Shown: positions 1 through 64,000 of the stretch, in pieces | Numbering within the stretch: the first letter of the stretch is position 1 | Layout of the letters: each line of letters opens with the position of its first letter | Origin: Thalia democratica | Taxonomy: Eukaryota | DNA length: 64,000 bases | Direction of reading: 5' to 3' | NCBI GenBank assembly: GCA_965202585.1 | Contig: OZ241827.1 | Span: forward strand, 72,044,001-72,108,000 | Program-made: the position numbers and the translations under genes | Notes under the pieces: generated by a model | The model's database searches: none | What the model was told of the DNA's origin: nothing | The model's input: the letters and a program-made list of their open reading frames with translations, nothing else

Positions 1-60
1 AAATGCTGAACTTTTTTTTTATTGTTGTCAGCATTTCCATTATTTACAACAAGTTGTGTA

Positions 61-600
61 GCTCTTTTTCAGTTTTGTGCTCTGAATCTTTTATGGGTGT
101 GGTATTTTTATTTATGAGGTGACTTTTAAAAGTATGTTAATTGTACTAGCCCCTATTGTATCTTAATTATTGTATCCCTATGTTAATTTGACTAAAATTT
201 ACCCTTAAATTCTTATATTAATTTAAAGCTTTAAACCAAAATTTTTAATATTTTTTTTCTATTGACTATAATTGCTTTGAGTTTCATATGGGGTATTGTT
301 ATTGCTTGTGTGATTTGTATTGTCGTTAGAAATGTTCTGTAGTTAAGTATCTTCATGAATGGTGTATAGCCTAATAGCATTACCAAGGGTAAGTAGCAAA
401 ATTTATCTCTATCTTTACTACTTAACTGTTTGTTGAAGGATTAGTTGTTCGAAATATTAAAGGATGCTAATAAGATATGGATGTTGGTACACTTAATTTA
501 TTGGTACTACTCAACATGATTAATTTCTACCTTATGTAATTACTGTCTTGTAAATACTATATTGCATTTGAAACTACTTTATATAAATCAGACAAGACAG
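61..600 (-). mobile_element. Possible highly decayed LINE (CR1/L2-like) APE endonuclease remnant
   Basis: Minus-strand translation gives stop-riddled fragments (GLKL*INIRI*G, IQ*GLVQLTYF, KYHTHKRFRAQN*KRA). These only loosely follow the NIRS...DIIGLSETW...R..KRGGG order of APE domains. Weak. Confidence 0.2.
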
Positions 601-1676
601 TTTGAACAATGTAACTATTACAAAAAAAGTTTCACAAAACACTATTACAAAATCTTTATTTAAAAAGTATAAGTTACTTTTAGAATTTTTATAAACCACT
701 TGGAAAATGATCTAAATTAATAAAAAAAAACCTTTGACTGTATATAGTTTTAGTGTAGTAAACTATATAAAGTCAAAGAACTGTTAAATATTTAAATATA
801 CTTTAAAAACTTTATAATAACTAAATATAGCTTTAATAAAAAACTATAGTGAGCACCAAACTATGAAAGACCTAATAAACTGTTAAACATTTAATTTCAA
901 CTCAAATATTAAAATCAATTAACCATACAATTTAAACATTGACTTTATATTTAAATTTCATAACATACAATCTAATGAAGTTTTAGAATAACTATTTAAG
1001 TAAATCTTTCTCTTAGCTACACAATACACAACTGATAACATAAGTCTATATTTTTATTATGTTTCTATGGAACCTTATCAGTATTTTCACACCTCGGTCT
1101 GATTGGCTCATTAAGTTATGATTTAGTGATTAAAAAGTTTACTTCCGTATATGGTCTTTGTTGTCTGGCTCTGAATATTTGAAGTTTAAAATAATGAATC
1201 ATGCAAGTAAATGTTGCTTTACAAATTCTTCTTAAAAACTAATTTTCGAATCAGTGCTTAGTTCTAAGAAAAAACTTAACATAAAAAATATGACATGAAT
1301 AGAAATGCAAAGTTAAATGAGTAATTATGGTACTCCATTTTTTCATACGAGCTCTATCTCTCTAATGTACTAGTCATTACATAGTTTTATTTAGTCTACT
1401 AGTTTAAATTCTGCTAATTTGTCATCTCTGCAAAAGTGACGGCTATTTTAAAAGTGACACTTAGTGCTAAAATGAAACCCTTGTAAAAACAACAAATCTA
1501 TACATCACGGCTCAAAAGCTTAAAATAATACTTATAACATCGTTCTAAAAAACCGACTAACACTGCAACAAACTTCTAAAATGTGCACGGATGTTCGTAA
1601 AACAAGAACAACGTACAAATTGATGCGACTAACACTTTTAAACCGAGAGCCTTCACGCTTGACCAGTCTCTCCTCT

Positions 1677-2074
1677 CTAAATAATTAAGGACTCCATCAG
1701 TTTACCCACATACTCTTCTGACTTTCGAGTTAGCCTAGGATCATTTGCTAACATAAAATCGCCAAGTTTGTCATGCGCGTATTGAAAAAGTTGTATGCTT
1801 GCATTTCTGCTGCTTATGTTTGACACAGTTTTTAATGCCTCCCACCTGCGAATAAAGGCAAGCCATCTTCCTTGGCTGATACCCCGGTCAACTCTTGGCC
1901 GAACCAATTGCATTCGGCATTATAACAGCATTTGATGACCCGTAAGTCTTTTCACGTTCCTTTTTTTTGCAGACCAAGATGTCAGAAAACTACATCACAT
2001 GGTTGATCTGGCATTTTGTAGTTACACCCTTCAGTTGTGCATTTTATTAATTGTTAGTTTGTAAGTATTGCCAT
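1677..2074 (-). mobile_element. Degenerate Ty3/gypsy-type LTR retrotransposon Gag N-terminal fragment
   Basis: RPRVDRGISQGRWLAFIRRWEALKTVSNISSRNASIQLFQYAHDKLGDFMLANDP...KLMESL matches the RPxVDxGISxExWxxFxRRWxxF...QLFQCA...LGD Gag motif. It is preceded by a frameshifted CTTEGCNYKMPD N-terminus (ATG at 2074). Truncated; no pol and no LTR identified. Confidence 0.7.
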
Positions 2075-3159
2075 TGTAAGTTTGAAAAATTCTTTATGAA
2101 AAAAAAACTCATTTATGAAAAAACAAACAATTAAGATACTTTATTACCAATAAAAAACAATAATAACTATAAACACACATATATAATATGCAGATTAATT
2201 ATAGTAAAATTAGCTAAAGTTCAACTATTTTTGACATAGCTTACATATGAAGTTATTACTTTTACAAAAGTTAAGGTACTGTAAAAATCTATTTCGAATA
2301 ACTCCGGTCTGTTATGTACAAAACTCTGCCGTATCTGGTCCGCTGAATATAAGTTGCCTAAATTTAAAAAAAATTATATAAACTTATATATGAAAGAGAA
2401 AAATTATACAAATTTATAATACTAATTATGAAAAGTATTGGTTTGTCACTTACAGAAGAAAGCTCATTTTTATGAAAACTTATGAAGTTTTATTGAACAA
2501 AAAGTTCACCTTTGTTAATTAGTCAATCATTTTTGTACTGTATATGGCAACACCGAAACGGAAACAAATGTTTGTAAACCTCCATTAAAATTTTCCAAAA
2601 CACTGATACTGTGAATTTGTTTATTCTCGATAGTTTACTTGTGTTCTTTACGGAACGTCTTATTTCAAGTTAAATTTGTTTGTTTCTTTAAGTAAAAACT
2701 AGTATAAAACAATACAACAATTTTTGCTCGCTTTAAGTGAACGGATTCCGATTCGTTTTAGGGCAAAGTATGTCGAAGCTAGTTATCTGCAGAATCCAGA
2801 TCTTTTTTTTTAACTTAGGGTTTGGCTGGAACCCAATATTAATGAAATACACCAAAACCCCTTGGATCCGGATAATAAAAACTGATAGATCACTAGCCAC
2901 AAGTCTTTATGTTGTAATAAAGTCTTAATGTTAATATCTTTTATGTAGTTTTAAAACAAACCAAAACTTTTCCTTCATTTTAAATTACATCATATATGTT
3001 TTCATAACTAAACACTGTTGTTAAGTGTTTAATAATTTAATAAGATACCAATTTTTTATATCCAATAAGTCTACTGAAAGTCTACTAAGAGTAAGCTCGA
3101 CAAGCTTAAAGTCTTTCAGCGATTGTGTTTTCATCAATGTTGTCTTTATTTATTCACAG

Positions 3160-3709
3160 ACTTGACGGAGTGCTGAAAGGAAAGGTCGATGTGCGTTACT
3201 ACACTCCGGGGCCTCGGATCAAAATGTACGACAGCTTCAAAATGCTCCTCTACTGCGAAAGACAAGTGGACTGGCGCCACTTCAACTTCAACAGCGGGAG
3301 GGTGGAAGCAGATTACTCTAGCGCCACCTACAGGGACTTCGGTGGCGACTCCGAGTGGCAGGAGGACGAGCTGGACGAGAGAAGGGAGAAAATAAACAGG
3401 CAGGCCGACAGCAGGTTGCGAAAGTTCACGAGGTTGGAAAGCGAAGGTCACAACTTGCGAACGGCGGAGTCCTCCTCCGTTTTCGAGCTGCTGTACTTCC
3501 AGCCCGATTTCGAGGGCAAGCTCCCCGGTTGCCCGGACTGGCCCGAAGATGACGTCATAGAGGAAAGCGTTTTGGAAGACAGTAACGAGGAAGATGATGC
3601 GTTTTTGGCAATAATAGCGAGCAGGAAACGACCCAACACTTCAGCTTCGGATCCTATTCCTTGCAAAGTTCCAAGGCATCAACCGAAAAACAAGCCGAAC
3701 AGGGGCACT
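3160..3709 (+). CDS. Exon encoding MBD-like domain 1 plus conserved extension and basic linker
   Basis: Acceptor tattcacag|, donor |gtaagc. Translation (R)LDGVLKGKVDVRYYTPGPRIKMYDSFKMLLYCERQVDWRHFNFNSGRV aligns with MBD2 [48 protein letters not shown]. The exon is visibly GC/CpG-rich against the AT-rich flanks. Confidence 0.8.
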
Positions 3710-6700
3710 GTAAGCAAGAATGTTAGTATTTATTTCTTTTTCTAATGTTTGTAGTATTCTAACTTAATTATAAGTTTAGATTATAAGTATAATTTTAATT
3801 TAATGAATTTGTTTAGAGCAAGTGTTTCATTTTCTTTTGCTAACTGATTATAACTACAGATAAAAAAGACGCCTAAAGAAAACCCAAGCTTTGTCTCCAG
3901 AGTACAAAATCTTGAAGGGTGGACTCGTCATATAACGTACAGGTTGGTAGTTTCAAAGTCTATAATATTTATATGTTTTATACGTCAAGTTTTTTAGTTA
4001 TAAAACTGTGTCAGGTCACTAGTAAAGTTTAATAAATAACGTAAATTTATTAAACTTGAAGTACAAAAAAGCTAAAAAATAGCCCTTAAATAGCTGTCTA
4101 ATGAAACAATAACCAAAACACTTTAGTTGCAAAGCTTTCGTCCTTTATTTAGAACATTTTCAATGCAAAAATACGGCTTATTCAAATAGAATATCATATG
4201 TTTAAACACTTTATTAACAACCAAAAATCTGTAACGATAAGAAGTATGAATACAAACACAAATATATGATATTAACAGTGTACACCAATATATAGTTAAC
4301 TGATCTATAGTTCAATTTTGCTACATTTCTGATTTTTTAATGTAGTTTAAGTTTAGTTTTATCTGAGCTTTAAAAAAAAAAATTCACAAATAAAAAAAAT
4401 TTAGATTAATTTACTTTTTAATTGTATTTTTATCAGTTACTGCTTCTTCAGAGTTTACTATACTATTAAAATTTATCATTCTGTCAAAAAACCTAAAAGG
4501 AATACTTAAATATTACAATTATGTAAAATATCCTTTGACTTAATTAACATTATAGAGGCAATTTAACAAACAAGGCTTTAAAGTTTAATGACAATGTTAT
4601 AAACAAATAAACACATTTCTATCAAAAGAGCTTAGAATTTTACAGTCAATTTTTATCAGGAACACTTGCGTATTTTACCTACGTAGTTGCTCAAGCTAAC
4701 GCTGGAAACTCAACAAATAGTTTTGATAAGGGTTAGCTGAATACAGTTTACCTGTTTGCTTAATAACAATTTTTTTGAATAGGTCATGTCTCTAATTTCG
4801 TTTTATATCTGTAGTATTAAAAAATTATATAAGTAGTTTCAGTGCGAAACGGTAAAAACAATTTTAACATTATACCAACAGGGTCAATGGCGAGAGCAAA
4901 GGAGCAACCGACGTGTATTACTACACCCCCTACCCAGAACTGAAGAGGTATGACTCCTTGAAGGAGATGATCTACTGCGAGCGGGGCGTCGAGTGGGAAA
5001 ACTTCGACTACAAGTCCGGAACGTTCACGCAAGATCGCGTCCACAGGACCTTTGAAAAGTTCGGTGGCGATGAAAATTGGCAAGATCCGGAAAAAGAAGC
5101 GAGAAAGAAGGTGATTGCGTTGCAAGCGAGGAAGCGGATCGAGAAGTTTGAGAAGAAGAGTCGAAAAGAAGGGTTCGTGTTCGACGAGAACAAAGCTACC
5201 GTTTGCGAGCTGTTGTGGCACACTCGGGGAAGATTTGAAGGAAAGCTTCCGGGAAGGCCAGACTTGCCTGGAGAAGGTTCGTCAGAAGCTTCTAGCCAAA
5301 GTGTTAGCGATGGCGATGAGGAGCTAAAAGAAGAGCTGATGTTAGATGAAAGTGATACAGAAACATCGGATAGCGAATGTGTTGCTCCTGAAAAAGAAGC
5401 AGAAGTTGTAGATGAAGTTAGTTTAAAAGGTTCGTTAGAAGCTTCTAGCGAAAGTTCTAGCGATGGCGATGAGGAGCTAAAAGAAGAGCTGATGTTAGAT
5501 GAAAGTGATACAGAAACATCGGATAGCGAATGTGTTGCTCCGGAGAAAGAAGCAGAAGTTGTAGATGAAATTAGTTTAAAAGGTTTCTTAGAAGCTTCTA
5601 GCAAAAGTGTTAGCGATGGCGATGAGGAGCTAAAAGAAGAGCTGATGTTAGATGAAAGTGATACAGAAACATCGGATAGCGAATGTGTTGCTCCTGAAAA
5701 AGAAGCAGAAGTTGTAGATGAAGTTAGTTTAAAAGGTTCGTTAGAAGCTTCTAGCGAAAGTTCTAGCGATGGCGATGAGGAGCTAAAAGAAGAGCTGATG
5801 TTAGATGAAAGTGATACAGAAACATCGGATAGCGAATGTGTTGCTCCGGAGAAAGAAGCAGAAGTTGTAGATGAAATTAGTTTAAAAGGTTTGTTAGAAG
5901 CTTCTAGCAAAAGTGTTAGCGATGGCGACGAGGAGCTAAAAGAAGAGCTGATGTTAGATGAAAGTGATACAGAAACATCGGATAGCGAATGTGTTGCTCC
6001 TGAAAAAGAAGCAGAAGTTGTAGATGAAATTAGTTTAAAAGGTTTGTTAGAAGCTTCTAGCGACTAACTTACAACTAATTTAAACAACTAATTTAAAATG
6101 TTATTGATTATTTCTTTAAAAAAATTAAACTTAACTTTTAACTATCTATAACCAATCAAAGACCTTTTCAAAGTGCTAATTGCATTCGAGAAGTTTTGAA
6201 ATCCTTTTTAAACCCTTTTTTTCTTCATCAAAAAAAACAATATTTAAAACAACTATCTATACAGAGCCTAATAACATGAACGAAACGGTCAAAACAAACA
6301 TGGATCATTCCGATTCTGATTCAGAACGTGAAGATTCCTTTGAACAAATGTCCTATTCAGATAACTTTTCATCTGAAGATGAAGAACTACAGATAGTCAG
6401 ACCACAGAGTAAACTTTTAGGTCAGTTTTATTTAAAAGTATATTGTAACCTTTATTGAAATGTCTATGTGTCAAATGAATTTTAAATGAGCTTTTATTAC
6501 TACACGTTTCTGTTTGATTTCAGAAGAATCAATTGAAAGTTTAATGTAGCCTGTGTAAACTTGTAAAGATTTTAACTGTTACAGTATATAAGATGAAATA
6601 AGTGTGCATGATAACAAACAATGCGCACATAGATTAAATTTTATTTTGTTTGACTGTTGTTTTATTTTATATTAGACTTATTTGAAAATTACTGATGTTT

Positions 6701-9700
6701 CATTTAAAAATTTGAACTTAACTTTTAATATTTTTAACCAATCCAAAACCTTTTCAAAGTGCTAAATACAGTCGAAACTGTTTGAATATTGTTTGAAAAT
6801 ACTTTTTTTTTCTTTATCAAAAATAAAACATTATCTATAACAACTATTCATATAGTGCCAAATCACATGAACGAAACGGTCAAAACAAACATGGATCAGT
6901 CCGATTCTGACTCAGAACCTGAAGATTCATTTGAACAAATGTCCGACTCAGATAACTATTCGTCTGAAGATGAAGAACAACAGATAGTCAAACCAGAGAC
7001 GAAAAATTTGAGTGAGTTTTCTTAGAAAATATTTCAACGATCTTCGTTTTATAATTTAAGCATTAAATAAATTTTGAATTAGCTTTTATTACTTTACGTT
7101 TCTGTCTGGTATCAGAAAATTTAATTTATAATTATACGTAGGCTGTGGAAACTTATCTAGCTTTTAGCTCTTACAATAAATAAGGGAAAAATAAATGTGT
7201 ACAAATTACAATGCGCACAGAGATTAAATGTTAACTTATTTGACAGTTGTTAAGTTTGTATACGTCTTATTTAACTTTTTAAAGGTTTTTTAATTAGAAT
7301 TAAAATTTAGCTTTTAATTATGTTAAACCAATCAAAGAACATTTCAAAGTGCCAAATGCAGTGTTAGTACGTAGTATATTTGAATATTGTTTAGAAACAC
7401 TATTTTTATCTATAGAAAAAACACTATTTAAAAAACATTATACCCTACAGTGCCGGAACAAGTCGAGGATGAAAGCGCGGCTGCAGTCCAGTTCACAACA
7501 GTGTTCGCGGAAAGGTACTGCAAAACCAACCCTGGTCCTAACTTTCTCGCAAAACCTTTCGCAGACGCCATTGAAGCAGCTTTCGGAGGGTCTCCTTTCG
7601 AACCAGGAAGGAGGAAAGGACTAGGTAAACTAATGTCAATATGTATATCACAACTATATTAACTCAATTCTTGTTTCAACTTTGAATCATCTCAGTAAAA
7701 ATATTCTGATTCAGTATATTTTTATTTACTAATCTGAGTTGAAATTAATTAAAAATTACATAATTTTTTATTTTTTTAAAGTTCAGTTAATGTTCACTAA
7801 AATATACCATAAAAAACCAGAATCTCCTTTAGTTACAATGCATTGGTACTTATATTAATCTGATAATATTTACTATATATATATAAATCTTACTTATTAC
7901 ATTCTTTAACACAGCACTCTACCTGCACCAAGAAGACAACATCGACTCTCATGTATTTTGCGAGCAGAAGCTGTGCCACCCCGCCCTAACCCGTCACCTC
8001 AACAAAAATTTTGTGTGCACAGCATTCGATATGACCACCCCACACAATAGAGAAAAGTTTGCTTTTAAATTATATTATATTCATTGCTTTTTATCGCTTA
8101 TTTTCAAAATATCGTTTGCTTTATTTCAGTTTTATTTGTTAAGCTGTTGAACATAACCGTGCGCCTGTCATTAATCACGAGTTTTTTGTTTCCGAATACT
8201 CGATTAAGATCTCGTTATTCAATTTCGATTTCATCTGAACAGGTTTCTAGCCATATGCAAACCTAAAGATTACCAAATTCACAAGGCAGTATTGGCAGTC
8301 ATAGAAAAAGAAGAATATCCTGTGCTACTTTTAATGAGCGGGGGAACAGGAACAACGAATCCTATAGGAAAAATTGAAAGTAATTATTTTACAGATTTTG
8401 TTTTTATTTATATCATAACAAACTAAAAACAACACCTCTTCAACATTAAAACAACAAAAAAGTGATTTTGTCATCATTAACTTGATAAAACATTAAAATC
8501 TTAAAATGACTTTTTGTTTTTCAGTATAAAGTCTCATAATTGAAACAAACTGTATAACTTTGGAATTTAACAATTTTTTTTTTAACTTGCTTGTTTGAAC
8601 TTAAACAACCATTTATAGTATGTGACTTAAAGCAAAGGGTCAGGCAACATTTAAAACTAGGGTTTCCCAAACTCGTTTTCATATACGCCAACTCGTCTAA
8701 AATAAAATAAAAACCTTTGATCACGAATTGACTGTTTTCGGCCGCTGATAGCCTGAACATCCCATATATGGTGTGATATCGCCCACTTTAAGAGACCATA
8801 ACAAAAAATTCTAAATTCTCCTTGTCCGATTCATTTTAATTTGTTGTGCAGGTGACAATACAAATGAAGAAATTGAAAATACTGTTGCAATGACAAAACT
8901 GTTTTTGGAGGAAGACCTCAAGCAAGAAAAAGAGTTTGAGGTTAGTTTTAAATAACTTATACGTAGAGCAGTGTTAGAAAATTTCGTTTACATGTGTTTA
9001 TCAATATTAGTATTAATCTTTGATTGTTTGAAAATTTAAGTCCTGCTATTTCCGATAAAATAAAAAATCTTGTAGTTTTAAAGTTATCTGTTTGAAGTTT
9101 TTTTTTTTAACAAGAATTTCATGTCTTTAAGGTCAAGAATGTTAAAACATTGATTTTTACTCAAAATGTTTTCAAACAAGACATTAAGAAATTGACTGCT
9201 CACACTTGAGATGTCAAACATCAGTAATAGCTTGCACCAGTTGAAACTAAAAATCTATCAATAATAATTTAACGAATTAACAAACAAAGTCCAAAAGATA
9301 TAACAACCAAACTATCAATAATTTTTGCAGGGGCCGAGAATGGTGAGACGCCAACAAGACAAAGAATACAACGAGTCGCTGGCAATCGATCAAGCGAAGG
9401 TCAGTTTAACTAGATTAGATAAAAATAAGAGCTATGTTTCGCTCTATTGCTGTGTTAGTTACTTTAACTTTCCGTAAGTTAAACAGTTTACTAAACTTAT
9501 GTGATTAACAAATAACCGAATCAACGCAATCTACAGATAAGTTTGTAGTATTTGAAACTTCTTTATAGGTTTGTAGTAAAAAGAACAAAAAAAAATCTAT
9601 AGCCACAGTTGAGTACTATTAAAATGTGTTATGCTCTCAAATACTAACCATTTTTGCAAAAAAATTAATAAAATTTGTGTTTTTTTACTGAAACATAGGC

Positions 9701-10886
9701 CAGGAAAAAGCAGGAGGAGAAAGAGAGAAAGGAAGCCGAGGAGAAGGAGAGGCAATTGAGGGAGCAACAAGAGAAAGAAGCGGAAGAGTTCAGGGAATCT
9801 GAAGTTTCCAGACTCAAGTCCTCCCTACCCGATGAACCTCCTCATGCAAATAACGTTGGTTTCGTTTCGAATAGAAATTGTTATAATTGCATGTTTCTAT
9901 CGTGATTTTACAAAGTTTTGTTTAACATAATTATAAAATCATGTAGTTATTTTGTAATTGCTATTAAATTTCAATTTTTCTTGTTAAATTGAATTACTAT
10001 TGTTGCTCCCTTGTAGTTGAAATAAAATAATAATTTTTTTTGATAAACGTTAAACTTTGGGTAAAGTTATACTTTACTCTGTAGTATATAAAATTGTTAC
10101 ATTTTCAAGTATTAAAAGCTATATTAAAACATTACAAAAATTTTGTTTTATTTCAAACAACTAACAACTAGTTAGTATCAGCTACTTTACAAGCATCTAA
10201 CATGTTTTCAGGTTTGCACGATAAGGTTCAAGCTTCCAACCGGGTCGGGAGGTTTCTTCACCAGGAGGTTCCTTCATGAAACCGACACGCTGCAGTCAGT
10301 TTACCATTTTGTCGGATCTCAGGGATACATTCAACAGGAGTACGACGTTTTCAGAGCTCATCCCAAGGAAAACGTGAGTTTAATTTTTATTTTCTAAGTT
10401 GTAATGAGTACAGTTATACTTTTGTACATTTCTCTAAATTTTTATTATTGAAATTTAGGAAGGTTATACTCTTCATAAGTTTATAAGTAAGCAAATTAGA
10501 ATATAAAAAAAATTCTATTTATTTATAGTCCGAAATCAAAAGTTACAAATACTAAAATTTTTAATGGACAATCCTTACAAATAATTTTACTCTATTAGAA
10601 GTGAAAGCTTTAAAATAAAAACAGCAGACTTCAATCTAATATGAACTTTTAATTTTTAAAGCACAACCTTATTTTCTGTAAAGTTTTATACTCAATTTTT
10701 TTTTGTTTTAACTTTCGCAACAAGATTTAAACGAATCGATAAACTTCAATTCAATACAAACATTTCGCTTTTAATTTACAAATTTTTTTTTTTTTTTTCT
10801 AGCTTTCGCAACGAGATTGCAACGAGACGATCAAAGAGAGCGGCATCGGAAAGAGGGAACAGGTCATCGTTGAAAAGAAGCAGTAG
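3160..10886 (+). CDS. Predicted multi-exon gene, 5'-incomplete: 2x MBD-like + acidic repeats + FAF1-type UAS-coiled coil-UBX
   Basis: Hand-built exons with AG/GT boundaries and matching phases: 3160-3709, 3860-3942, 4882-6041 (or ending at 5276), 6265-6420, 6856-7011, 7451-7624, 7915-8056, 8243-8379, 8852-8940, 9331-9399, 9699-9854, 10212-10373, 10803-10886 (TAG). No in-frame stops across the joins. The link between the MBD half and the UBX half rests on the phase-1 donor at 6042 or 5277 and is not transcript-proven. Confidence 0.7.
3860..5276 (+). CDS. Two exons (3860-3942, 4882-) encoding MBD-like domain 2 plus conserved extension
   Basis: Spliced translation LEGWTRHITYR|VNGESKGATDVYYYTPYPELKRYDSLKEMIYCERGVEWENFDYKSGTF. 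It is collinear with MeCP2 [22 protein letters not shown] (GWTR, R, G, S, G, DVY identical without gaps). A phase-2 intron splits the Arg codon. Confidence 0.85.
5285..6061 (+). repeat. In-frame 153-bp (51-aa) acidic tandem repeat, 5 full units plus a stub
   Basis: gaagcttctagc recurs at 5285, 5438, 5591, 5744, 5897 and 6050. Unit EASS[QEK]S[VS]SDGDEELKEELMLDESDTETSDSECVAPEKEAEVVDE[VI]SLKG[SFL]L; ORF open throughout. Confidence 0.95.
6120..7450 (+). repeat. ~590-bp intron+exon tandem duplication (two 156-nt exons plus a third homologous intron end)
   Basis: Exons 6265-6420 and 6856-7011 both encode PNxMNETVKTNMDxSDSDSExEDSFEQMSxSDNxSSEDEExQIVxP. Upstream intron text (aaccaatcaaa...ttttcaaagtgctaa) recurs at ~6150, ~6737 and ~7327. 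Confidence 0.9.
7451..10886 (+). CDS. FAF1: FAF1-like UAS domain, coiled coil and UBX domain (8 exons; p97/VCP adaptor module)
   Basis: VQFTTVFAERY...ALYLHQEDNIDSHVFCEQKLC...AFDMTTPHNREKFLAIC (UAS), then VRRQQDKEYNESLAIDQAK and an E/K/R coil. The UBX part reads SLPDEPPHANNVCTIRFKLPTGSGGFFTRRFLHETDTLQSVYHFVGSQGY...HPKENL...ESGIGKREQVIVEKKQ*. Closer to FAF1 than FAF2 by eye; probably a divergent paralogue, so the symbol means FAF1-like only. Confidence 0.9.
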
Positions 10887-11121
10887 TGATGACGTAGCTG
10901 TTACGTCACGCGTCATACTGTGACGTCATAACAACTTGGTTTTTAGCAAAACCCAAGTTTAACGTAGATATTTTTTATTTGCATCCTGGTATTTCAAAGC
11001 GAATATTTTTTGTTGCGTTTCTGATGCATTTAACTTTTAGGAAATGGTTTTTTAAATAATAAATTGTTTATAGTTAAGTTGTTTTTTTAATTTCATTATT
11101 TATGTTGTTTTAAGTGAAGCA

Positions 11122-11205
11122 TGTCCTGGATAAGACGTAAAAAGGTAACCGTGGTATGCGACTCGATAACAAAAAGATTCTTCGTTCACCAGGTCCTAGG
11201 ACCAA
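11122..11205 (+). repeat. Dispersed ~85-bp SINE-like structured repeat, copy 1 (more decayed)
   Basis: tgtcctggataagacgtaaaaaggtaaccgtggtatgcgactcgataacaaaaagattcttcgttcaccaggtcctagga aligns end to end with 17582-17665. Confidence 0.75.
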
Positions 11206-11476
11206 ATATATTAAGCATCTTCTTGTTGTTGTTCAATAAACAATCAAAGGTCTTAAGTTTAATATCAGCTGCATCAGTTTACATTTTAATTAACTCAGGT
11301 GTGGCCAATCTTTCTTTGCCGACCTTTAAGTAATTGATAAAATTTAAGTAATACAACAGTACAATAAAGCTTTATCTTGAATTTTTTTTTTCATTTTTAA
11401 TTACAAACGGTCGCTTCAGTACCCTGTACTTAAGTCCACTTGGTTAAGACCATAACAGCAGTTTCTCGCGACTATT

Positions 11477-11517
11477 CCAGCCTGATGAGTCCTAATTAAG
11501 ACGAAACCGGTCGTAGG
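11477..11517 (+). ncRNA. Minimal type I hammerhead ribozyme (Penelope/retrozyme-type)
   Basis: CCAGC-CUGAUGA-GUC(CUAAUUAA)GAC-GAA-AC(CG)GU-C-GUAGG. Intact core, 3-bp stem II, palindromic stem III (ACCGGU), GUC cleavage triplet, stem I with one A.A mismatch. Confidence 0.8.
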
Positions 11518-13531
11518 ATTATCTCGGATGCTGTTGTTGATCTTGCGGTGAAGTTCATTGTTTATTATCGATGGCATAAAACATCTCAACTTTGTTGATG
11601 ATGGCCGAAATAAACACTGGCTGAAACAAAATAAAAAATAAAAAATGCATAATCTTTTTACACTTAGTTGCAAATGGTTATAAATAGTTGTATGTAAGTT
11701 TTGCACTAAACAACTTTTTTCAAGTTAACTGCAATTAATCAGTTTTATTATAACAAGAATAGCTTATAACTGCTTTTGATTTTTAGGGTTGATAAATTAT
11801 ACTTAGGTAATAATTTAGTAATAGTGTAAACTGTTTTACTATAAAATAAGTATGAACTGTTTTTTAAGTAATAGTTTTGAACTTATCAAACGAGATTATT
11901 TGTTTTTTCCTATCACAGTTTACTAGGTTGTACTTTAGTTTATATCAGAAACTAAAGACATTGTCATTATTTATAACTATGTTAAATACTAAAATAAATT
12001 TACTTTTTGACCAATTTTAGTTGATGACAATTAAAAATACTAAATGATTGTTTAAAGAAAAGCTTAAAAATTAACGAATTGGTAAAATTTCTTATTCATT
12101 AAAAGCTAAGACAAACAAGATAAAAATATTGCTTTGAACAAACACAGAAATTTTACATTTAAACAGAACCACATATTTGTTTTAGATTTAGATTAGTTGT
12201 AACCAGACTTGATATAAGGCAATTTAATAATCCTGAATTTAAACGCCCGTCAGTAGGACTTAAAATTAGCTAAAATAATAATTTAAACTCTAATACCTGT
12301 ATTTTTTCAACGCTTTTCACGCTGCCTTTTATCTTATTTCTGCTCTGAAACTTTTCAAAAATAATGCAATAAATACAATTACAAAAGTAATTTACAAAAA
12401 GTCCAATTCACGTTACTAAACAAGAAAATAGCAACAATACTTCACTGATTGATACATCAGCTAGCAATTTATCCTTAAAAGCATTACAACAAACGACAAA
12501 ACTCAGCAAAACTAATATTTAATTATGTTCTTTTAAAATAAACACTATTTTCAGTAAAGTTTATTTTTTTAAGATGAAGTGGTGTTTTACATTAATTACG
12601 TGATAATATATTTATAAGATGTTTAGCTTATAAAATTTTTAAAAGTAAGGTTGTCAGAACTTTAGACATAATGAGCTCTAAATATTGAATAACATTTGTT
12701 TAAACTTTTAATTTCATGCTTGAATATATAAGAGGCATATTTCTAACAGAAAATGGGAAAATAAGCTTCAAAGTATTACTGCTTAAAACTCCTAAATCAA
12801 AATTTTTTTCTCTATTAGTTTATGTTTGTAGCATTTAATGCCTTATTTTATTGGAAGTGTTGTAAGAGTAAGTATCAAGATATTAAAGAATGCTTTAGTG
12901 TTCTGGTTTCCCAGTAAGTAAAGTAGGTGAAACTAGCTAGAATTAAAGTAATTATTTGAGTTTTTCTGTAGTTTTGTTTTTGAACCCTAAATTTTAAAAA
13001 AGTGTTAGTTGGTTAAACAGTTAGAATAGTATAAATAAACAAACAACAAACAAAGTAGTTTTATTCTACTTTTAGTAGTACTTTAATGTTAGCTGTAACA
13101 AAGTTTGGAATAAAAAATACTTTGAGTTTATAATAAAATTTGGAACTAATGAGAACCATTTTTATAAGAATTTTTCTACTTGTTTGCATACAGTTTTAAA
13201 CAGAAAGTGGTACTATAAGTAAGTAAATGAAGATTATGAGCTATTTTGAACTACAACCACACTTTTACAATAAACAAGTTTAATGCTTGTTATTAAAATT
13301 AAATTACAGAATAAATAAAAGTGAAATAAACTTTGAGTAGAGTTCTAGAACTTAACTTATTTGTTATTTGTTTGTTTGTTGTAAAGTTTTTTTATTACTG
13401 TATTTTACTTACATTGTACATTGTACAATCAAATTCAGAACTAACTAATGGAAAAAAAAGTCTGTTATAATGTTTAAAGTACATCCCTGTTAGTTTTATT
13501 TCTTGTGTAAAAATCTTGACAACATCTAAAG

Positions 13532-14853
13532 CAGGGGTTCCCAACCAGGGGTGCTCGCACCCCTTGGGGGTGCGAGGCAGCATTCCAGGGGTTGCGAGAT
13601 AGCTTTTTTTTTTGTATGATACATAAGGAGATTTTCACTCTCTGATAAAGTTTAAAAAGTTAAAAAGTTCATTTTGTTATAAAAATAAGTTGGTGCTAAT
13701 TTTCTGAATAAATCAATTTTATTAATACGTCATAGAGCAAGAGCGCTTTTCTAGAAGTAAATTCATTTTACTAGAATTATTTGATAGCTGTTAGTTTAGA
13801 ATTAACATTTCAATAAGGCTTTCTTAGAGTTTTAAACCTGTGAATTTTAATCATCTGTTCTTTAAATGTTTTATTTTCTTAACTGAACATTAATTGTTTA
13901 AAACAGTTTATGAGCTAGCATCTATTTTAATTAAAATACTTGGATAAAAATTAGTATCTTCAGCAGGCTTTTTATTAGCTGTTAAGAACAGGTTCTGTTA
14001 AGTCTATTACATTTATAATGTAATCTTTTATTAAGCTTAGTTGTGCAGAAAGTGGTGCTTAAAGATTTAACATCAGTGAATTGTAAAGTTCACAGCAATT
14101 CCTGTATGTTATAACATTTAAGAAAACTTGTTTTTAGCTTCAATGAAACCAATTTTTATAGATCAGCAAAAGTATTCAATGCATCAACTTTATTTCTATT
14201 CATTCCTTTTTAGAACTTAAACTGTTTACCTTTTTCAATCTACATTTTTCTATTTATGTTGTAAGCATACAAACTTTTCTTGTATTTGCTTTTATACATA
14301 TCTTTGTACAATTTAAGACTAAATATATTTTAACTTTTAAAAATCTTAACTCAAATCTTTATTATTTTGAAACCTCTTAGCTGCTAATAGTTTTGAAAAT
14401 AAAACATTACATAAGCTTAACTTAGAATAGCTGATTTTTATTTTTTAAGTACATATATATATTCATAACAAAATGTATAAAAAATTTAGTTTTAAGTTTA
14501 AGCCTAATATTTATTACTTTTCTAGTGCTTTTTCCTCACTTCTAATATTTTTTTAAATCTTAGAAATCGTTTATCATAGCAGAAGGAAGAGTGAGTTCTG
14601 ATGTTTTCTACCTTATAAAAAATAGATAAAACTTGTTCGTATATAGTTTGTTATGTTTTTAAATTTCCAAGTATCTTATTTTTGTTAATATAGTACACTA
14701 TCATAAAAATTAAAATACAAATTATTAATTAATGAAATCAATGATTTTATAATCGAATTATTAATAAATAATTATAGCATATGGTGTTAGGGGTGCGAGA
14801 TCAAATTAAGAGACTTTAGGGGTGCGGGGCATCAAAAAGGTTGGGAACCACTG
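13532..14853. mobile_element. Non-autonomous hAT (Charlie-like) DNA transposon
   Basis: TIRs CAGGGGTTCCCAACC / GGTTGGGAACCACTG (14/15). Perfect 8-bp TSD ATCTAAAG at 13524-13531 and 14854-14861. Subterminal GGGGTGCG motifs. Confidence 0.92.
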
Positions 14854-15256
14854 ATCTAAAGTCTTATCTAAAGTATGATGTTCTTTTTTTTTCGTGTTTG
14901 ATTTGTTCTTTATATAATTATAACCACTAAAAGTCATGCTTAGTTTTTATAAGTAGTATAAAATGGGTACCTTCAAGTATCATTTACTTTTAAGTTAAGT
15001 TTAAATTTAATTATGATTGTTAGAGTGCTAGTACCATTATGACCTTACAAAATGATATTTTTATGATAATGTTTGTATTAATTACAACTTCAAAATGAAA
15101 CTTTACGGCCAATCATAATCAACAAATTTAAAATCACTTATAATTAATTATAAAACTGCATTGTCATGATGCAATTAAAAGAAAAAACAAATTCATTATT
15201 TTAATAAACTGGCTTGGAGTCACTTCAGTGTTGTCAGTTCTTAAGGTGTGTACTTC

Positions 15257-15415
15257 GGCTTGGAGTAGTGAAACCAGTTCACTTACAGCTAACTTAAATT
15301 TGTTGCTTATTAGAACATAAATTCTGTATTTGGGCTTGGAGTAGTGAAATCAGTTCACTTACAGCTAGTTTGATTTTAATTTGTTGCTTGTTTGAACAAC
15401 AAATTCTGTATTTGG
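15257..15415. repeat. 76-bp tandem duplication
   Basis: ggcttggagtagtgaaa[ct]cagttcacttacagct...aaattctgtatttgg present at 15257 and 15333. Confidence 0.8.
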
Positions 15416-15638
15416 ATTTTAAAAGTTAAATTGAAACTCAGCAGTTAGTTTTTCAGTTCAAAATAAAATAACACTTTTAACTGCTGATTAATACAATTTA
15501 ATAAGGGCTGATACTAATTTAAACTATTAACTGCTAGGTTGTTATATCGACTAACTTTTATTGAGAAATAGTTCCTATTAAATCTAAATAAGTATTATTT
15601 TTCTAAGTAGTCAGTTTTATTTCAAGAAAACTACAATA

Positions 15639-16408
15639 CAGTAACCTCTCGCTTATTTACGCACATTGTGTCCACAGAAAAAGTGCGTAAAGATATGAAA
15701 GATCGTAAAGAAACGAGAGGTACCAAGTATACTCACTATAATGGCTGTTTTTTAATATTACCTCTAATTAAAAGCAGACTGGGCACTTTCCCACTTTTAA
15801 CTATTTGTTTACTTAATTTATAATCATGAAAACAACAGATAAAACTATACATATATTAAAAAAAGGATTTGAATTTCTATAAATAATAATACGACTAGAA
15901 ATAGTTTTACTACTTAATAATAATTAGAAATTATCGTTATCTTTATTTATATGTGACATTTATATTCTTTTCTACTTAGCAAATTCAATTTATAATTAAT
16001 CTTTACAATTATAAAATGGTGTTTATTAATATATAGGGCAAGACTGCTGTATTATTTCTTTGTGTTTTAAACTCTCATTATTTTATCATACTTTTATTAT
16101 TAAACACAGTCATGTTTATTTCAGAATTTTGATTTAATTTCTTATTGTTAACAAAATTTCTGATATACTGAGGTATAACTAAATGTTTATCAATTAGTCA
16201 AGGAACATAAATTTACAAAGTCTAAAGATATAGAGAGGTGTATTAGCATTCAAAAACATATTTTAATTCAAAAATATACATTAAACCTAGTTTGTGCAAT
16301 ATTTAAAAAAAAGAAAGTTTTTATTTTCTGAATTTTATAGAATTCTGAAATGCGTAACTAACAAGAGTGCGTAACGTCACGAGTGCGTAAAGATCCGAGA
16401 GGTTACTG
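15639..16408. mobile_element. Tc1/mariner-pogo (Tigger-like) MITE
   Basis: Perfect 13-bp TIRs CAGTAACCTCTCG / CGAGAGGTTACTG, TA on both sides, repeated subterminal gtgcgtaa motifs. Confidence 0.9.
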
Positions 16409-16955
16409 TAGTTTAAAAATTTTCTCATATTGTGTTTAGTTTACATACGTTTAGAAACTTTTACGATGTTAATTTATCAAAAAAGCAAAAATTAAAAGTA
16501 ATAACTTAAAATCTTAAGTTATGGTTACTTTTAAGTTAACTATTAGTTAAGTTACTAATTCTAATTAAGTAAAAAATTATCAAAGAAGACAATACGTTTT
16601 ACTATTAAAACTTCGAAACAAATCAATATAGTTCTTACAAGTGTAGATTTTTAAAATAAATAACAACTAGAGAATCTTCTAAAATTTAAATTATAAACAA
16701 AGTTGGAAACATTAAGCACGTACAAAGGCCTATTAAAAGTCTCAATTTTTTTAACAGGTTTGAACTGCAAGAATTTAGATCTAATAATTGAAAAACTTTT
16801 CTCAGCCAAGTTTTTATAAAATGCGTCCAGTGGTCCTTTAAAATTGCGACTGCTGGACTTATTTGAGGATGAACTCCGGAAAGAAACTCAAAACTTGGCA
16901 AACATTCAGAGAAACAAGACTTAATATCAGGGATGAATTACCAATGCATTACAAT

Positions 16956-17165
16956 GGTATACTATCAAAATCCACCCGCGTTCAACATCCACCCGATTTT
17001 TTTAAAATTTCTTTACTTATTAATTTATATATTTTTTGCATTATTTTAATTTATTTTTCACTATCGCTGTTACTCCTAACCCTCGATCAGTAAGCGGTTC
17101 TCGAATTTGACTGATTCGATTTTGAACGGGTGGATTTTGATCGCTGGTGGATTTTGAACGTGTCC
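16956..17165. mobile_element. 210-bp Mutator-type (MULE) MITE
   Basis: Imperfect ~40-bp TIRs (GG...aaaatccacc repeats / ggtggatttt...CC). Perfect 9-bp TSD CATTACAAT at 16947-16955 and 17166-17174. Confidence 0.85.
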
Positions 17166-17581
17166 CATTACAATATTGTAAACAATATGTAAATATCTTT
17201 TAATAGTAAAATAAGTTATGTGAAAATAATTTAATTTTTCTCAGTTTAATTTTAATAAACTAATGTTTATTCATCTTCAAAAAAATTATCTTTGTAAATG
17301 GAAGTTAGGCACTATTTTTTTTTATAAATCATCAACTAACAACACTTTGAATTGTTCTATGAAAAATCAAACAGTTCTATGCAATACATCTGCATCTTTG
17401 CAATAACAAGTAGTAGGTTTAAGACTAGTTATAAGTGCAATTTCTAGAGTAAGGTAATGTTGACGACTGATAGAACTAGTATATCAAAATTATTAGAAAA
17501 AAATAAGTTTTAAATGTTCAAAGAAGTAGAGTAATGTTCCTAATGTTTAACATGATAGTCCATTTAACATAATTTTTAACT

Positions 17582-17665
17582 TGTCCCGGACAAGACGTTA
17601 AAAGTTACCTGTGGTGTGCGACCCGATAACCGAAAGGTTCTTCGTGCAACAGGTCCTAGGACAAA
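17582..17665 (+). repeat. Dispersed ~85-bp SINE-like structured repeat, copy 2
   Basis: Homologous to 11122-11205. Folds as ACCUGU/ACAGGU, UGUGCGA/UCGUGCA and AACC-GAAA-GGUU nested stems. Confidence 0.75.
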
Positions 17666-17693
17666 GTATTTTAAGGGGTAGGTGTCAGAAAAG

Positions 17694-18150
17694 CACAGCG
17701 TCACTTTAGCACGGGGTGACACTTTAGCACGGTGTGACACTTTAGAACGGGGTGACACTTTAGCACGGTGTGACACTTAAGCACGGGGTGACACTTTAGC
17801 ACGGTGTGACACTTTAGCACGGTGTGACACTTTAGCACGGTGTGACACTTTAGCACGGCGTCACTTTAGCACGGAGTGGCACTTTAGCACGGAGTGACAC
17901 TTTAGCACGGCGTCACTTTAGCACGGAGTGTCACTTTAGCACGGGATGACACTTTAGCACGGCGTCACTTTAGCACGGAGTGTCACTTTAGCACGGGATG
18001 ACACTTTAGCACGGCGTCTCTTTAGCACGCGGTGACACTTTAGCACGGCGTCACTTTAGCACGGAGTGTCACTTTAGCACGGTTGACACTTTAGCACGGA
18101 GTGTCACTTTAGCACGGTTTCACTTTAGCACGGGGTGATACTTTAACACG
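17694..18150 (+). repeat. 16/18-bp minisatellite (core ACTTTAGCAC), left TIR array, roughly 25 units
   Basis: Units actttagcacggtgtgac / actttagcacggcgtc / actttagcacggagtgtc read directly. Confidence 0.95.
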
Positions 18151-18797
18151 GAGTGTAACTTTATCACTGATTGATTCTTTTGCACAAAATGATTCTTAAG
18201 CACGTAGTGACACTTAAGCGCCATCGATAGTTTTAAGTAACTTAATCAAATACGTGTAAAGTTTGTATTTAATAAAACGTTTAAAAATTAATTTATATAA
18301 CCAGCATGCTGTTAATTATGCAATTTAGGCACTTTGAAGTGTGATTTCAAGAAAGAGTGTGTCTTCCAAAATTATTTTTAATAAAAATATTATTTAAGTA
18401 AGATGTAAATTGTAAGACAAAGTTTGGCAGTCTTTTCGAGCTATATTTAGAACAATCATTTGTAGGTAGCAAAACGTTAGAAAACATCTTTAGTGGCCTG
18501 TATTTTTTAAGAAAAACTATACTTAATAACAAAAATAAGTACTGAAAAACAAGAAGTTAGTAAATCAAATGGTAACTAGTTTTAAAAATCCTTAATTATA
18601 TAAATGTACTTATACTGTATTCTTTTTTACTTCTGTTAATAATATAGTAATACTTTACTTACATTTTATTTAATTACTTTGCTCAGCTGACATGTTTAAA
18701 ATAACTTTATTTATGTAAAATAATAATAAAAAATTTATGCATAGCACTAAATTTTATTATAAAAACGAACACAAACGAAATTTACAAATATATACAT

Positions 18798-19148
18798 TTA
18801 ATCTATATCAAAATTGTATTGAATACCGCGTAGGTATTCAAGTATATTAGTATTTTCATTAAAACTTGACACCAGATAAAACAGACGCTCATCTGCTTGT
18901 CTGAACCTTATTCTTTTGGGATCTGGTTTTATCCCTGCCAGAAGGTGTTCTAGTCCCATATCCCGAGAAATCTGAGTCGTTTTCAGAATATTTATAAAAC
19001 TCCACAGATTTGGATGGTTTCCATTTAATACTGCGTACAAAGCTCGATGCGCTGCTTCAGCAATATTGTTCGTTCGATCACTTTTTGTAAGTACTTGTTC
19101 GTACTGACTCCACAAAGGAATTGGAAACAATGGCTCACCTCTAGCACC
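18798..19148 (-). pseudogene. MULE transposase C-terminal exon remnant
   Basis: ARGEPLFPIPLWSQY...RTNNIAEAAHRAL...HPNLWSFINILK...DERL...LEYLRGIQYN matches the FPxxLW...RTNNxxExxH...HPNIW...YLRGI pattern of animal MULE transposases. Confidence 0.85.
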
Positions 19149-20694
19149 TTTAAGTTTAATTTTTTTTAACCTTACTTTAACCTTTAACCTTACTAAGCTG
19201 ACTTTTAAACTTGGTTATCTTTTAACTTGGTTTACTTTAAAAGTACAAAAACTCATAATCTAAATAAAATAAAAACTCTATATCTAAAGGATATTGACTG
19301 GTATAAGCTAAAACTTTTAATTATATGAAAATACAAAATAATAAACACTTTATCAAAATACAAGCTCTACGTCTAAAAGATATTGACTGGTATAAGTTAA
19401 AGCCTATACTAAAATAAAATTTTGTTTTGTAAAAACAATAAAAATCATGCACTTTTTGGAAATAAAGCTGTTAGTCCAAAAGGTATTGATACTAATTTAA
19501 ACAAATTGAAATCCGTACTAAAATGAACTTTACTTACATTGCAGCTCTTTTCAATGACTTTTCTTTTGGTAATGAGCCTTTGATTGATAGTGGAATTCCA
19601 TTTATTGCCGAACTTACAAGTCCTTTTGGACTTGCACTAGGAACTAGTACTAAAGTTTAAAATAACATTTACGTAACAAACAAAACATACATTTTTAAAC
19701 CTATACTAGCTTGTTCAAAACATAAACAAACAAAACATAAACTCTTTTACACTTTCTTTAAACACAAGAACTTGTATTGTTACTTTTACTTTCACAGCTT
19801 AAACGTATAAGTAAACTATGTGTTTAAATAAAAGAAACATTTATTTTGAACTAATCACTAATACTTATAATAATGTTAATGTTGAACTGCTAACTTCATG
19901 AACTAAGTGTTAAAATTAATCCTATAATAAACAAGCCTTATACTTTCTATTATGTTCAAAACATTTTGAATTTTTTAACTATATAGACTAAAAACGAAAA
20001 AAGCTAAATCAAATATAAGGATATGAGAAACACAATGTCTAAATCTATAGTATTATTAACAAAATGGTTTACAACTAATTATAACTTATTTAATAAAAAA
20101 ATTGCAGAATACTAACATGCTTTAGTTTTTAATTTGTTCTTTAACACTTGAGGCGGTGGAACTCATTCAAACTATAAAATAAACACACCAAGGATGAACT
20201 TTTAAAACATTATGCTAAAACTTAAATGTTTTTAAACTTTGTGTGTGCTCAAAATAATATAAATAAAAACATTTTTAAACTTAAAATTTAAAAAAACTGA
20301 CACTTACCAAAATATGTTAATGCTATAAATAATGCATTAAATTTCGTTGAAATCTTAGATTAATCTAAAGTTTATTTAGTTTTAATAACTCTTTACGTCT
20401 GTGATGTAACTTAAGCAAGAAAATAAATTGTACAAAAGAACTAAAATTGAAACATTTAACATAATAATTTAAGTGGTTTCTTATTTTATTTTTCAAGTCC
20501 ACAGTCAGACTTGTCAAAGTTTCTTTATTATATTTTACCTTTAAATGACTTTTAAATAGTTATTAGTGTAGAAAGTAGAATGATCAAATTAAGTTTGTTT
20601 ACTTATATTTATGTTGTTAAATTTTTTAGACCTTACATTTAAATTATGTTCAAATTTTTTTTTGATAAAAAGCTTAAAATAAATAAATACTGCA

Positions 20695-21005
20695 ACGGCT
20701 TTGCGTCGATTAGCGGGGAAAATTACTTTTCTTTTTATTGGGTTCATTTTATTGTACTGTTTTGGCAGTAACTTGTTGCCGTTGTTATGAGCTCATTTTG
20801 GCTGTGCTTTTGCACAGTTAAGCCATTATTATCTTGCTCAGTTGTTTAAGAATTTAGTTTAAACGAAAATTTTGTGTTCTGTTTCTTTGATTCGGTATTT
20901 CGATTAGTTGGCATTCATGTTCTTTGGTTTTTTATCATCTTTATGTTTCGCAGTTTATTAATTGTAAATACACCATTTCCTTGACTCGATTTTATTACAA
21001 CTAGT
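20695..21005 (-). pseudogene. Frameshifted MULE N-terminal region (FLYWCH-adjacent) remnant
   Basis: Minus translation GNGVFTINKLRNIKMIKTKEHECQL...FRLN*ILKQ...LPKQYNK...KRKVIFPANRRK fits the xxHxH...FRxxLK...LP...KR order upstream of the DDE domain. Confidence 0.45.
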
Positions 21006-21799
21006 CTAAATTTAAATAGTTAACTGTTTTTTAAATCCTTTTTAATAAACAATAGTTCGTTTAGCACCTATAAAATATTAAGTTAATAGTAAAAGTTTAA
21101 TTCGGATTTACTACATCGACTTTATTAACATGTCAACTTAATTTAAAAGTAACTTAAGAAACTATCTACGACCTATCTTATAATAACGTGTTAAGTCAGT
21201 TAAACGCTAAACCCGCATGTATAAAAGTAACAATATCGGCAGATGGTAAAATGCAAACATGAGTACAAACACTTTTGAAACAATCGGCTTAAAATAATCA
21301 AATAAAAATTTTACTGATCAAACTACAAATTGTACTATTTCTTAAAATTTAAAACAATAGAAAACCTAAATAGACAGAGAAAGTTGTAAAATAGTTTTAT
21401 TTACTCTTGTTGCAGTCTATATATAAATTTTACACATTTATACTTTTATTTAACGTATTTACTAATATACTAGTATTTATTAGTTGCTAGATACTTTTGT
21501 TGCTAGGTTTAAACAAGTAGTTTTACGTTTAAAATAGTAAAATAGATAGTAAATATTTAAATACGTTAGTTAAAATATCTTAATAAAATGATTTGATAGA
21601 ATTCTTAAAATTATTTTTGTATTGTTATTATTAAGTTGAGGTTTGCCATAGAGTAACTAGTGTAATTCTATATTAAATACAAAGTTTTAGTTGAAGCTTT
21701 AACTTGAAAGATATTAAAAGCTTGTAGTATTATGTTGCATAGTTTATTTTTATATTTTTCAACATAACATATAAGCATAAACAAATGTGTCATTCCATG

Positions 21800-22216
21800 C
21801 TAAAATGATGCCGTGCGAAAGTGTTACTCCGTGCTAAAGTGACGCCGTGCTAAAGTGTCATCCCGTGCTAAAGTGTCACCCCGTGCTTAAGTGACGCCGT
21901 GCTAAAGTGTCACCCCGTGCTAAAGTGACGCCGTGCTAAAGTGTCACCCCGTGCTAAAGTGTCACACCGTGCTAAAGTGTCACCGTGCTAAAGTGTCACC
22001 CCGTGCTAAAGTGACACTCCGTGCTTAAGTGACGCCGTGCTAAAGTGTCACCCCGTGCTGAAGTGCCACACCGTGCTAAAGTGTCACACCGTGCTAAAGT
22101 GTCACACCGTGCTAAAGTGTCACACCGTGCTAAAGTGTCACCCCGTGCTAAAGTGTCACACCGTGCTAAAGTGTCACACCGTGCTAAAGTGTCACACCGT
22201 GCTAAAGTGTCACCCG
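21800..22216 (-). repeat. 16/18-bp minisatellite (GTGCTAAAGT), right TIR array, inverse of 17694-18150
   Basis: ccgtgctaaagtgtcaca units read directly; reverse complement of the left array. Confidence 0.95.
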
Positions 22217-22239
22217 TGCTTTTCTGACCCGTTCCCAAA

Positions 22240-25200
22240 ATCACCACAGACGGTTAAACAAAAAAGTTTATTGTTTGTCCAGAAAAACTGGAGCAAAAAG
22301 AGATGTACGACTCCTGCAATAAAACCAATAAGTTTTTGAAGCGCCTAAAACTAAATCTAGATGGGTCAATTAAAAAACTACGTTAGAAAAAATCTTTGCT
22401 CGAATTCCAATGACCACTGTGAGAACCCAAACACTTTTAAACGAACTCTACTCTGTGTTTAACGAGATGTCATTGCAGCTTTATATCCAGATGTGCTACA
22501 AAGCCATGACAGCAGAATGTAAGTTGAAAAAGTTAAAGTAAGAAAAACATAATTTCATTAAAATAACTCTGTTAAATATGCAATTGTGTTGTTTTTAAAG
22601 GTGTAAGCTCCGCTATGAAAAAGCTACAAAAGTCAACCAGATGTGAAGTACACATTTTTAGTAACCATAACATGCACTCCTCCAAAAATATACCTGATTG
22701 TTTGTTTACAATTAGTCATAATGACTTAAAAAATAGCATAAACCTTCAGGTTTTTTGAGGAAAATAAAGTTTCAAACGAAGAATTTACATGTATTCTGTC
22801 AGCAGAATGTTGACCAGCACAAGCTATGAATACATTAAGCTTATATACTACCATCTAGCAGTTTTATCCACCAATAAATGATTGTTTTTTTTATAATTTA
22901 AACTTAGATATAACACAAGAAATTGAGGAATTTATAAGAACATTAATAGCAGATTGGTAGTTTAATATTATTAAAGTTAAAATTGTTTCTTAAAAATAGA
23001 AAACTAATAAATTTTTAAATATGACTAATTTGTTGAAGATACCTTGGTAAAGAATCAGGTCACACAACTCCTGGATCGTGAAAAATTTGGCAATGAGCGG
23101 AACCACAAGTCTCCTTTTGTTAAGGACTTTAAAGTAAGAGCTTAAATAAACAACACTTTTCTGTTTACAAGTATGAATTTTTTTTTAGAAAACTTCTGAA
23201 GAGGTCATTACCAATCAAGGAGAAATAATCAAGCAAGGGACCAAGGTTAAGTTTCATTGCGAAAAATTCACAAGATACTTGGGCATCATATTTGTGTCTG
23301 GGGCAGCCTTTGTTCTTAATATTGTAAAGATATAGTTTATGTATATCAATCAAGCACGTTTATTAACTTTATAAAATGTACTTGAAACTAAGAAAAAAGA
23401 GTCCTAGTGTAGTGCTCTTAAGCTCAGAAACATAGAAAAGAAGCAAAGCAGAAGATGGCAAAGAACTGGATGATTATGATGGCAATAGTCGCTGGTCATA
23501 TCATATTTACCTCAAAAAGCTTCGAGAGATCTACATGTAGTTTAAATATACTTATTTTTTTAGTATTTTTTGTATAACTGTTTTATTACAACTATTTATT
23601 TTTAACCACCCGCAATCAAACATCCTTCATAATCAACCATGCCCTGGATTTCACAAAGATAGAGAAAGTAACACTCAAGATGGGGAAGATAGACGACAGT
23701 TGGGGAACTACAAAAAAAACTGGCAACAACAAATTTAATTAACTTTATCCTTCCACAGAAGATGTCTATACAAGAAAGTACAAACCTGCACACATTGAAA
23801 AAAATGTAAGCAATATTTGGCCTTATAGGAATATTTAATTATTTTTTAAGGTAGATAAACTTATGCAGCTTTCCCAAAAAAATTGATGGTTGCAATAGTT
23901 AAGAAGAATGATTAAATCTTCAAGATTTTTCATCAAAACACTTGTTCCTGGTGACAGGATAGCTAATATAATGTTTGATTATATCTTTATGAACACAATT
24001 CTGGTGCATTTTAATGGAGCACCGGTAATTCTCGCAGATGCTATAGTATTGAAGCCCAAAAAAAAGTTAAGATATTAAATACGTAGAAATATAGCATTAG
24101 TTTCACCAACATTTCAAATCTAAACACACAGTATCAAACATTAGAAGTTTATTTAAAGCTTGGACCCATCTAGCAACGACTGCAGTAGGTAGAAGGATTA
24201 TTCTACATGTAGTATTAAGTTATGTAACTAGTAATAATACTCACATACATTTCAATATCATTCAAGGAAGTGAACGTGGAGAGATAGAAGAGAAACAAAT
24301 TGTAAATGCAAAATAACAAATGAATAAGAAAGAAGACTCGTGGGAGAAAAAACTGTTGTAATCTTGATAACAGCTTTAAAAAAGCCAATGTAAGAATAAC
24401 CAAGTAATTTGCTTTGTGTATAGTTTTGTATCAACAGGTTGTACGTGGATGGATACAAAGCTACGACCGGTAGAACTTCATGATGATCATCTACAGCTAG
24501 CGGCAGATATTGAAAAGATCAAAAAGTATGCGTTTGTTTCTTTACATGTGGACACAACTAACATTATTTTGAATTAGTTAAATAAAAAGGAAGTGTACCA
24601 TCATTGCACTTTCTGAGGTTTTTTCAACCTAGTGTTTCTTTAGTTTGAGTATGGTTTAAGAACTTTATTTAAATTATAAATAAAACATGCATTCATTAGT
24701 GGACAAAACTGCTAGATGGTAATATATAAGCTTGATGTTTTTGATAGTAATGAATAATCTTAGGAAAAGATGAACGGTCAAAGAAGTTGGCACCAAAAAA
24801 ATCATACAATCACCCACCTCTTATACTGGCTGACATGTGGTCTTTGTGCACAACTAGAGGAGATTATAGGCACTTCTTAGCAAAGATCAACAATGACGTT
24901 CTGGACTTATCAAGTGGTTTTTGGCTGTAAAACATATTATCGAAATACTAAAACAGACAATGCTGTTACTAGGCATGTTGAAATTGACTTCTCGTTTGCA
25001 CTATTAATTAGAATCTGCTCAACGAGATGTCATTACAGTTTTATATCTTGAGATGTGATACGAAGCCGTGACAGCAGAATGTAAGTTGAAAAATTTAAAA
25101 AAAAGAAGAATTTTGTTAAATATGCAATTGTGTTAATTTTAGAGTTGTAAGCTCCGCTACAAAAGTCAACCAGATGTGAACTACACATTTGTAATAACCA

Positions 25201-28200
25201 CAACATGCACTCATTCAAAAATACACCTGATTATTTGTTTACAATTAGTCATAATGCACTAAGAATGGCATTCACCTTCGGGTTTTTTGAGGATATAAAT
25301 TTTCAAATGAAAAAAAAAGAATAATTTACATGCATGCTGTTAGCAGAATGATGACCAGCACAAGCTATGAAAACATCAAGCTTATATACTACCATCTAGC
25401 AGTTTTGTCCTCCAATGAATGTTTGTTTTTAATTAAAAGTTGCATGAAATTATTAATCTATGAAATTTAGATATCACTCAAGAGATTATAGATATCTACT
25501 TGAGAATGATTTTTTGAAACTAGTCGTAGATTTTTTTAAGCAAAATTATTGCAGATTTCTTTTAAAAATTTTTGAAGTACAACTTACTAAATAATTAACT
25601 ACGATCAAGAAAAAAAGAAATCCAATAAAGAAAAGTATACTGTGCTGGAAAGATTTAAGGTAATTTTAAAATTAATTTGTATTCTGAGATTATAGAAAGT
25701 GAGGAATTTATAAGAACACTTATAGCAGATAGGTAGTTTTAAAATATTAAAGTTAGACTTGTTTCTTAAAAATAGAAAACCGCAGAGAATCTGCAGGACC
25801 TGCTCCTATGAAAAAATGGAAATAGCACGCTGACGGGGGAACTTCTTTAAATTAAAGGAACGAATTAATATGCTCTTGTGCATATTTTAAAAAGCTTTAT
25901 TTCAAAACTTAAGAGCATCTTGATAAGAATATAGAAAACTAATAAACTTTTAAGACATTGACCACAAGAAGTTATAGAAAGTGAAGAACGTATTACAGCA
26001 CTAATAGCAGAAAGGTAGTTTTGAAATATTAAAGTTAAACTTGTTTCTTAAACAAACGTATATACCCATTATTGAAATATTAAATGTTTTCTACAACAGA
26101 CAAAGCTGCTATTAGTATTATTAGTAGAATGTGACTTCTCGTTAGCACTTTTAAATAGAATCTGCTCTGTGTTTAACGAGATGTCGTTGCAGCTTTGTAT
26201 CCAGATGTGCTACGAAGCCATGACACCAGAAAGTAAATTGAAAAGTTAAATTTTTTTTGTCAAATATGTAACTGTGTTGTTTTTAAAGAAGTAAGATCCA
26301 ATATAAAAAGCTACAAAAGTCAACCAGATGTGAAGTACACATTTGTAGTAACCACAACATGCACTCCTTCAAAAGGTAATACACCTGATTATTTGTTTAC
26401 AATTAGTCATTATGTACTAAAAATGGCATTAACCTTCAGGTTTTTTGGTGAAAATAAAGTCTTCAAATGAACAAAGAAGTATATCAGAAATGCCATTTAC
26501 TAGAGTAAAGAGAGGAAGAAAAGTCCAATTGAACTACAAAAAAATATGCAAATTCCTTCTAGATACAAAATACTTTACAATTTTAACAACCCATTCTGTA
26601 GGTGAATGTTATAAGTTAGTTGCCTTTTATTATTATAATTTGGATTCAAAGGTTCAACCATCTAAAATAAAAATGCTAATTAATAGAGTCAAAAGCTTTT
26701 TACACATCAAAAACAGAGAAGTTTTTGCTGAACTCAGCAAAGACTTTGACGGTCCAAACTTGAGTATTTTCTAAAAATTTCAAAATTCAATAAAAATTTA
26801 GAGAAATTTATTTGGTTAAAGATATTTTTGATAAAAACTTGACTGAAAATGTCAATAATTTTTTTTATAAAATTAATACAATATGTAATCTTGTGTGTTA
26901 TAGCAAATACACAAAAGAAACATACCCTTTAGCTATAATTAATTTCAAATGTAGTTTCAAAGACTGTCCGGCAACATATAAACTAATTTATTCTAATTTA
27001 TCATCTGTTACAGATCTAGTATTTACAGTAGATCAAACCCGACAAATATTGCATAACAAAGTCCTTCAAAAACAATTTTAAAAAATAATTCTTAAAAATT
27101 TAAGTAGTGAAGAAAAAAATTATTAGAGAGAACAGCTGTCAGAAGATAAAAATCCTAGCCATGTTTATTATAGTTTGCTGGAAAAGCGTTGAGTAGAGGA
27201 ACTTTCAGGCAAACATACAGAGAAAGCTAAACATAGTGATTTTATTTCTAAAAACAATCAAGTAGCCTCAAGAGTGACCACCTTAAAAAATCCAAGTTAT
27301 ATCAGGACCCTTTTTTAGAAATGATTAAGTTTAAAAAGCTACAAGTTTGTTTCTTGTTTTATACATTTAAATGCATCTTGATGTACTAGAATTTAAATTA
27401 AGGGTGTGGGGCATATTTCCTTATAATTTTTTTTAAATTTTGTAGCTCTTAAACTTAATTATTCCTAAAAAATGAACTTTTCACAGCATCAACCAACACA
27501 AGCTCTTTATCACACTCTTACTCATGTACCAAAAAAACATCATCCATAACTAGGACACATACACCTTTATCGCACTCTTCCTCTTTTTCAGCCAACAGGC
27601 TCAGTCTAAGTTACTATCTTTAATTACATAACAATACAGACATGTCCAATGATTTATTTTTAGTTTCTTTATCTAATGAAGACTCTTTTTTGGATATTAA
27701 AAAGTTAAATCGCAAATACAAGTTATGCTACATCAAAGCAGTTAAAATAATTATAAATAAGAAATATTTTTAAAATTACAAGACAAACAAGTAACAAATT
27801 GCTACTTCAAGGTAGACCAGTATAACAAAAACTACTATGGATCATGTCGTTGGACTAAGTTACCAGGATGGACAGGGTCGCATTCCCATAATATATCTTA
27901 AATTTCCGAAGAAAATGATGTCATCCCGAAAAAAGATCCCAAGACTCAGAAGGATAAATTTCCAGTACATATCTAAATGCATTAGTCACTATATAAGGTT
28001 TGACTATATCTTTATGAACACAATTCTAGTGCCTTTTATTTGGGCACCAGATATTTCTTGCAGGTGCTTTAGTATTGAAAACCAAAAAAAAAGTACAGAA
28101 AAGAAAGATACGAAAAACGTAGAAATATACCACCAGTTTCACCAGCATTTCAAATCTAAACACACATTATCAATCATTAGAAATTTATTAAAAGCTTAGA

Positions 28201-31200
28201 CCCATCTAGCAACAACTGCAGTAGATAGAAATATTATTCTACATGTAATATCAAGTTATGTAACTAGTAATAATACTCACATGCATTTCAATATCATTTA
28301 AGGAAATAAACGTGGAGAGATAGAAGAGAAACAAATTGTAAATGCAAAGTACCAACTGAATGAGAAAGAAGACTCGTGGGAGAAAAAACTGTTGCAGAAA
28401 TTGATAACAGCTTTAAAAAAGCTAATGTAAGTATAACAAAATAATTTGCTTTTTGTACAAACAGGTTGTACCTGGATGGATACAAAGCTACAAACGAAAG
28501 AACTTCGTGATGATTAATTACAGCGAGCGGCAGATAAAGATCAAAAAGTGTCCACTTGTTTTTTACATGTGGACACAACTTGCAACATTGTGAAGAAGTA
28601 AAATGGAAAGGAATTGTACCTTACTTCATGCATTTTCCGAGGTTTGTTCAACCTAGTTTTTTTATGCTTGACCATGATAATAAATAATTTAAAAAAAAGA
28701 TGAAAGGTCAAAGAAGTTGGCACCAAGTAAATCATACAATCACCCACTTCTTATACACATGTGGTCTCTGCGCACAACTACAGAAAATTATAGGCATTCT
28801 TAGCAAAGATTAACAATGACGTTCTGGGCATATCAAATGGTTGTTGACTATAAAACATATTATTAAAAAATTAAATGTTGTTAAAAAAGACAAAGCTGTT
28901 ATTATGCACATGGAATGTGACTTCTCGTTAGCACCATAAAATGGAATCTGTTTAACGAGATGTCATTGCTGCTTTATACCCAGATGTGCTACGAAGCCAT
29001 GACAGCACAATGTAAGTTGAAAAAGTTAAAGAAAAATATAATTTTTTCAAAACAAATTTTTTTTAAATGTAATTTTGTTGTTTTCAAAGGTGTTAGCTCC
29101 GCTATGAAAAAGCTACAAAAGTCAACCAGATGTGAAGTACACATTTGTAGTAACCATAACATGCACTCCTTCAAAAGATAATATACCTGATTATTTGTTC
29201 ACAATTGGTCATAATGCACAAATGGCATTCACCCAAACGTTTTTTGAAAAAAATAAATTTTCAAATGAAATAAAAAGAAGAACTTACATGTATGCTGTTA
29301 GCAGAATGATGACCAGCACAAGCTATGAAAACATCAAGCTAATATACTACCATCTAGCGGTTTTGTCCACCAATATATTTATGTTATTTATATAAGCTAT
29401 ATTTATATGAAATTTAGATATAACACATGAAGTTATAGAAAGTGAGGAATTTATAAGAACACTAATAGCAGATAGGTAGTTTAAAAATTTTAAAGTTTAA
29501 CTTGTTTCTAAAATAGAAAACCGCAGAAAATCTGCAGGACCTGCTCCCATTAAAAAATGGAAATAGCGAACGCTGACGGGGGAACTTCTTTAAATAAAAG
29601 GAACGAATTAATATGCTCTTTTGTACGTTTAAAAAAGCTTTATTTCAAAACTTTAGAGCATCTTGATAAGAATATAGAAAACTAATAAACTTTTAAGACA
29701 TTGACCATAAGAAGAAATAGATAGTGAGGAATTTATAAGAGCACTAATAGCAGAAGGTAATTTTAAAATATCAAAGTTAAACTTTTTTTCTTAAACAAAC
29801 GTATATACACATTATTGAAATATTAAATGTTTTTAAAACAGACAAAGCTGTTATTGAAAAACATAATTTCATTAAAATAACTTTGTTAAATATGTAATTT
29901 TGTTGTTTTTAAAAGTATAAGCTCCGCTATGAAAGTGCTACAAAAGTCAACCAGATGTGCAGTACACATTTGTAGTAACCATAACATGCAATCCTTCAAA
30001 AGTAATATACGTGATTATTTGTTTATAATTAGTCATAATGCAATAACAATGGCAATAACCTTCAGGTTTTTTGAGGAAAATAAAGTGTCAAGTGAACAAA
30101 GAAGTATATCAGAAATGCCATTTACAAAAGCAAAGAGAGGAAGAAAAGTCCAATTGAATTACAAAAAATATGCAAATCCCTTCTAGATACAAAATACTTT
30201 ACAAATTTAACAACCCATCCTGTAGGTGAATGTTATAAGTTAGTTGCCTTTCATTATTAAAATTTGAATTCAAAGGACCATCTACAATAAAAATGTTAAT
30301 TAGTTGAGTCAAAAGCTTTTTACACAACAAAAAGATTAAAGTTTTTGCTGAACTTAGCAAAGACTTCGACGGTCCAAATTTGAGTATCACTGAAAGTTTC
30401 AAAATTTAATACAAACTTAAAGAATTTTTTTTTTGGTTAAAGATATTTTTGATAAAAACTCGACTGAAAATGTCGATAAAACTTTTTCTAAAATTAATAC
30501 ACTATGTAATCTTGTGTGTTATAGCAAATACACAAAAGAAACATATCCTTAAGCTATAATTAATTTCAAATGCAGTTTCAAAGACTGTCCGGCAACATAT
30601 AAATTTACTCTAGTTTATTATCTGTTACAGATCTAGTATTTACAGTAAATTAAATCGGACAAATACTGCATAACAAAGTCTTTCAAAAACATCTTAAAAA
30701 AAATTTGTCTTTAAAAATTTAGAAAAAAATTATTAGAGAACAGCTGTCAGAAGCTAAAAATCCTAGCCTTGTTTATTATGGTTTGCTGGAAAAGCGTCGA
30801 GTAGAGGAACTTTCAGGCAAACATACAGAGAAAGCTAAACAAAGTGATTTTATTTCCAAAAAACAACTATGTAGCCTTAAGATAGACCACCTTAAAAAAT
30901 CCAAGTTAGATCAGGACCTTTTTTAAGAAATAACTAAGTTTAAAAAGCTACAAGAATTAGAAAAAAAATATAAGAGAAATATGCCATTTACCTTTAAGGT
31001 TAATTCTAGTACATCAAGATGCATTTAAATGTATAGTACAAGAAATAAAATGACGAAATACAAACCATTTCTATTACAAAGAGGATGTAATAGTGATGGT
31101 CTTTAACTCTCATGAAACATTAAGTACTTCTATTAATTTAAACTTAACTTTAGTCAATCGAAAAAAGAATCTTGTCAATACAGCCATCAGTTTCACAATC

Positions 31201-33000
31201 ATTTTAAATCTAATCACACAGTATCAAACATTAGAAATTTATTAAAATCTTAGACCTACCTAGCAACAACTGCAGTAGTTAGAAGGATTATTATACATGT
31301 AATACGTCCCATACTTCACCGAAAAGGGGTCGATAAGGCAAGATTTATAAATAAAGATAAGTAATAAACTAATTGAAGGCAATATAAGTCCAGAGGCTCA
31401 TTATTATGAATTATTGTCAGGTATTGAAATTTCTGATGACATGCTAGACAAGGAGGATGACATTAAAAAGTTGGTGCCATCTAAGAGTGTATTACGTCAA
31501 ATCAAATATGAAACATTAAAAAACAACAAGTTAGATCAAGAGCCTTTTATAGAATTAAGTAAGTTCTAAAAGTTAAAAGAAAATGAAAAAAAATATTTAT
31601 CAAACAAACTCATTATTCACCTCTTAGGGTTTTTTCTTCCATGATAGTATGTACAAAGTCATTAAAAAGGAAATAGAAAAATTTCTTGACATACACCTAG
31701 ATTGCACCAGCTCATTATTTCAAAAATATACAGAAAAGCGGGCATTTTATTATATCAAAAGGTAATATATCTGATTTTTGTTTACAATTAGTCATATGCA
31801 CTGAAATGGCATTTACCTTCAGGTTTTTTGACGAAAATCAAGTTTCAAATGAACAAAGAAGTATACCAGAAACGCCATTTACTAAAGTCCAATTGAATTA
31901 CAAAAAAATATGCAAATACTTTCTAGATACAAAATACTTTACAAATCTAACATTCTATCCTGTAGGTGAATGTTAAAAGTTAGTTGCCTTTATATATTAT
32001 TATTAGGATTCAAATGTCCAACCATCTGAAATAAAAATATTAATTAATAGAGTCAAAAGCTTTTTACACAACAAAAAGATAGAAGTTTTTGCTGAACTCA
32101 GCAAAGACTTTGACGGTCCAAACTTGAGTATTCCTAAACATTTCAAAATTCAATTCAAAAAATTTTTTGGTTAAAGATATTTTTGATAAAAACTTGACTG
32201 ATAATGTCAATAAAACTTTTTTTTAAACTAATACACTATGTAATCTTGTGTATATTGCAAATTAACAAAAGAAACATATCCTTTAGCTATAATTAATTTC
32301 AAATGCAGTTTCAAAGACTGTCCGGCAACATATAAAATTACTCTTGTTTATTATCTGTTACAGATCTAGTATTTACAGTAGATCAAACCGGACAAATATT
32401 GCATAACAAAGTCTTGCAAAAACATCTTAAAAAAAAATTGTTTTTAAAAAATCAAGTAAGAAAAAATGATTTGAGAGAACAGCTGTCAGAAGCTAAAAAT
32501 CCTGGCCAGGTTTATTATGGTTTTCTTTAAAAGCGTCAAGTAGAGAAACTTTCAGGCAAACATACAGAGAAAGCTAAACATAGTGATTTTATTTCCAAAA
32601 AACAACTATGTAGCCTCAAGAGTGACTACCTTAAAAATTTTAAGTTAGATCAGGAACTTTTTTATGAAACAATTAAGTTTAAAAAACTTAAAAAAAATAT
32701 ATATAAGAGGCCACACACCCTTAAGGTTAATTCTAGTACATCAAGATGCATTTAAATGTATAAAACAAGAAATAAAATGACAATTTAATAACCATTTTCT
32801 ATTACAAAGAGGATATAATAGTGATGGTCTGTAATTTTTATGAAATAATGAGTAACTATATTAATATAAACTTAACTTAGTCGGTCGACAAAAACAGAAA
32901 AGAATCTTATCAATATAGCCTAAAGATCGAAAGAACAATGCGAGAAATATTTAATTAAATAATTAAAAAATTAATAACTTTCCAGCAAAAGAGTACCAGG
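22240..33000 (+). mobile_element. ~11-kb array of duplicated, shuffled, decayed NOF/FB-like (MULE superfamily) transposase fragments
   Basis: Recurring + strand blocks: ECDFSLALLNRICSVFNEMSLQLCIQMCYEAMT (~22460, 25020, 26150, 28920) and STRCEVHICSNHNMHSF (~22630, 25160, 26320, 29120, 29940). Also first-Asp motifs LHVDTT/IHLDCTSSL (~24540, 28560, 31690) and an N-terminal block CNLVCYSKYTKETYPLAIINFKCSFKDCPATY (~26880, 30500, 32230). All carry stops or frameshifts. Confidence 0.75.
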
Positions 33001-33049
33001 CCACAAATGAACAAGTTTATTATGCTGTATTGGTAAGCTTACATTTAAA

Positions 33050-33550
33050 TAATAAATTATCAATCTCTCCTGTGGATGGATTACTGTGTCCTATTTATTT
33101 GTTTTAAACTCTATAGTTAAAGCTTACATTTTAGCATGTTTTGATTGTTTAGATGACTTAGTAGTAACTATTTGTTTCCGCATGCAGAGAAACTAAAATT
33201 TAGAGAAACAGGTACAGCATCACCAATCCAGTTTAAAACTAAACTGGCAAAAACAGTTTATAGATTAGGAGTTATTGTCTCAGTTTTTTATAGATGGATA
33301 ATAAAAACCTTAAGAAATTTTTAATTCATTTGTAGGTCCAGCTCATCCAAAAGTCAGGACAGTCACCATGGTGCTAATACTAAGAATAATTCTAAACTAT
33401 CCCTTGATAAGATGCGAATAAGCAGTCAACAGAATAAGACAAGCACTCTTTACTTAAAGATCTTAGGAATTGGTAGTTACTGGTGAGTTGAGCACTGTCA
33501 ACATTTTTAAGTAACAAATTGATCAACTAAACAGCACAAAATTAACTTTT
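33050..33550 (+). mobile_element. Decayed non-LTR (LINE) reverse transcriptase C-terminal fragment
   Basis: Broken frames give GLLCPIYLF, CLDDLVV, LKLNWQK and RIILNYPL...NRIRQALFTLK, in the order of the GSxLGPxLF / YADD / LxLNxxKT / LGxxLD motifs. Confidence 0.4.
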
Positions 33551-35904
33551 CAAGTATAAACTTGAAAAATCTCCTTTAAGACTCCACAAACACAGTTAAA
33601 ATTTTAAGTTTACTATATTTACATGAGATATATGTTTTGTCATTAGACTGCGTTTTACTATGATTAGATATTAATTGAGTACTTCGGATAAAATAATCAA
33701 GTTAAGTTTAAAAAGGAATGAGAGAAATTTGAGTTGTTGAACATAAACCTACCTAATTCAATCTAAGAAAACTTTTAAGAACTATATTTCACAGTCCTAA
33801 ACTTTAAAAAGACAAAAGAATTCCAACAGCTTTTCATGTTTATTAAATAAAATTAATCATTTCACTTAACTTCAATAAAATTCTAAATTTTGTTATGTAA
33901 AATCAACAAGTAAAGATACTACTAGTGCATAAACCGATTTAGGTAAAGTGAGCAAAAAATACTAGCTAGCTTTTTAAACAAAACAATTTGAGAAAACAAA
34001 AATAATGTAGTAAACCTAAGACATTTGGATGTACATGCTTTCTGGCTTTCAGTAGCAAATGAAATTGAATAGAAATGAATACTCAAAAAAAGTGCTTTTG
34101 TATTATGACGTATTAGGTAAACTATCTTAGAATTTTTGGTTTAAAATTTGAGCGCGAACTTAAGTGCTTGTACCAAAATGTACTTATTTCAAATTTAAGC
34201 TTTTTCAGAGATTTGTTGATAGATAGTTTAGCAGATTTATTTTAAGTCGAACAACTACTTTTAGTGGAGATGTTATACTCGTGAAGTCGTAGTTTTTCAA
34301 AACAAAATTTGCTAGATCCAAACTAGTTTTTTAAAGTTTTCTACTCTGTTTAGTTTTCAAATTACAAACAATTTATTGCTTATATAATTTTTTAGTACCT
34401 TGTTAAATTTAAATTACATTAATTTTAAAAGATCTGACTGAACATTTAAGTTTCAACTACTTATAACAAACTAAGTATCTTATTTATTATTAATCTCCCA
34501 TTGCTTTTAGATCTGGTAGATCACTTTTGGGATTAATATAAGTATTTCTACAAATTTGATACTTTTAAAGCATATCTATTTTCAAATGAGAGTGTTTTGT
34601 AAACTCTCTTTTTATGTTTTGGCAGTGAAAAATAAAATTAAAGAACTATATTAAAAATTTTAGATATTAGTATTTATCATATGTTTTGGTTTTAAGAAAA
34701 CAAGTTGAGAGATCTCAACTACTGGAGGAGAAATAATGAATTTATTCTTTCAAGAATTTATTTTACAAACTAAGTTTCGGTCAAAGACCTCGTCAGTGCT
34801 TAAACAAATCAAAAAAAAAATGTGACAGTCATGGAAAATAGCATTTAAACAGTTAAATTAAAATAAAACCAAATTTTTGCTCAAAATTTTTACTTAAGAA
34901 ACTAAAAAAAAATCAAATTTTAATATTAAGACTATGTTTAAGGTAAAGTTTAAACTTAAGTAAAATTTTAAAATCAATATAACAACAATGATAATAATAA
35001 TAATAATAAAAGCTGTATGTAGCTTTCTTTTTTCTTCTAGTTAATTTACAAGTAAACATTGCTCAAGCAAAAATGTAATTAATAAAAGTGAGCTTAAAAT
35101 TGAGTTGAATTAAATGTAGCTTATTTTAATGGTGACCTAACTATTAAAAATTTAAACAATCTTGTGCTTGTAATCGCTATGAAAATTTGAAATCCCGCTT
35201 AAATGCTTTATATAAAATCTTATAGTTAAAACAAATTTTTTTCTAAAAACAAAACAAAACAACTTAAACTATAACACTAAGGTTAAATTTATGGCAAAGT
35301 TTAAATTTTAGTTAAGTTTTAAAATCAACGAAAAACACAAATAATATAACAATAATAATAAATCTGTATGTAGTTTTCTATTTTCTTCTAGTTGATTTCA
35401 AAGTAAACATTGCTAAAATAAAAATGTAATTAAAAGTAATAAGTAGGCTTTGCAAGCCCGCCAATGAAACTATCAAATCTTGCTTTTAACTTTTATTGAC
35501 GCAATGACGTTTCTTACACTTTTGGTGACGTAGCAATAAAAAAGTAATTGTTTTCAGAAACACGCTACGATGTATAAAAACTTCTACATTTGAGAATTTA
35601 AATGAATTTTATCTTTCATGTTTTCTTTTACCTAAACTTTTAAAGCTGTTACTAAACAGCTAAATCTACTTATGGGGACGAGTCTTGATGTAATGTAACG
35701 GTGTTTCCCCTAATATTCGATGAGTCAGCAAAATAAGTAAGAATTTTATATTTTTTCAAATTTATTGATAAATTTTTAACATGTTTGGGTAAGGTAGTTT
35801 AGAGATAAGTGTGTAAATTTAAAAAAAAAAATTGCTGATTCGGCAAATATAAGGTAAAACACTGTTACATTATAATCGGGCTCTATGGGGACCACTAAAA
35901 TATG

Positions 35905-36140
35905 CACGAAAACTTTTTTGCACAAAGATAATTTGCACAAAAGGGTTAATTTTGCACGAGAATAAAAAAAACAAAAATGAAAACAAACAAAAAACTTTAG
36001 TAAAAGCATTACCGATCGAATGTAAGGGTTTGGGGTAACACTTATAGTAAAAAATAAATAATAAAAAGACAATAAATTATTAAGAGAAAAAAAGTTTTAA
36101 CCCGTGCAAAAGTGTCATCGGGCAGTTTTGACCCCTTACC
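35905..36140. mobile_element. Short MITE-like relative of the foldback MULE family
   Basis: Repeated tttgcac on the left and cgtgcaaaagtgtca...ttttgaccccttacc on the right, resembling the 17675-22236 ends. A related left end lies at 62323-62400 (gggacgggtcagatttgcacg). Confidence 0.45.
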
Positions 36141-36473
36141 TATATTTGAATAATAAAGTTAACTCCTTTTAAAACATGTTTTGCTGGTTACTATCATAAC
36201 AGTTTTATACAGTGTATATATCAGTCAACAGTTTCCTACTCGAGAAACTGTACAATAGAAAGTTTTTATTTCAACGTGTTTTTTATATTATGCATAAAAA
36301 ATATATTAGTATTTTATAGAACAAATAAATTATTGTAAGTTACTGAACTATCAAAGTTTATATAAGGTGAAAATAACATTTATGATGCAAATTTAATTTG
36401 ATATTTTTAATAGAGTACTATTGATTATTTTTCTTTTTTTTTTATAAAAGCTACAAAAAATTAAATAGTAAAA

Positions 36474-36879
36474 GGGTGCACGACTATTCAAATTCGGACA
36501 ATTCAAATTCTTAATAAAAAATAGAAACGGCTAAAAATATAAAACTATTGTATATTTGTCAAAAATAAAAAATGCATATGTTAATAATTTTAATATCTAC
36601 AGACCATTTTTTCTTTTTGCAAAAAACTAAATAACTTATAAGATATGGTTTTTTTAAGTGAAAAAAATAGTTATTTTATGTAATTTTTAAATATCTAAAA
36701 AGTATTTTAGATTTTTCAAAAAAGATAAAAGTGGCTCGTAGATATTAATATGATCTACATAGGCATTTTTAAATTTTTTTAAATATATATTACATTTCGA
36801 GATATAGTATTTTAAATAAGTTTTTAAGAATTTGAATTGTCGGAATTTAAGTTGTCCGAATTTGAATTGTCATGTAACC
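36474..36879. mobile_element. 406-bp MITE (GG...CC termini, gacaattcaaattc repeats) with an 18-bp flanking direct repeat
   Basis: TIR gggtgcacgactattcaaattcggacaattcaaattctt versus aagaatttgaattgtc...gaatttgaattgtcatgtaacc. AAAAATTAAATAGTAAAA at 36456-36473 and 36880-36897. Confidence 0.85.
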
Positions 36880-39800
36880 AAAAATTAAATAGTAAAAATC
36901 TGATAGATTGAGGTAAAATAGCAAAGATTTAAGAAAAACAACTAAACTTCAGTCAGGCTGAATTTATAAAAAAAATTAAACTAGTCATCTTAAGTAGTCC
37001 ATTTGAGTTAGTATCATAATCACTTTTTACAAGAAAAAAAGGTAATGAATTTTTTGCTAAAATTAATAATTTTTTGTCCTTTTAATGTTTCCAAAATAAA
37101 AGTTTATTTACTATACAAATAAAAAATTTGCAATGTATAGCAAAAAGTTTAAAACGGTGTTTTGCTTTTTCTTTGCACAACTAAAATAACAAAGGTTGCT
37201 TTACTTCTTTGGTCTTTTAAAAAATTAGAAAATTTATTTTTAAATGACTTTAACATTAGTTGTTTATAATAAAAAAAAATTTGAAGGAAAATGGTCAATA
37301 CAAACTGGGGTTAAATTTACAAAGTTTTATAATTACCTTGAATACACCAAACTATTTATAAGCAGATTCAAAAATAAAAAATAAACCCTTATGAGTAAAA
37401 ATTCTAAACCTGAATATCCAGTTAATTTTGAGAAAATACTGCCTTAATTTAAATTAGCTAAGTTTTAAGAAGTAATTAACTGCCTATTATTCCAAAGTAA
37501 TGTTTTTGAAATTATCTTTAAACTTTAAACAAAAAACTAATAATCAAGTGCTAGATTTTCCAAATTTCTAGAAAATCAGTTTGAAAAAAAAAAGTAAACA
37601 ATCAAAAAGGTACTGAAAACAAACTTGTTTAGGGTACTTTTATTTCTTTTAAAGTAATAAACAAAGCCACTAAACTACTGGAAAATTAAACTACTAAAAG
37701 TTAAGTACTACTAAAAAGTGGTCATTTTTTTAAATTATATTTTAATTTCAAAAGTTTATATGCGGTTATCGTTGCAGAGGGGAGAGTGAACTCTGATGTT
37801 TTTCTACAAAAAAATACCAGATTAGGTCAAAATTAAGAATACAGTAGTTTGAACTTAATTCTTTTTATTCTATGTCAAATTGAGTATCACTATAACAGTG
37901 TGTAAAGCTAACATGTATGAATTTCATATTGTCAGTGATATGATTTAAGCTTTAAAATGTGGTGAAATTATTATATAAGAAGTTTGAAGTAATCCAATAT
38001 TGCATTGCTAGCTTGAAATGTAGTTAACATTGAAACATAAAGCAACAATGAATATAAAGCTAAAATGTTTTTTTCTTAAAAGAAAATGTTTTACCAGTGT
38101 TGAACAACTACATAACAAAAATGAGCAATCTTCCTACGTATAAAAAACTGTTACGAGGATAATATATACTTTTCAAAATTTTAACCTTGTTATCTAACCT
38201 TGTTTAATTATATTTTGAACTTATTTTTTAACAATTCAAAGCAAAATTTAAAATTTAACTTTGAATGTACACATCGAATAGTTGTTACTTTTAATAAAGA
38301 TATAAAAGCTAAAATATTTACTCTTTAAAAGAATACATGTTTTAGAATTTTAAAAAGCGTGTAGAAATATTGTATCTACTAAAAAGTTTTATAAAAGTTT
38401 ACAAAAATTACTTAAATTAACAAAGTTTTTTTCAATATTTAAACTTATTGTATCAAGTTTTAATAATTGTAATCTTAAAGACAACTACAAAACTTTTAGC
38501 TTAAATTTTCAAAAAAAGGCTTTAAAACTTTTTGGTGATAATTAAGAGCTAATAAAATTTAATAAAGTATTGGTAGTAGCTAGTAATTAAAAATAAAAGT
38601 TACAAGTAGTTCTCAAAGTTTTAGTACAAAAGAGTTACTAAATAGTTTTTTTTAACACGATTATCTATTTTAATGATTAACAGCATTACTTCGTAAGATA
38701 AAAAAGTTATTACAAAACCTTATTTGTAATGTATTTGTTACGTTTAAAAACATATTTAATTTAACTCACTTAAACTTAAAAATGTTGCACCTAACTAAAC
38801 ATAACTTTTAATATAAAAATTTGTTACATCTCTACCAATTATAATTATATTTAAAAAAATACTATAACAGATATTAAGTTCATATTTTTAGTAAGCGCTT
38901 TTTTATTTTACTAATCTTAATTATTATTGCTTTACCTATCATTTAATAAAATATTAAAATGTTTCAATTTTTCTTTAAACAAACTATTTTAAAACTATAA
39001 TTCTTATGATTTGTTTATTATCAATTATTTTAAATAACATTTTTGTATAAAAACTGTAATATCATTGACATTTCGAACATTAAAATAAGTAAGTATATGA
39101 AAAGAAAATTGTATCGTGAAATAAACTTTAATAACCATCAACTTTTAATCATTTAACTTATAGTGTATATTTAAAAAACAGCTGGTAGTTTTAAAGTTTG
39201 TACAAAATTAATGGAGTAAGAATTGTTGACATATAAATGTGGTGAACAAAACTGTTATAATTGTATGTTATAATATTATTACATGTTTAAAAATATGGTC
39301 AGTTTTGTTATTATAACAAAAGTAATGTATACTGTTTAGAAACAGTTTTAAAATGTTAAAGTAAAGGAGAATATGAACTTAAGATTCATTTACAAACTAT
39401 AAGTAGAGGTTTGAAATATATCACAGAGAGTTTGTAAAATTAACTGCTCTTTTAATGTTACGCCACTAAAAGTTAGAAGCATGATTTGCTTGAGTGAATT
39501 GGCACTTTAGTTATAAGCGCAAATGTTACTAAAAAACATCAGTTACAATTTTAATTAGTGATCTGTTGGATCTAATACTTAAGATCCGGATATTTTTTCT
39601 AATTTAAGATCTGGATACTTTTCTTATTAAAGATTCGGCCGGTTCCGGATCCTAAACGTTTTAAGTACTTTCTATAGAGAACAATTTTATACTACTATTT
39701 TTTAGTAAAAACTGTTTAATACATATATTTTGTTAAAAATACACAATGTTGTTGTCTAAATGTTTTATTTGAATACTAGGAAAAAGAAAGTTGTTGAAAA

Positions 39801-40384
39801 CAAAACATCTACCAATACAAAATGTCAGTTTAAATATTTAATTTCAAGCTAGTACTTATACGGCTAATTTTGAATCTTTTACTTGTATGACGTAAATCAA
39901 AATTAAATGTTACAATACTTTTAAAAATAAAGATTTTTTTTATGATAGGTCTTACATTAGACTTTTACTTACAATAAGTTTTTAAAGACTGTTTACATAT
40001 ACAAAATAAGTAGTTTATTTAAAAACATTTAGTTATATTAACGCCATTAAGCTACAAAGAAGCCTATTCTATTTTTGCATAGAAAAATTGAAGAAAAAAA
40101 GATTTCTAGATAAGGTATGCAGCTAAATAGTTTCACAAAACCTTTTATTCACAGTAAGTAGTATAAAAAATTTATTAAAAAAATCTCAATGCTTAGTTTC
40201 TTCAACAGAAAACGTTCAGTAAAATTCGCATGTGTTTAAAGTTCAGTTTTATAGACTTATTCCATTAAAACTTTTAGTTGGTATTTAACGTACTTGAGTC
40301 CATTATAAATTAACAAAGTCTCAAGGTAAATCTATAACACAATAAAAAATTCATTAGTTCTTTCACAATGACCATATTCTGCAG

Positions 40385-40486
40385 GTGTGATGCTTTACTT
40401 CGCTTTGAAAGAAAATTGCATTCACTTTACAGAACTTATGAAAGAGTGCAAGTCCGCAGGCTTTCATCTGAAACGTTTTGTTAATG
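40385..40486 (+). other. Isolated exon-like segment (102 nt, phase 1-1) of an unidentified gene
   Basis: Acceptor atattctgcag|, donor |gtgagt, open frame VMLYFALKENCIHFTELMKECKSAGFHLKRFVN, GC higher than flanks. No convincing partner exons found. Confidence 0.4.
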
Positions 40487-41169
40487 GTGAGTTAGTTTTA
40501 AAAGTTTGTTTCAAGGAGTTCATGTAATAAAAATAAACTGAGAAACCTAAATACATGCTGCAATTTGGAGTACTTGAGAAAGAGTGCAACGGCAATACTC
40601 AACCCACAAGTTTTAAGAGGATCAAAAAAAATTAATGCTGTTAATAATGATCAAATGTAATAAAAACATACAACGCATCGAATGTTGAAAATTTTCTTAT
40701 AAAAGTAACTTTGAAGTATTATTTGCTGATTACTTAAATTATGAGAAGTATAGTAGTACTAAAATAGTAGTTTTGAAACTTGCAAATCATCTATTGAAAC
40801 TTGGCTAGGGAAGTTTAACAACTACTATTGTAGTACTACTTAAAATTAAAATAAAACTAATTATTAAGATTGTTTCCTACAAGTTGTTGAAAATTTATTA
40901 TTGTTACTCTGAGAAATTTTTATAAAGATTGCTAAAAAAAAGAAGGATAAAACAGACTTTTAGTGAAATCTTTGGTACTTGCTTTTTTTATTTGCTCTTT
41001 AAAAAAACCTATTGAACTTTCTAACTTTGATTGGTTGTAGCTTCAAAGCTACTTTTAATCACAAATTTTTTTTTAAACTAATTTGTAGCTTTAAAATTAG
41101 ACTACATTTCAAATAAAACGATTTACCTCCCTCTTTTATGCCCTTAATGAAATTTTATCCAAATATAAT

Positions 41170-41632
41170 TAAAATATTAATGATTATTACCAGTATAACA
41201 AAAAACTACTATAGATCATGTCGTTGGACTATGTTACCAGGATGGACAGGGTCACTTTCCCATATTATATCTTTAATTTCCTTAGAAAATGATGTCATAC
41301 CGAAAAAGATCCCAAGACTCAGAAGGGATGAGTTTCCAATTAACTATTAGACAGTACAAATCTAAATGTTATAGTCGCTATATAAGGTTTGACTATATCT
41401 TTATGAACACAATACTAGTGCATTTTATTGGTGCACCAGATAATTCTTGCAGATGCTATAGTATTGAAAACAAAAAAAAAGTTACACAAAACAAAAATAT
41501 GAAAAACGTAGAAATATACCATCAGTTTCATCAACATTTCAAATCTAAACACACAGTATCAGACATTGAAAATTTATTAAAAGCTAGGACCCATCTAGCA
41601 ACAACTGCAGTAGGTATAAGAAGTATTCTACA
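41170..41632 (+). mobile_element. Further copy of a NOF-like array fragment, cut by a hAT-like MITE end at ~41633
   Basis: Aligns with 27815-28225 (ccagtataacaaaaactacta...gacccatctagcaacaactgcagtag); followed by cagtggcgtgtc. Confidence 0.75.
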
Positions 41633-43312
41633 TCAGTGGCGTGTCTTGACTGGTTTCCTGTTTTTTGTGAAGCCCCTGAAAAAAAAGAAAAAAAATGTGT
41701 TTTGAATATCACTAAAAACGTTGTTTATTGACTTTGTTTTGGTTATTTGATAAACTTTAAATAATGAATGTTGGACTTATAACATTTAAAGATTAAAAAG
41801 TTGCAGTAACAAAAAATTCTCGTTTTTGCCCAGCTGAAACAGATTAAATAAAAGTATAATTGTGACGTCATAATAGGTAAAAGTTTTAAAGTAGCATTTT
41901 TTTTCTATGACTCTTTTTACTAAGATGCTCTTAGTTCCTAATATAAATTGTTACTTACTGTAAAAAACTTTTGATTAAGTATTGTTATTGAAATAGTAAG
42001 TGCAATTTTACCTAAAAAATGTCCAATATAATCACTAAAGTTTTATGTTACTTAGTTTATTGTATATAAAATGTTGTGTGAAGCTTTAGTGTTTTGTTGT
42101 TATATAACAATGTTGTGTTTGTACTTAAACATTTATATTATTTGTTTATGTGTGAACCAACTGGGTTTAAACCTTGAAAAGTTTAATTCAGAGAGTTTAC
42201 AAAATCATCATTAGACAACTACACCACCTGGCAAATTATTCTTTTATCATTTAATGGTATTTTAATATTTTTATTTAAGCTGTTTTATTTTTGTATATCT
42301 GTCTGCCACAAGGTTGATTCTTGATTTTTTAAAATTTTTAACTCAAAGAGATTTCAAAACCATCATTAGAATCCCTGCACCATCAGGCAAACATTTAAAT
42401 AAAATTTAAAGATATTTAATTGTATAAGTCTAAAAGTTTTTTTAGTGAAATTTCACTTTTTATAGATTAAGTTTCTTGAAAAAATATTTTTATATAAGGA
42501 GATATATAAATGTAAGGAGTTAAAAGAAAAACTTGTAAGAACTCCATGTATATTAACATTTGAATCAAAATTGAATTTCTCTTTAAATTTAAGTTAAATC
42601 TTATGAACTTACAAATTGTATATAAAAATTCAAATCTGTTATTTAAAAAAAATATTACAGACATAACTAACTTACTCTATAAAGAATTAACTTTTTTATC
42701 AGGAAACAATGTCATAAAATAATTAAAACTAGAATTAATTTCTATAAAGATATTTTAATTTAATTGTATAAAAATCAACATTTTTTTAAATTAAATATTA
42801 ATTTTTATAGAATAAGTTAGTTACTAGAATTTCATAATTATTGACTTTCCCAAATATTGAAGGTAATATTTACTAAAGGAAGTTGATTAAACTTCTTAAT
42901 TGTTTTAGAATGATTAAAATTAATATTCACGTATCAATTCTAAGTTCTGAGTATGTAGTTGAACGGGCGATAAAAAGTTAAGACAGCACATATTAATTAG
43001 TAGCAGAGACATGTTTTGACTGGTTGCCTGTGCGACCCCTAAATAAAAACAATTAAACGTAATTAAACAAAATTGATTTAGTGTTTATTTTCAGATAGTT
43101 TATAAAAAATTCTTATCAGTCTGCTAACGTTTTGGTATCAGTAAAACATAGTTTACATTTCTTTGCATAAATGACGTAGTTTTATTAGATTTTCTTAAAA
43201 AAACAGCAAACTAATGACGTACACTAAGACTTTCATAATTAAAAAAGTATAATTTCTGTGTAAAAATATTGAACTAAGAAATTTAAACATAAGTCACTCG
43301 TTTAAAATGCAG

Positions 43313-44143
43313 CACAAACAGGGTTGTTGAGAAGGTGCTCTTGGATAGATGACTGATCACCTTTCGGCTGGCTAAGCAAGCTTCATTAGCTGTAAAATCA
43401 ACCTTGATTAGCGTTTTGCTATGTGTTGTGTACAACACCAACCGCCCACTTAACGGAATTGCGAAAGATGCCAAACCTATCCATGATTTAAGTAATGTAG
43501 TATACATATTTAAATGTCGTTGCGGATATGACTACTTAGCTCTAACATCTTAACGTTTCCGCGTCAGGCGAAAGCAGCATGTCACGAAAAAGTTAATAAG
43601 GTTTATTTTTAATGACGATGTTAAGCCGAAAGGTGAACAGTCATCTATCTAAGTGCACCTCCTCAACAACCCTGTTTGTGTTGAGAACTACCTGGATAGT
43701 AGGTTCAAAATTCTATCTAGAGCGAGTACACTTACAATCTCTCAGTTCTAGAATCTTTGTTTATTAGAACTCGTGAGCCGAAAATTTGCAAACAAAGAGA
43801 TTTTTAAAATTTAAAACTTTCTAAATAGCGTGTTTTTATTATTATTGTTGTCGTTTATTGTCGTATTTTTATACTGTAATTTTTATTTAATTTTATTTCC
43901 GGTAAAATTTCTACTATCTTTAATATTCTTTTTTTTACGATTTTTTTTTACAAACAACTTCAAATTTATAAGTTTAATTTAACTTTAACTTAAACACTTT
44001 AAACAGACTTTTATGCTTTATGACGTAACAATTTTTAGCTAGGTATTTCAAAATTATCATTCATAACTAAATTTATAGTATAATATTATCAGTTTTTAGC
44101 AAGTTTATTCTGATGATGAGATTTACGAAATTAATGAATAAAC
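43313..44143 (+). mobile_element. 5'-truncated Penelope-like element 3' end (GIY-YIG endonuclease + pLTR) preceded by an inverted fragment
   Basis: TNRPLNGIAKDAKPIHDLSNVVYIFKCRCGYDYLALTS*RFRVRRKQHV...HLLNNPVCVENYLDSRFKILSRA is a Penelope GIY-YIG. 43313-43369 is a 57-bp inverted copy of 43624-43680 (4 mismatches). A hammerhead-like motif lies at the 3' end. Confidence 0.85.
44103..44143 (+). ncRNA. Degenerate minimal hammerhead ribozyme in the Penelope pLTR
   Basis: GUUUAUU-CUGAUGA-U-G(AGAUUUA)C-GAA-AUUAAU-G-AAUAAAC. Perfect 7-bp stem I and palindromic stem III, but G at the cleavage position 17. Confidence 0.6.
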
Positions 44144-45641
44144 CTTTTTAAAATGATTGACCTATGTTTAGATCTTTTAGTTAAAACTAGTACCAAAACC
44201 AAACTATTTATAAACAAAAAAAGTTGCAAGTTTTCGAACGGAAAATATTTATTCAATAATAACCGATCAAAAAGTTTTAAGAAACTATCATTGAATGATT
44301 CACAGCCTAAAAGGTTTATATTTTTTAATTGCAAATTAGTAGTTATAAAAATTTTAAATATAGTATTCATTTTTTTCTTTGACTAAGTAATTTACTTACA
44401 TATTGTTGTATAAGTTTAGCAATTTTTAATAAAGTTATTTTATTGTTATGATTAGTTTCTAGTTTCTTATTTATAAAATTTTATGTTTTAAATGGTATTT
44501 AAACAATGCATGCAATACTTATCAGAATTTCATTGTTAAAGGGAATTAAGCTAACAATTAAACTATTTTACGAAGAATTTTAGAATCGAACTACTTATTA
44601 AGAATTTACATTAAGTTTTACTGTTTTTTTCAATTTTTTTAATTAGATAAAAATTATATACTAAAGAAAGTTTTCAATAGATTTGTAGTAGACAGTGATA
44701 TAATTTTTTTAAGTGTATTGATAAAATCTACTACATAAATTAATATTTTTTTTAAAACAAAAAAGTCTGGACACCCCTTTCGATAAGTAATAATGCTTAA
44801 TGCTGGTTAAATTGTATATTGTTTTATGTTACTATATAAAACATCAAACTCCTTATATTTATAAAATACGTTTGTAAGAATCTAGAATATAAGTTTAGTT
44901 TAAAAAACTTCAACTTGTTATATTATCATTTTTATTGCCCTGTAACAAGTTATGTCAAACACACTCTAGTTCTTTACACAGTTTCCAAAATAATTTTGTG
45001 TCCAATTAATATCAAAAATAGGTTTAAAAAATTTATAAAGAAATTTCTAAAAAAGTAGCTCAGTAAGCCTTTATAAGTTTTTTACTAAAAATAGTCAGTG
45101 TTATGAATAAAAGATATAAACAATTTTAACACTTGAAGTTTAAGTTTCTATCCGATTACTTGTATGCTTTTATTGTCAAAGAGTTTTTTGGATATTCGGT
45201 TAATCTGGCTTATGATAGTTTTAACAGTCAGACGTTAAGCACAAGTTCAATATTTAAACCATATGATACCATTGTGTGAAAGCAACAAATATGTAACATG
45301 GTTTAACCTATATTATCTTCTTTAGTTTTTAAGTGAATACAAAAAGTTTTTAACTTAGCACTTAAGATATAATTTATCGTAGTAAATAAATATTACGTTT
45401 CATTAAATAAGCAGTATTTAATACTGTAAATCTTTTTAAATCCTAATTTGTTTTAAACCTTAAAAATTCATAGCTGTTTTTTTTTTAATTTACTTAACTA
45501 TTATAAAACAGACAACAAGTAGGATTTTTTAATCTTTTTATTTGAGCAATGATTTTAAAAAATTAAGTAAAGCTTTTTAATACAGTAAACACATGTTAGT
45601 TGACCCATAAAAGTTTCACATTATTTTTTATTATGTCTTTA

Positions 45642-48600
45642 TCATCTTCTGTTTTCATAAGGACGGAATCTACTTCTTCTACGATCATTAGTAGGTGAAC
45701 GTCTGCTACGACCATTAGTAGGTGACTTTCTCCTACGATCATTAGTAGGTGAACGTCTTCTACGATCATTAGTAGGTGAACGTCTTCTACGACCATTAGT
45801 AGGTGAACGTCTTCTACTTTGTTGATTGTTACAATTCTTAAAATCTTGTTGGTTCGCAGCATAATTTTGTGCATTCATATGACTAGGTACAGTGTTATAC
45901 ATGGCGTAATTCTGATTCATTTGAGCGTAGTATTTCGAAGAAGCGCTTCCATAGTTGTTATAGCTTTGTTGTAAGTACAACTGTTGGTAGTAAGCTATTT
46001 GTTGCTGGTAAGCTAACTGCTGCTGTTTGGCTAACTGCTGTGTACCTAACTGCTGTGTTTCTAAATGCTGTGTTGCTAAATGCTGATGAAGAATAGCTAA
46101 ATTCTGTTGTTGTCTTAAATAAGCTTGGTTTGTACTCAAATCGCTGTTAGGAGCTTGTACAATATTATTTACAACAACTGGTTTTGAGTTTATTTCCATT
46201 TTAGTAAAATTACTTGGTCTCTCAGATGTTTCATCAGGTGAACTACCCTGTTGAGATGATTGCATTTCTGTGGAACTTGTCTTTAGTTTTTCTGATTCGC
46301 TAGTTTGTAGTTGACTAGGCAAAGAAGTTGAAGTTTTCTGTTCAACTTTGACATCGTTCTTAACTCTGACAGTTTTTGCAATTTCTTCAGGTAGATGCTG
46401 TGCAATTTGTTGACGTTTACAATAAGTGCATTCTACACTAAAGAAGTTTTTGTCTTTGTGTTCAACTGATGAATTTTCATCAATAAGATCCAAAAATGAT
46501 TTAGTTTCAGCTCCTAGGCTAACTTTCTGCTTAACGCCTTCAAACTTCTTGAACTTAGTTCCTATAAACCACTTCTTTGAACACCATTCATTTTTGTCAT
46601 TATCATTTGTAGGACTACAGTTCAAGTTTATATGTAGTTCATCAATGACTTCTTTTTTTTCAATTTTTTCCACAAGCTTTTTTATCTTTGATTCAAAATA
46701 CCCTTTCCAAGAATTAAACCTTTTTTCGTCTGTTGCGTATATACTGACTACGAAAAAATGATGGTATGTGTTGAAAAATTCGGCTTTGTCAAACAGTGTT
46801 TTCCATTCAGTTTTATTTGCCAGAATATCTTGCATAATTTTAACACCACGCTTTAACTCTTTGCAAATAATTTGTTTTGATGAGTGACTGATGCTGTAAG
46901 TTGAATTGAACTGCGGATATGATGGAGTTATAATGGGCATTACATTTTCTTCTGACTCTGGCTTCCAAACATTAATGCCTGGAAATTTCTCGTCTTTAGT
47001 TTCCTTTAATGTAACAGGTTCACGCCAGTTCCTTTAAATTAGAAATTTATCATTTTGGTTTTCAATTTTAAGTTATTGATATCGTGTCACTATTTTACTT
47101 CAAAAACAATAGCTTAAGAAAATATTTAAACAATTTAAATTATTTAAATTTGTTTGAATTTTAATAAATATGTTAGATCGCATTAACACCACACATAACT
47201 AAATAATATACTTACCATGTGCTAAAGGTTTTGAAAAATTGATTAAGAAGTAAATTAAAAGAAGCATTTGGAAATTTTTGACAAATTTTCACTACTAAAA
47301 ATGCACATTGAACACCTCCCAAATATCCCATTATGTTGCTGTATATTCCTCTATCTATAAAAATTTTAATTTAAATTATCTATTATTACTATAAATTAAA
47401 ATACACTAAAACATGCTTGACATTACGGAAAAAAACATTATAAGAAAAAGTGGTTTAGTAAGCTATGAAGCTCATTTTTAGTAATTATGTATGTTATGCT
47501 GTTTAAAAAATATGTATAAATTTCTTAAACTTATTTTAACAACTAATTCAAATAATTTTTAAGCAATTTATACAATTGTTTTACTATAATTTAAATTTTG
47601 ACCTGAAAGTTGTAGAAATAAGTGCTTAAATTAGTTTTTATTTATTTTAAAAATTAGTTTAAGCGAGTAGTTGTTAATTAAGCTTTAATTTTTTTTTAAA
47701 TATTATTGAAAAACTTGTGAAAATTATTGAGTTTATTTTATTAAAATAATTTTAAACAACACAAACTTTTAGCCCAAAGCTTAATAGCTCTAAGAGTAGT
47801 TCTAAATTGTTCTATGTTCGGAGCTAAACTCATTATTTCTTCAGTGTTTCTGAGACCGCTTAGACTTCTATAACACTTCGTTTTCATATTTCTTATTACT
47901 TCATTATTGGTAATTTTGACTTTATTTGATAGTATTGAACCTAACTGCACGTTGACAATTCGCGCAAACGATATATCCAGCTGCAAATGTAAATATTTAA
48001 TTAAATTTAACTATTTGTTACATTTCAAAAATTTTGCTACTATATAAAAGCTAAGACTTAACTGTTTGTACACAAATAATTAAAGCGAAAATTTTATAGT
48101 CAAAACCTTTTAAAAATATTACTTTGTTAATTAATTTATATAAATATCGATGACTTGTATTTAATTTATACTACAAATAACGTAGCTTGTAATTTAAATA
48201 TACCACATTTATATAAGATTATAAAACTAAAGTTAACCTCGATGTTGTTGAAGACTGTTTTTATAACTGGTACGGCTGTGGCGGTTACAAAATTAATCGA
48301 GCTTATTTCAGGTCTTTTTCTGAGCATCTCATAGAATATATTGTTAAAATAACTTCTATAGATAGGTCCCGATACCACAAGAACCGCATCAATGTCAGAA
48401 CTTTTTCCTGAAACACCAAGCGTAAAGGAACCATATTCTATCAATTTTCCTTCAGCATTTTCATTGAACTTATCTGCTGCTTTCTGTAAATGAGTTTATT
48501 TGTATTTTTAAAACTATGCCATTATAATTTAATAGTTTATGGGTATACTACACTATATATGTCATTTTTTTGATTGTTTTACATATTAAACAGAATTGTA

Positions 48601-49233
48601 TTTGGTAATAAGTAGCTGCTATTTGTTTAGATATGTACTTTTAGGTATATTTTCTGATTAAAACTTTATTTTAGTTTTAAATGTTATGAAAATTAGATCA
48701 ATTCATGAAAAAAATCCATTTAATTTATTACTTTAAAGTTAGCAACAATTACTTAAAGTACAAAAAAATGTAAATTATAATAATATTAGTAACTACCTTG
48801 TACTTTGAAATGTTATAAACAAATGGCTTCACTAAAGATTCGTTAAGAATTTCTAATACAGCCTTTCTGGCTTCAGTTGCTTCTTCAATTTCAAATGCTG
48901 AAGTTGTACTCAAGAACTTTGATAATTCTCTAGTCTGTTGAAGGTCTTTATCTGTATTTTAAAATTTATTATTAAATTAAACAATTTAGAAACAATATTT
49001 TTCAATTTTATACACAAGTAATGTAAAGTACATTTTGAATTTTTCTACAGCTATTAAAAAAATTTTTTCAGTTTTCATTTAACTATGAATTTTGAAACAT
49101 TAAACGATAAAAGTCACAATTTAAATAAGTAATTAGTAGACAAATTAATCAGTTAAAAACCTGTTTGACCATTATACACCGTTTGATTAGAAATTTCTTT
49201 ACCTTTGTTTACTTGATTTTGGTTTTTGCTCAT
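45642..49233 (-). CDS. PAPOLA: Canonical-type poly(A) polymerase, divergent, 6 exons, ~738 aa
   Basis: Exons 49233-49161 (alternative donor after 49203), 48951-48797, 48483-48238, 47980-47767, 47354-47216, 47031-45642; total 2217 nt in frame. Motifs GSFTLG...SDIDA, VPVIK, LDISFAR, LRAIKLWAK, IYSNIMGYLGGV, W-W-P-V-L and MPIITPSYPQFNST. The symbol denotes the family, not proven orthology. Confidence 0.92.
45676..45816 (-). repeat. 27-bp coding tandem repeat, 5 x RxxSPTN[GD]R
   Basis: cttctacgatcattagtaggtgaacgt units at the PAP C-terminus. Confidence 0.95.
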
Positions 49234-50819
49234 TTTAAACTTTATTATTTATCAAACTCTGAAAAATATTTTAAAATTAATAAACTGAATTATTGAAAAA
49301 CGTTTACACTCACGGAGACTGTGATTGAAAATATTTCTAAAGCAGTATTTTTTTTTAATAATCAATACAATTACAAAAATTAAATTACACATTAATAAAA
49401 TGATATTAACATTTTTTTTTATACTTTATGTTATATATATTACAATAAACAAATACTAAAACATAATAACAGACATTTTTGTAATTTTTACACTAGTTTA
49501 GTGAAAGTTACTTCAAAAACATATTTAATTTTTAATTTAAATACTGTACTACACGTCCCTACTTAGCTATTGCTCTTTTAGCTTACAAGTTAAACCGATT
49601 GATTAGAATGCTTACTGCAGTTTATATACAGTTTTATTTTATTCATCTTTGATTGAAAGCGATAATTAGTTCCAGTCTATGAATGTTCAAAAACACCTAG
49701 TAATTTTATATTGCTATCGCATCATACTTTTGAAATGTTGCCATTCTTAAAATAAGACTAACATCCTGAGATTTTTTTGTTCCATCTAGAAGTGCCTGAG
49801 ACTGAAAAAAATGCTGTTAAACAAAGCTTGAATGTTAAAAATGTGAATTTAAGAAAACTTGTCATCAAAAATAGAATTATACTCTATATAGCCGTAGTTT
49901 CGAAGGAAAATTAAAAAAATATATATAAAGTTGTCACAAATTCAAATATTTTAGATTTAGCCCGTAAATTTATAAAGTTAGGCTTTATACAGAGTTTTCC
50001 GTCTAAGAACATTCAAACTAAATACTTTTTAGAGAAAGTTATCAAATTTTCTGTGTGGAAAAATATTAATATAAACTTGACTAATTTGATTGAACCATGT
50101 AAAACATAAGTAAGCTTAAAAAGTAAAACACGGAAGGACTTCTTGGTTTTATCAAAAACACTTACAAATGATTAAAAATGATAAAAACTACAGAAAATCA
50201 AAAAAGCCTTGATAAAACTATTTCAAACCGTAATAAATTTCGCACAATATTGGTTTGTGATAACTGTTTTCATCAGAAATTCTCAAAATTATTCTTTAAA
50301 TTAAGCAAAATTAATAAGATTAACATTAACAGATTTTGATTAAGTAGCTTTAGGTTTCGTAGAAAATACTCAATTAAAATTAAGCAATTACAATTACATT
50401 ACGTTAACGATTAACATTAACATAAATGACAAATGTTAATTAGATTATTAATTTTTTAATTAGATACAAACTAACAGTTGTTGAGAAAGAAAAAAAAAAG
50501 TTTTATCAGAAAATACTCAGCAAAAATTAAGCAAAGTTAATTACATTAACAGATTAAAATTAAGAAATTAACATAAAAACTCACTTAATTAGTTTAACTG
50601 ATTATTTTCTTTTTAAAATATTTTCCTTAGTATAAATAGTTTTCCAAATTTAAGTTCAAAGGAAGCTATTTTTATAATCATCATAACTTGCATATGCATT
50701 TAAAAAACTATGTACTACTTTTGAGGTCCTTTAAATTTTTTGAACTAAAATTTAAATAATTAAGTTTAGTAAGATATTTACTAAGATTATTTTTTCTGTG
50801 TTGATACATAAAAAGCTGC

Positions 50820-53800
50820 TACAAGAAAACATTGTAAAAACTAGAGTTTGACTAAAATAGTTAAGCCAAGTAAAATAATTTTGTGCACTTTATGTAATAT
50901 TACAACTTTTAAAAATTAAACAATAAAAAAATTAAAAATAAACTTGCAATTAAAAAATAAAACTTAATAAAAAACTCGAATTAGTTCTTTTTTGACTTGA
51001 AGGTGTTTACTTGAGGTTGTTCAATCCACAACTAAAAACTTTTTTATAAAATTTACTTATATTGATTTTTTACCTATGATTAAACATGACAAGTTGCATC
51101 AGAAATTATGTTTTTAATCTTGTTGACTGGTTCTGTTTTCTCAAGAGTTAAAAAAATTAAATAGCAAATGAATCTGAGATTCCGTTGCAATGCAATAAAT
51201 GAAGAGAATTTTGAAACCGCATGTATTCTGAAAATTGTGGTAAAAAATGGCAATCATTTTCTAAGCTTTATAAAACAAGATGATTTAAAAAATGAGTTTC
51301 TTAAAATAGATAATAAAATTTCTTAAATACTGTCGTGGATTCTTTTATTTTTGTAGAATAATTTTAAATTTTTGACTTTTTAAAACAGAAGATGTTACTG
51401 TTTTTTTATTTCAATGAACATTGCAGGTATATAATCAGTTTAATCAGTTAAAACTAATGGCAACCTTCCATAACATAATTTCTACCTTATGAAATACTTA
51501 AAAACTAAAATAGGATAAAAGTAGTCTTCCTCTTTTGATTTTAAAGACCGCACAGTATTGAATTTTAGATAAACAAAAATATAAAATGGTTAGAACCATC
51601 AAAAAAATTAGTCTCAGTCTTGTACAAACTTTTCGAATTGTGCCTACCATTTTTTATTTTTGTTTATAAAACACTTGTTGCTAATTTTTAATTAAGTAAA
51701 CTCAAAAAGTTAGTGGACTAATATTCTTTTAAAAAGCCACTATAAAAGAATGTTATAAAACTATACTTTAATTAATACATTGACTTAGAGTTCAAAATTT
51801 TAATTCTAACCTTGTAAAAAACTAGAATTTCATCAAAATAATTAAGGTAAGTAAAAATGATTTAAGGACTTTAAGTGATATTACAACAATTGAAAAAATT
51901 AAAAATTTAGAAGTTAACTTGCATTTAAAAAATAAAACTCAATAAAAAGTTTGCATTAGTTCTTTTTTGACTCGAAGGTGTTTACTTGAGCTTGTTCAAT
52001 CCACAACTAAAAACTTATTTTATATGATTTACTTATATAAATTTGATACACATGATTAAACATGACAAGTTGCATCAGAAATTATTTTTTTTTTCGGTTG
52101 ACTGGTTCTGTTTTTTCAAGAGTTAAAAAAACATAAAAAGTAAATGTAAGTGATATTCCATTGCAAAAACAAATAGGCGAAAATTTTTAAAAATCATGTA
52201 TACTGAGAGTTATATAAAAAATGGCGATTATATTCAAGTTTTATAAAACAAGATGATTTTTAAAATTAATTTCTTCTTTACAGATTCGAACTGTTTTAAA
52301 GACTGTCGTGTATTCTAAAAACGTTCATTTAGAAAAATTTTAAAAATGTTTGACTTTTTTAAAACAGAAGATGTTTCTTTTTTGTTTCTTTATTTCAATG
52401 AACATTACAAGTATATAATCAGTTTTATTTTTAAGCTAGCTTTGGACTCATAAAAGTTTTAATTTAAACTTTTAAGTAATTTTATTAATTTTAAACTTCA
52501 GCTCTACTAACCCATGTCTCTCAATAAAAACTTAATGAAATTTATTTTATAGTTTTTAAGTAAATTCTTAAAAGTGTGTATCTTTGGTAGAACTTTTTCA
52601 TAATTACCTTAGATTTTATTATAGTTAAAATAAATTGATCTTGTTGTCTTTTATTTATTTCAAAGTTTTAAAAGATTTCACAAAAAAATAAAAATGTTGA
52701 ATAACACAGTTTTAGGATTTAAAACCTGTTACAAAAACCACCAAAATAGTTTTAAAAAAGCACAGAATTTTTACATGTAAAACAATAAAACTTTTTGATG
52801 AGGAAAATTACAATACACAAAAACTTTTTTTGTATCTTTCAGAACTTTATGCATGACAAAATAGATTTAAAGTATCATTACAGTCATTATAATGTTTTTA
52901 TAGTCTTATGCCAGTTTTGTAACTTAAAATTAATATAGTACTAAAAGCAAACGAAAAAACTTGTACTTTAAAAATCAGGTTATTTTATAAACAACCAATG
53001 ACAACCCTCTTTTACACAATTTCTATCTTATAAAATATTTGTTGCTACTTTTTTATTAAGTAGACTCAACAGGTTACTGGAGTAATATACTTTTAAAAAA
53101 CCACTATAAAAGAATGTTATAAAACTATTCTTTAACTATTGCATTCACTAAGAATTCCAAGTTTAAAATCTAACCTTGTAAAAACTAGAGTTTCACCAAA
53201 ATAATTAAGCTAATTAAAAATGATTTTGAGGACTTTAAATACTATTACAACTTATTAAAGATTAGAAGTAAACTTGCAATTAAAAAATAAAATTAATAAA
53301 AAGTTTGCATTAGTTTTTTTTTGACTCGAAGGTGTTTACTTGAGCTTGTTCAATCCACAACTAAAAACTTATTTTATATGATTTACTTATATTGATTTGT
53401 TACACATGATTAAACATGACAAGTTCATCAAAAATTCTCTTTGTTCCAGTTGACTGGTTCTGTTTTTTTTGAAGAGTTAAAAAAACACAAAAAGCAAATG
53501 TAAGTGATATTCCATTGCAAAAATAAATTGGCAAAAATTTTTAAAAATCATGTATACTGAGAATTGTATAAAAAATGGCGATTATATTCAAGTTTTATAA
53601 AACAAGATGATTTTTAAAATTAATTTCTTCTTTACAGATTTAAATTGTTTTAAAGACTGTCGTGTATTCTAAAAACGTTCATTTAGAAATTTTTTATAAA
53701 TCTTTGACTTTTTTAAAACAGAAGATGTTTCTTTTTTGTTTCTTCAATTTAATGAACATTACAGGTATATAATCAGTTTTATTTTTAAGCTAGCTTTGGA

Positions 53801-54230
53801 CTAATAAAAGTTTTAATTTAAACTTTTTAGTAATTTTATTAATTTTAAATTTCAGCTCTACTAACCCATGTCTCTCAATAAAAACTTAATGAAATTTATT
53901 TTATAGTTTTTAAGTAAATTCTTAAAAGTGTGTATCTTTGGTAGAACTTTTTCATAATTACCTTAGATTTTATTATAGTTTAAATAAATTGATCTTGTTG
54001 TCTTTTATTTATTTCAAAGTTTTAAAAGATTTCACAAAAAAATAAAAATGTTGAATAACACAGTTTTATGATTTAAAACCTGTTACAAAAACCACCAAAA
54101 TAGTTTCAAAAAAGCACAGAATTTTTACATGTAAAATAATAAAACTTTTTGATGAGGAAAATTACAATATACAATAATTTTTTTTGTTTCTTTCAGAACT
54201 TTATGCATGAAAAAATAGATTTAAAGTAAA
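50820..54230. repeat. Intergenic tandem segmental repeats (near-identical ~1.15-kb pair, offset ~1.36 kb, plus an older partial third copy)
   Basis: gaaggtgtttacttgag.ttgttcaatccacaactaaaaactt occurs at ~51000, ~51975 and ~53328. 51720-52872 aligns closely with 53085-54228. Confidence 0.9.
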
Positions 54231-54798
54231 GTCTTAAATTGATATGTGCTTCATGCACAACGATGGCTAAACTAAGCACAATATAATACGATAGTGCAAA
54301 TAAACATCAAGATCTTATAAAATCAAAATCATAAAAAAGTTCTTATAATTAATTCGTGTGCCTCACGCACGGTCTTATGGCTTAACTGAGCGAAATAACA
54401 AACATTATTAAAGTTTTATTGTGTGTTAATTTGATAAACAATCGTCTAACGTCCCCTGGCGGTCATTTAAAAACAAAAAAATATACATTTTGTTTACACC
54501 CCATGCTGTAAATGTATTTTATAACCTTGTAAAATCAGATTTTTATTTTTTTCAATCCGTTACAGGCTTAACTTTATCAAGTTTCAAAATTACTCTGTAG
54601 TTTTGCCTTAAGTTTATTTGATTTTAAGATTATGTAAAGAAACGCTTTTTACAAGCAATATTACTTAGCTGTTTTTTATCCTTTATTTTAATGATTTTAT
54701 AGTATCGTATAAACACTTACTTTATTACTACATAACAATCACAGTATTGGTTTTACTGACGCACTTAGTTGAGTACCAACAAATACCTGTTGGTCTCA

Positions 54799-55210
54799 CA
54801 GGGGCATAACTAACAGTGGAGTGTGGACCCGCAACTGGAAATAGCAAAAAATAATTAGATTTTTTTTTTTAAACTTATAAGAAAAACAAAGATTCTAGCG
54901 CATTTACAGCTTCAAGCTAAACTAAGAAATTCCGCTTTTAACAAAAGTCATGCAAGTTTACGCAAACCAATTTGAAGAGTTATTCGTTAAAATTTGCATT
55001 TTTATAAACCGAAAATCAACGGTTAAATAAAATCTATAATAAAACCATTTTAAGATATAAGTTTTTTAATGCTATTTTTATAGTTTGAATAGATATAAAT
55101 ATTATGACAAATCGATTGTAAACTAAAGTTAAATAAATAATAACTGATTTCAGTACTAGTTTCAATTTATTTAGTAGGAGCATTAAATGGTCCATCCGAT
55201 GCTACGCCTT
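54799..55210. mobile_element. hAT-like MITE with degenerate ends
   Basis: Ends caggggcata / tacgcctt; candidate 8-bp TSD tggtctca / tagtctga (6/8). The left end is duplicated at ~61145. Confidence 0.45.
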
Positions 55211-57403
55211 TAGTCTGAGGCAGCGGTTCTTAACTTTTTTTATATTTTTTACCCCTTTTTGGACTGCAATTACCAAATTTACCCCTAAATTACAAAATAA
55301 TACTCAATTTTCAAGGAAAAAACAAGTTTTTTGAACTTTAAGCTTATAAAAAAAACCGTAAAACTTAGAGAGTTTATAGACTTAAAAAAACTACAGTTAA
55401 ACACTAACTTATAAACTAAAAAGACAACTATTAAACATTAATTTACACAACTTATATAACAAAATACTCCCTAAAATTTACCCCAGCTTAAGATTTGCTG
55501 GTCTAGAGTGTATAATACCTAAGAAAAACTTACTACAGCATATATGGTACTTATCTTAAAACGATAAGAAAACTTTTCTGTTTGTTTCAAAAAAAGGTGA
55601 TCAAATAAAAAACATTGCATGATTTGAACGTTTGTTAGCTCAGAGTATTCTGATGTCTTTATAGTTTATAAATAGTTTAAATTTCGTTAGCATCTTTTAA
55701 TTAAGACTTACTTAAACAATTTATTAAGAAGCTGTTTAAGGTTTAAACGCGTAGTTACATGAACAAACTTAAATAAATATTATTCGATTAAAAAAGCCAT
55801 AGAAGTATCAATTTAGAATGTTTAATTAGTTTTAACACTTATTTTAAAAGGTAACAACCAACAGCTCCTAATACAACCCTAAGAAAAGTCCATTGTTTTT
55901 CTAATGTAAATACTTTTTGATGATATAATAATGTCAAAAACGTAAAAAAAAACTTGATTTTTATTTATTTTTTGACTTTAAAAGCTAATAAAGGTTATAT
56001 AACAAGCTTTTTAACAAAAAGATGTTAATTTTTACAATGTAATTGTTTCATTTAAACACTACATACGATAAAAATTATAAAGAAAAAACAATAAAAGATA
56101 AAAAATTGTAGAGTTTTAATAGAGTTATTATTTTAATATTAAAGATAAGTATTGAGAAATTAAAAAGTTGCGACCCAAACTATGTTGTTCATAAGTTGCA
56201 GTAATTAATGAACAAACTATTTAATTTAAATTTTATTAAAGTTGTTGATGATATTTGGAGACTATTTTCAAATTCAAACTGATTTAACGAAAATATTTAC
56301 AAAAATTCATTACTCGTGTTAAAATTTCATAATTGAAACAAATTTAAACTAAAAAATACCATATCAATAAATAAAATTATTAACCTTAGCAGTTCTTTAT
56401 TTTAAATAAAATGTTAACAAAACTTTTTTTGATTTTTAAAACTTTTACATATCAAAATATATTCTGTTTCGAATAGATAAGAAATTTAAAAATTTTTACT
56501 TGATTATTTTGAGAAATTTAATTACTACTTTGTTTTAGTCTTATAACTAAACTTAAATATGATTGTATGACATAATACTTATTAATAACTCCAAAATTAT
56601 TTTTAGACAAGTTTTCCGAAAAAAAAACTTCTGAAAAATAGCTCCATGTGTGCATACTTTTAGAAATTGACAGCACTAACAATTTTATTTAACTAAATTA
56701 TTAAATAAGCTAAATAAGTTTTATTTGAGTTTTAAACTCATTGTTATTTACTAACTTTATCATAGTCTTACCATTTTGTTTAAAATATGTAAAATTTATT
56801 TTATTTTATGAAAAAGATTGAACATTTAAACAAAGTTATCAATATTAATTATTAATACAACTTTACTTTTCAATTGTTCGTTAAAATACCTTTTCAACAA
56901 AGTAAATTAATATAATAACAACTAAAAAACTTATTAATAGACTAACTAAAAGAAAAACCTGTTATACAATATCATATTTATTGCTTATTCTTAAATTAAA
57001 TAGTTTCAAAAAGTTCATCTAAGTTATTAATGTATTTTTCATGAATATATGTAGCTAGTAAAATATTAAGTTGTCAGATTATTGTTTGTTGTATGAAACA
57101 TAATAAAGGGTATGCGTTATTAGTTATTCACCTAGCTATATTTTCAAAAACTTCCGTAGCTTATATAAATAGAATTAAATTATACAAATAAGTTTTAGTG
57201 AAAATGATTTCTGCTTTAAACTTTATACTGCAATACATGAGAAAAAAGTTCACAAGGTCTTTAAAAACTGTTTTTACTTGTTTCGAATACTTTAATGTGT
57301 TACTAGTCTGTAGTTTTCAAACATTTCTAGTTACCAAAATGTATTTAATAATATTTTAGCAACATTTCAGGCTTTTTTGTATCTGTAAAATTTGTTTCTT
57401 GTC

Positions 57404-58754
57404 ATGGCGCGAGGGAAAATGGGACCTGCGCTGGGCAAACCACGTGTTCTCTCAAAAGGAGCAATTCGGAGAATGCAAAGAAAGAAAGGAATATTTCAAA
57501 CATCAAATGCCACTGATTTAAAAACCAGCGAAGCACCGGAAAAGTTAGAGCTACGAGGCCTGGATATTTCTGTTTTGTTTTGAAAAAGGTATTGTGACCA
57601 GCAGGAATTTGGTGTGGTTTTTTGCGGAGGTTGACGTACTAAACCACAGCGGCTTATAAAGCATGTAGTCAAACTGAAAGGTGAAAAATTAACAAGTTTA
57701 TCTCCAATTCTGAACATAAAACGTGCTTGCCAATCTGCAGTTATTCGGTCAAATGTTTATAATGTTACAGATGATCAAAATTTTGACTATGATTTTTCTA
57801 TTGATGTTTTTTCCAACAACAATTGGAAAAAACTGACATCAATTCCTCATCATAAGAAAGACTTTACCCTATGTTCATTCATGCAACAGCTTTTTTTCAT
57901 TAGTGGTGTCATAGGAGAATCACATAAATATACATGTAGCCAAACTCCTTTTTATTTGAACGATTGTTTATGTTATGACCCGAAAAGTAACCAATGGAAA
58001 ATCAAAGCATCCTTGAGACGGGTCAGAACAAAAGCTGCTTCGGCGGTTTTCCGAAGTAAAATTGTCGTTACTGGAGGTGAAAGTATTGATGAATATTCTA
58101 GAAAATCAGTGGAAGAATACAATCATAACAAAAACAAATGGACGTACCTACCTAACATGATCAAAAGAAGACGCAGTCATTCCGCATGTAGTATGGGTAA
58201 TAAACTGTTTATAATCGGTGGATATAAGAACAATAGCTGTGAAGTTTTCGACAATTTTATCTGGAAAATTTTCTCTCATCAAGTCGACATCTGTTGAAAA
58301 TTATGGCAACCTGTGTGTTTGCTTAGGTAACAAAATAAACGTTTACCGTTTCAATGAGCGCAAAATATTTGTATACGATACAGGTACAAACAAATGGGTG
58401 ATCAGAAGACTAAACTTCAATAACAACGAAGTCGATTGGCTGAGCTGTGTTAGATGTCCGAGTACTTGTAGAAATGATGCCTCAGAGTCTCTCAGGGTTT
58501 CAGAGTCAAGTTCTTCAGGATACCTGAACAATGAAGTGTCTGGATCGGCAAACGATTCAAGTGAATCTGGCGAAAGTTTAGATCGTTCAAAAAGTGATTC
58601 AACTCAAAGTGAGTCTGAAATGTATTCTCTATCAGATAGTTCTTCTGCATATACATCTTCGCCCGATAGCTCATCAGAAAGTAATGAAGATAATGGAAAT
58701 GATTTATCTGAAAGCTGTTCGGAACCAGCAGCAAAAAGACATAAAGGAAATTAA
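57404..58754 (+). pseudogene. Intronless BTB-less Kelch-repeat gene, disrupted copy
   Basis: Kelch blades LFFISG...CYDPKSNQWKIKASL...IVVTGG...EEYNHNKNKWTYLPNM...LFIIGG...CEVFD. In-frame TGA at 57581 and 57632 and a +1 frameshift in the T-run 58255-58258. Ser/acidic tail ending PAAKRHKGN*. Confidence 0.8.
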
Positions 58755-59978
58755 ATTTGATGAACAAACCCGCTGAGTCTTTGAAATGTCATGATTAGTT
58801 CGAGTAAAACTTATTTATCTTCCAAAAGACATAAAATGTATGTCAAAAATTTCAAAATGAATTATCAAAGCACTAATCAAACTATTTTTATAGTAACAAT
58901 TTAGATTTTTGTTAATGTGTTTAGCTGTCTGACTTAGTCACTAGTTTTTTTTTCATTTTAGTTAGATTTTTATTAAAATGCTGGACTACAGTCAGTATTT
59001 TTAAAATAGGTCGAAACTTTTTGAAACAACTCATGATTGACGAAACAATTCAATTTGTTTCATTTGCATAAGAAGCATGATACTGAGATTTTTCGTTTTT
59101 TTTTTGTTTTACAAGTGTTTTTACATTATAGTTTGTAATCTAGTATTAACTTAGGTTTTAATAAAACAGCTTAAATTTATACTCTTTGTGTTCATTGTAA
59201 TAGTTTTTCAGTTGTTGTTATAATTTTGAAAATAAATTAATGTAATGAAAAAAAAAGTTTTTTTTTAATAGATATTCAATTTAAACAAAATTAACCTGCA
59301 TATCTATTTCTATCATTGATATATTTTTGAAAATAAACTTTTATAAAGAAAAAAAAGTGTTTTAATAGATATAGTTTAAACAAGATTAATCTGTATAGTA
59401 CTGTTTAACTATTAGATTAAAAGCCGATGTCTTTTAATGTTAGTAAACTTTATTCTTATACTAGTTCATGTTTTAGTTTTTCGCTAAATACAAAAACTTA
59501 ATCTTAAAATTAAACGCTTTATCTTCAAACATACCATACTAAATTGCACTACCGTTTGTGTTTAAAACATTCATCGAAGCCCGATTAAATTTTCAATACC
59601 AGTTTGCGTTTTAACTAATAACTATTTACTGATTTAGATACAAATTGAACATGTTGAGCAGTAATATGTTATAATCAATAGTATAAATTACAAGTTACAG
59701 GGCATGTAGTGCTCATACAAACATAAAAAAAGGTCAATAACGTGTGGTCCATTGGATTAGGGCAATGGCGATGCGTGGAAAATTTTTAAAGTATAGTTAA
59801 AATTGTTTCTTATTTTTTTATTATCAGGATTAAGTAAGTAAAAATAAATACAACAACAAATTGGTTGTAAACAAAAGTTAGATAAGAAACAAAAACTTTA
59901 ATACTTTAATTATATTATTAGTTTATCAGTTTGTTCAGATGGAGCATCTCCTTTAATGCTCCACCGGACGCTACACCT

Positions 59979-60054
59979 TTAGTCTAGAGGTGTAATTCCT
60001 GAGCATAACTTACTATAGATCATATAGTACTGGGTTCGAGTCCCGTACGCGCCA
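59979..60054 (+). pseudogene. tRNA-derived (tRNA-Pro-like) decayed sequence or SINE head
   Basis: B-box GGGTTCGAGTCCC followed by GTACGCGCCA; upstream TAGTCTAGAGGTGTAATTC resembles the tRNA-Pro D arm. The 5' acceptor strand is missing and no clean cloverleaf forms. Confidence 0.35.
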
Positions 60055-60291
60055 CTTTTAATGAAAGTAAGATTTGTTTTGTATTGAGCTTTTAATACCC
60101 CATGCTTTAAGATATATTTTATAACCTTGTAAAAAGCATACTTTTATTTTACTCAATTTGTCACACGTTAAATTTTATGAAGTTTCAAATATACTCTGTA
60201 GTTTTGCCTAAAGTGTATTTGATGTTAAGAAAATGTAAAGAAATGCTTTTTACAAGCAATATTACTTAGATATTTTTTATCGTTTACATTA

Positions 60292-61023
60292 CAAATAGAG
60301 TGCTATAGTTTATTTTGTTTAACGACAGCTGTTTCGAAAGACAGATAGTCAATCTCTTCAGGCTTCAACAAAATAAGAATAAGCACGTTTTAGGCAACTA
60401 TTAATAAATACAAAATAACTATTCATGCGTAAAAAGAAAGTAAATGAAAGTAAAAAGAGAGAGAAAAAAAGAGAGAGAGAGAAAGTAGAAATGCTTTTTG
60501 TTAATTATTTTGATTAGATTAAGTTAGCAATTAGAAAAATATATTGTATTGTAATTATAATAAAAATATCAGAATGTTTGATTATAGTTAAAGGTTTTGG
60601 CAAAAGGATTGGCTTTAATTCTTAATATACTTCGAAATAAAACAAAACATTAAAAAGCAACTTATTAACTAGTAATTGTTAAACACAATGCATGAATTTA
60701 AGTTGAAACGGAATATTTAACATTTAACAAAACAAAATAATAAAAAACAACAAATAAAACTAAAAATTCAAAACCCTAATTTGAACATTTGTTATGCTAG
60801 CTAATTGCTTGCTTCCAATTCATCAACAGAAATTTGTTCCTATGTCTGCAACTGCCCATAAGTTCGGATATTTTGTTGATACAGTTGTTACTTGCTTGTA
60901 ATATCTTGAGGGCTTCTTTCAAGCAAAGCTTGCATGTTGTTTTTCCTGGTTGGTGTTTGTTTACTTTTTCTAGGATCTTCCAATTTAATTTGTAATCCTC
61001 TCCTTCGTTTTTTAATAAATAAG
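60292..61023 (-). mobile_element. 5'-truncated Penelope-like element (GIY-YIG C-terminus + pLTR with hammerhead), 14-bp TSD
   Basis: LKNEGEDYKLNWKILEK...CKLCLKEALKIL...INKISELMGSCRHRNKFLL is the typical PLE terminus. TSD TATCGTTTACATTA at 60278-60291 and 61024-61037. The empty site is present in the paralogous segment at ~54677. Confidence 0.9.
60317..60369 (-). ncRNA. Type I hammerhead ribozyme in the Penelope pLTR
   Basis: Minus strand GUUGAAGC-CUGAAGA-GAUUGAC(UAUCU)GUCUUUC-GAA-ACAGCUGU-C-GUUAAAC. Intact core, palindromic stem III, GUC triplet. Confidence 0.78.
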
Positions 61024-63590
61024 TATCGTTTACATTAATGATTTTATAGTATCGTAAAAACACTTACTTAATCACTACAAAACAAACTCAATATTGATTT
61101 TACTAACACACTTAGTTGAGTACCAACAAATACCTGTTGGTCTCACAGGGGCATAACTAACAGTGTAGTGTGGACCCGCAACTGGAAATAGCAAAATATG
61201 ACTAAAAAATAGTAAAGATACGTGATTTTTATAAACTTTTAAAACATCAATGTAACTTACAAGAAATTTACTTTTAAAAGACGCACATTGTTTCAGCGGA
61301 TATTTTTCGATTAGAATCTTAATAATCGTGTTTAAGTAGCCTTTTATTTAAATTTTTCCTAATTTTAATTATCCAAGAAAATTTTTCAGTTATCTTTGTT
61401 TTATTTAAAGTAAAACACTTCAGGGAGTTTCAAGTGAAGACAAGATTAATTCCTGATATAAAATGAAAACAATGTTAAATTTCTGAAGTTGCTATTCAAA
61501 CTGTTTAGTCCAATTTAATCTTAGTTTTTGTAAATTTTAAGTTAGATTTAGTTTTTAATTTTTAATTGAAACTTAAGCTATTTTTTTTATTAAAATAACC
61601 TCTAAATATATATGGCTTTTATCATAGTTAAACTTATGCTTATAAATTTTAGATTGAATGAAAAATATCTATTTAAACTGGTACTTTTTAGCTAAATTTT
61701 AATTCAGTTTATAAAACTTAAACATCTGTATAAAACATTAATAGATTTCTTTACTTAATTAAGTTCAATTTCAAGAATGTTTTAATCTGTTAACAAATTA
61801 ATCTCATTCAACTTAGTTAGTTAATTTTTTTAAATTCTTTTCTTGAAAAATAGTAATTAAAGCTACTCCACTAAATCTCTACATGATTTAAAAAGTTTTA
61901 AACTTTATATTGTTAATTTTTTGCATATCGTATTTAATTAAAGAACTTTCGACGTAAAAATAACAATCGCATTTTATACTTTTTATTTTTTAAACAAAAA
62001 ACAAACTATACACATAAAAATCCTAATGAGTTAAGTTTTAACTTAGTTTAAAAATAACACTATTTGTTTAATTTTTTCATAGTTTTTTTAGTTTTAATTT
62101 ATAAGGAATTTGTTTTACAAAATTAATTCAAACTGAGAAAACTTTTCTAGTATTCATCATCATTACAGTCATGAAAAACTTCTTAACACACAAACAATGC
62201 AGTATACTAGTTTTACAGGGTTGTTTTAAAACATTTTTCTTGTTTCATTTAGAAACATGTGGTAAGTAAAATCTAACATGTAATTGTAAATATATATGAA
62301 GTTTTTTGTTAATTAAACTACCGGGACGGGTCAGATTTGCACGAAGGGTCCTTTTTACGCGAGTCCCCAATTTTGCAAGGAGTCACTTTTGTACGGTTGA
62401 ATTGTTCAAATCAATTGCTTTAAAGTTTTTACCAAATTATGAAACAGATTTTGCAAAAAATTGTTGAAACAACAATTTTGCTTCTACCGTTTGCAGTGAC
62501 GTAACAATAGTTTTCTCATTTTTTTTAAACATACTATGATATATAAACCTCTACATTTAATGAATATGTTAGCCGTTGCTCATATGCTTCTTGACTAAAT
62601 TTTAAAGCTGTTTCAAAACAGTATACATTACTATAAGTTAAATCAAAGTTAAACTGGTTTTGTATTTGTAATAAAGGTCGTTTTATAAAAAAATATATAA
62701 CCATTTGATACATCACTTTTATAAGTCTACAATCTTTTAATTTAGAAATTGTGTTAACACAAAAGTTTCAAAATACCATCTGGTTTTCAGTGCAACAAAA
62801 AAACGTCCTGTAATTTTTTAATAAACATAGATTAAATTATTAAAACTTATTGTAGGGTGTTATTTACATTTATGATGCTAGATTCAAGTCTCCTTTTTAT
62901 ATAAACTGTTTAACAACTTTAAATGTATTATTGAGAAACAGAGTAAATGCTTACAAATCTAGGATTTTGTAAAATATGTAAAAAATATTTTGTTATATTA
63001 AAAAGGTTGAATTATTAAATAAAATCACCAATATTAATTATTAATACATCTTTACTTTTCAATTGTTCTTAAAATACCTTTTCAACAAAATAAAACAACA
63101 CATTAACAACTTATCAAGAGACGTACTGAAAGAAACATTTGTAATACAATAACATAACTTATTGCTTATTCTTAAATTGTTAAATTAGTTTTAAAAAATT
63201 CTAGTTAAATTAGTTGTTTCATAAATATATGAATATATGTAGCTAGTAAAATATTAAGTTGTCAGTTTATTGTTTGTTGTATGAAAAATAATAATGGGTA
63301 TGCGTTAATAGTTATTAACCTAGCTATCTTTTTAAAAAACTACTTTAGCTTATTTGAATAGAATTAACTTATACAAATTAGTTTTAGTGAAAACGATTTC
63401 TGTTTTAAGTTTTTTACTGTAATATACGAGAAGTTCACAAGGTTTTTAATTATTGTTTTTACTTGTTTCAAATACTTTAATGTGTTACTAGTCTGTAGTT
63501 TTCAAACATTTCTAGTTACAAAAATATATTTAATAATATTTTAGCAACACTACAGGCTTTTTTTTTGTACCTGTAAAATTTATTTTTGTC

Positions 63591-64000
63591 ATGGCGCGAG
63601 GGAAAATGGGACCTGCGTTGGGCAAACCACGTGTTCTCTCAAAAGGAGCAATTCGGAGAATGCAAAGAAAGAAAGGAATATTTCAAACATCAAATGCCAC
63701 TGATTTAAAAACAAGCGAAATACCGGGAAAATTAGAGCTTCGAGGCATGGATATTTATGTTTTGTATCAAAATAGGTACTGTGACCAGCAGGAATTTGGT
63801 GTGGTTTTTTGCGGACGTAGGGATAATAAAACAGAAAGATTTTCTGAGCATGTAGTAGAACTAAAAGGTAAAAAATTAACAAGTTTGCCTTTAATGTTGA
63901 AAGTAAAACGTGCTTGTAAGTCTGCAGTGATTGGATCAAATGTTTATAATGTTACAGATGCTAAATTTTTTGACTCTGATCCTTCTATTGATGTTCTTTC
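63591..64000 (+). CDS. BTB-less Kelch-repeat protein, second copy, open to the window end (3'-partial)
   Basis: ATG at 63591, no stop through 64000: MARGKMGPALGKPRVLSKGAIRRMQRKKG...FGVVFCGRRDNK...KRACKSAVIGSNVYNVTD. Has sense codons where copy 1 has TGA. Confidence 0.8.
   Translation, partial: MARGKMGPALGKPRVLSKGAIRRMQRKKGIFQTSNATDLKTSEIPGKLELRGMDIYVLYQNRYCDQQEFGVVFCGRRDNKTERFSEHVVELKGKKLTSLPLMLKVKRACKSAVIGSNVYNVTDAKFFDSDPSIDVL

Follow-up and report, generated by a model that had tools for sequence, protein, structure and literature searches.

In animals, cytosine methylation is read mainly by MBD proteins. The TAM domain of BAZ2A and BAZ2B has an MBD-like fold which is enlarged by C-terminal helices into a larger domain. 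To our knowledge, the build of MBD proteins outside vertebrates and insects is poorly known. Most animal genomes hold one to ten members of the MBD family, and both the capture of MBDs by Copia elements (Copia-MBD retrotransposons) and an MBD-Fbox family have been described (PMC6673714). The gene analysed here lies in a stretch of 64,000 nucleotides, hereafter the window, and encodes two MBD-like domains, each of which is followed by a module of ~82 residues behind its FxFxSG loop. The family to which it belongs is akin to Copia-MBD and MBD-Fbox (PMC6673714) in that the MBD has become a portable cassette, multiplied far past one to ten genes, but differs from them in being without retrotransposon domains and in that the cassette has its own module along with acidic repeats, a USP-like domain or a C-terminal domain. 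It is another lineage-specific MBD expansion, one with an extra module of its own. As compared with MBD2 and MBD3 (PF01429; PDB 6cnp, 6c1a and 6cc8), the domain of the window family aligns from the PGW hairpin to the FxFxxG loop, and when the half-domain model of the family is superposed on MBD2, 41 residues match at 2.6 Å; however, the family has an insert, YPxL, in place of the SG turn, and the part behind its MBD bears no likeness to the post-MBD region or the coiled coil of MBD2/3. In concept the arrangement is similar to the TAM domain, where an MBD-type core and C-terminal helices form one larger domain.

A two-copy gene in the window

The window is AT-rich (27.7% G+C) and lies within the chromosome-scale contig C2 of an 802-Mb eukaryotic assembly. 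Two stop-free stretches of its + strand, 3110-3742 and 4868-6064, encode copy 1 and copy 2, and every motif which an earlier note on this DNA had quoted for 3305-3545 and 5030-5270 (+) is indeed present in both translated copies. Both open at an AG acceptor in identical phase and at the identical residue, (x)[LV][DN]G..KG..DV.YYTP, and each MBD is split by a conserved phase-2 intron. Copy 1 is encoded by exon A (3160..3709, +), delimited from sequence and open frame by the acceptor cacag/A (phase 2) and the donor GGCACT/gtaagc, the slash marking the exon boundary. This exon comprises the C-half of MBD 1 (3161-3298, +), module copy 1 of 82 aa (3299-3545, +; TYRDFGGDSEWQ, QADSRLRKF, VFELLY and FEGKLPGCPDWP, with motif codons from 3326 to 3544) and a charged tail (3546-3709, +), and its intron position and phase recur in copy 2 and in paralogues. 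Exon B (3860..3942, +) encodes the N-half of MBD 2, …NLEGWTRHITY plus a split Arg codon; it is entered in phase 0 and left in phase 2 (AG/gttggt), ending two bases into the Arg codon, which is completed by the first base of exon C at 4882. When exon B is spliced to exon C the product aligns collinearly with MBD2/3. Exon C (4882..6067, +) encodes the C-half of MBD 2 (4883-5020, +), module copy 2 of 83 aa (5021-5270, +; TFEKFGGDENWQ, QARKRIEKF, VCELLW and FEGKLPGRPDLP, with motif codons from 5048 to 5269) and a 153-bp acidic coding tandem repeat (5274-6063, +; 5.2 units, 95% identity), the product of which is a Ser/Asp/Glu-rich acidic tail directly after module 2, and it ends with the stop codon at 6065-6067 (+). 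Since the donor of exon A (3709/3710) joins 3860 in frame, both copies belong to one gene, and the two MBD-like domains and two modules make up a single multi-exon gene on the + strand.

The module had been placed by the earlier note behind each MBD. This is true for both copies, with the correction that only the C-half of the MBD shares the exon of the module, while the N-halves are encoded in separate exons. For MBD 1 the N-half exon, which ends in …YPEGWTREISYR before a gt, lies outside the window, ~1.9 kb upstream of its first base (L034, ~8026-8105), and a pattern search for it within the window found none. The exon is kept in two near-identical paralogous genes on contig C5, and the same split of the MBD was found in other paralogues. 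The predicted splice is supported by a marine metatranscriptome protein, P0011, which reads across the predicted junction (…GWTRVISYRPPSDKVQTRSHD…). The sequencing runs which hold the locus are three, all of them with DNA-type contigs in which the introns are covered and no splice joints occur.

Several features of the surroundings may be recorded here. In each of the three DNA runs the summed contig word depth is 9,000-29,000 at window positions 3939-4336, in the intron between exons B and C, and a few hundred elsewhere, which marks this part of the intron as a high-copy repeat. Two similar open stretches at 6180-6455 and 6786-7022 (+), each starting with MNETVKTNMD.SDSDSE.EDSFEQMS.SDN.SSEDEE, resemble an acidic first exon that has been duplicated in tandem, and further downstream there are exons which, judged by eye only, resemble UAS (7432-7659) and UBX (10176-10394) domains. 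GC3 of the window cassette exons (3161-3545 and 4883-5270) is 0.77 and 0.66 in a genome of 27.7% G+C, and it is 0.92-0.93 in two paralogues of the set examined (L010, L017 and L011); it is 0.26-0.38 in neighbouring genes and the canonical MBD2/3 gene, and paralogues L006 and L013 are ordinary at 0.38. The CpG observed/expected ratio is ~1.0-1.35 in cassette exons versus 0.48 in canonical MBD2/3. The high GC3 and CpG of the cassette exons could be due to biased gene conversion in a multi-copy family, or to an unmethylated state.

The MBD-like domain in front of the module

With the Pfam MBD profile (PF01429) no match was obtained among the ORFs of the window at E up to 10, nor was one obtained for the spliced natural protein P0011. 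Exon-wise ORFs contain half a domain only, and this lowers the Pfam MBD scores. Four relatives (P0009, P0025, L006 and L017) scored 14-17.7 bits at the right profile positions, under the gathering cut-off of 21 bits; in contrast to MBD2 and MBD3, no member of the family reaches that cut-off. Searched against the PDB, a profile of 39 family sequences found MBD2 with a best E of 1.6e-4, solely over profile positions 3-51, and MBD2 or MBD3 filled nine of the ten top rows. When the spliced full MBD was aligned to the MBD2/3 of the same genome by hhalign, 55 columns from PGW to FNFxS were matched (E 2.3e-5). The profile likeness to MBDs extends across the whole domain and in the correct order.

As read from alignments, the first arginine finger, which is the codon split by the intron, is invariant in the family and the Asp of the DV motif is kept, both as in MBD2/MBD3, and the Tyr position varies. 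At the second arginine finger most members have Arg (YRS), and both window copies and the C5 paralogues have Asp (YDS), wherein the window gene differs from MBD2; the full mCpG-contact set of both arginine fingers plus Asp/Tyr is incomplete in the window copies. Because both of its MBDs have Asp in place of this Arg, it is doubtful that the window protein reads symmetric mCpG in the canonical way.

The canonical MBD2/3 orthologue of this genome (L033, G000:C9:8200702-8203857, ORF 1456-2208) is a single-exon gene on contig C9, and its product is collinear with human MBD2 residues 152-387 (E 1e-14), the C-terminal coiled coil included. In the alignment the Asp, the Tyr and the second arginine finger of MBD2 are replaced in it by Gln, Arg and Asn, respectively, and its first arginine is shifted by one residue; judged by these residues it may be an MBD3-like non-reader. 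Unlike this orthologue, many cassette members retain the Asp and both arginine fingers. Since the canonical MBD2/3 lies on the separate contig C9, the module-bearing family is an additional, divergent set of MBD genes. The genome also carries genes with DNA-methyltransferase domains: at G000:C1:49968705-49997951 there are three tandem frames of 873-878 aa (L042-L044), each of which contains an uninterrupted, complete C5 DNA-methyltransferase domain (Pfam E 1e-48 to 1e-51), a layout unusual for animal DNMT genes, and more DNMT-domain loci exist.

Conservation and predicted fold of the module

The shared part of the two copies is 42% identical over 117 aa (BLASTP, E 3e-29), and the modules alone (3299-3545 vs 5021-5270) are 38% identical over 79 aa (E 3e-15). 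By the Nei-Gojobori method the whole shared part has pS 0.68 (saturated) and pN 0.43 and the module alone has pS 0.65 and pN 0.47, while across pairs pS is 0.65-0.74 (saturated) and pN 0.34-0.47. Recent paralogue pairs gave dN/dS of 0.20-0.47 and two subfamilies gave ~0.6, the ratio being <1 in every pair measured. The remark of the earlier note that synonymous sites are heavily diverged and the motifs look selected is confirmed, as the synonymous sites are saturated and a defined set of residues is kept; both the conservation of the module and purifying selection on it are thereby established.

Conserved columns and net charge were taken over 24 module sequences. The columns conserved are the two aromatic positions of T[FY]xx[FY]G, an invariant Trp and then Asp, hydrophobic positions 3-4 apart in the long helix together with an Arg (83%) and a Phe, the motifs FxFD and AxxVxELL[YW]F, and an end consisting of Gly (91%), Phe, an invariant Gly, Lys, an aromatic residue or Leu, Pro (92%), Pro and Pro. 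Aromatic and aliphatic residues (F, Y, W, L, V) predominate in these columns, alongside Gly and Pro. The net charge ranges from -11 to +12, window copy 1 having -10, and so wide a range implies that a hydrophobic pattern is conserved and not a basic surface. Taken together, the columns and the charge range suggest a structural core, which fits them better than would a basic DNA-binding arm.

An AlphaFold2 model of the region 4883-5285, built with the 39-sequence alignment, reached pLDDT 81.5 and pTM 0.70, with block means of pLDDT 85-95 over most of the module, and has four helices, at residues 26-32 (the MBD helix), 55-61, 69-94 and 107-113. With a 2-sequence alignment pLDDT was 49.7, which is uninformative, and a three-chain complex prediction of N-half exon, C-half and module, in which the alignments were unused, remained below pLDDT 40. 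Going by the 39-sequence model, the module is probably folded. Structure comparison of the model, which comprises the MBD C-half and the module without the MBD N-half, found no solved or predicted fold that matches beyond the MBD part, and we provisionally take the module to be without a known fold.

Sequence searches gave a similar picture. Over the 24 module sequences Pfam-A yielded no family common to several of them, only sixteen weak families with one member each (best E 0.009), and in the post-MBD stretch of no member was there a Pfam match to MBDa (PF16564) or MBD_C (PF14048). The hhalign alignment with the MBD2/3 of the genome covers query columns 13-72 and stops a few residues past the MBD, leaving the module unmatched, so that the earlier impression of no likeness to the C-terminal region of MBD2/3 was borne out. 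Profile searches of the PDB returned nothing real for the module. A thioredoxin chain (3gnj; E 0.003, 33 residues) did align over the ELLYFxxGxFxGKxP stretch; as this stretch is helical in the model, we judged the match a chance likeness to a strand-turn-strand. A language-model atlas search with the module gave unnamed clusters only, with feature sharing at chance level. By these searches the module is without detectable relation to any described family. The proposal of the earlier note that it is a new domain or an extended MBD fold is supported; the two outcomes which the note had set against the proposal, namely a known Pfam family and a low-confidence disordered prediction with no homologues, were both looked for, and what we found was no family common to several members, a pLDDT of 81.5 with 39 sequences, and homologues.

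The family, its tails and the likely role of the module

These homologues came from a search with a two-sequence profile, as the earlier note had advised, which recovered 18 relatives among 1.84 billion protein representatives. The source of all 18 is either an ENA metagenome assembly or a single marine metatranscriptome, and each contig that was traced belongs to Tara Oceans. In JGI metagenomes and IMG/VR no relatives were found, and a word-indexed protein search with a full-length paralogue exon as query returned one relative only. In the 802-Mb genome the family profile marks 32 places, ~19 of them with the full module, and the full-module copies are spread over five chromosome-scale contigs (C2, C4, C5, C6 and C7). 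A module-only profile found 19 genomic places, all of which are MBD-half-plus-module loci, so the module never occurs without the MBD half; nor does it occur apart from the MBD in metagenome relatives whose N-terminus is present. This strict co-occurrence is well established. In nearly all copies the MBD C-half and the module are in one exon, and one paralogue has an intron exactly at the boundary between them. In a maximum-likelihood tree the family divides into at least eight subfamilies, and six of these unite a copy from this genome with a Tara Oceans sequence; the module is therefore older than that species split. Module copy 1 groups with the two near-identical C5 paralogues and Tara Oceans P0002, and as the window copies fall in different deep clades the duplication within the gene must be old. 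Its members known so far come from this AT-rich animal genome of marine type and from a few fragments of ocean metagenomes, and the family is to date confined to a single group of marine organisms.

The tails of the MBD-plus-module cassette differ among members: the window gene has acidic repeats, and others have either a USP-like domain or an unrelated, conserved C-terminal domain. The UCH/USP tail occurs in clustered members between 65.6 and 65.97 Mb of C2 and on one Tara Oceans contig; in L013 (G000:C2:65666290-65669709), L016 and P0008 the MBD half and module are fused to UCH/USP in one exon (Pfam E 1e-18). Inspected by eye, L013 and P0008 have DEY where USPs have the catalytic-His motif (GHY), and the Cys-box position of P0008 is occupied by Ser; judging from these residues, the USP-like tail of this subfamily may be non-catalytic. 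The C-terminal domain, of ~85 residues (…LWxxLxxSVGxNLSxxCF…DPxxDxRWxFLWKK…KRKxFFxxxIA…), is present in several members, namely L010:751-1050(-), L006:2557-2856(+), L017, L018, P0001, P0006, P0009 and P0037, and is absent from the window gene. That it might be the MBD2/3 coiled coil (MBD_C) was considered and rejected (hhalign E 0.5, no PDB or Pfam match).

For what the module is, our preferred reading, to which we give a roughly even chance, is a lineage-restricted helical extension that forms a conserved cassette of ~165 residues with a divergent MBD2/3-type methyl-CpG-binding-like domain. Strict co-occurrence, a mostly shared exon, the hydrophobic pattern and a confident single-body model speak for a single unit in both evolution and structure, an enlarged MBD-type domain that would serve as a portable targeting cassette. 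As modelled, the module starts with a short helix near T[FY]xx[FY]GG and the invariant Trp, continues with an amphipathic helix of ~26 residues bearing the conserved Arg and Phe, and passes through a short FxFD turn and the VxELL[YW]F helix into an extended Gly/Pro-rich end, GxFxGKxPxxPxxP. We infer that the module packs against the small MBD core through its conserved aromatic and aliphatic residues, and such packing would give a larger stable body as well as a surface for protein contact. The cassette would thus serve as the targeting end, presumably towards chromatin or DNA, of proteins whose other end varies among acidic repeats, the USP-like domain and the conserved C-terminal domain. In a distinctly less probable but still serious reading, the module is an independent adaptor for protein-protein interaction that is encoded beside the MBD by chance and recruits a partner, its Gly/Pro-rich end (FEGKxPxxPDxP) being the docking element. 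The paralogue with an intron precisely at the MBD/module boundary speaks for such independence, as do the variable net charge, the fusion of the cassette to ubiquitin-system-like domains in one subfamily, and the end itself, ELLYFxxGxFEGKxPxxP, which is the best-conserved segment, with an invariant Gly and a near-invariant Pro. An independent adaptor sits less well with a module that always accompanies an MBD, at the 19 genomic places and in the metagenome relatives with an N-terminus, that is almost always encoded in one exon together with the MBD C-half, and that AlphaFold2 models as one body with the MBD half (pTM 0.70). The adaptor reading nevertheless stays live owing to the boundary intron, the conserved Gly/Pro-rich end, and a three-chain prediction that gave no verdict either way.

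That the module is an additional nucleic-acid-binding element, whose Lys/Arg-rich helix runs along the DNA backbone and lengthens the footprint of the MBD as in TAM-type MBDs, we consider unlikely. The long helix is rich in Lys and Arg in many members, with the Arg at 83% and Lys-rich flanks, and the module adjoins a domain of DNA-binding type. However, the conserved positions are hydrophobic, there is no conserved basic surface, and no structural match to the BAZ2 TAM domain or another DNA-binding extension was found; it is because charge is not conserved that a DNA-contacting basic helix loses ground. Least probable is that the copies are decaying remains of a repeat or mobile element, or an annotation artefact, with motifs that have no present function. 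The multi-copy, tandemly clustered family, the stops in L009, L019 and L022, the codon GC3 that differs from neighbouring genes and the want of an RNA run over the locus could be read in that way. Against this, most copies have long intact frames, dN/dS is below 1 throughout, subfamilies are common to other marine organisms, one metatranscriptome relative is spliced as predicted, and neither an IMG/VR relative nor an attached transposase or reverse transcriptase was found. Intact frames, selection and cross-species conservation thus make decay or artefact unlikely. A further proposal concerns the whole cassette and is, in our opinion, improbable: that this lineage relies on it to read DNA methylation or CpG-rich DNA, and that the reading is coupled to new outputs, among them the USP-like and possibly catalytically altered domain of the ubiquitin system.

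The module adds to the MBD proteins an undescribed domain which is the constant companion of a divergent MBD and has been maintained by selection in no fewer than eight subfamilies and in two or more marine organisms, in a cassette that has been recombined with different effector tails. Should it merely be a lineage-specific structural add-on, a family entry would still be worthwhile, as it would end the annotation of these genes as orphan ORFs. Were the module to stabilise or retarget the MBD, this would be the second enlarged MBD-type fold after the TAM domain, and it would offer a handle on chromatin biology in a group with scant functional data. And if the cassette were a methylation reader coupled to the USP-like domain, the family would provide a previously unknown direct link between the reading of methylated DNA and ubiquitin signalling.

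Follow-up and report, generated by a model that had tools for sequence, protein, structure and literature searches.

MBD domains are textbook readers of CpG methylation, and in the members that read this mark the two arginine fingers are regarded as nearly inviolable. In MBDs of the MeCP2 type these fingers are R111 and R133, which hydrogen-bond the two guanines, and D121 forms a salt bridge with R111 (PMC8811898). We asked what has become of these contacts in a stretch of the Thalia democratica genome (the window; 64,000 nucleotides of contig OZ241827.1) in which a sequence-only reading had described two MBD-like domains, both with Asp in place of the second finger, and had taken this shared charge reversal as a sign of a selected new specificity rather than decay. 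Our analyses show that positions 3160-6064 carry the central exons of a gene that is intact and selectively constrained. It encodes two tandem, strongly diverged MBD-fold modules that would have lost canonical binding.

The predicted exons and the contact residues of both modules are collected in Table 1. In the proposed layout, a small exon of each module would encode a GW-x-R beta-hairpin and the main exon D-V-x-Y-Y ... Y-[R/D]-S and a helix, followed by a family-specific helical extension of ~80 residues (in domain 2 a long helix, ..FEGKLPGRPDLP), and the acidic repeat tail would close the gene. The start of exon A is common to paralogues and Tara orthologues. Exon B, whose final AG supplies the first two bases of the split Arg-finger codon of domain 2, is kept in both segmental duplicates of the locus (C5) and is similar to those that encode the hairpin in L009 and Tara L033. 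A search of the window for the N-terminal exon of domain 1 found none there; with a query taken from a Tara contig, this GW..R hairpin exon ('NRLRKKNPTLLNRIDYPEGWTREISYR') was located ~5 kb upstream, at window -1974 to -1894 (L023:8026-8106). The two modules that the sequence-only reading had placed between 3190 and 4960 are thus present, but the hairpin exon of domain 1 lies outside the window. A default model in which the gene is fused to the downstream FAF1/UBX-like gene was rejected, given the in-frame TAA at 6065, the end at window 6063 of the similarity to the C5 duplicates, and the ATG-bearing first exons that the UBX-like gene has of its own. Splicing from repeat donors into the UBX-like gene may still occur as a rare event.

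Table 1 Predicted exons and MBD contact residues in the window.
Feature	Position	Strand	Description
Core of gene	3160-6064	+	Three exons, read directly from the sequence; predicted
Exon A	3160-3709	+	Last base of split Arg codon (domain 1 first finger), C-terminal two thirds of MBD-like domain 1, ~80-aa helical extension (ends ..FEGKLPGCPDWP), then acidic/basic linker; donor GT at 3710
Domain 1 D-V-R	3188-3196	+	Asp (3188-3190) = MeCP2 D121, invariant in family; Arg (3194-3196) at Y123 position
Domain 1 Asp (GAC)	3230-3232	+	Column of MeCP2 R133 / MBD2 'KKFRS', in K-M-Y-D-S
Exon B	3860-3942	+	Linker end, then domain 2 N-terminal beta-hairpin (..NLEGWTRHITY), then AG
Domain 2 first Arg finger	3941-3942 plus 4882	+	Split codon AGG
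Exon C	4882-6064	+	Followed by stop TAA 6065-6067
Exon C, first part	4882-5270	+	Last Arg-finger codon base, rest of MBD-like domain 2, ~80-aa extension
Domain 2 D-V-Y	4910-4918	+	D (4910-4912) and Y (4916-4918) = MeCP2 D121 and Y123; both retained
Domain 2 Asp (GAC)	4952-4954	+	R133 column, in K-R-Y-D-S
Exon C, remainder	5271-6067	+	Five 153-bp acidic Ser/Asp/Glu-rich repeats and TAA; gene 3' end

The MBD homology of the family is real but weak. By searching the family profile (A3) against 177,635 PDB sequences, we found MBD2/MBD3 sequences, nine in all (E 1.3e-4 to 5e-3), whose D, Y, R/S and helix motifs line up in register with those of the profile, and nothing besides MBD2/MBD3 scored below 0.06. 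The family member P0011 was found in a metatranscriptome, spliced as predicted. Its AF2 model (pLDDT 68) shows strands (23-29, 32-38, 50-55) and a helix (67-73). The first 11 Foldseek matches of this model were MBD2/MBD3 chains, at probabilities of up to 0.97, and just under them came MBD1, MeCP2, MBD4 and plant MBDs (AtMBD5/6) (TM by target 0.5-0.57; E 0.035 at best). For the AF2 model of domain 2 of the window (pLDDT 79, built without the first hairpin), five of six Foldseek matches were MBD2/MBD3 (rmsd 2.5 Å), and these were its sole specific matches. On these models we hold, with moderate confidence, that the family has the MBD fold, taken as a three- or four-stranded sheet with a C-terminal helix and likeness to solved MBDs. 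The Pfam MBD model (PF01429) gave no match to single exons of the window at E up to 10 and none to spliced P0011, its six-frame genome scan did not report the locus, and no member tested reached its threshold (the best, P0002, scored 18 bits against the 21-bit gathering cut-off). The MBD-likeness proposed from the sequence is therefore upheld by the PDB profile and Foldseek matches, but not at the level of the Pfam threshold. These Pfam scores, together with Foldseek E values of 0.035 or weaker and an hhalign E of just 0.06 against the genome's own MBD2/3-like gene, are what would be expected if the modules were not MBDs at all, their motifs resembling MBDs by chance and the comparison of arginine fingers being meaningless. 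We regard this as very unlikely, since the sole significant PDB matches of the family profile are those nine in-register sequences, MBD structures come top for two independent AF2 models, and MBD clusters are found among the language-model look-alikes.

MBD2/MBD3 (PF01429; PDB 6cnp, 6c1a, 6cc8), the best matches in sequence and fold, share with the family the beta-hairpin, strand and helix topology, and also the GW-x-R hairpin, the first Arg finger, the D-V-x-Y strand, [F/Y]-R-S before the helix and a terminal F-D-[FY]-x-x-G. Unlike them, the family has two extra residues in the hairpin ahead of the second finger and a helical extension of ~80 residues, and it scores under the Pfam threshold; this gene, moreover, has an Asp second finger in both modules and Arg for Tyr in domain 1, and is without a NuRD-type coiled coil. 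The extension matched no known fold in the searches made (VIA-align wide, Z at most 2.4; AFDB clusters, E at least 1.1).

Domain 1 in exon A reads R followed by LDGVLKGKVDVRYYTPGPRIKMYDSF, and domain 2 reads ..GWTRHITYR followed by VNGESKGATDVYYYTPYPELKRYDSL; the two are 41% identical. The first arginine finger and its buttressing Asp (MeCP2 R111 and D121) are present in both, with the Arg encoded by AGG/AGA codons split at exon junctions, and the tyrosine at the Y123 position is present in domain 2 and replaced by R in domain 1. The second finger is missing from both, and both modules read Y-D-S, after the 2-residue loop insertion, in place of the Y/F-R-S found in MBD2 and in the family consensus. 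We place this Asp on R133 because of the family column, the HMMER alignment of the family 'kkyrS' to MBD2 'KKFRS' (with the 2-residue insertion before it), and the fold match to MBD structures. In the 32-row family alignment, this column is flanked by Y and S, both nearly invariant, and R occupies it in 19 rows. The residue assignments of the sequence-only reading (the Y-D-S of both copies, the R111, D121 and Y123 equivalents of domain 2 and the Arg at the Y123 position of domain 1) were all recovered in this way. From these residues, it is almost certain that neither module would be able to perform the canonical two-arginine reading of symmetric methyl-CpG. A point on the other side is that the core of domain 1 has a net charge of +4 and, being still basic, could bind DNA.

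The modules belong to an orphan family. This 0.8-Gb, AT-rich genome encodes at least 20 of its modules, 18 representatives were found among 1.84 billion proteins, and each relative that was traced to its source came from Tara Oceans plankton data. The gene family is lineage-restricted and expanded, and of a marine-plankton-type animal. The gene itself is one of three recent segmental copies with ~90% identical non-coding flanks. Asp is limited to the three genomic copies of the gene (itself and two segmental duplicates), where it stands in both domains, and to two Tara lineages of domain 1 orthologues (P0034 and P0036), both of which read KMYDSF. The sequence-only reading had named a lack of Asp conservation in orthologues as grounds for refuting it, and for domain 1 the Asp is conserved. 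For domain 2, a protein homology search (with the 394-aa exon product and with domain 2 alone) returned no orthologues outside this genome. In sister Tara lineages of domain 1 the residue is Arg (CGC) or His (CAC): among equally close relatives, Arg is found in P0002, P0024, P0025 and P0026 and His in P0035, and P0024 and P0035 are otherwise identical proteins. Paralogues have I, K or T at this column, and one paralogue module, of the L004 type (G000:C6:35306207), has the complete D/Y/R set. The genome also keeps a multi-copy DNMT1 and a DNMT3-like gene, and the MBD2/3 orthologue of this animal seems to have lost each of the four mCpG-contact residues.

As the family consensus keeps Arg at the R133 position, Asp is probably the derived state. 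A single exclusive clade of Asp rows was rejected (AU p 0.004), which implies that Asp was gained twice, or gained once and then reverted, and the data favour neither history over the other. Each change from Arg to Asp takes two nucleotide changes at the codon level (CGC-CAC-GAC), and two lineages leaving Arg for one same residue would be a ~1-in-20 event; the homology exceeds chance, but the shared Asp is no more than suggestive. The differing nucleotides around the two Asp codons (AAAATGTACGACAGC versus AAGAGGTATGACTCC) make it unlikely that gene conversion recently copied one onto the other.

In all three genomic copies both modules have open frames, with dN/dS of 0.15-0.25, and the comparison of domain 1 with the Tara Asp-type orthologues gave dN/dS of 0.07 with saturated synonymous sites and the Asp retained. 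The modules are thus under purifying selection (dN/dS 0.07-0.25) and are not decaying. A dying duplicate or pseudogene marked by its Asp, which the recent segmental copying of the gene might bring to mind, is scarcely credible given these open frames and ratios, and here the sequence-only reading was right to set decay aside. Its further step, to selection for a new specificity, did not follow in the same way. On the family tree the R133 column has undergone 7 changes, which is the median over all columns, through the states R, D, H, I, K and T, and the Y123 column 8 against this median of 7 (E9 Y7 R5 H4 I3 F2 across the family). The columns of D121 (Asp in 28 of 28 rows), Y15, P18, W40, G48 and W75 do not change. 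A selected new specificity is possible, and only that, because the R133 column is only as constrained as the median column.

This contrast between labile and fixed columns would be expected if the MBD fold were used through another surface, with the R133 and Y123 equivalents unconstrained and the shared Asp a matter of coincidence or ancestry. The I, K or T of paralogues and the otherwise identical Arg/His pair also fit such neutral toggling. We treat it as a serious possibility, if a doubtful one, since Arg remains the clear majority at the R133 column, the neighbouring Y and S are almost invariant, and Asp survives with the same codon in lineages with saturated synonymous sites. The last of these points, under such strong constraint, would equally suit positive selection of the Arg-to-Asp change in both modules for a new specificity (be it for asymmetric or hemi-methylated sites, a different base mark, RNA or a partner protein), as would the same radical change in two modules of such low identity and the division of the Asp rows among clades, if it reflects at least two events of two nucleotide changes each. 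In domain 1, moreover, the Asp goes together with an Arg in the Y123 column, which all five Asp-type domain 1 rows have and no other row has; this co-occurrence of Arg-123 and Asp-133 may reflect a single evolutionary event. However, the R133 column, with its six residues, is no better conserved than the family median, close relatives retain Arg or His, one gain and one reversal would explain the clades equally well, and the sampling is too sparse to test positive selection with a codon model. Positive selection therefore seems rather unlikely to us.

We consider it most likely that the modules would be non-canonical targeting modules, whose ligand would be a half-site, some other feature of nucleic acids or the surface of a protein. 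The Arg that domain 1 has at the Y123 position may be a relocated finger buttressed by the Asp, in parallel to D121 buttressing R111 in canonical MBDs; we infer this Arg-Asp pairing and its geometry at the DNA face. A more ambitious reading joins these points to the retained DNMT genes and the apparent loss of contact residues in the MBD2/3 orthologue, so that the expanded MBD-fold family of this plankton lineage would comprise the animal's diversifying readers of DNA marks, and the second finger of the tandem-module gene would have been re-wired for half-site, hemi-methylated or non-CpG specificity, in domain 1 by moving Arg to the Y123 position with a buttressing Asp at the R133 position, and in domain 2 by Asp alone. 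We think this quite unlikely; if it were true, the Arg/His/Asp series in wild relatives would be a natural specificity switch.

Non-canonical targeting modules would have precedents, as MBD folds whose contact residues have changed are kept by selection for targeting to proteins or chromatin. Mammalian MBD3 and MBD5/MBD6 have MBD folds that have lost methyl-CpG selectivity; MBD3 carries K30H/Y34F, and MBD5/6 bind the PR-DUB deubiquitinase complex, whereas in this family some members are themselves fused to a USP deubiquitinase domain. These proteins alter other residues, and we know of none with Asp at the second finger; unlike in them, the change here affects both of a tandem pair of modules, in a family that is orphan and expanded. 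The TAM domain of BAZ2A/TIP5 and BAZ2B, which binds RNA/DNA and retains the second Arg, likewise extends an MBD-like fold with C-terminal helices. Its MBD-like core followed by extra helices within the module recalls this family and is offered as a lead only; in the PDB profile, Foldseek and extension-fold searches, TAM structures matched neither in sequence nor in fold.

The family thus provides natural variants at the exact contact positions (Arg, His, Asp, Ile, Lys and Thr at the second finger; Tyr, Arg, Glu, His and Phe at the tyrosine position) on a scaffold that is itself conserved and under purifying selection. Should any of the modules bind DNA, the family would be a ready-made series on the re-tuning of the MBD fold, and if none does, it would be a clear further case of reuse of this fold, as a tandem pair and in deubiquitinase fusions. 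Either way, an unannotated gene family is added to an animal lineage with little functional annotation.

The window gene is encoded by exons A, B and C, which join in frame on the + strand and are sharply richer in G+C than the AT-rich window (28% G+C) around them. The sequence-only reading had described both MBD-like modules as carrying Y-D-S in place of F-R-S, and this account of the residues proved correct, with a GAC codon for Asp in each. As exon B ends in AG and exon C begins with G, the split codon between them is AGG, encoding Arg. The main products of exons A and C are 41% identical across ~133 residues, and the duplicated unit consists of an MBD-like core followed by an extension of ~80 residues terminating in FEGKLPG-PD-P. 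A GW-x-R hairpin exon lies upstream of the window, and therefore domain 1 is complete and possesses the first Arg finger as well. The C-terminal part of the gene is made up of acidic 153-bp repeats.

Coordinates of the window gene, its duplicates and other genes discussed here (window positions unless a contig is named; negative positions lie upstream of the window)
Feature	Position	Strand	Detail
Domain 1 GW-x-R hairpin exon	-1974..-1894 (L023:8026-8106)		NRLRKKNPTLLNRIDYPEGWTREISYR + AG; outside window
Exon A	3160-3709	+	translation starts R followed by LDGVLKGKVDVRYYTPGPRIKMYDSF...; donor GT at 3710
Exon B	3860-3942	+	ends ...NLEGWTRHITY + AG
Exon C	4882-6064	+	first base G (completes split codon from exon B), then translation VNGESKGATDVYYYTPYPELKRYDSL...; TAA stop 6065-6067
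Domain 1 Asp codon	3230-3232	+	GAC
Domain 2 Asp codon	4952-4954	+	GAC
Tandem ATG first exons, FAF1/UBX-like gene	6277-6420 and 6886-7025		~75% identical (MNETVKTNMD.SDSDSE..)
Whole-gene copies (L024, L025) of window -3117..6063	G000:C5:13.711-13.721 Mb and 13.641-13.651 Mb
Three tandem DNMT1-type ORFs (L027-L029)	G000:C1:49,968,705-49,997,951		873-878 aa; BAH + complete C5-methyltransferase domain, single open frame
Only Pfam-detectable MBD gene	L026:1414-2208 (G000:C9, ~8,202,114-8,202,908)		MBD2/3 type, 24.9 bits; C-terminal coiled coil; single exon

The family does not reach the Pfam MBD threshold, and the ~80-residue extension, modeled as one long helix plus short helices, has no recognizable fold in structure searches. 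Nevertheless, that the modules are not MBDs at all is very improbable. When 25 family sequences were built into a profile and compared with every PDB chain sequence, nine MBD2/MBD3 sequences matched (E 1.3e-4 to 5e-3) and, besides these, none below E 0.06. The HMMER alignment to MBD2 stays in register throughout: it begins at the G-K-x-D-V-x-Y strand, places 'kkyrS' of the family opposite 'KKFRS' and continues to F-D-F-x-x-G, the family having 2 additional residues in the hairpin. For P0011, which comes from a metatranscriptome and is a spliced member of the family, the AF2 model (pLDDT 68; order strand-strand-strand-helix) has MBD2/MBD3 chains as its first 11 Foldseek matches (best E 0.035, probability 0.96-0.97), with MBD1, MeCP2, MBD4 and plant MBD5/6 among the later ones. 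For domain 2, modeled without the first hairpin (pLDDT 79), MBD3/MBD2 account for 5/6 structure matches (rmsd 2.5 A). We thus assign the modules to the MBD fold with moderate confidence. The column equivalent to MeCP2 R133, the second Arg finger, is flanked by almost invariant Tyr and Ser and holds Arg in 19/32 rows; as judged from the aligned residues, the Asp can firmly be taken as the R133 equivalent.

At least 22 module matches occur in the 0.8-Gb genome; two sets of them belong to segmental duplicates of the whole gene, located on a different chromosome-scale contig, with non-coding DNA ~90% identical. Nucleotide identity among the three gene copies, of which C2 carries one and C5 two, is ~78-93%, introns included; in the window's first long intron, ~2.3 kb (675-2954) has no counterpart in the C5b copy. 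Similarity to the C5 duplicates stops at 6063. A FAF1/UBX-like gene downstream was considered as part of the MBD-like gene; against this, it has its own tandem first exons bearing ATG, which resemble alternative first exons or the product of a local duplication, and it is outside the duplicated unit, so that we read it as separate. Among 1.84 billion representative proteins there were just 18 family matches, and every source checked was a Tara Oceans marine metagenome or a metatranscriptome, with short AT-rich contigs and identical exon boundaries. The family is an orphan, plankton-restricted one on a known fold. Two kinds of C-terminal partner occur in relatives: a USP/UCH deubiquitinase domain (P0008, Pfam UCH E 3e-17; L015), and a conserved ~90-residue domain (L004, P0001, P0006, P0009) that has no Pfam match and is absent from the window gene. 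The former is joined to the module in a single open frame in L015:1408-2763, L011, L012, L013 (G000:C2:65.67-65.97 Mb) and Tara P0008, with the genomic ones forming a cluster of at least four genes on the contig of the window, ~6 Mb upstream of it. The latter has the pattern ...VGxN...C..LCDP...W.F...A......K..R..FF..LIA...FK... (L004:1480-2853, G000:C6:35.306 Mb); in L004 and L005 the contact positions still hold D, Y and R.

Within the genome, Asp is confined to the window gene and its two duplicates, where both domains have it, while other paralogues have Arg (L004, L005, L009, L010, L012-14, L016, L018), Ile (L011, L015) or Lys (L019). Relatives of domain 1 from outside the genome fall into Asp types (P0034, from six contigs in six assemblies, and P0036; DVRYY...KMYDSF, GAC), Arg types (P0002/24/25/26; CGC in L021) and a His type (P0035, CAC) elsewhere identical to P0024. 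CGC-CAC-GAC is a single-step path whose first step is a CpG transition. All these relatives group with window domain 1 in one clade (support 98/93 or better). A putative clade of the Asp-type domain 1 sequences has support of 90/89 in a tree with the trait column; without that column, their monophyly has an AU p of 0.32. A single exclusive clade of all Asp rows from both domains is rejected (AU p 0.004), so Asp was either gained at least twice or gained once and then reverted to Arg. An Arg-type domain 1 was not found in the genome, nor was a domain 2 orthologue found anywhere, including among the 1.84 billion representative proteins.

Outside coding sequence, the window's CpG observed/expected lies at 0.67-0.70, against about 1.0-1.2 in the exons of the gene; for the module exons (3160-3709, 4882-5290) it is 0.97-1.18 at 51-54% G+C, and for the surrounding introns about 0.67 at 25-29% G+C. 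Tara orthologue contigs (L021, L033, L034, L039, L040) have 28-30% G+C overall, so a compositional shift in the exons of this genome is possible. In Tara relatives of domain 1 (L021:642-1016, L033:1228-1859) the extension contains an additional intron, after ..QADNR[FL], absent here. Three DNMT1-type genes (BAH plus DNA_methylase) lie in tandem and a further one on a small contig (C467, L030), a copy number unusual for an animal maintenance methyltransferase; a DNMT3-like ORF is also present. By-eye alignment of the MBD2/3-type gene L026 to MBD2 places F, Q, R and Y at the R111, D121, Y123 and R133 positions, and it seems that this gene has lost every one of the four residues that contact mCpG, despite the DNMT1- and DNMT3-like genes.

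Comparison of the three genomic copies gives a dN/dS of 0.17-0.25 in module 1 and 0.15-0.24 in module 2; between module 1 and Tara Asp types the ratio is 0.07 (dN 0.13, with dS saturated at about 1.9, part of which may reflect the G+C shift). With such low ratios the gene has been maintained and the Asp has persisted across a long divergence, which leaves decay extremely improbable. On the 32-row tree there are 7 changes in the R133 column, a number equal to the median across 124 columns, and 8 in the Y123 column, while the D121 column, Y15, P18, W40, G48 and W75 never change; these two positions, which touch methyl-CpG in canonical MBDs, have no special protection across the family as a whole. 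At this rate it is possible that the site is free of constraint and simply varies neutrally, against which stands the persistence of Asp in domain 1. The sequence-only observation is confirmed and its interpretation supported in part, as regards the rejection of decay; a selected new specificity, with which that persistence would agree, seems unlikely at a column of median rate.

In canonical MBDs, R111 and R133 each hydrogen-bond one guanine of methyl-CpG, R133 additionally packs on a methyl group, D121 forms a salt bridge with R111, and Y123 has a part in recognition (PMC8811898). A carboxylate at the R133 position would be incapable of R133's contacts and would present like charge towards DNA backbone or bases. 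Net charge is +4 (basic) for the domain 1 core and -1 (slightly acidic) for the domain 2 core, with the extensions opposite. Every Asp-type row of domain 1 (5/5) combines Asp at the R133 column with Arg at the Y123 column, where no other family row has Arg, and the two positions are expected cross-strand neighbors in the hairpin; therefore an Arg relocated to the Y123 position and buttressed by Asp is a reasonable, if hypothetical, idea. Overall, both modules have probably lost the canonical symmetric readout, yet would still be functional binding modules.
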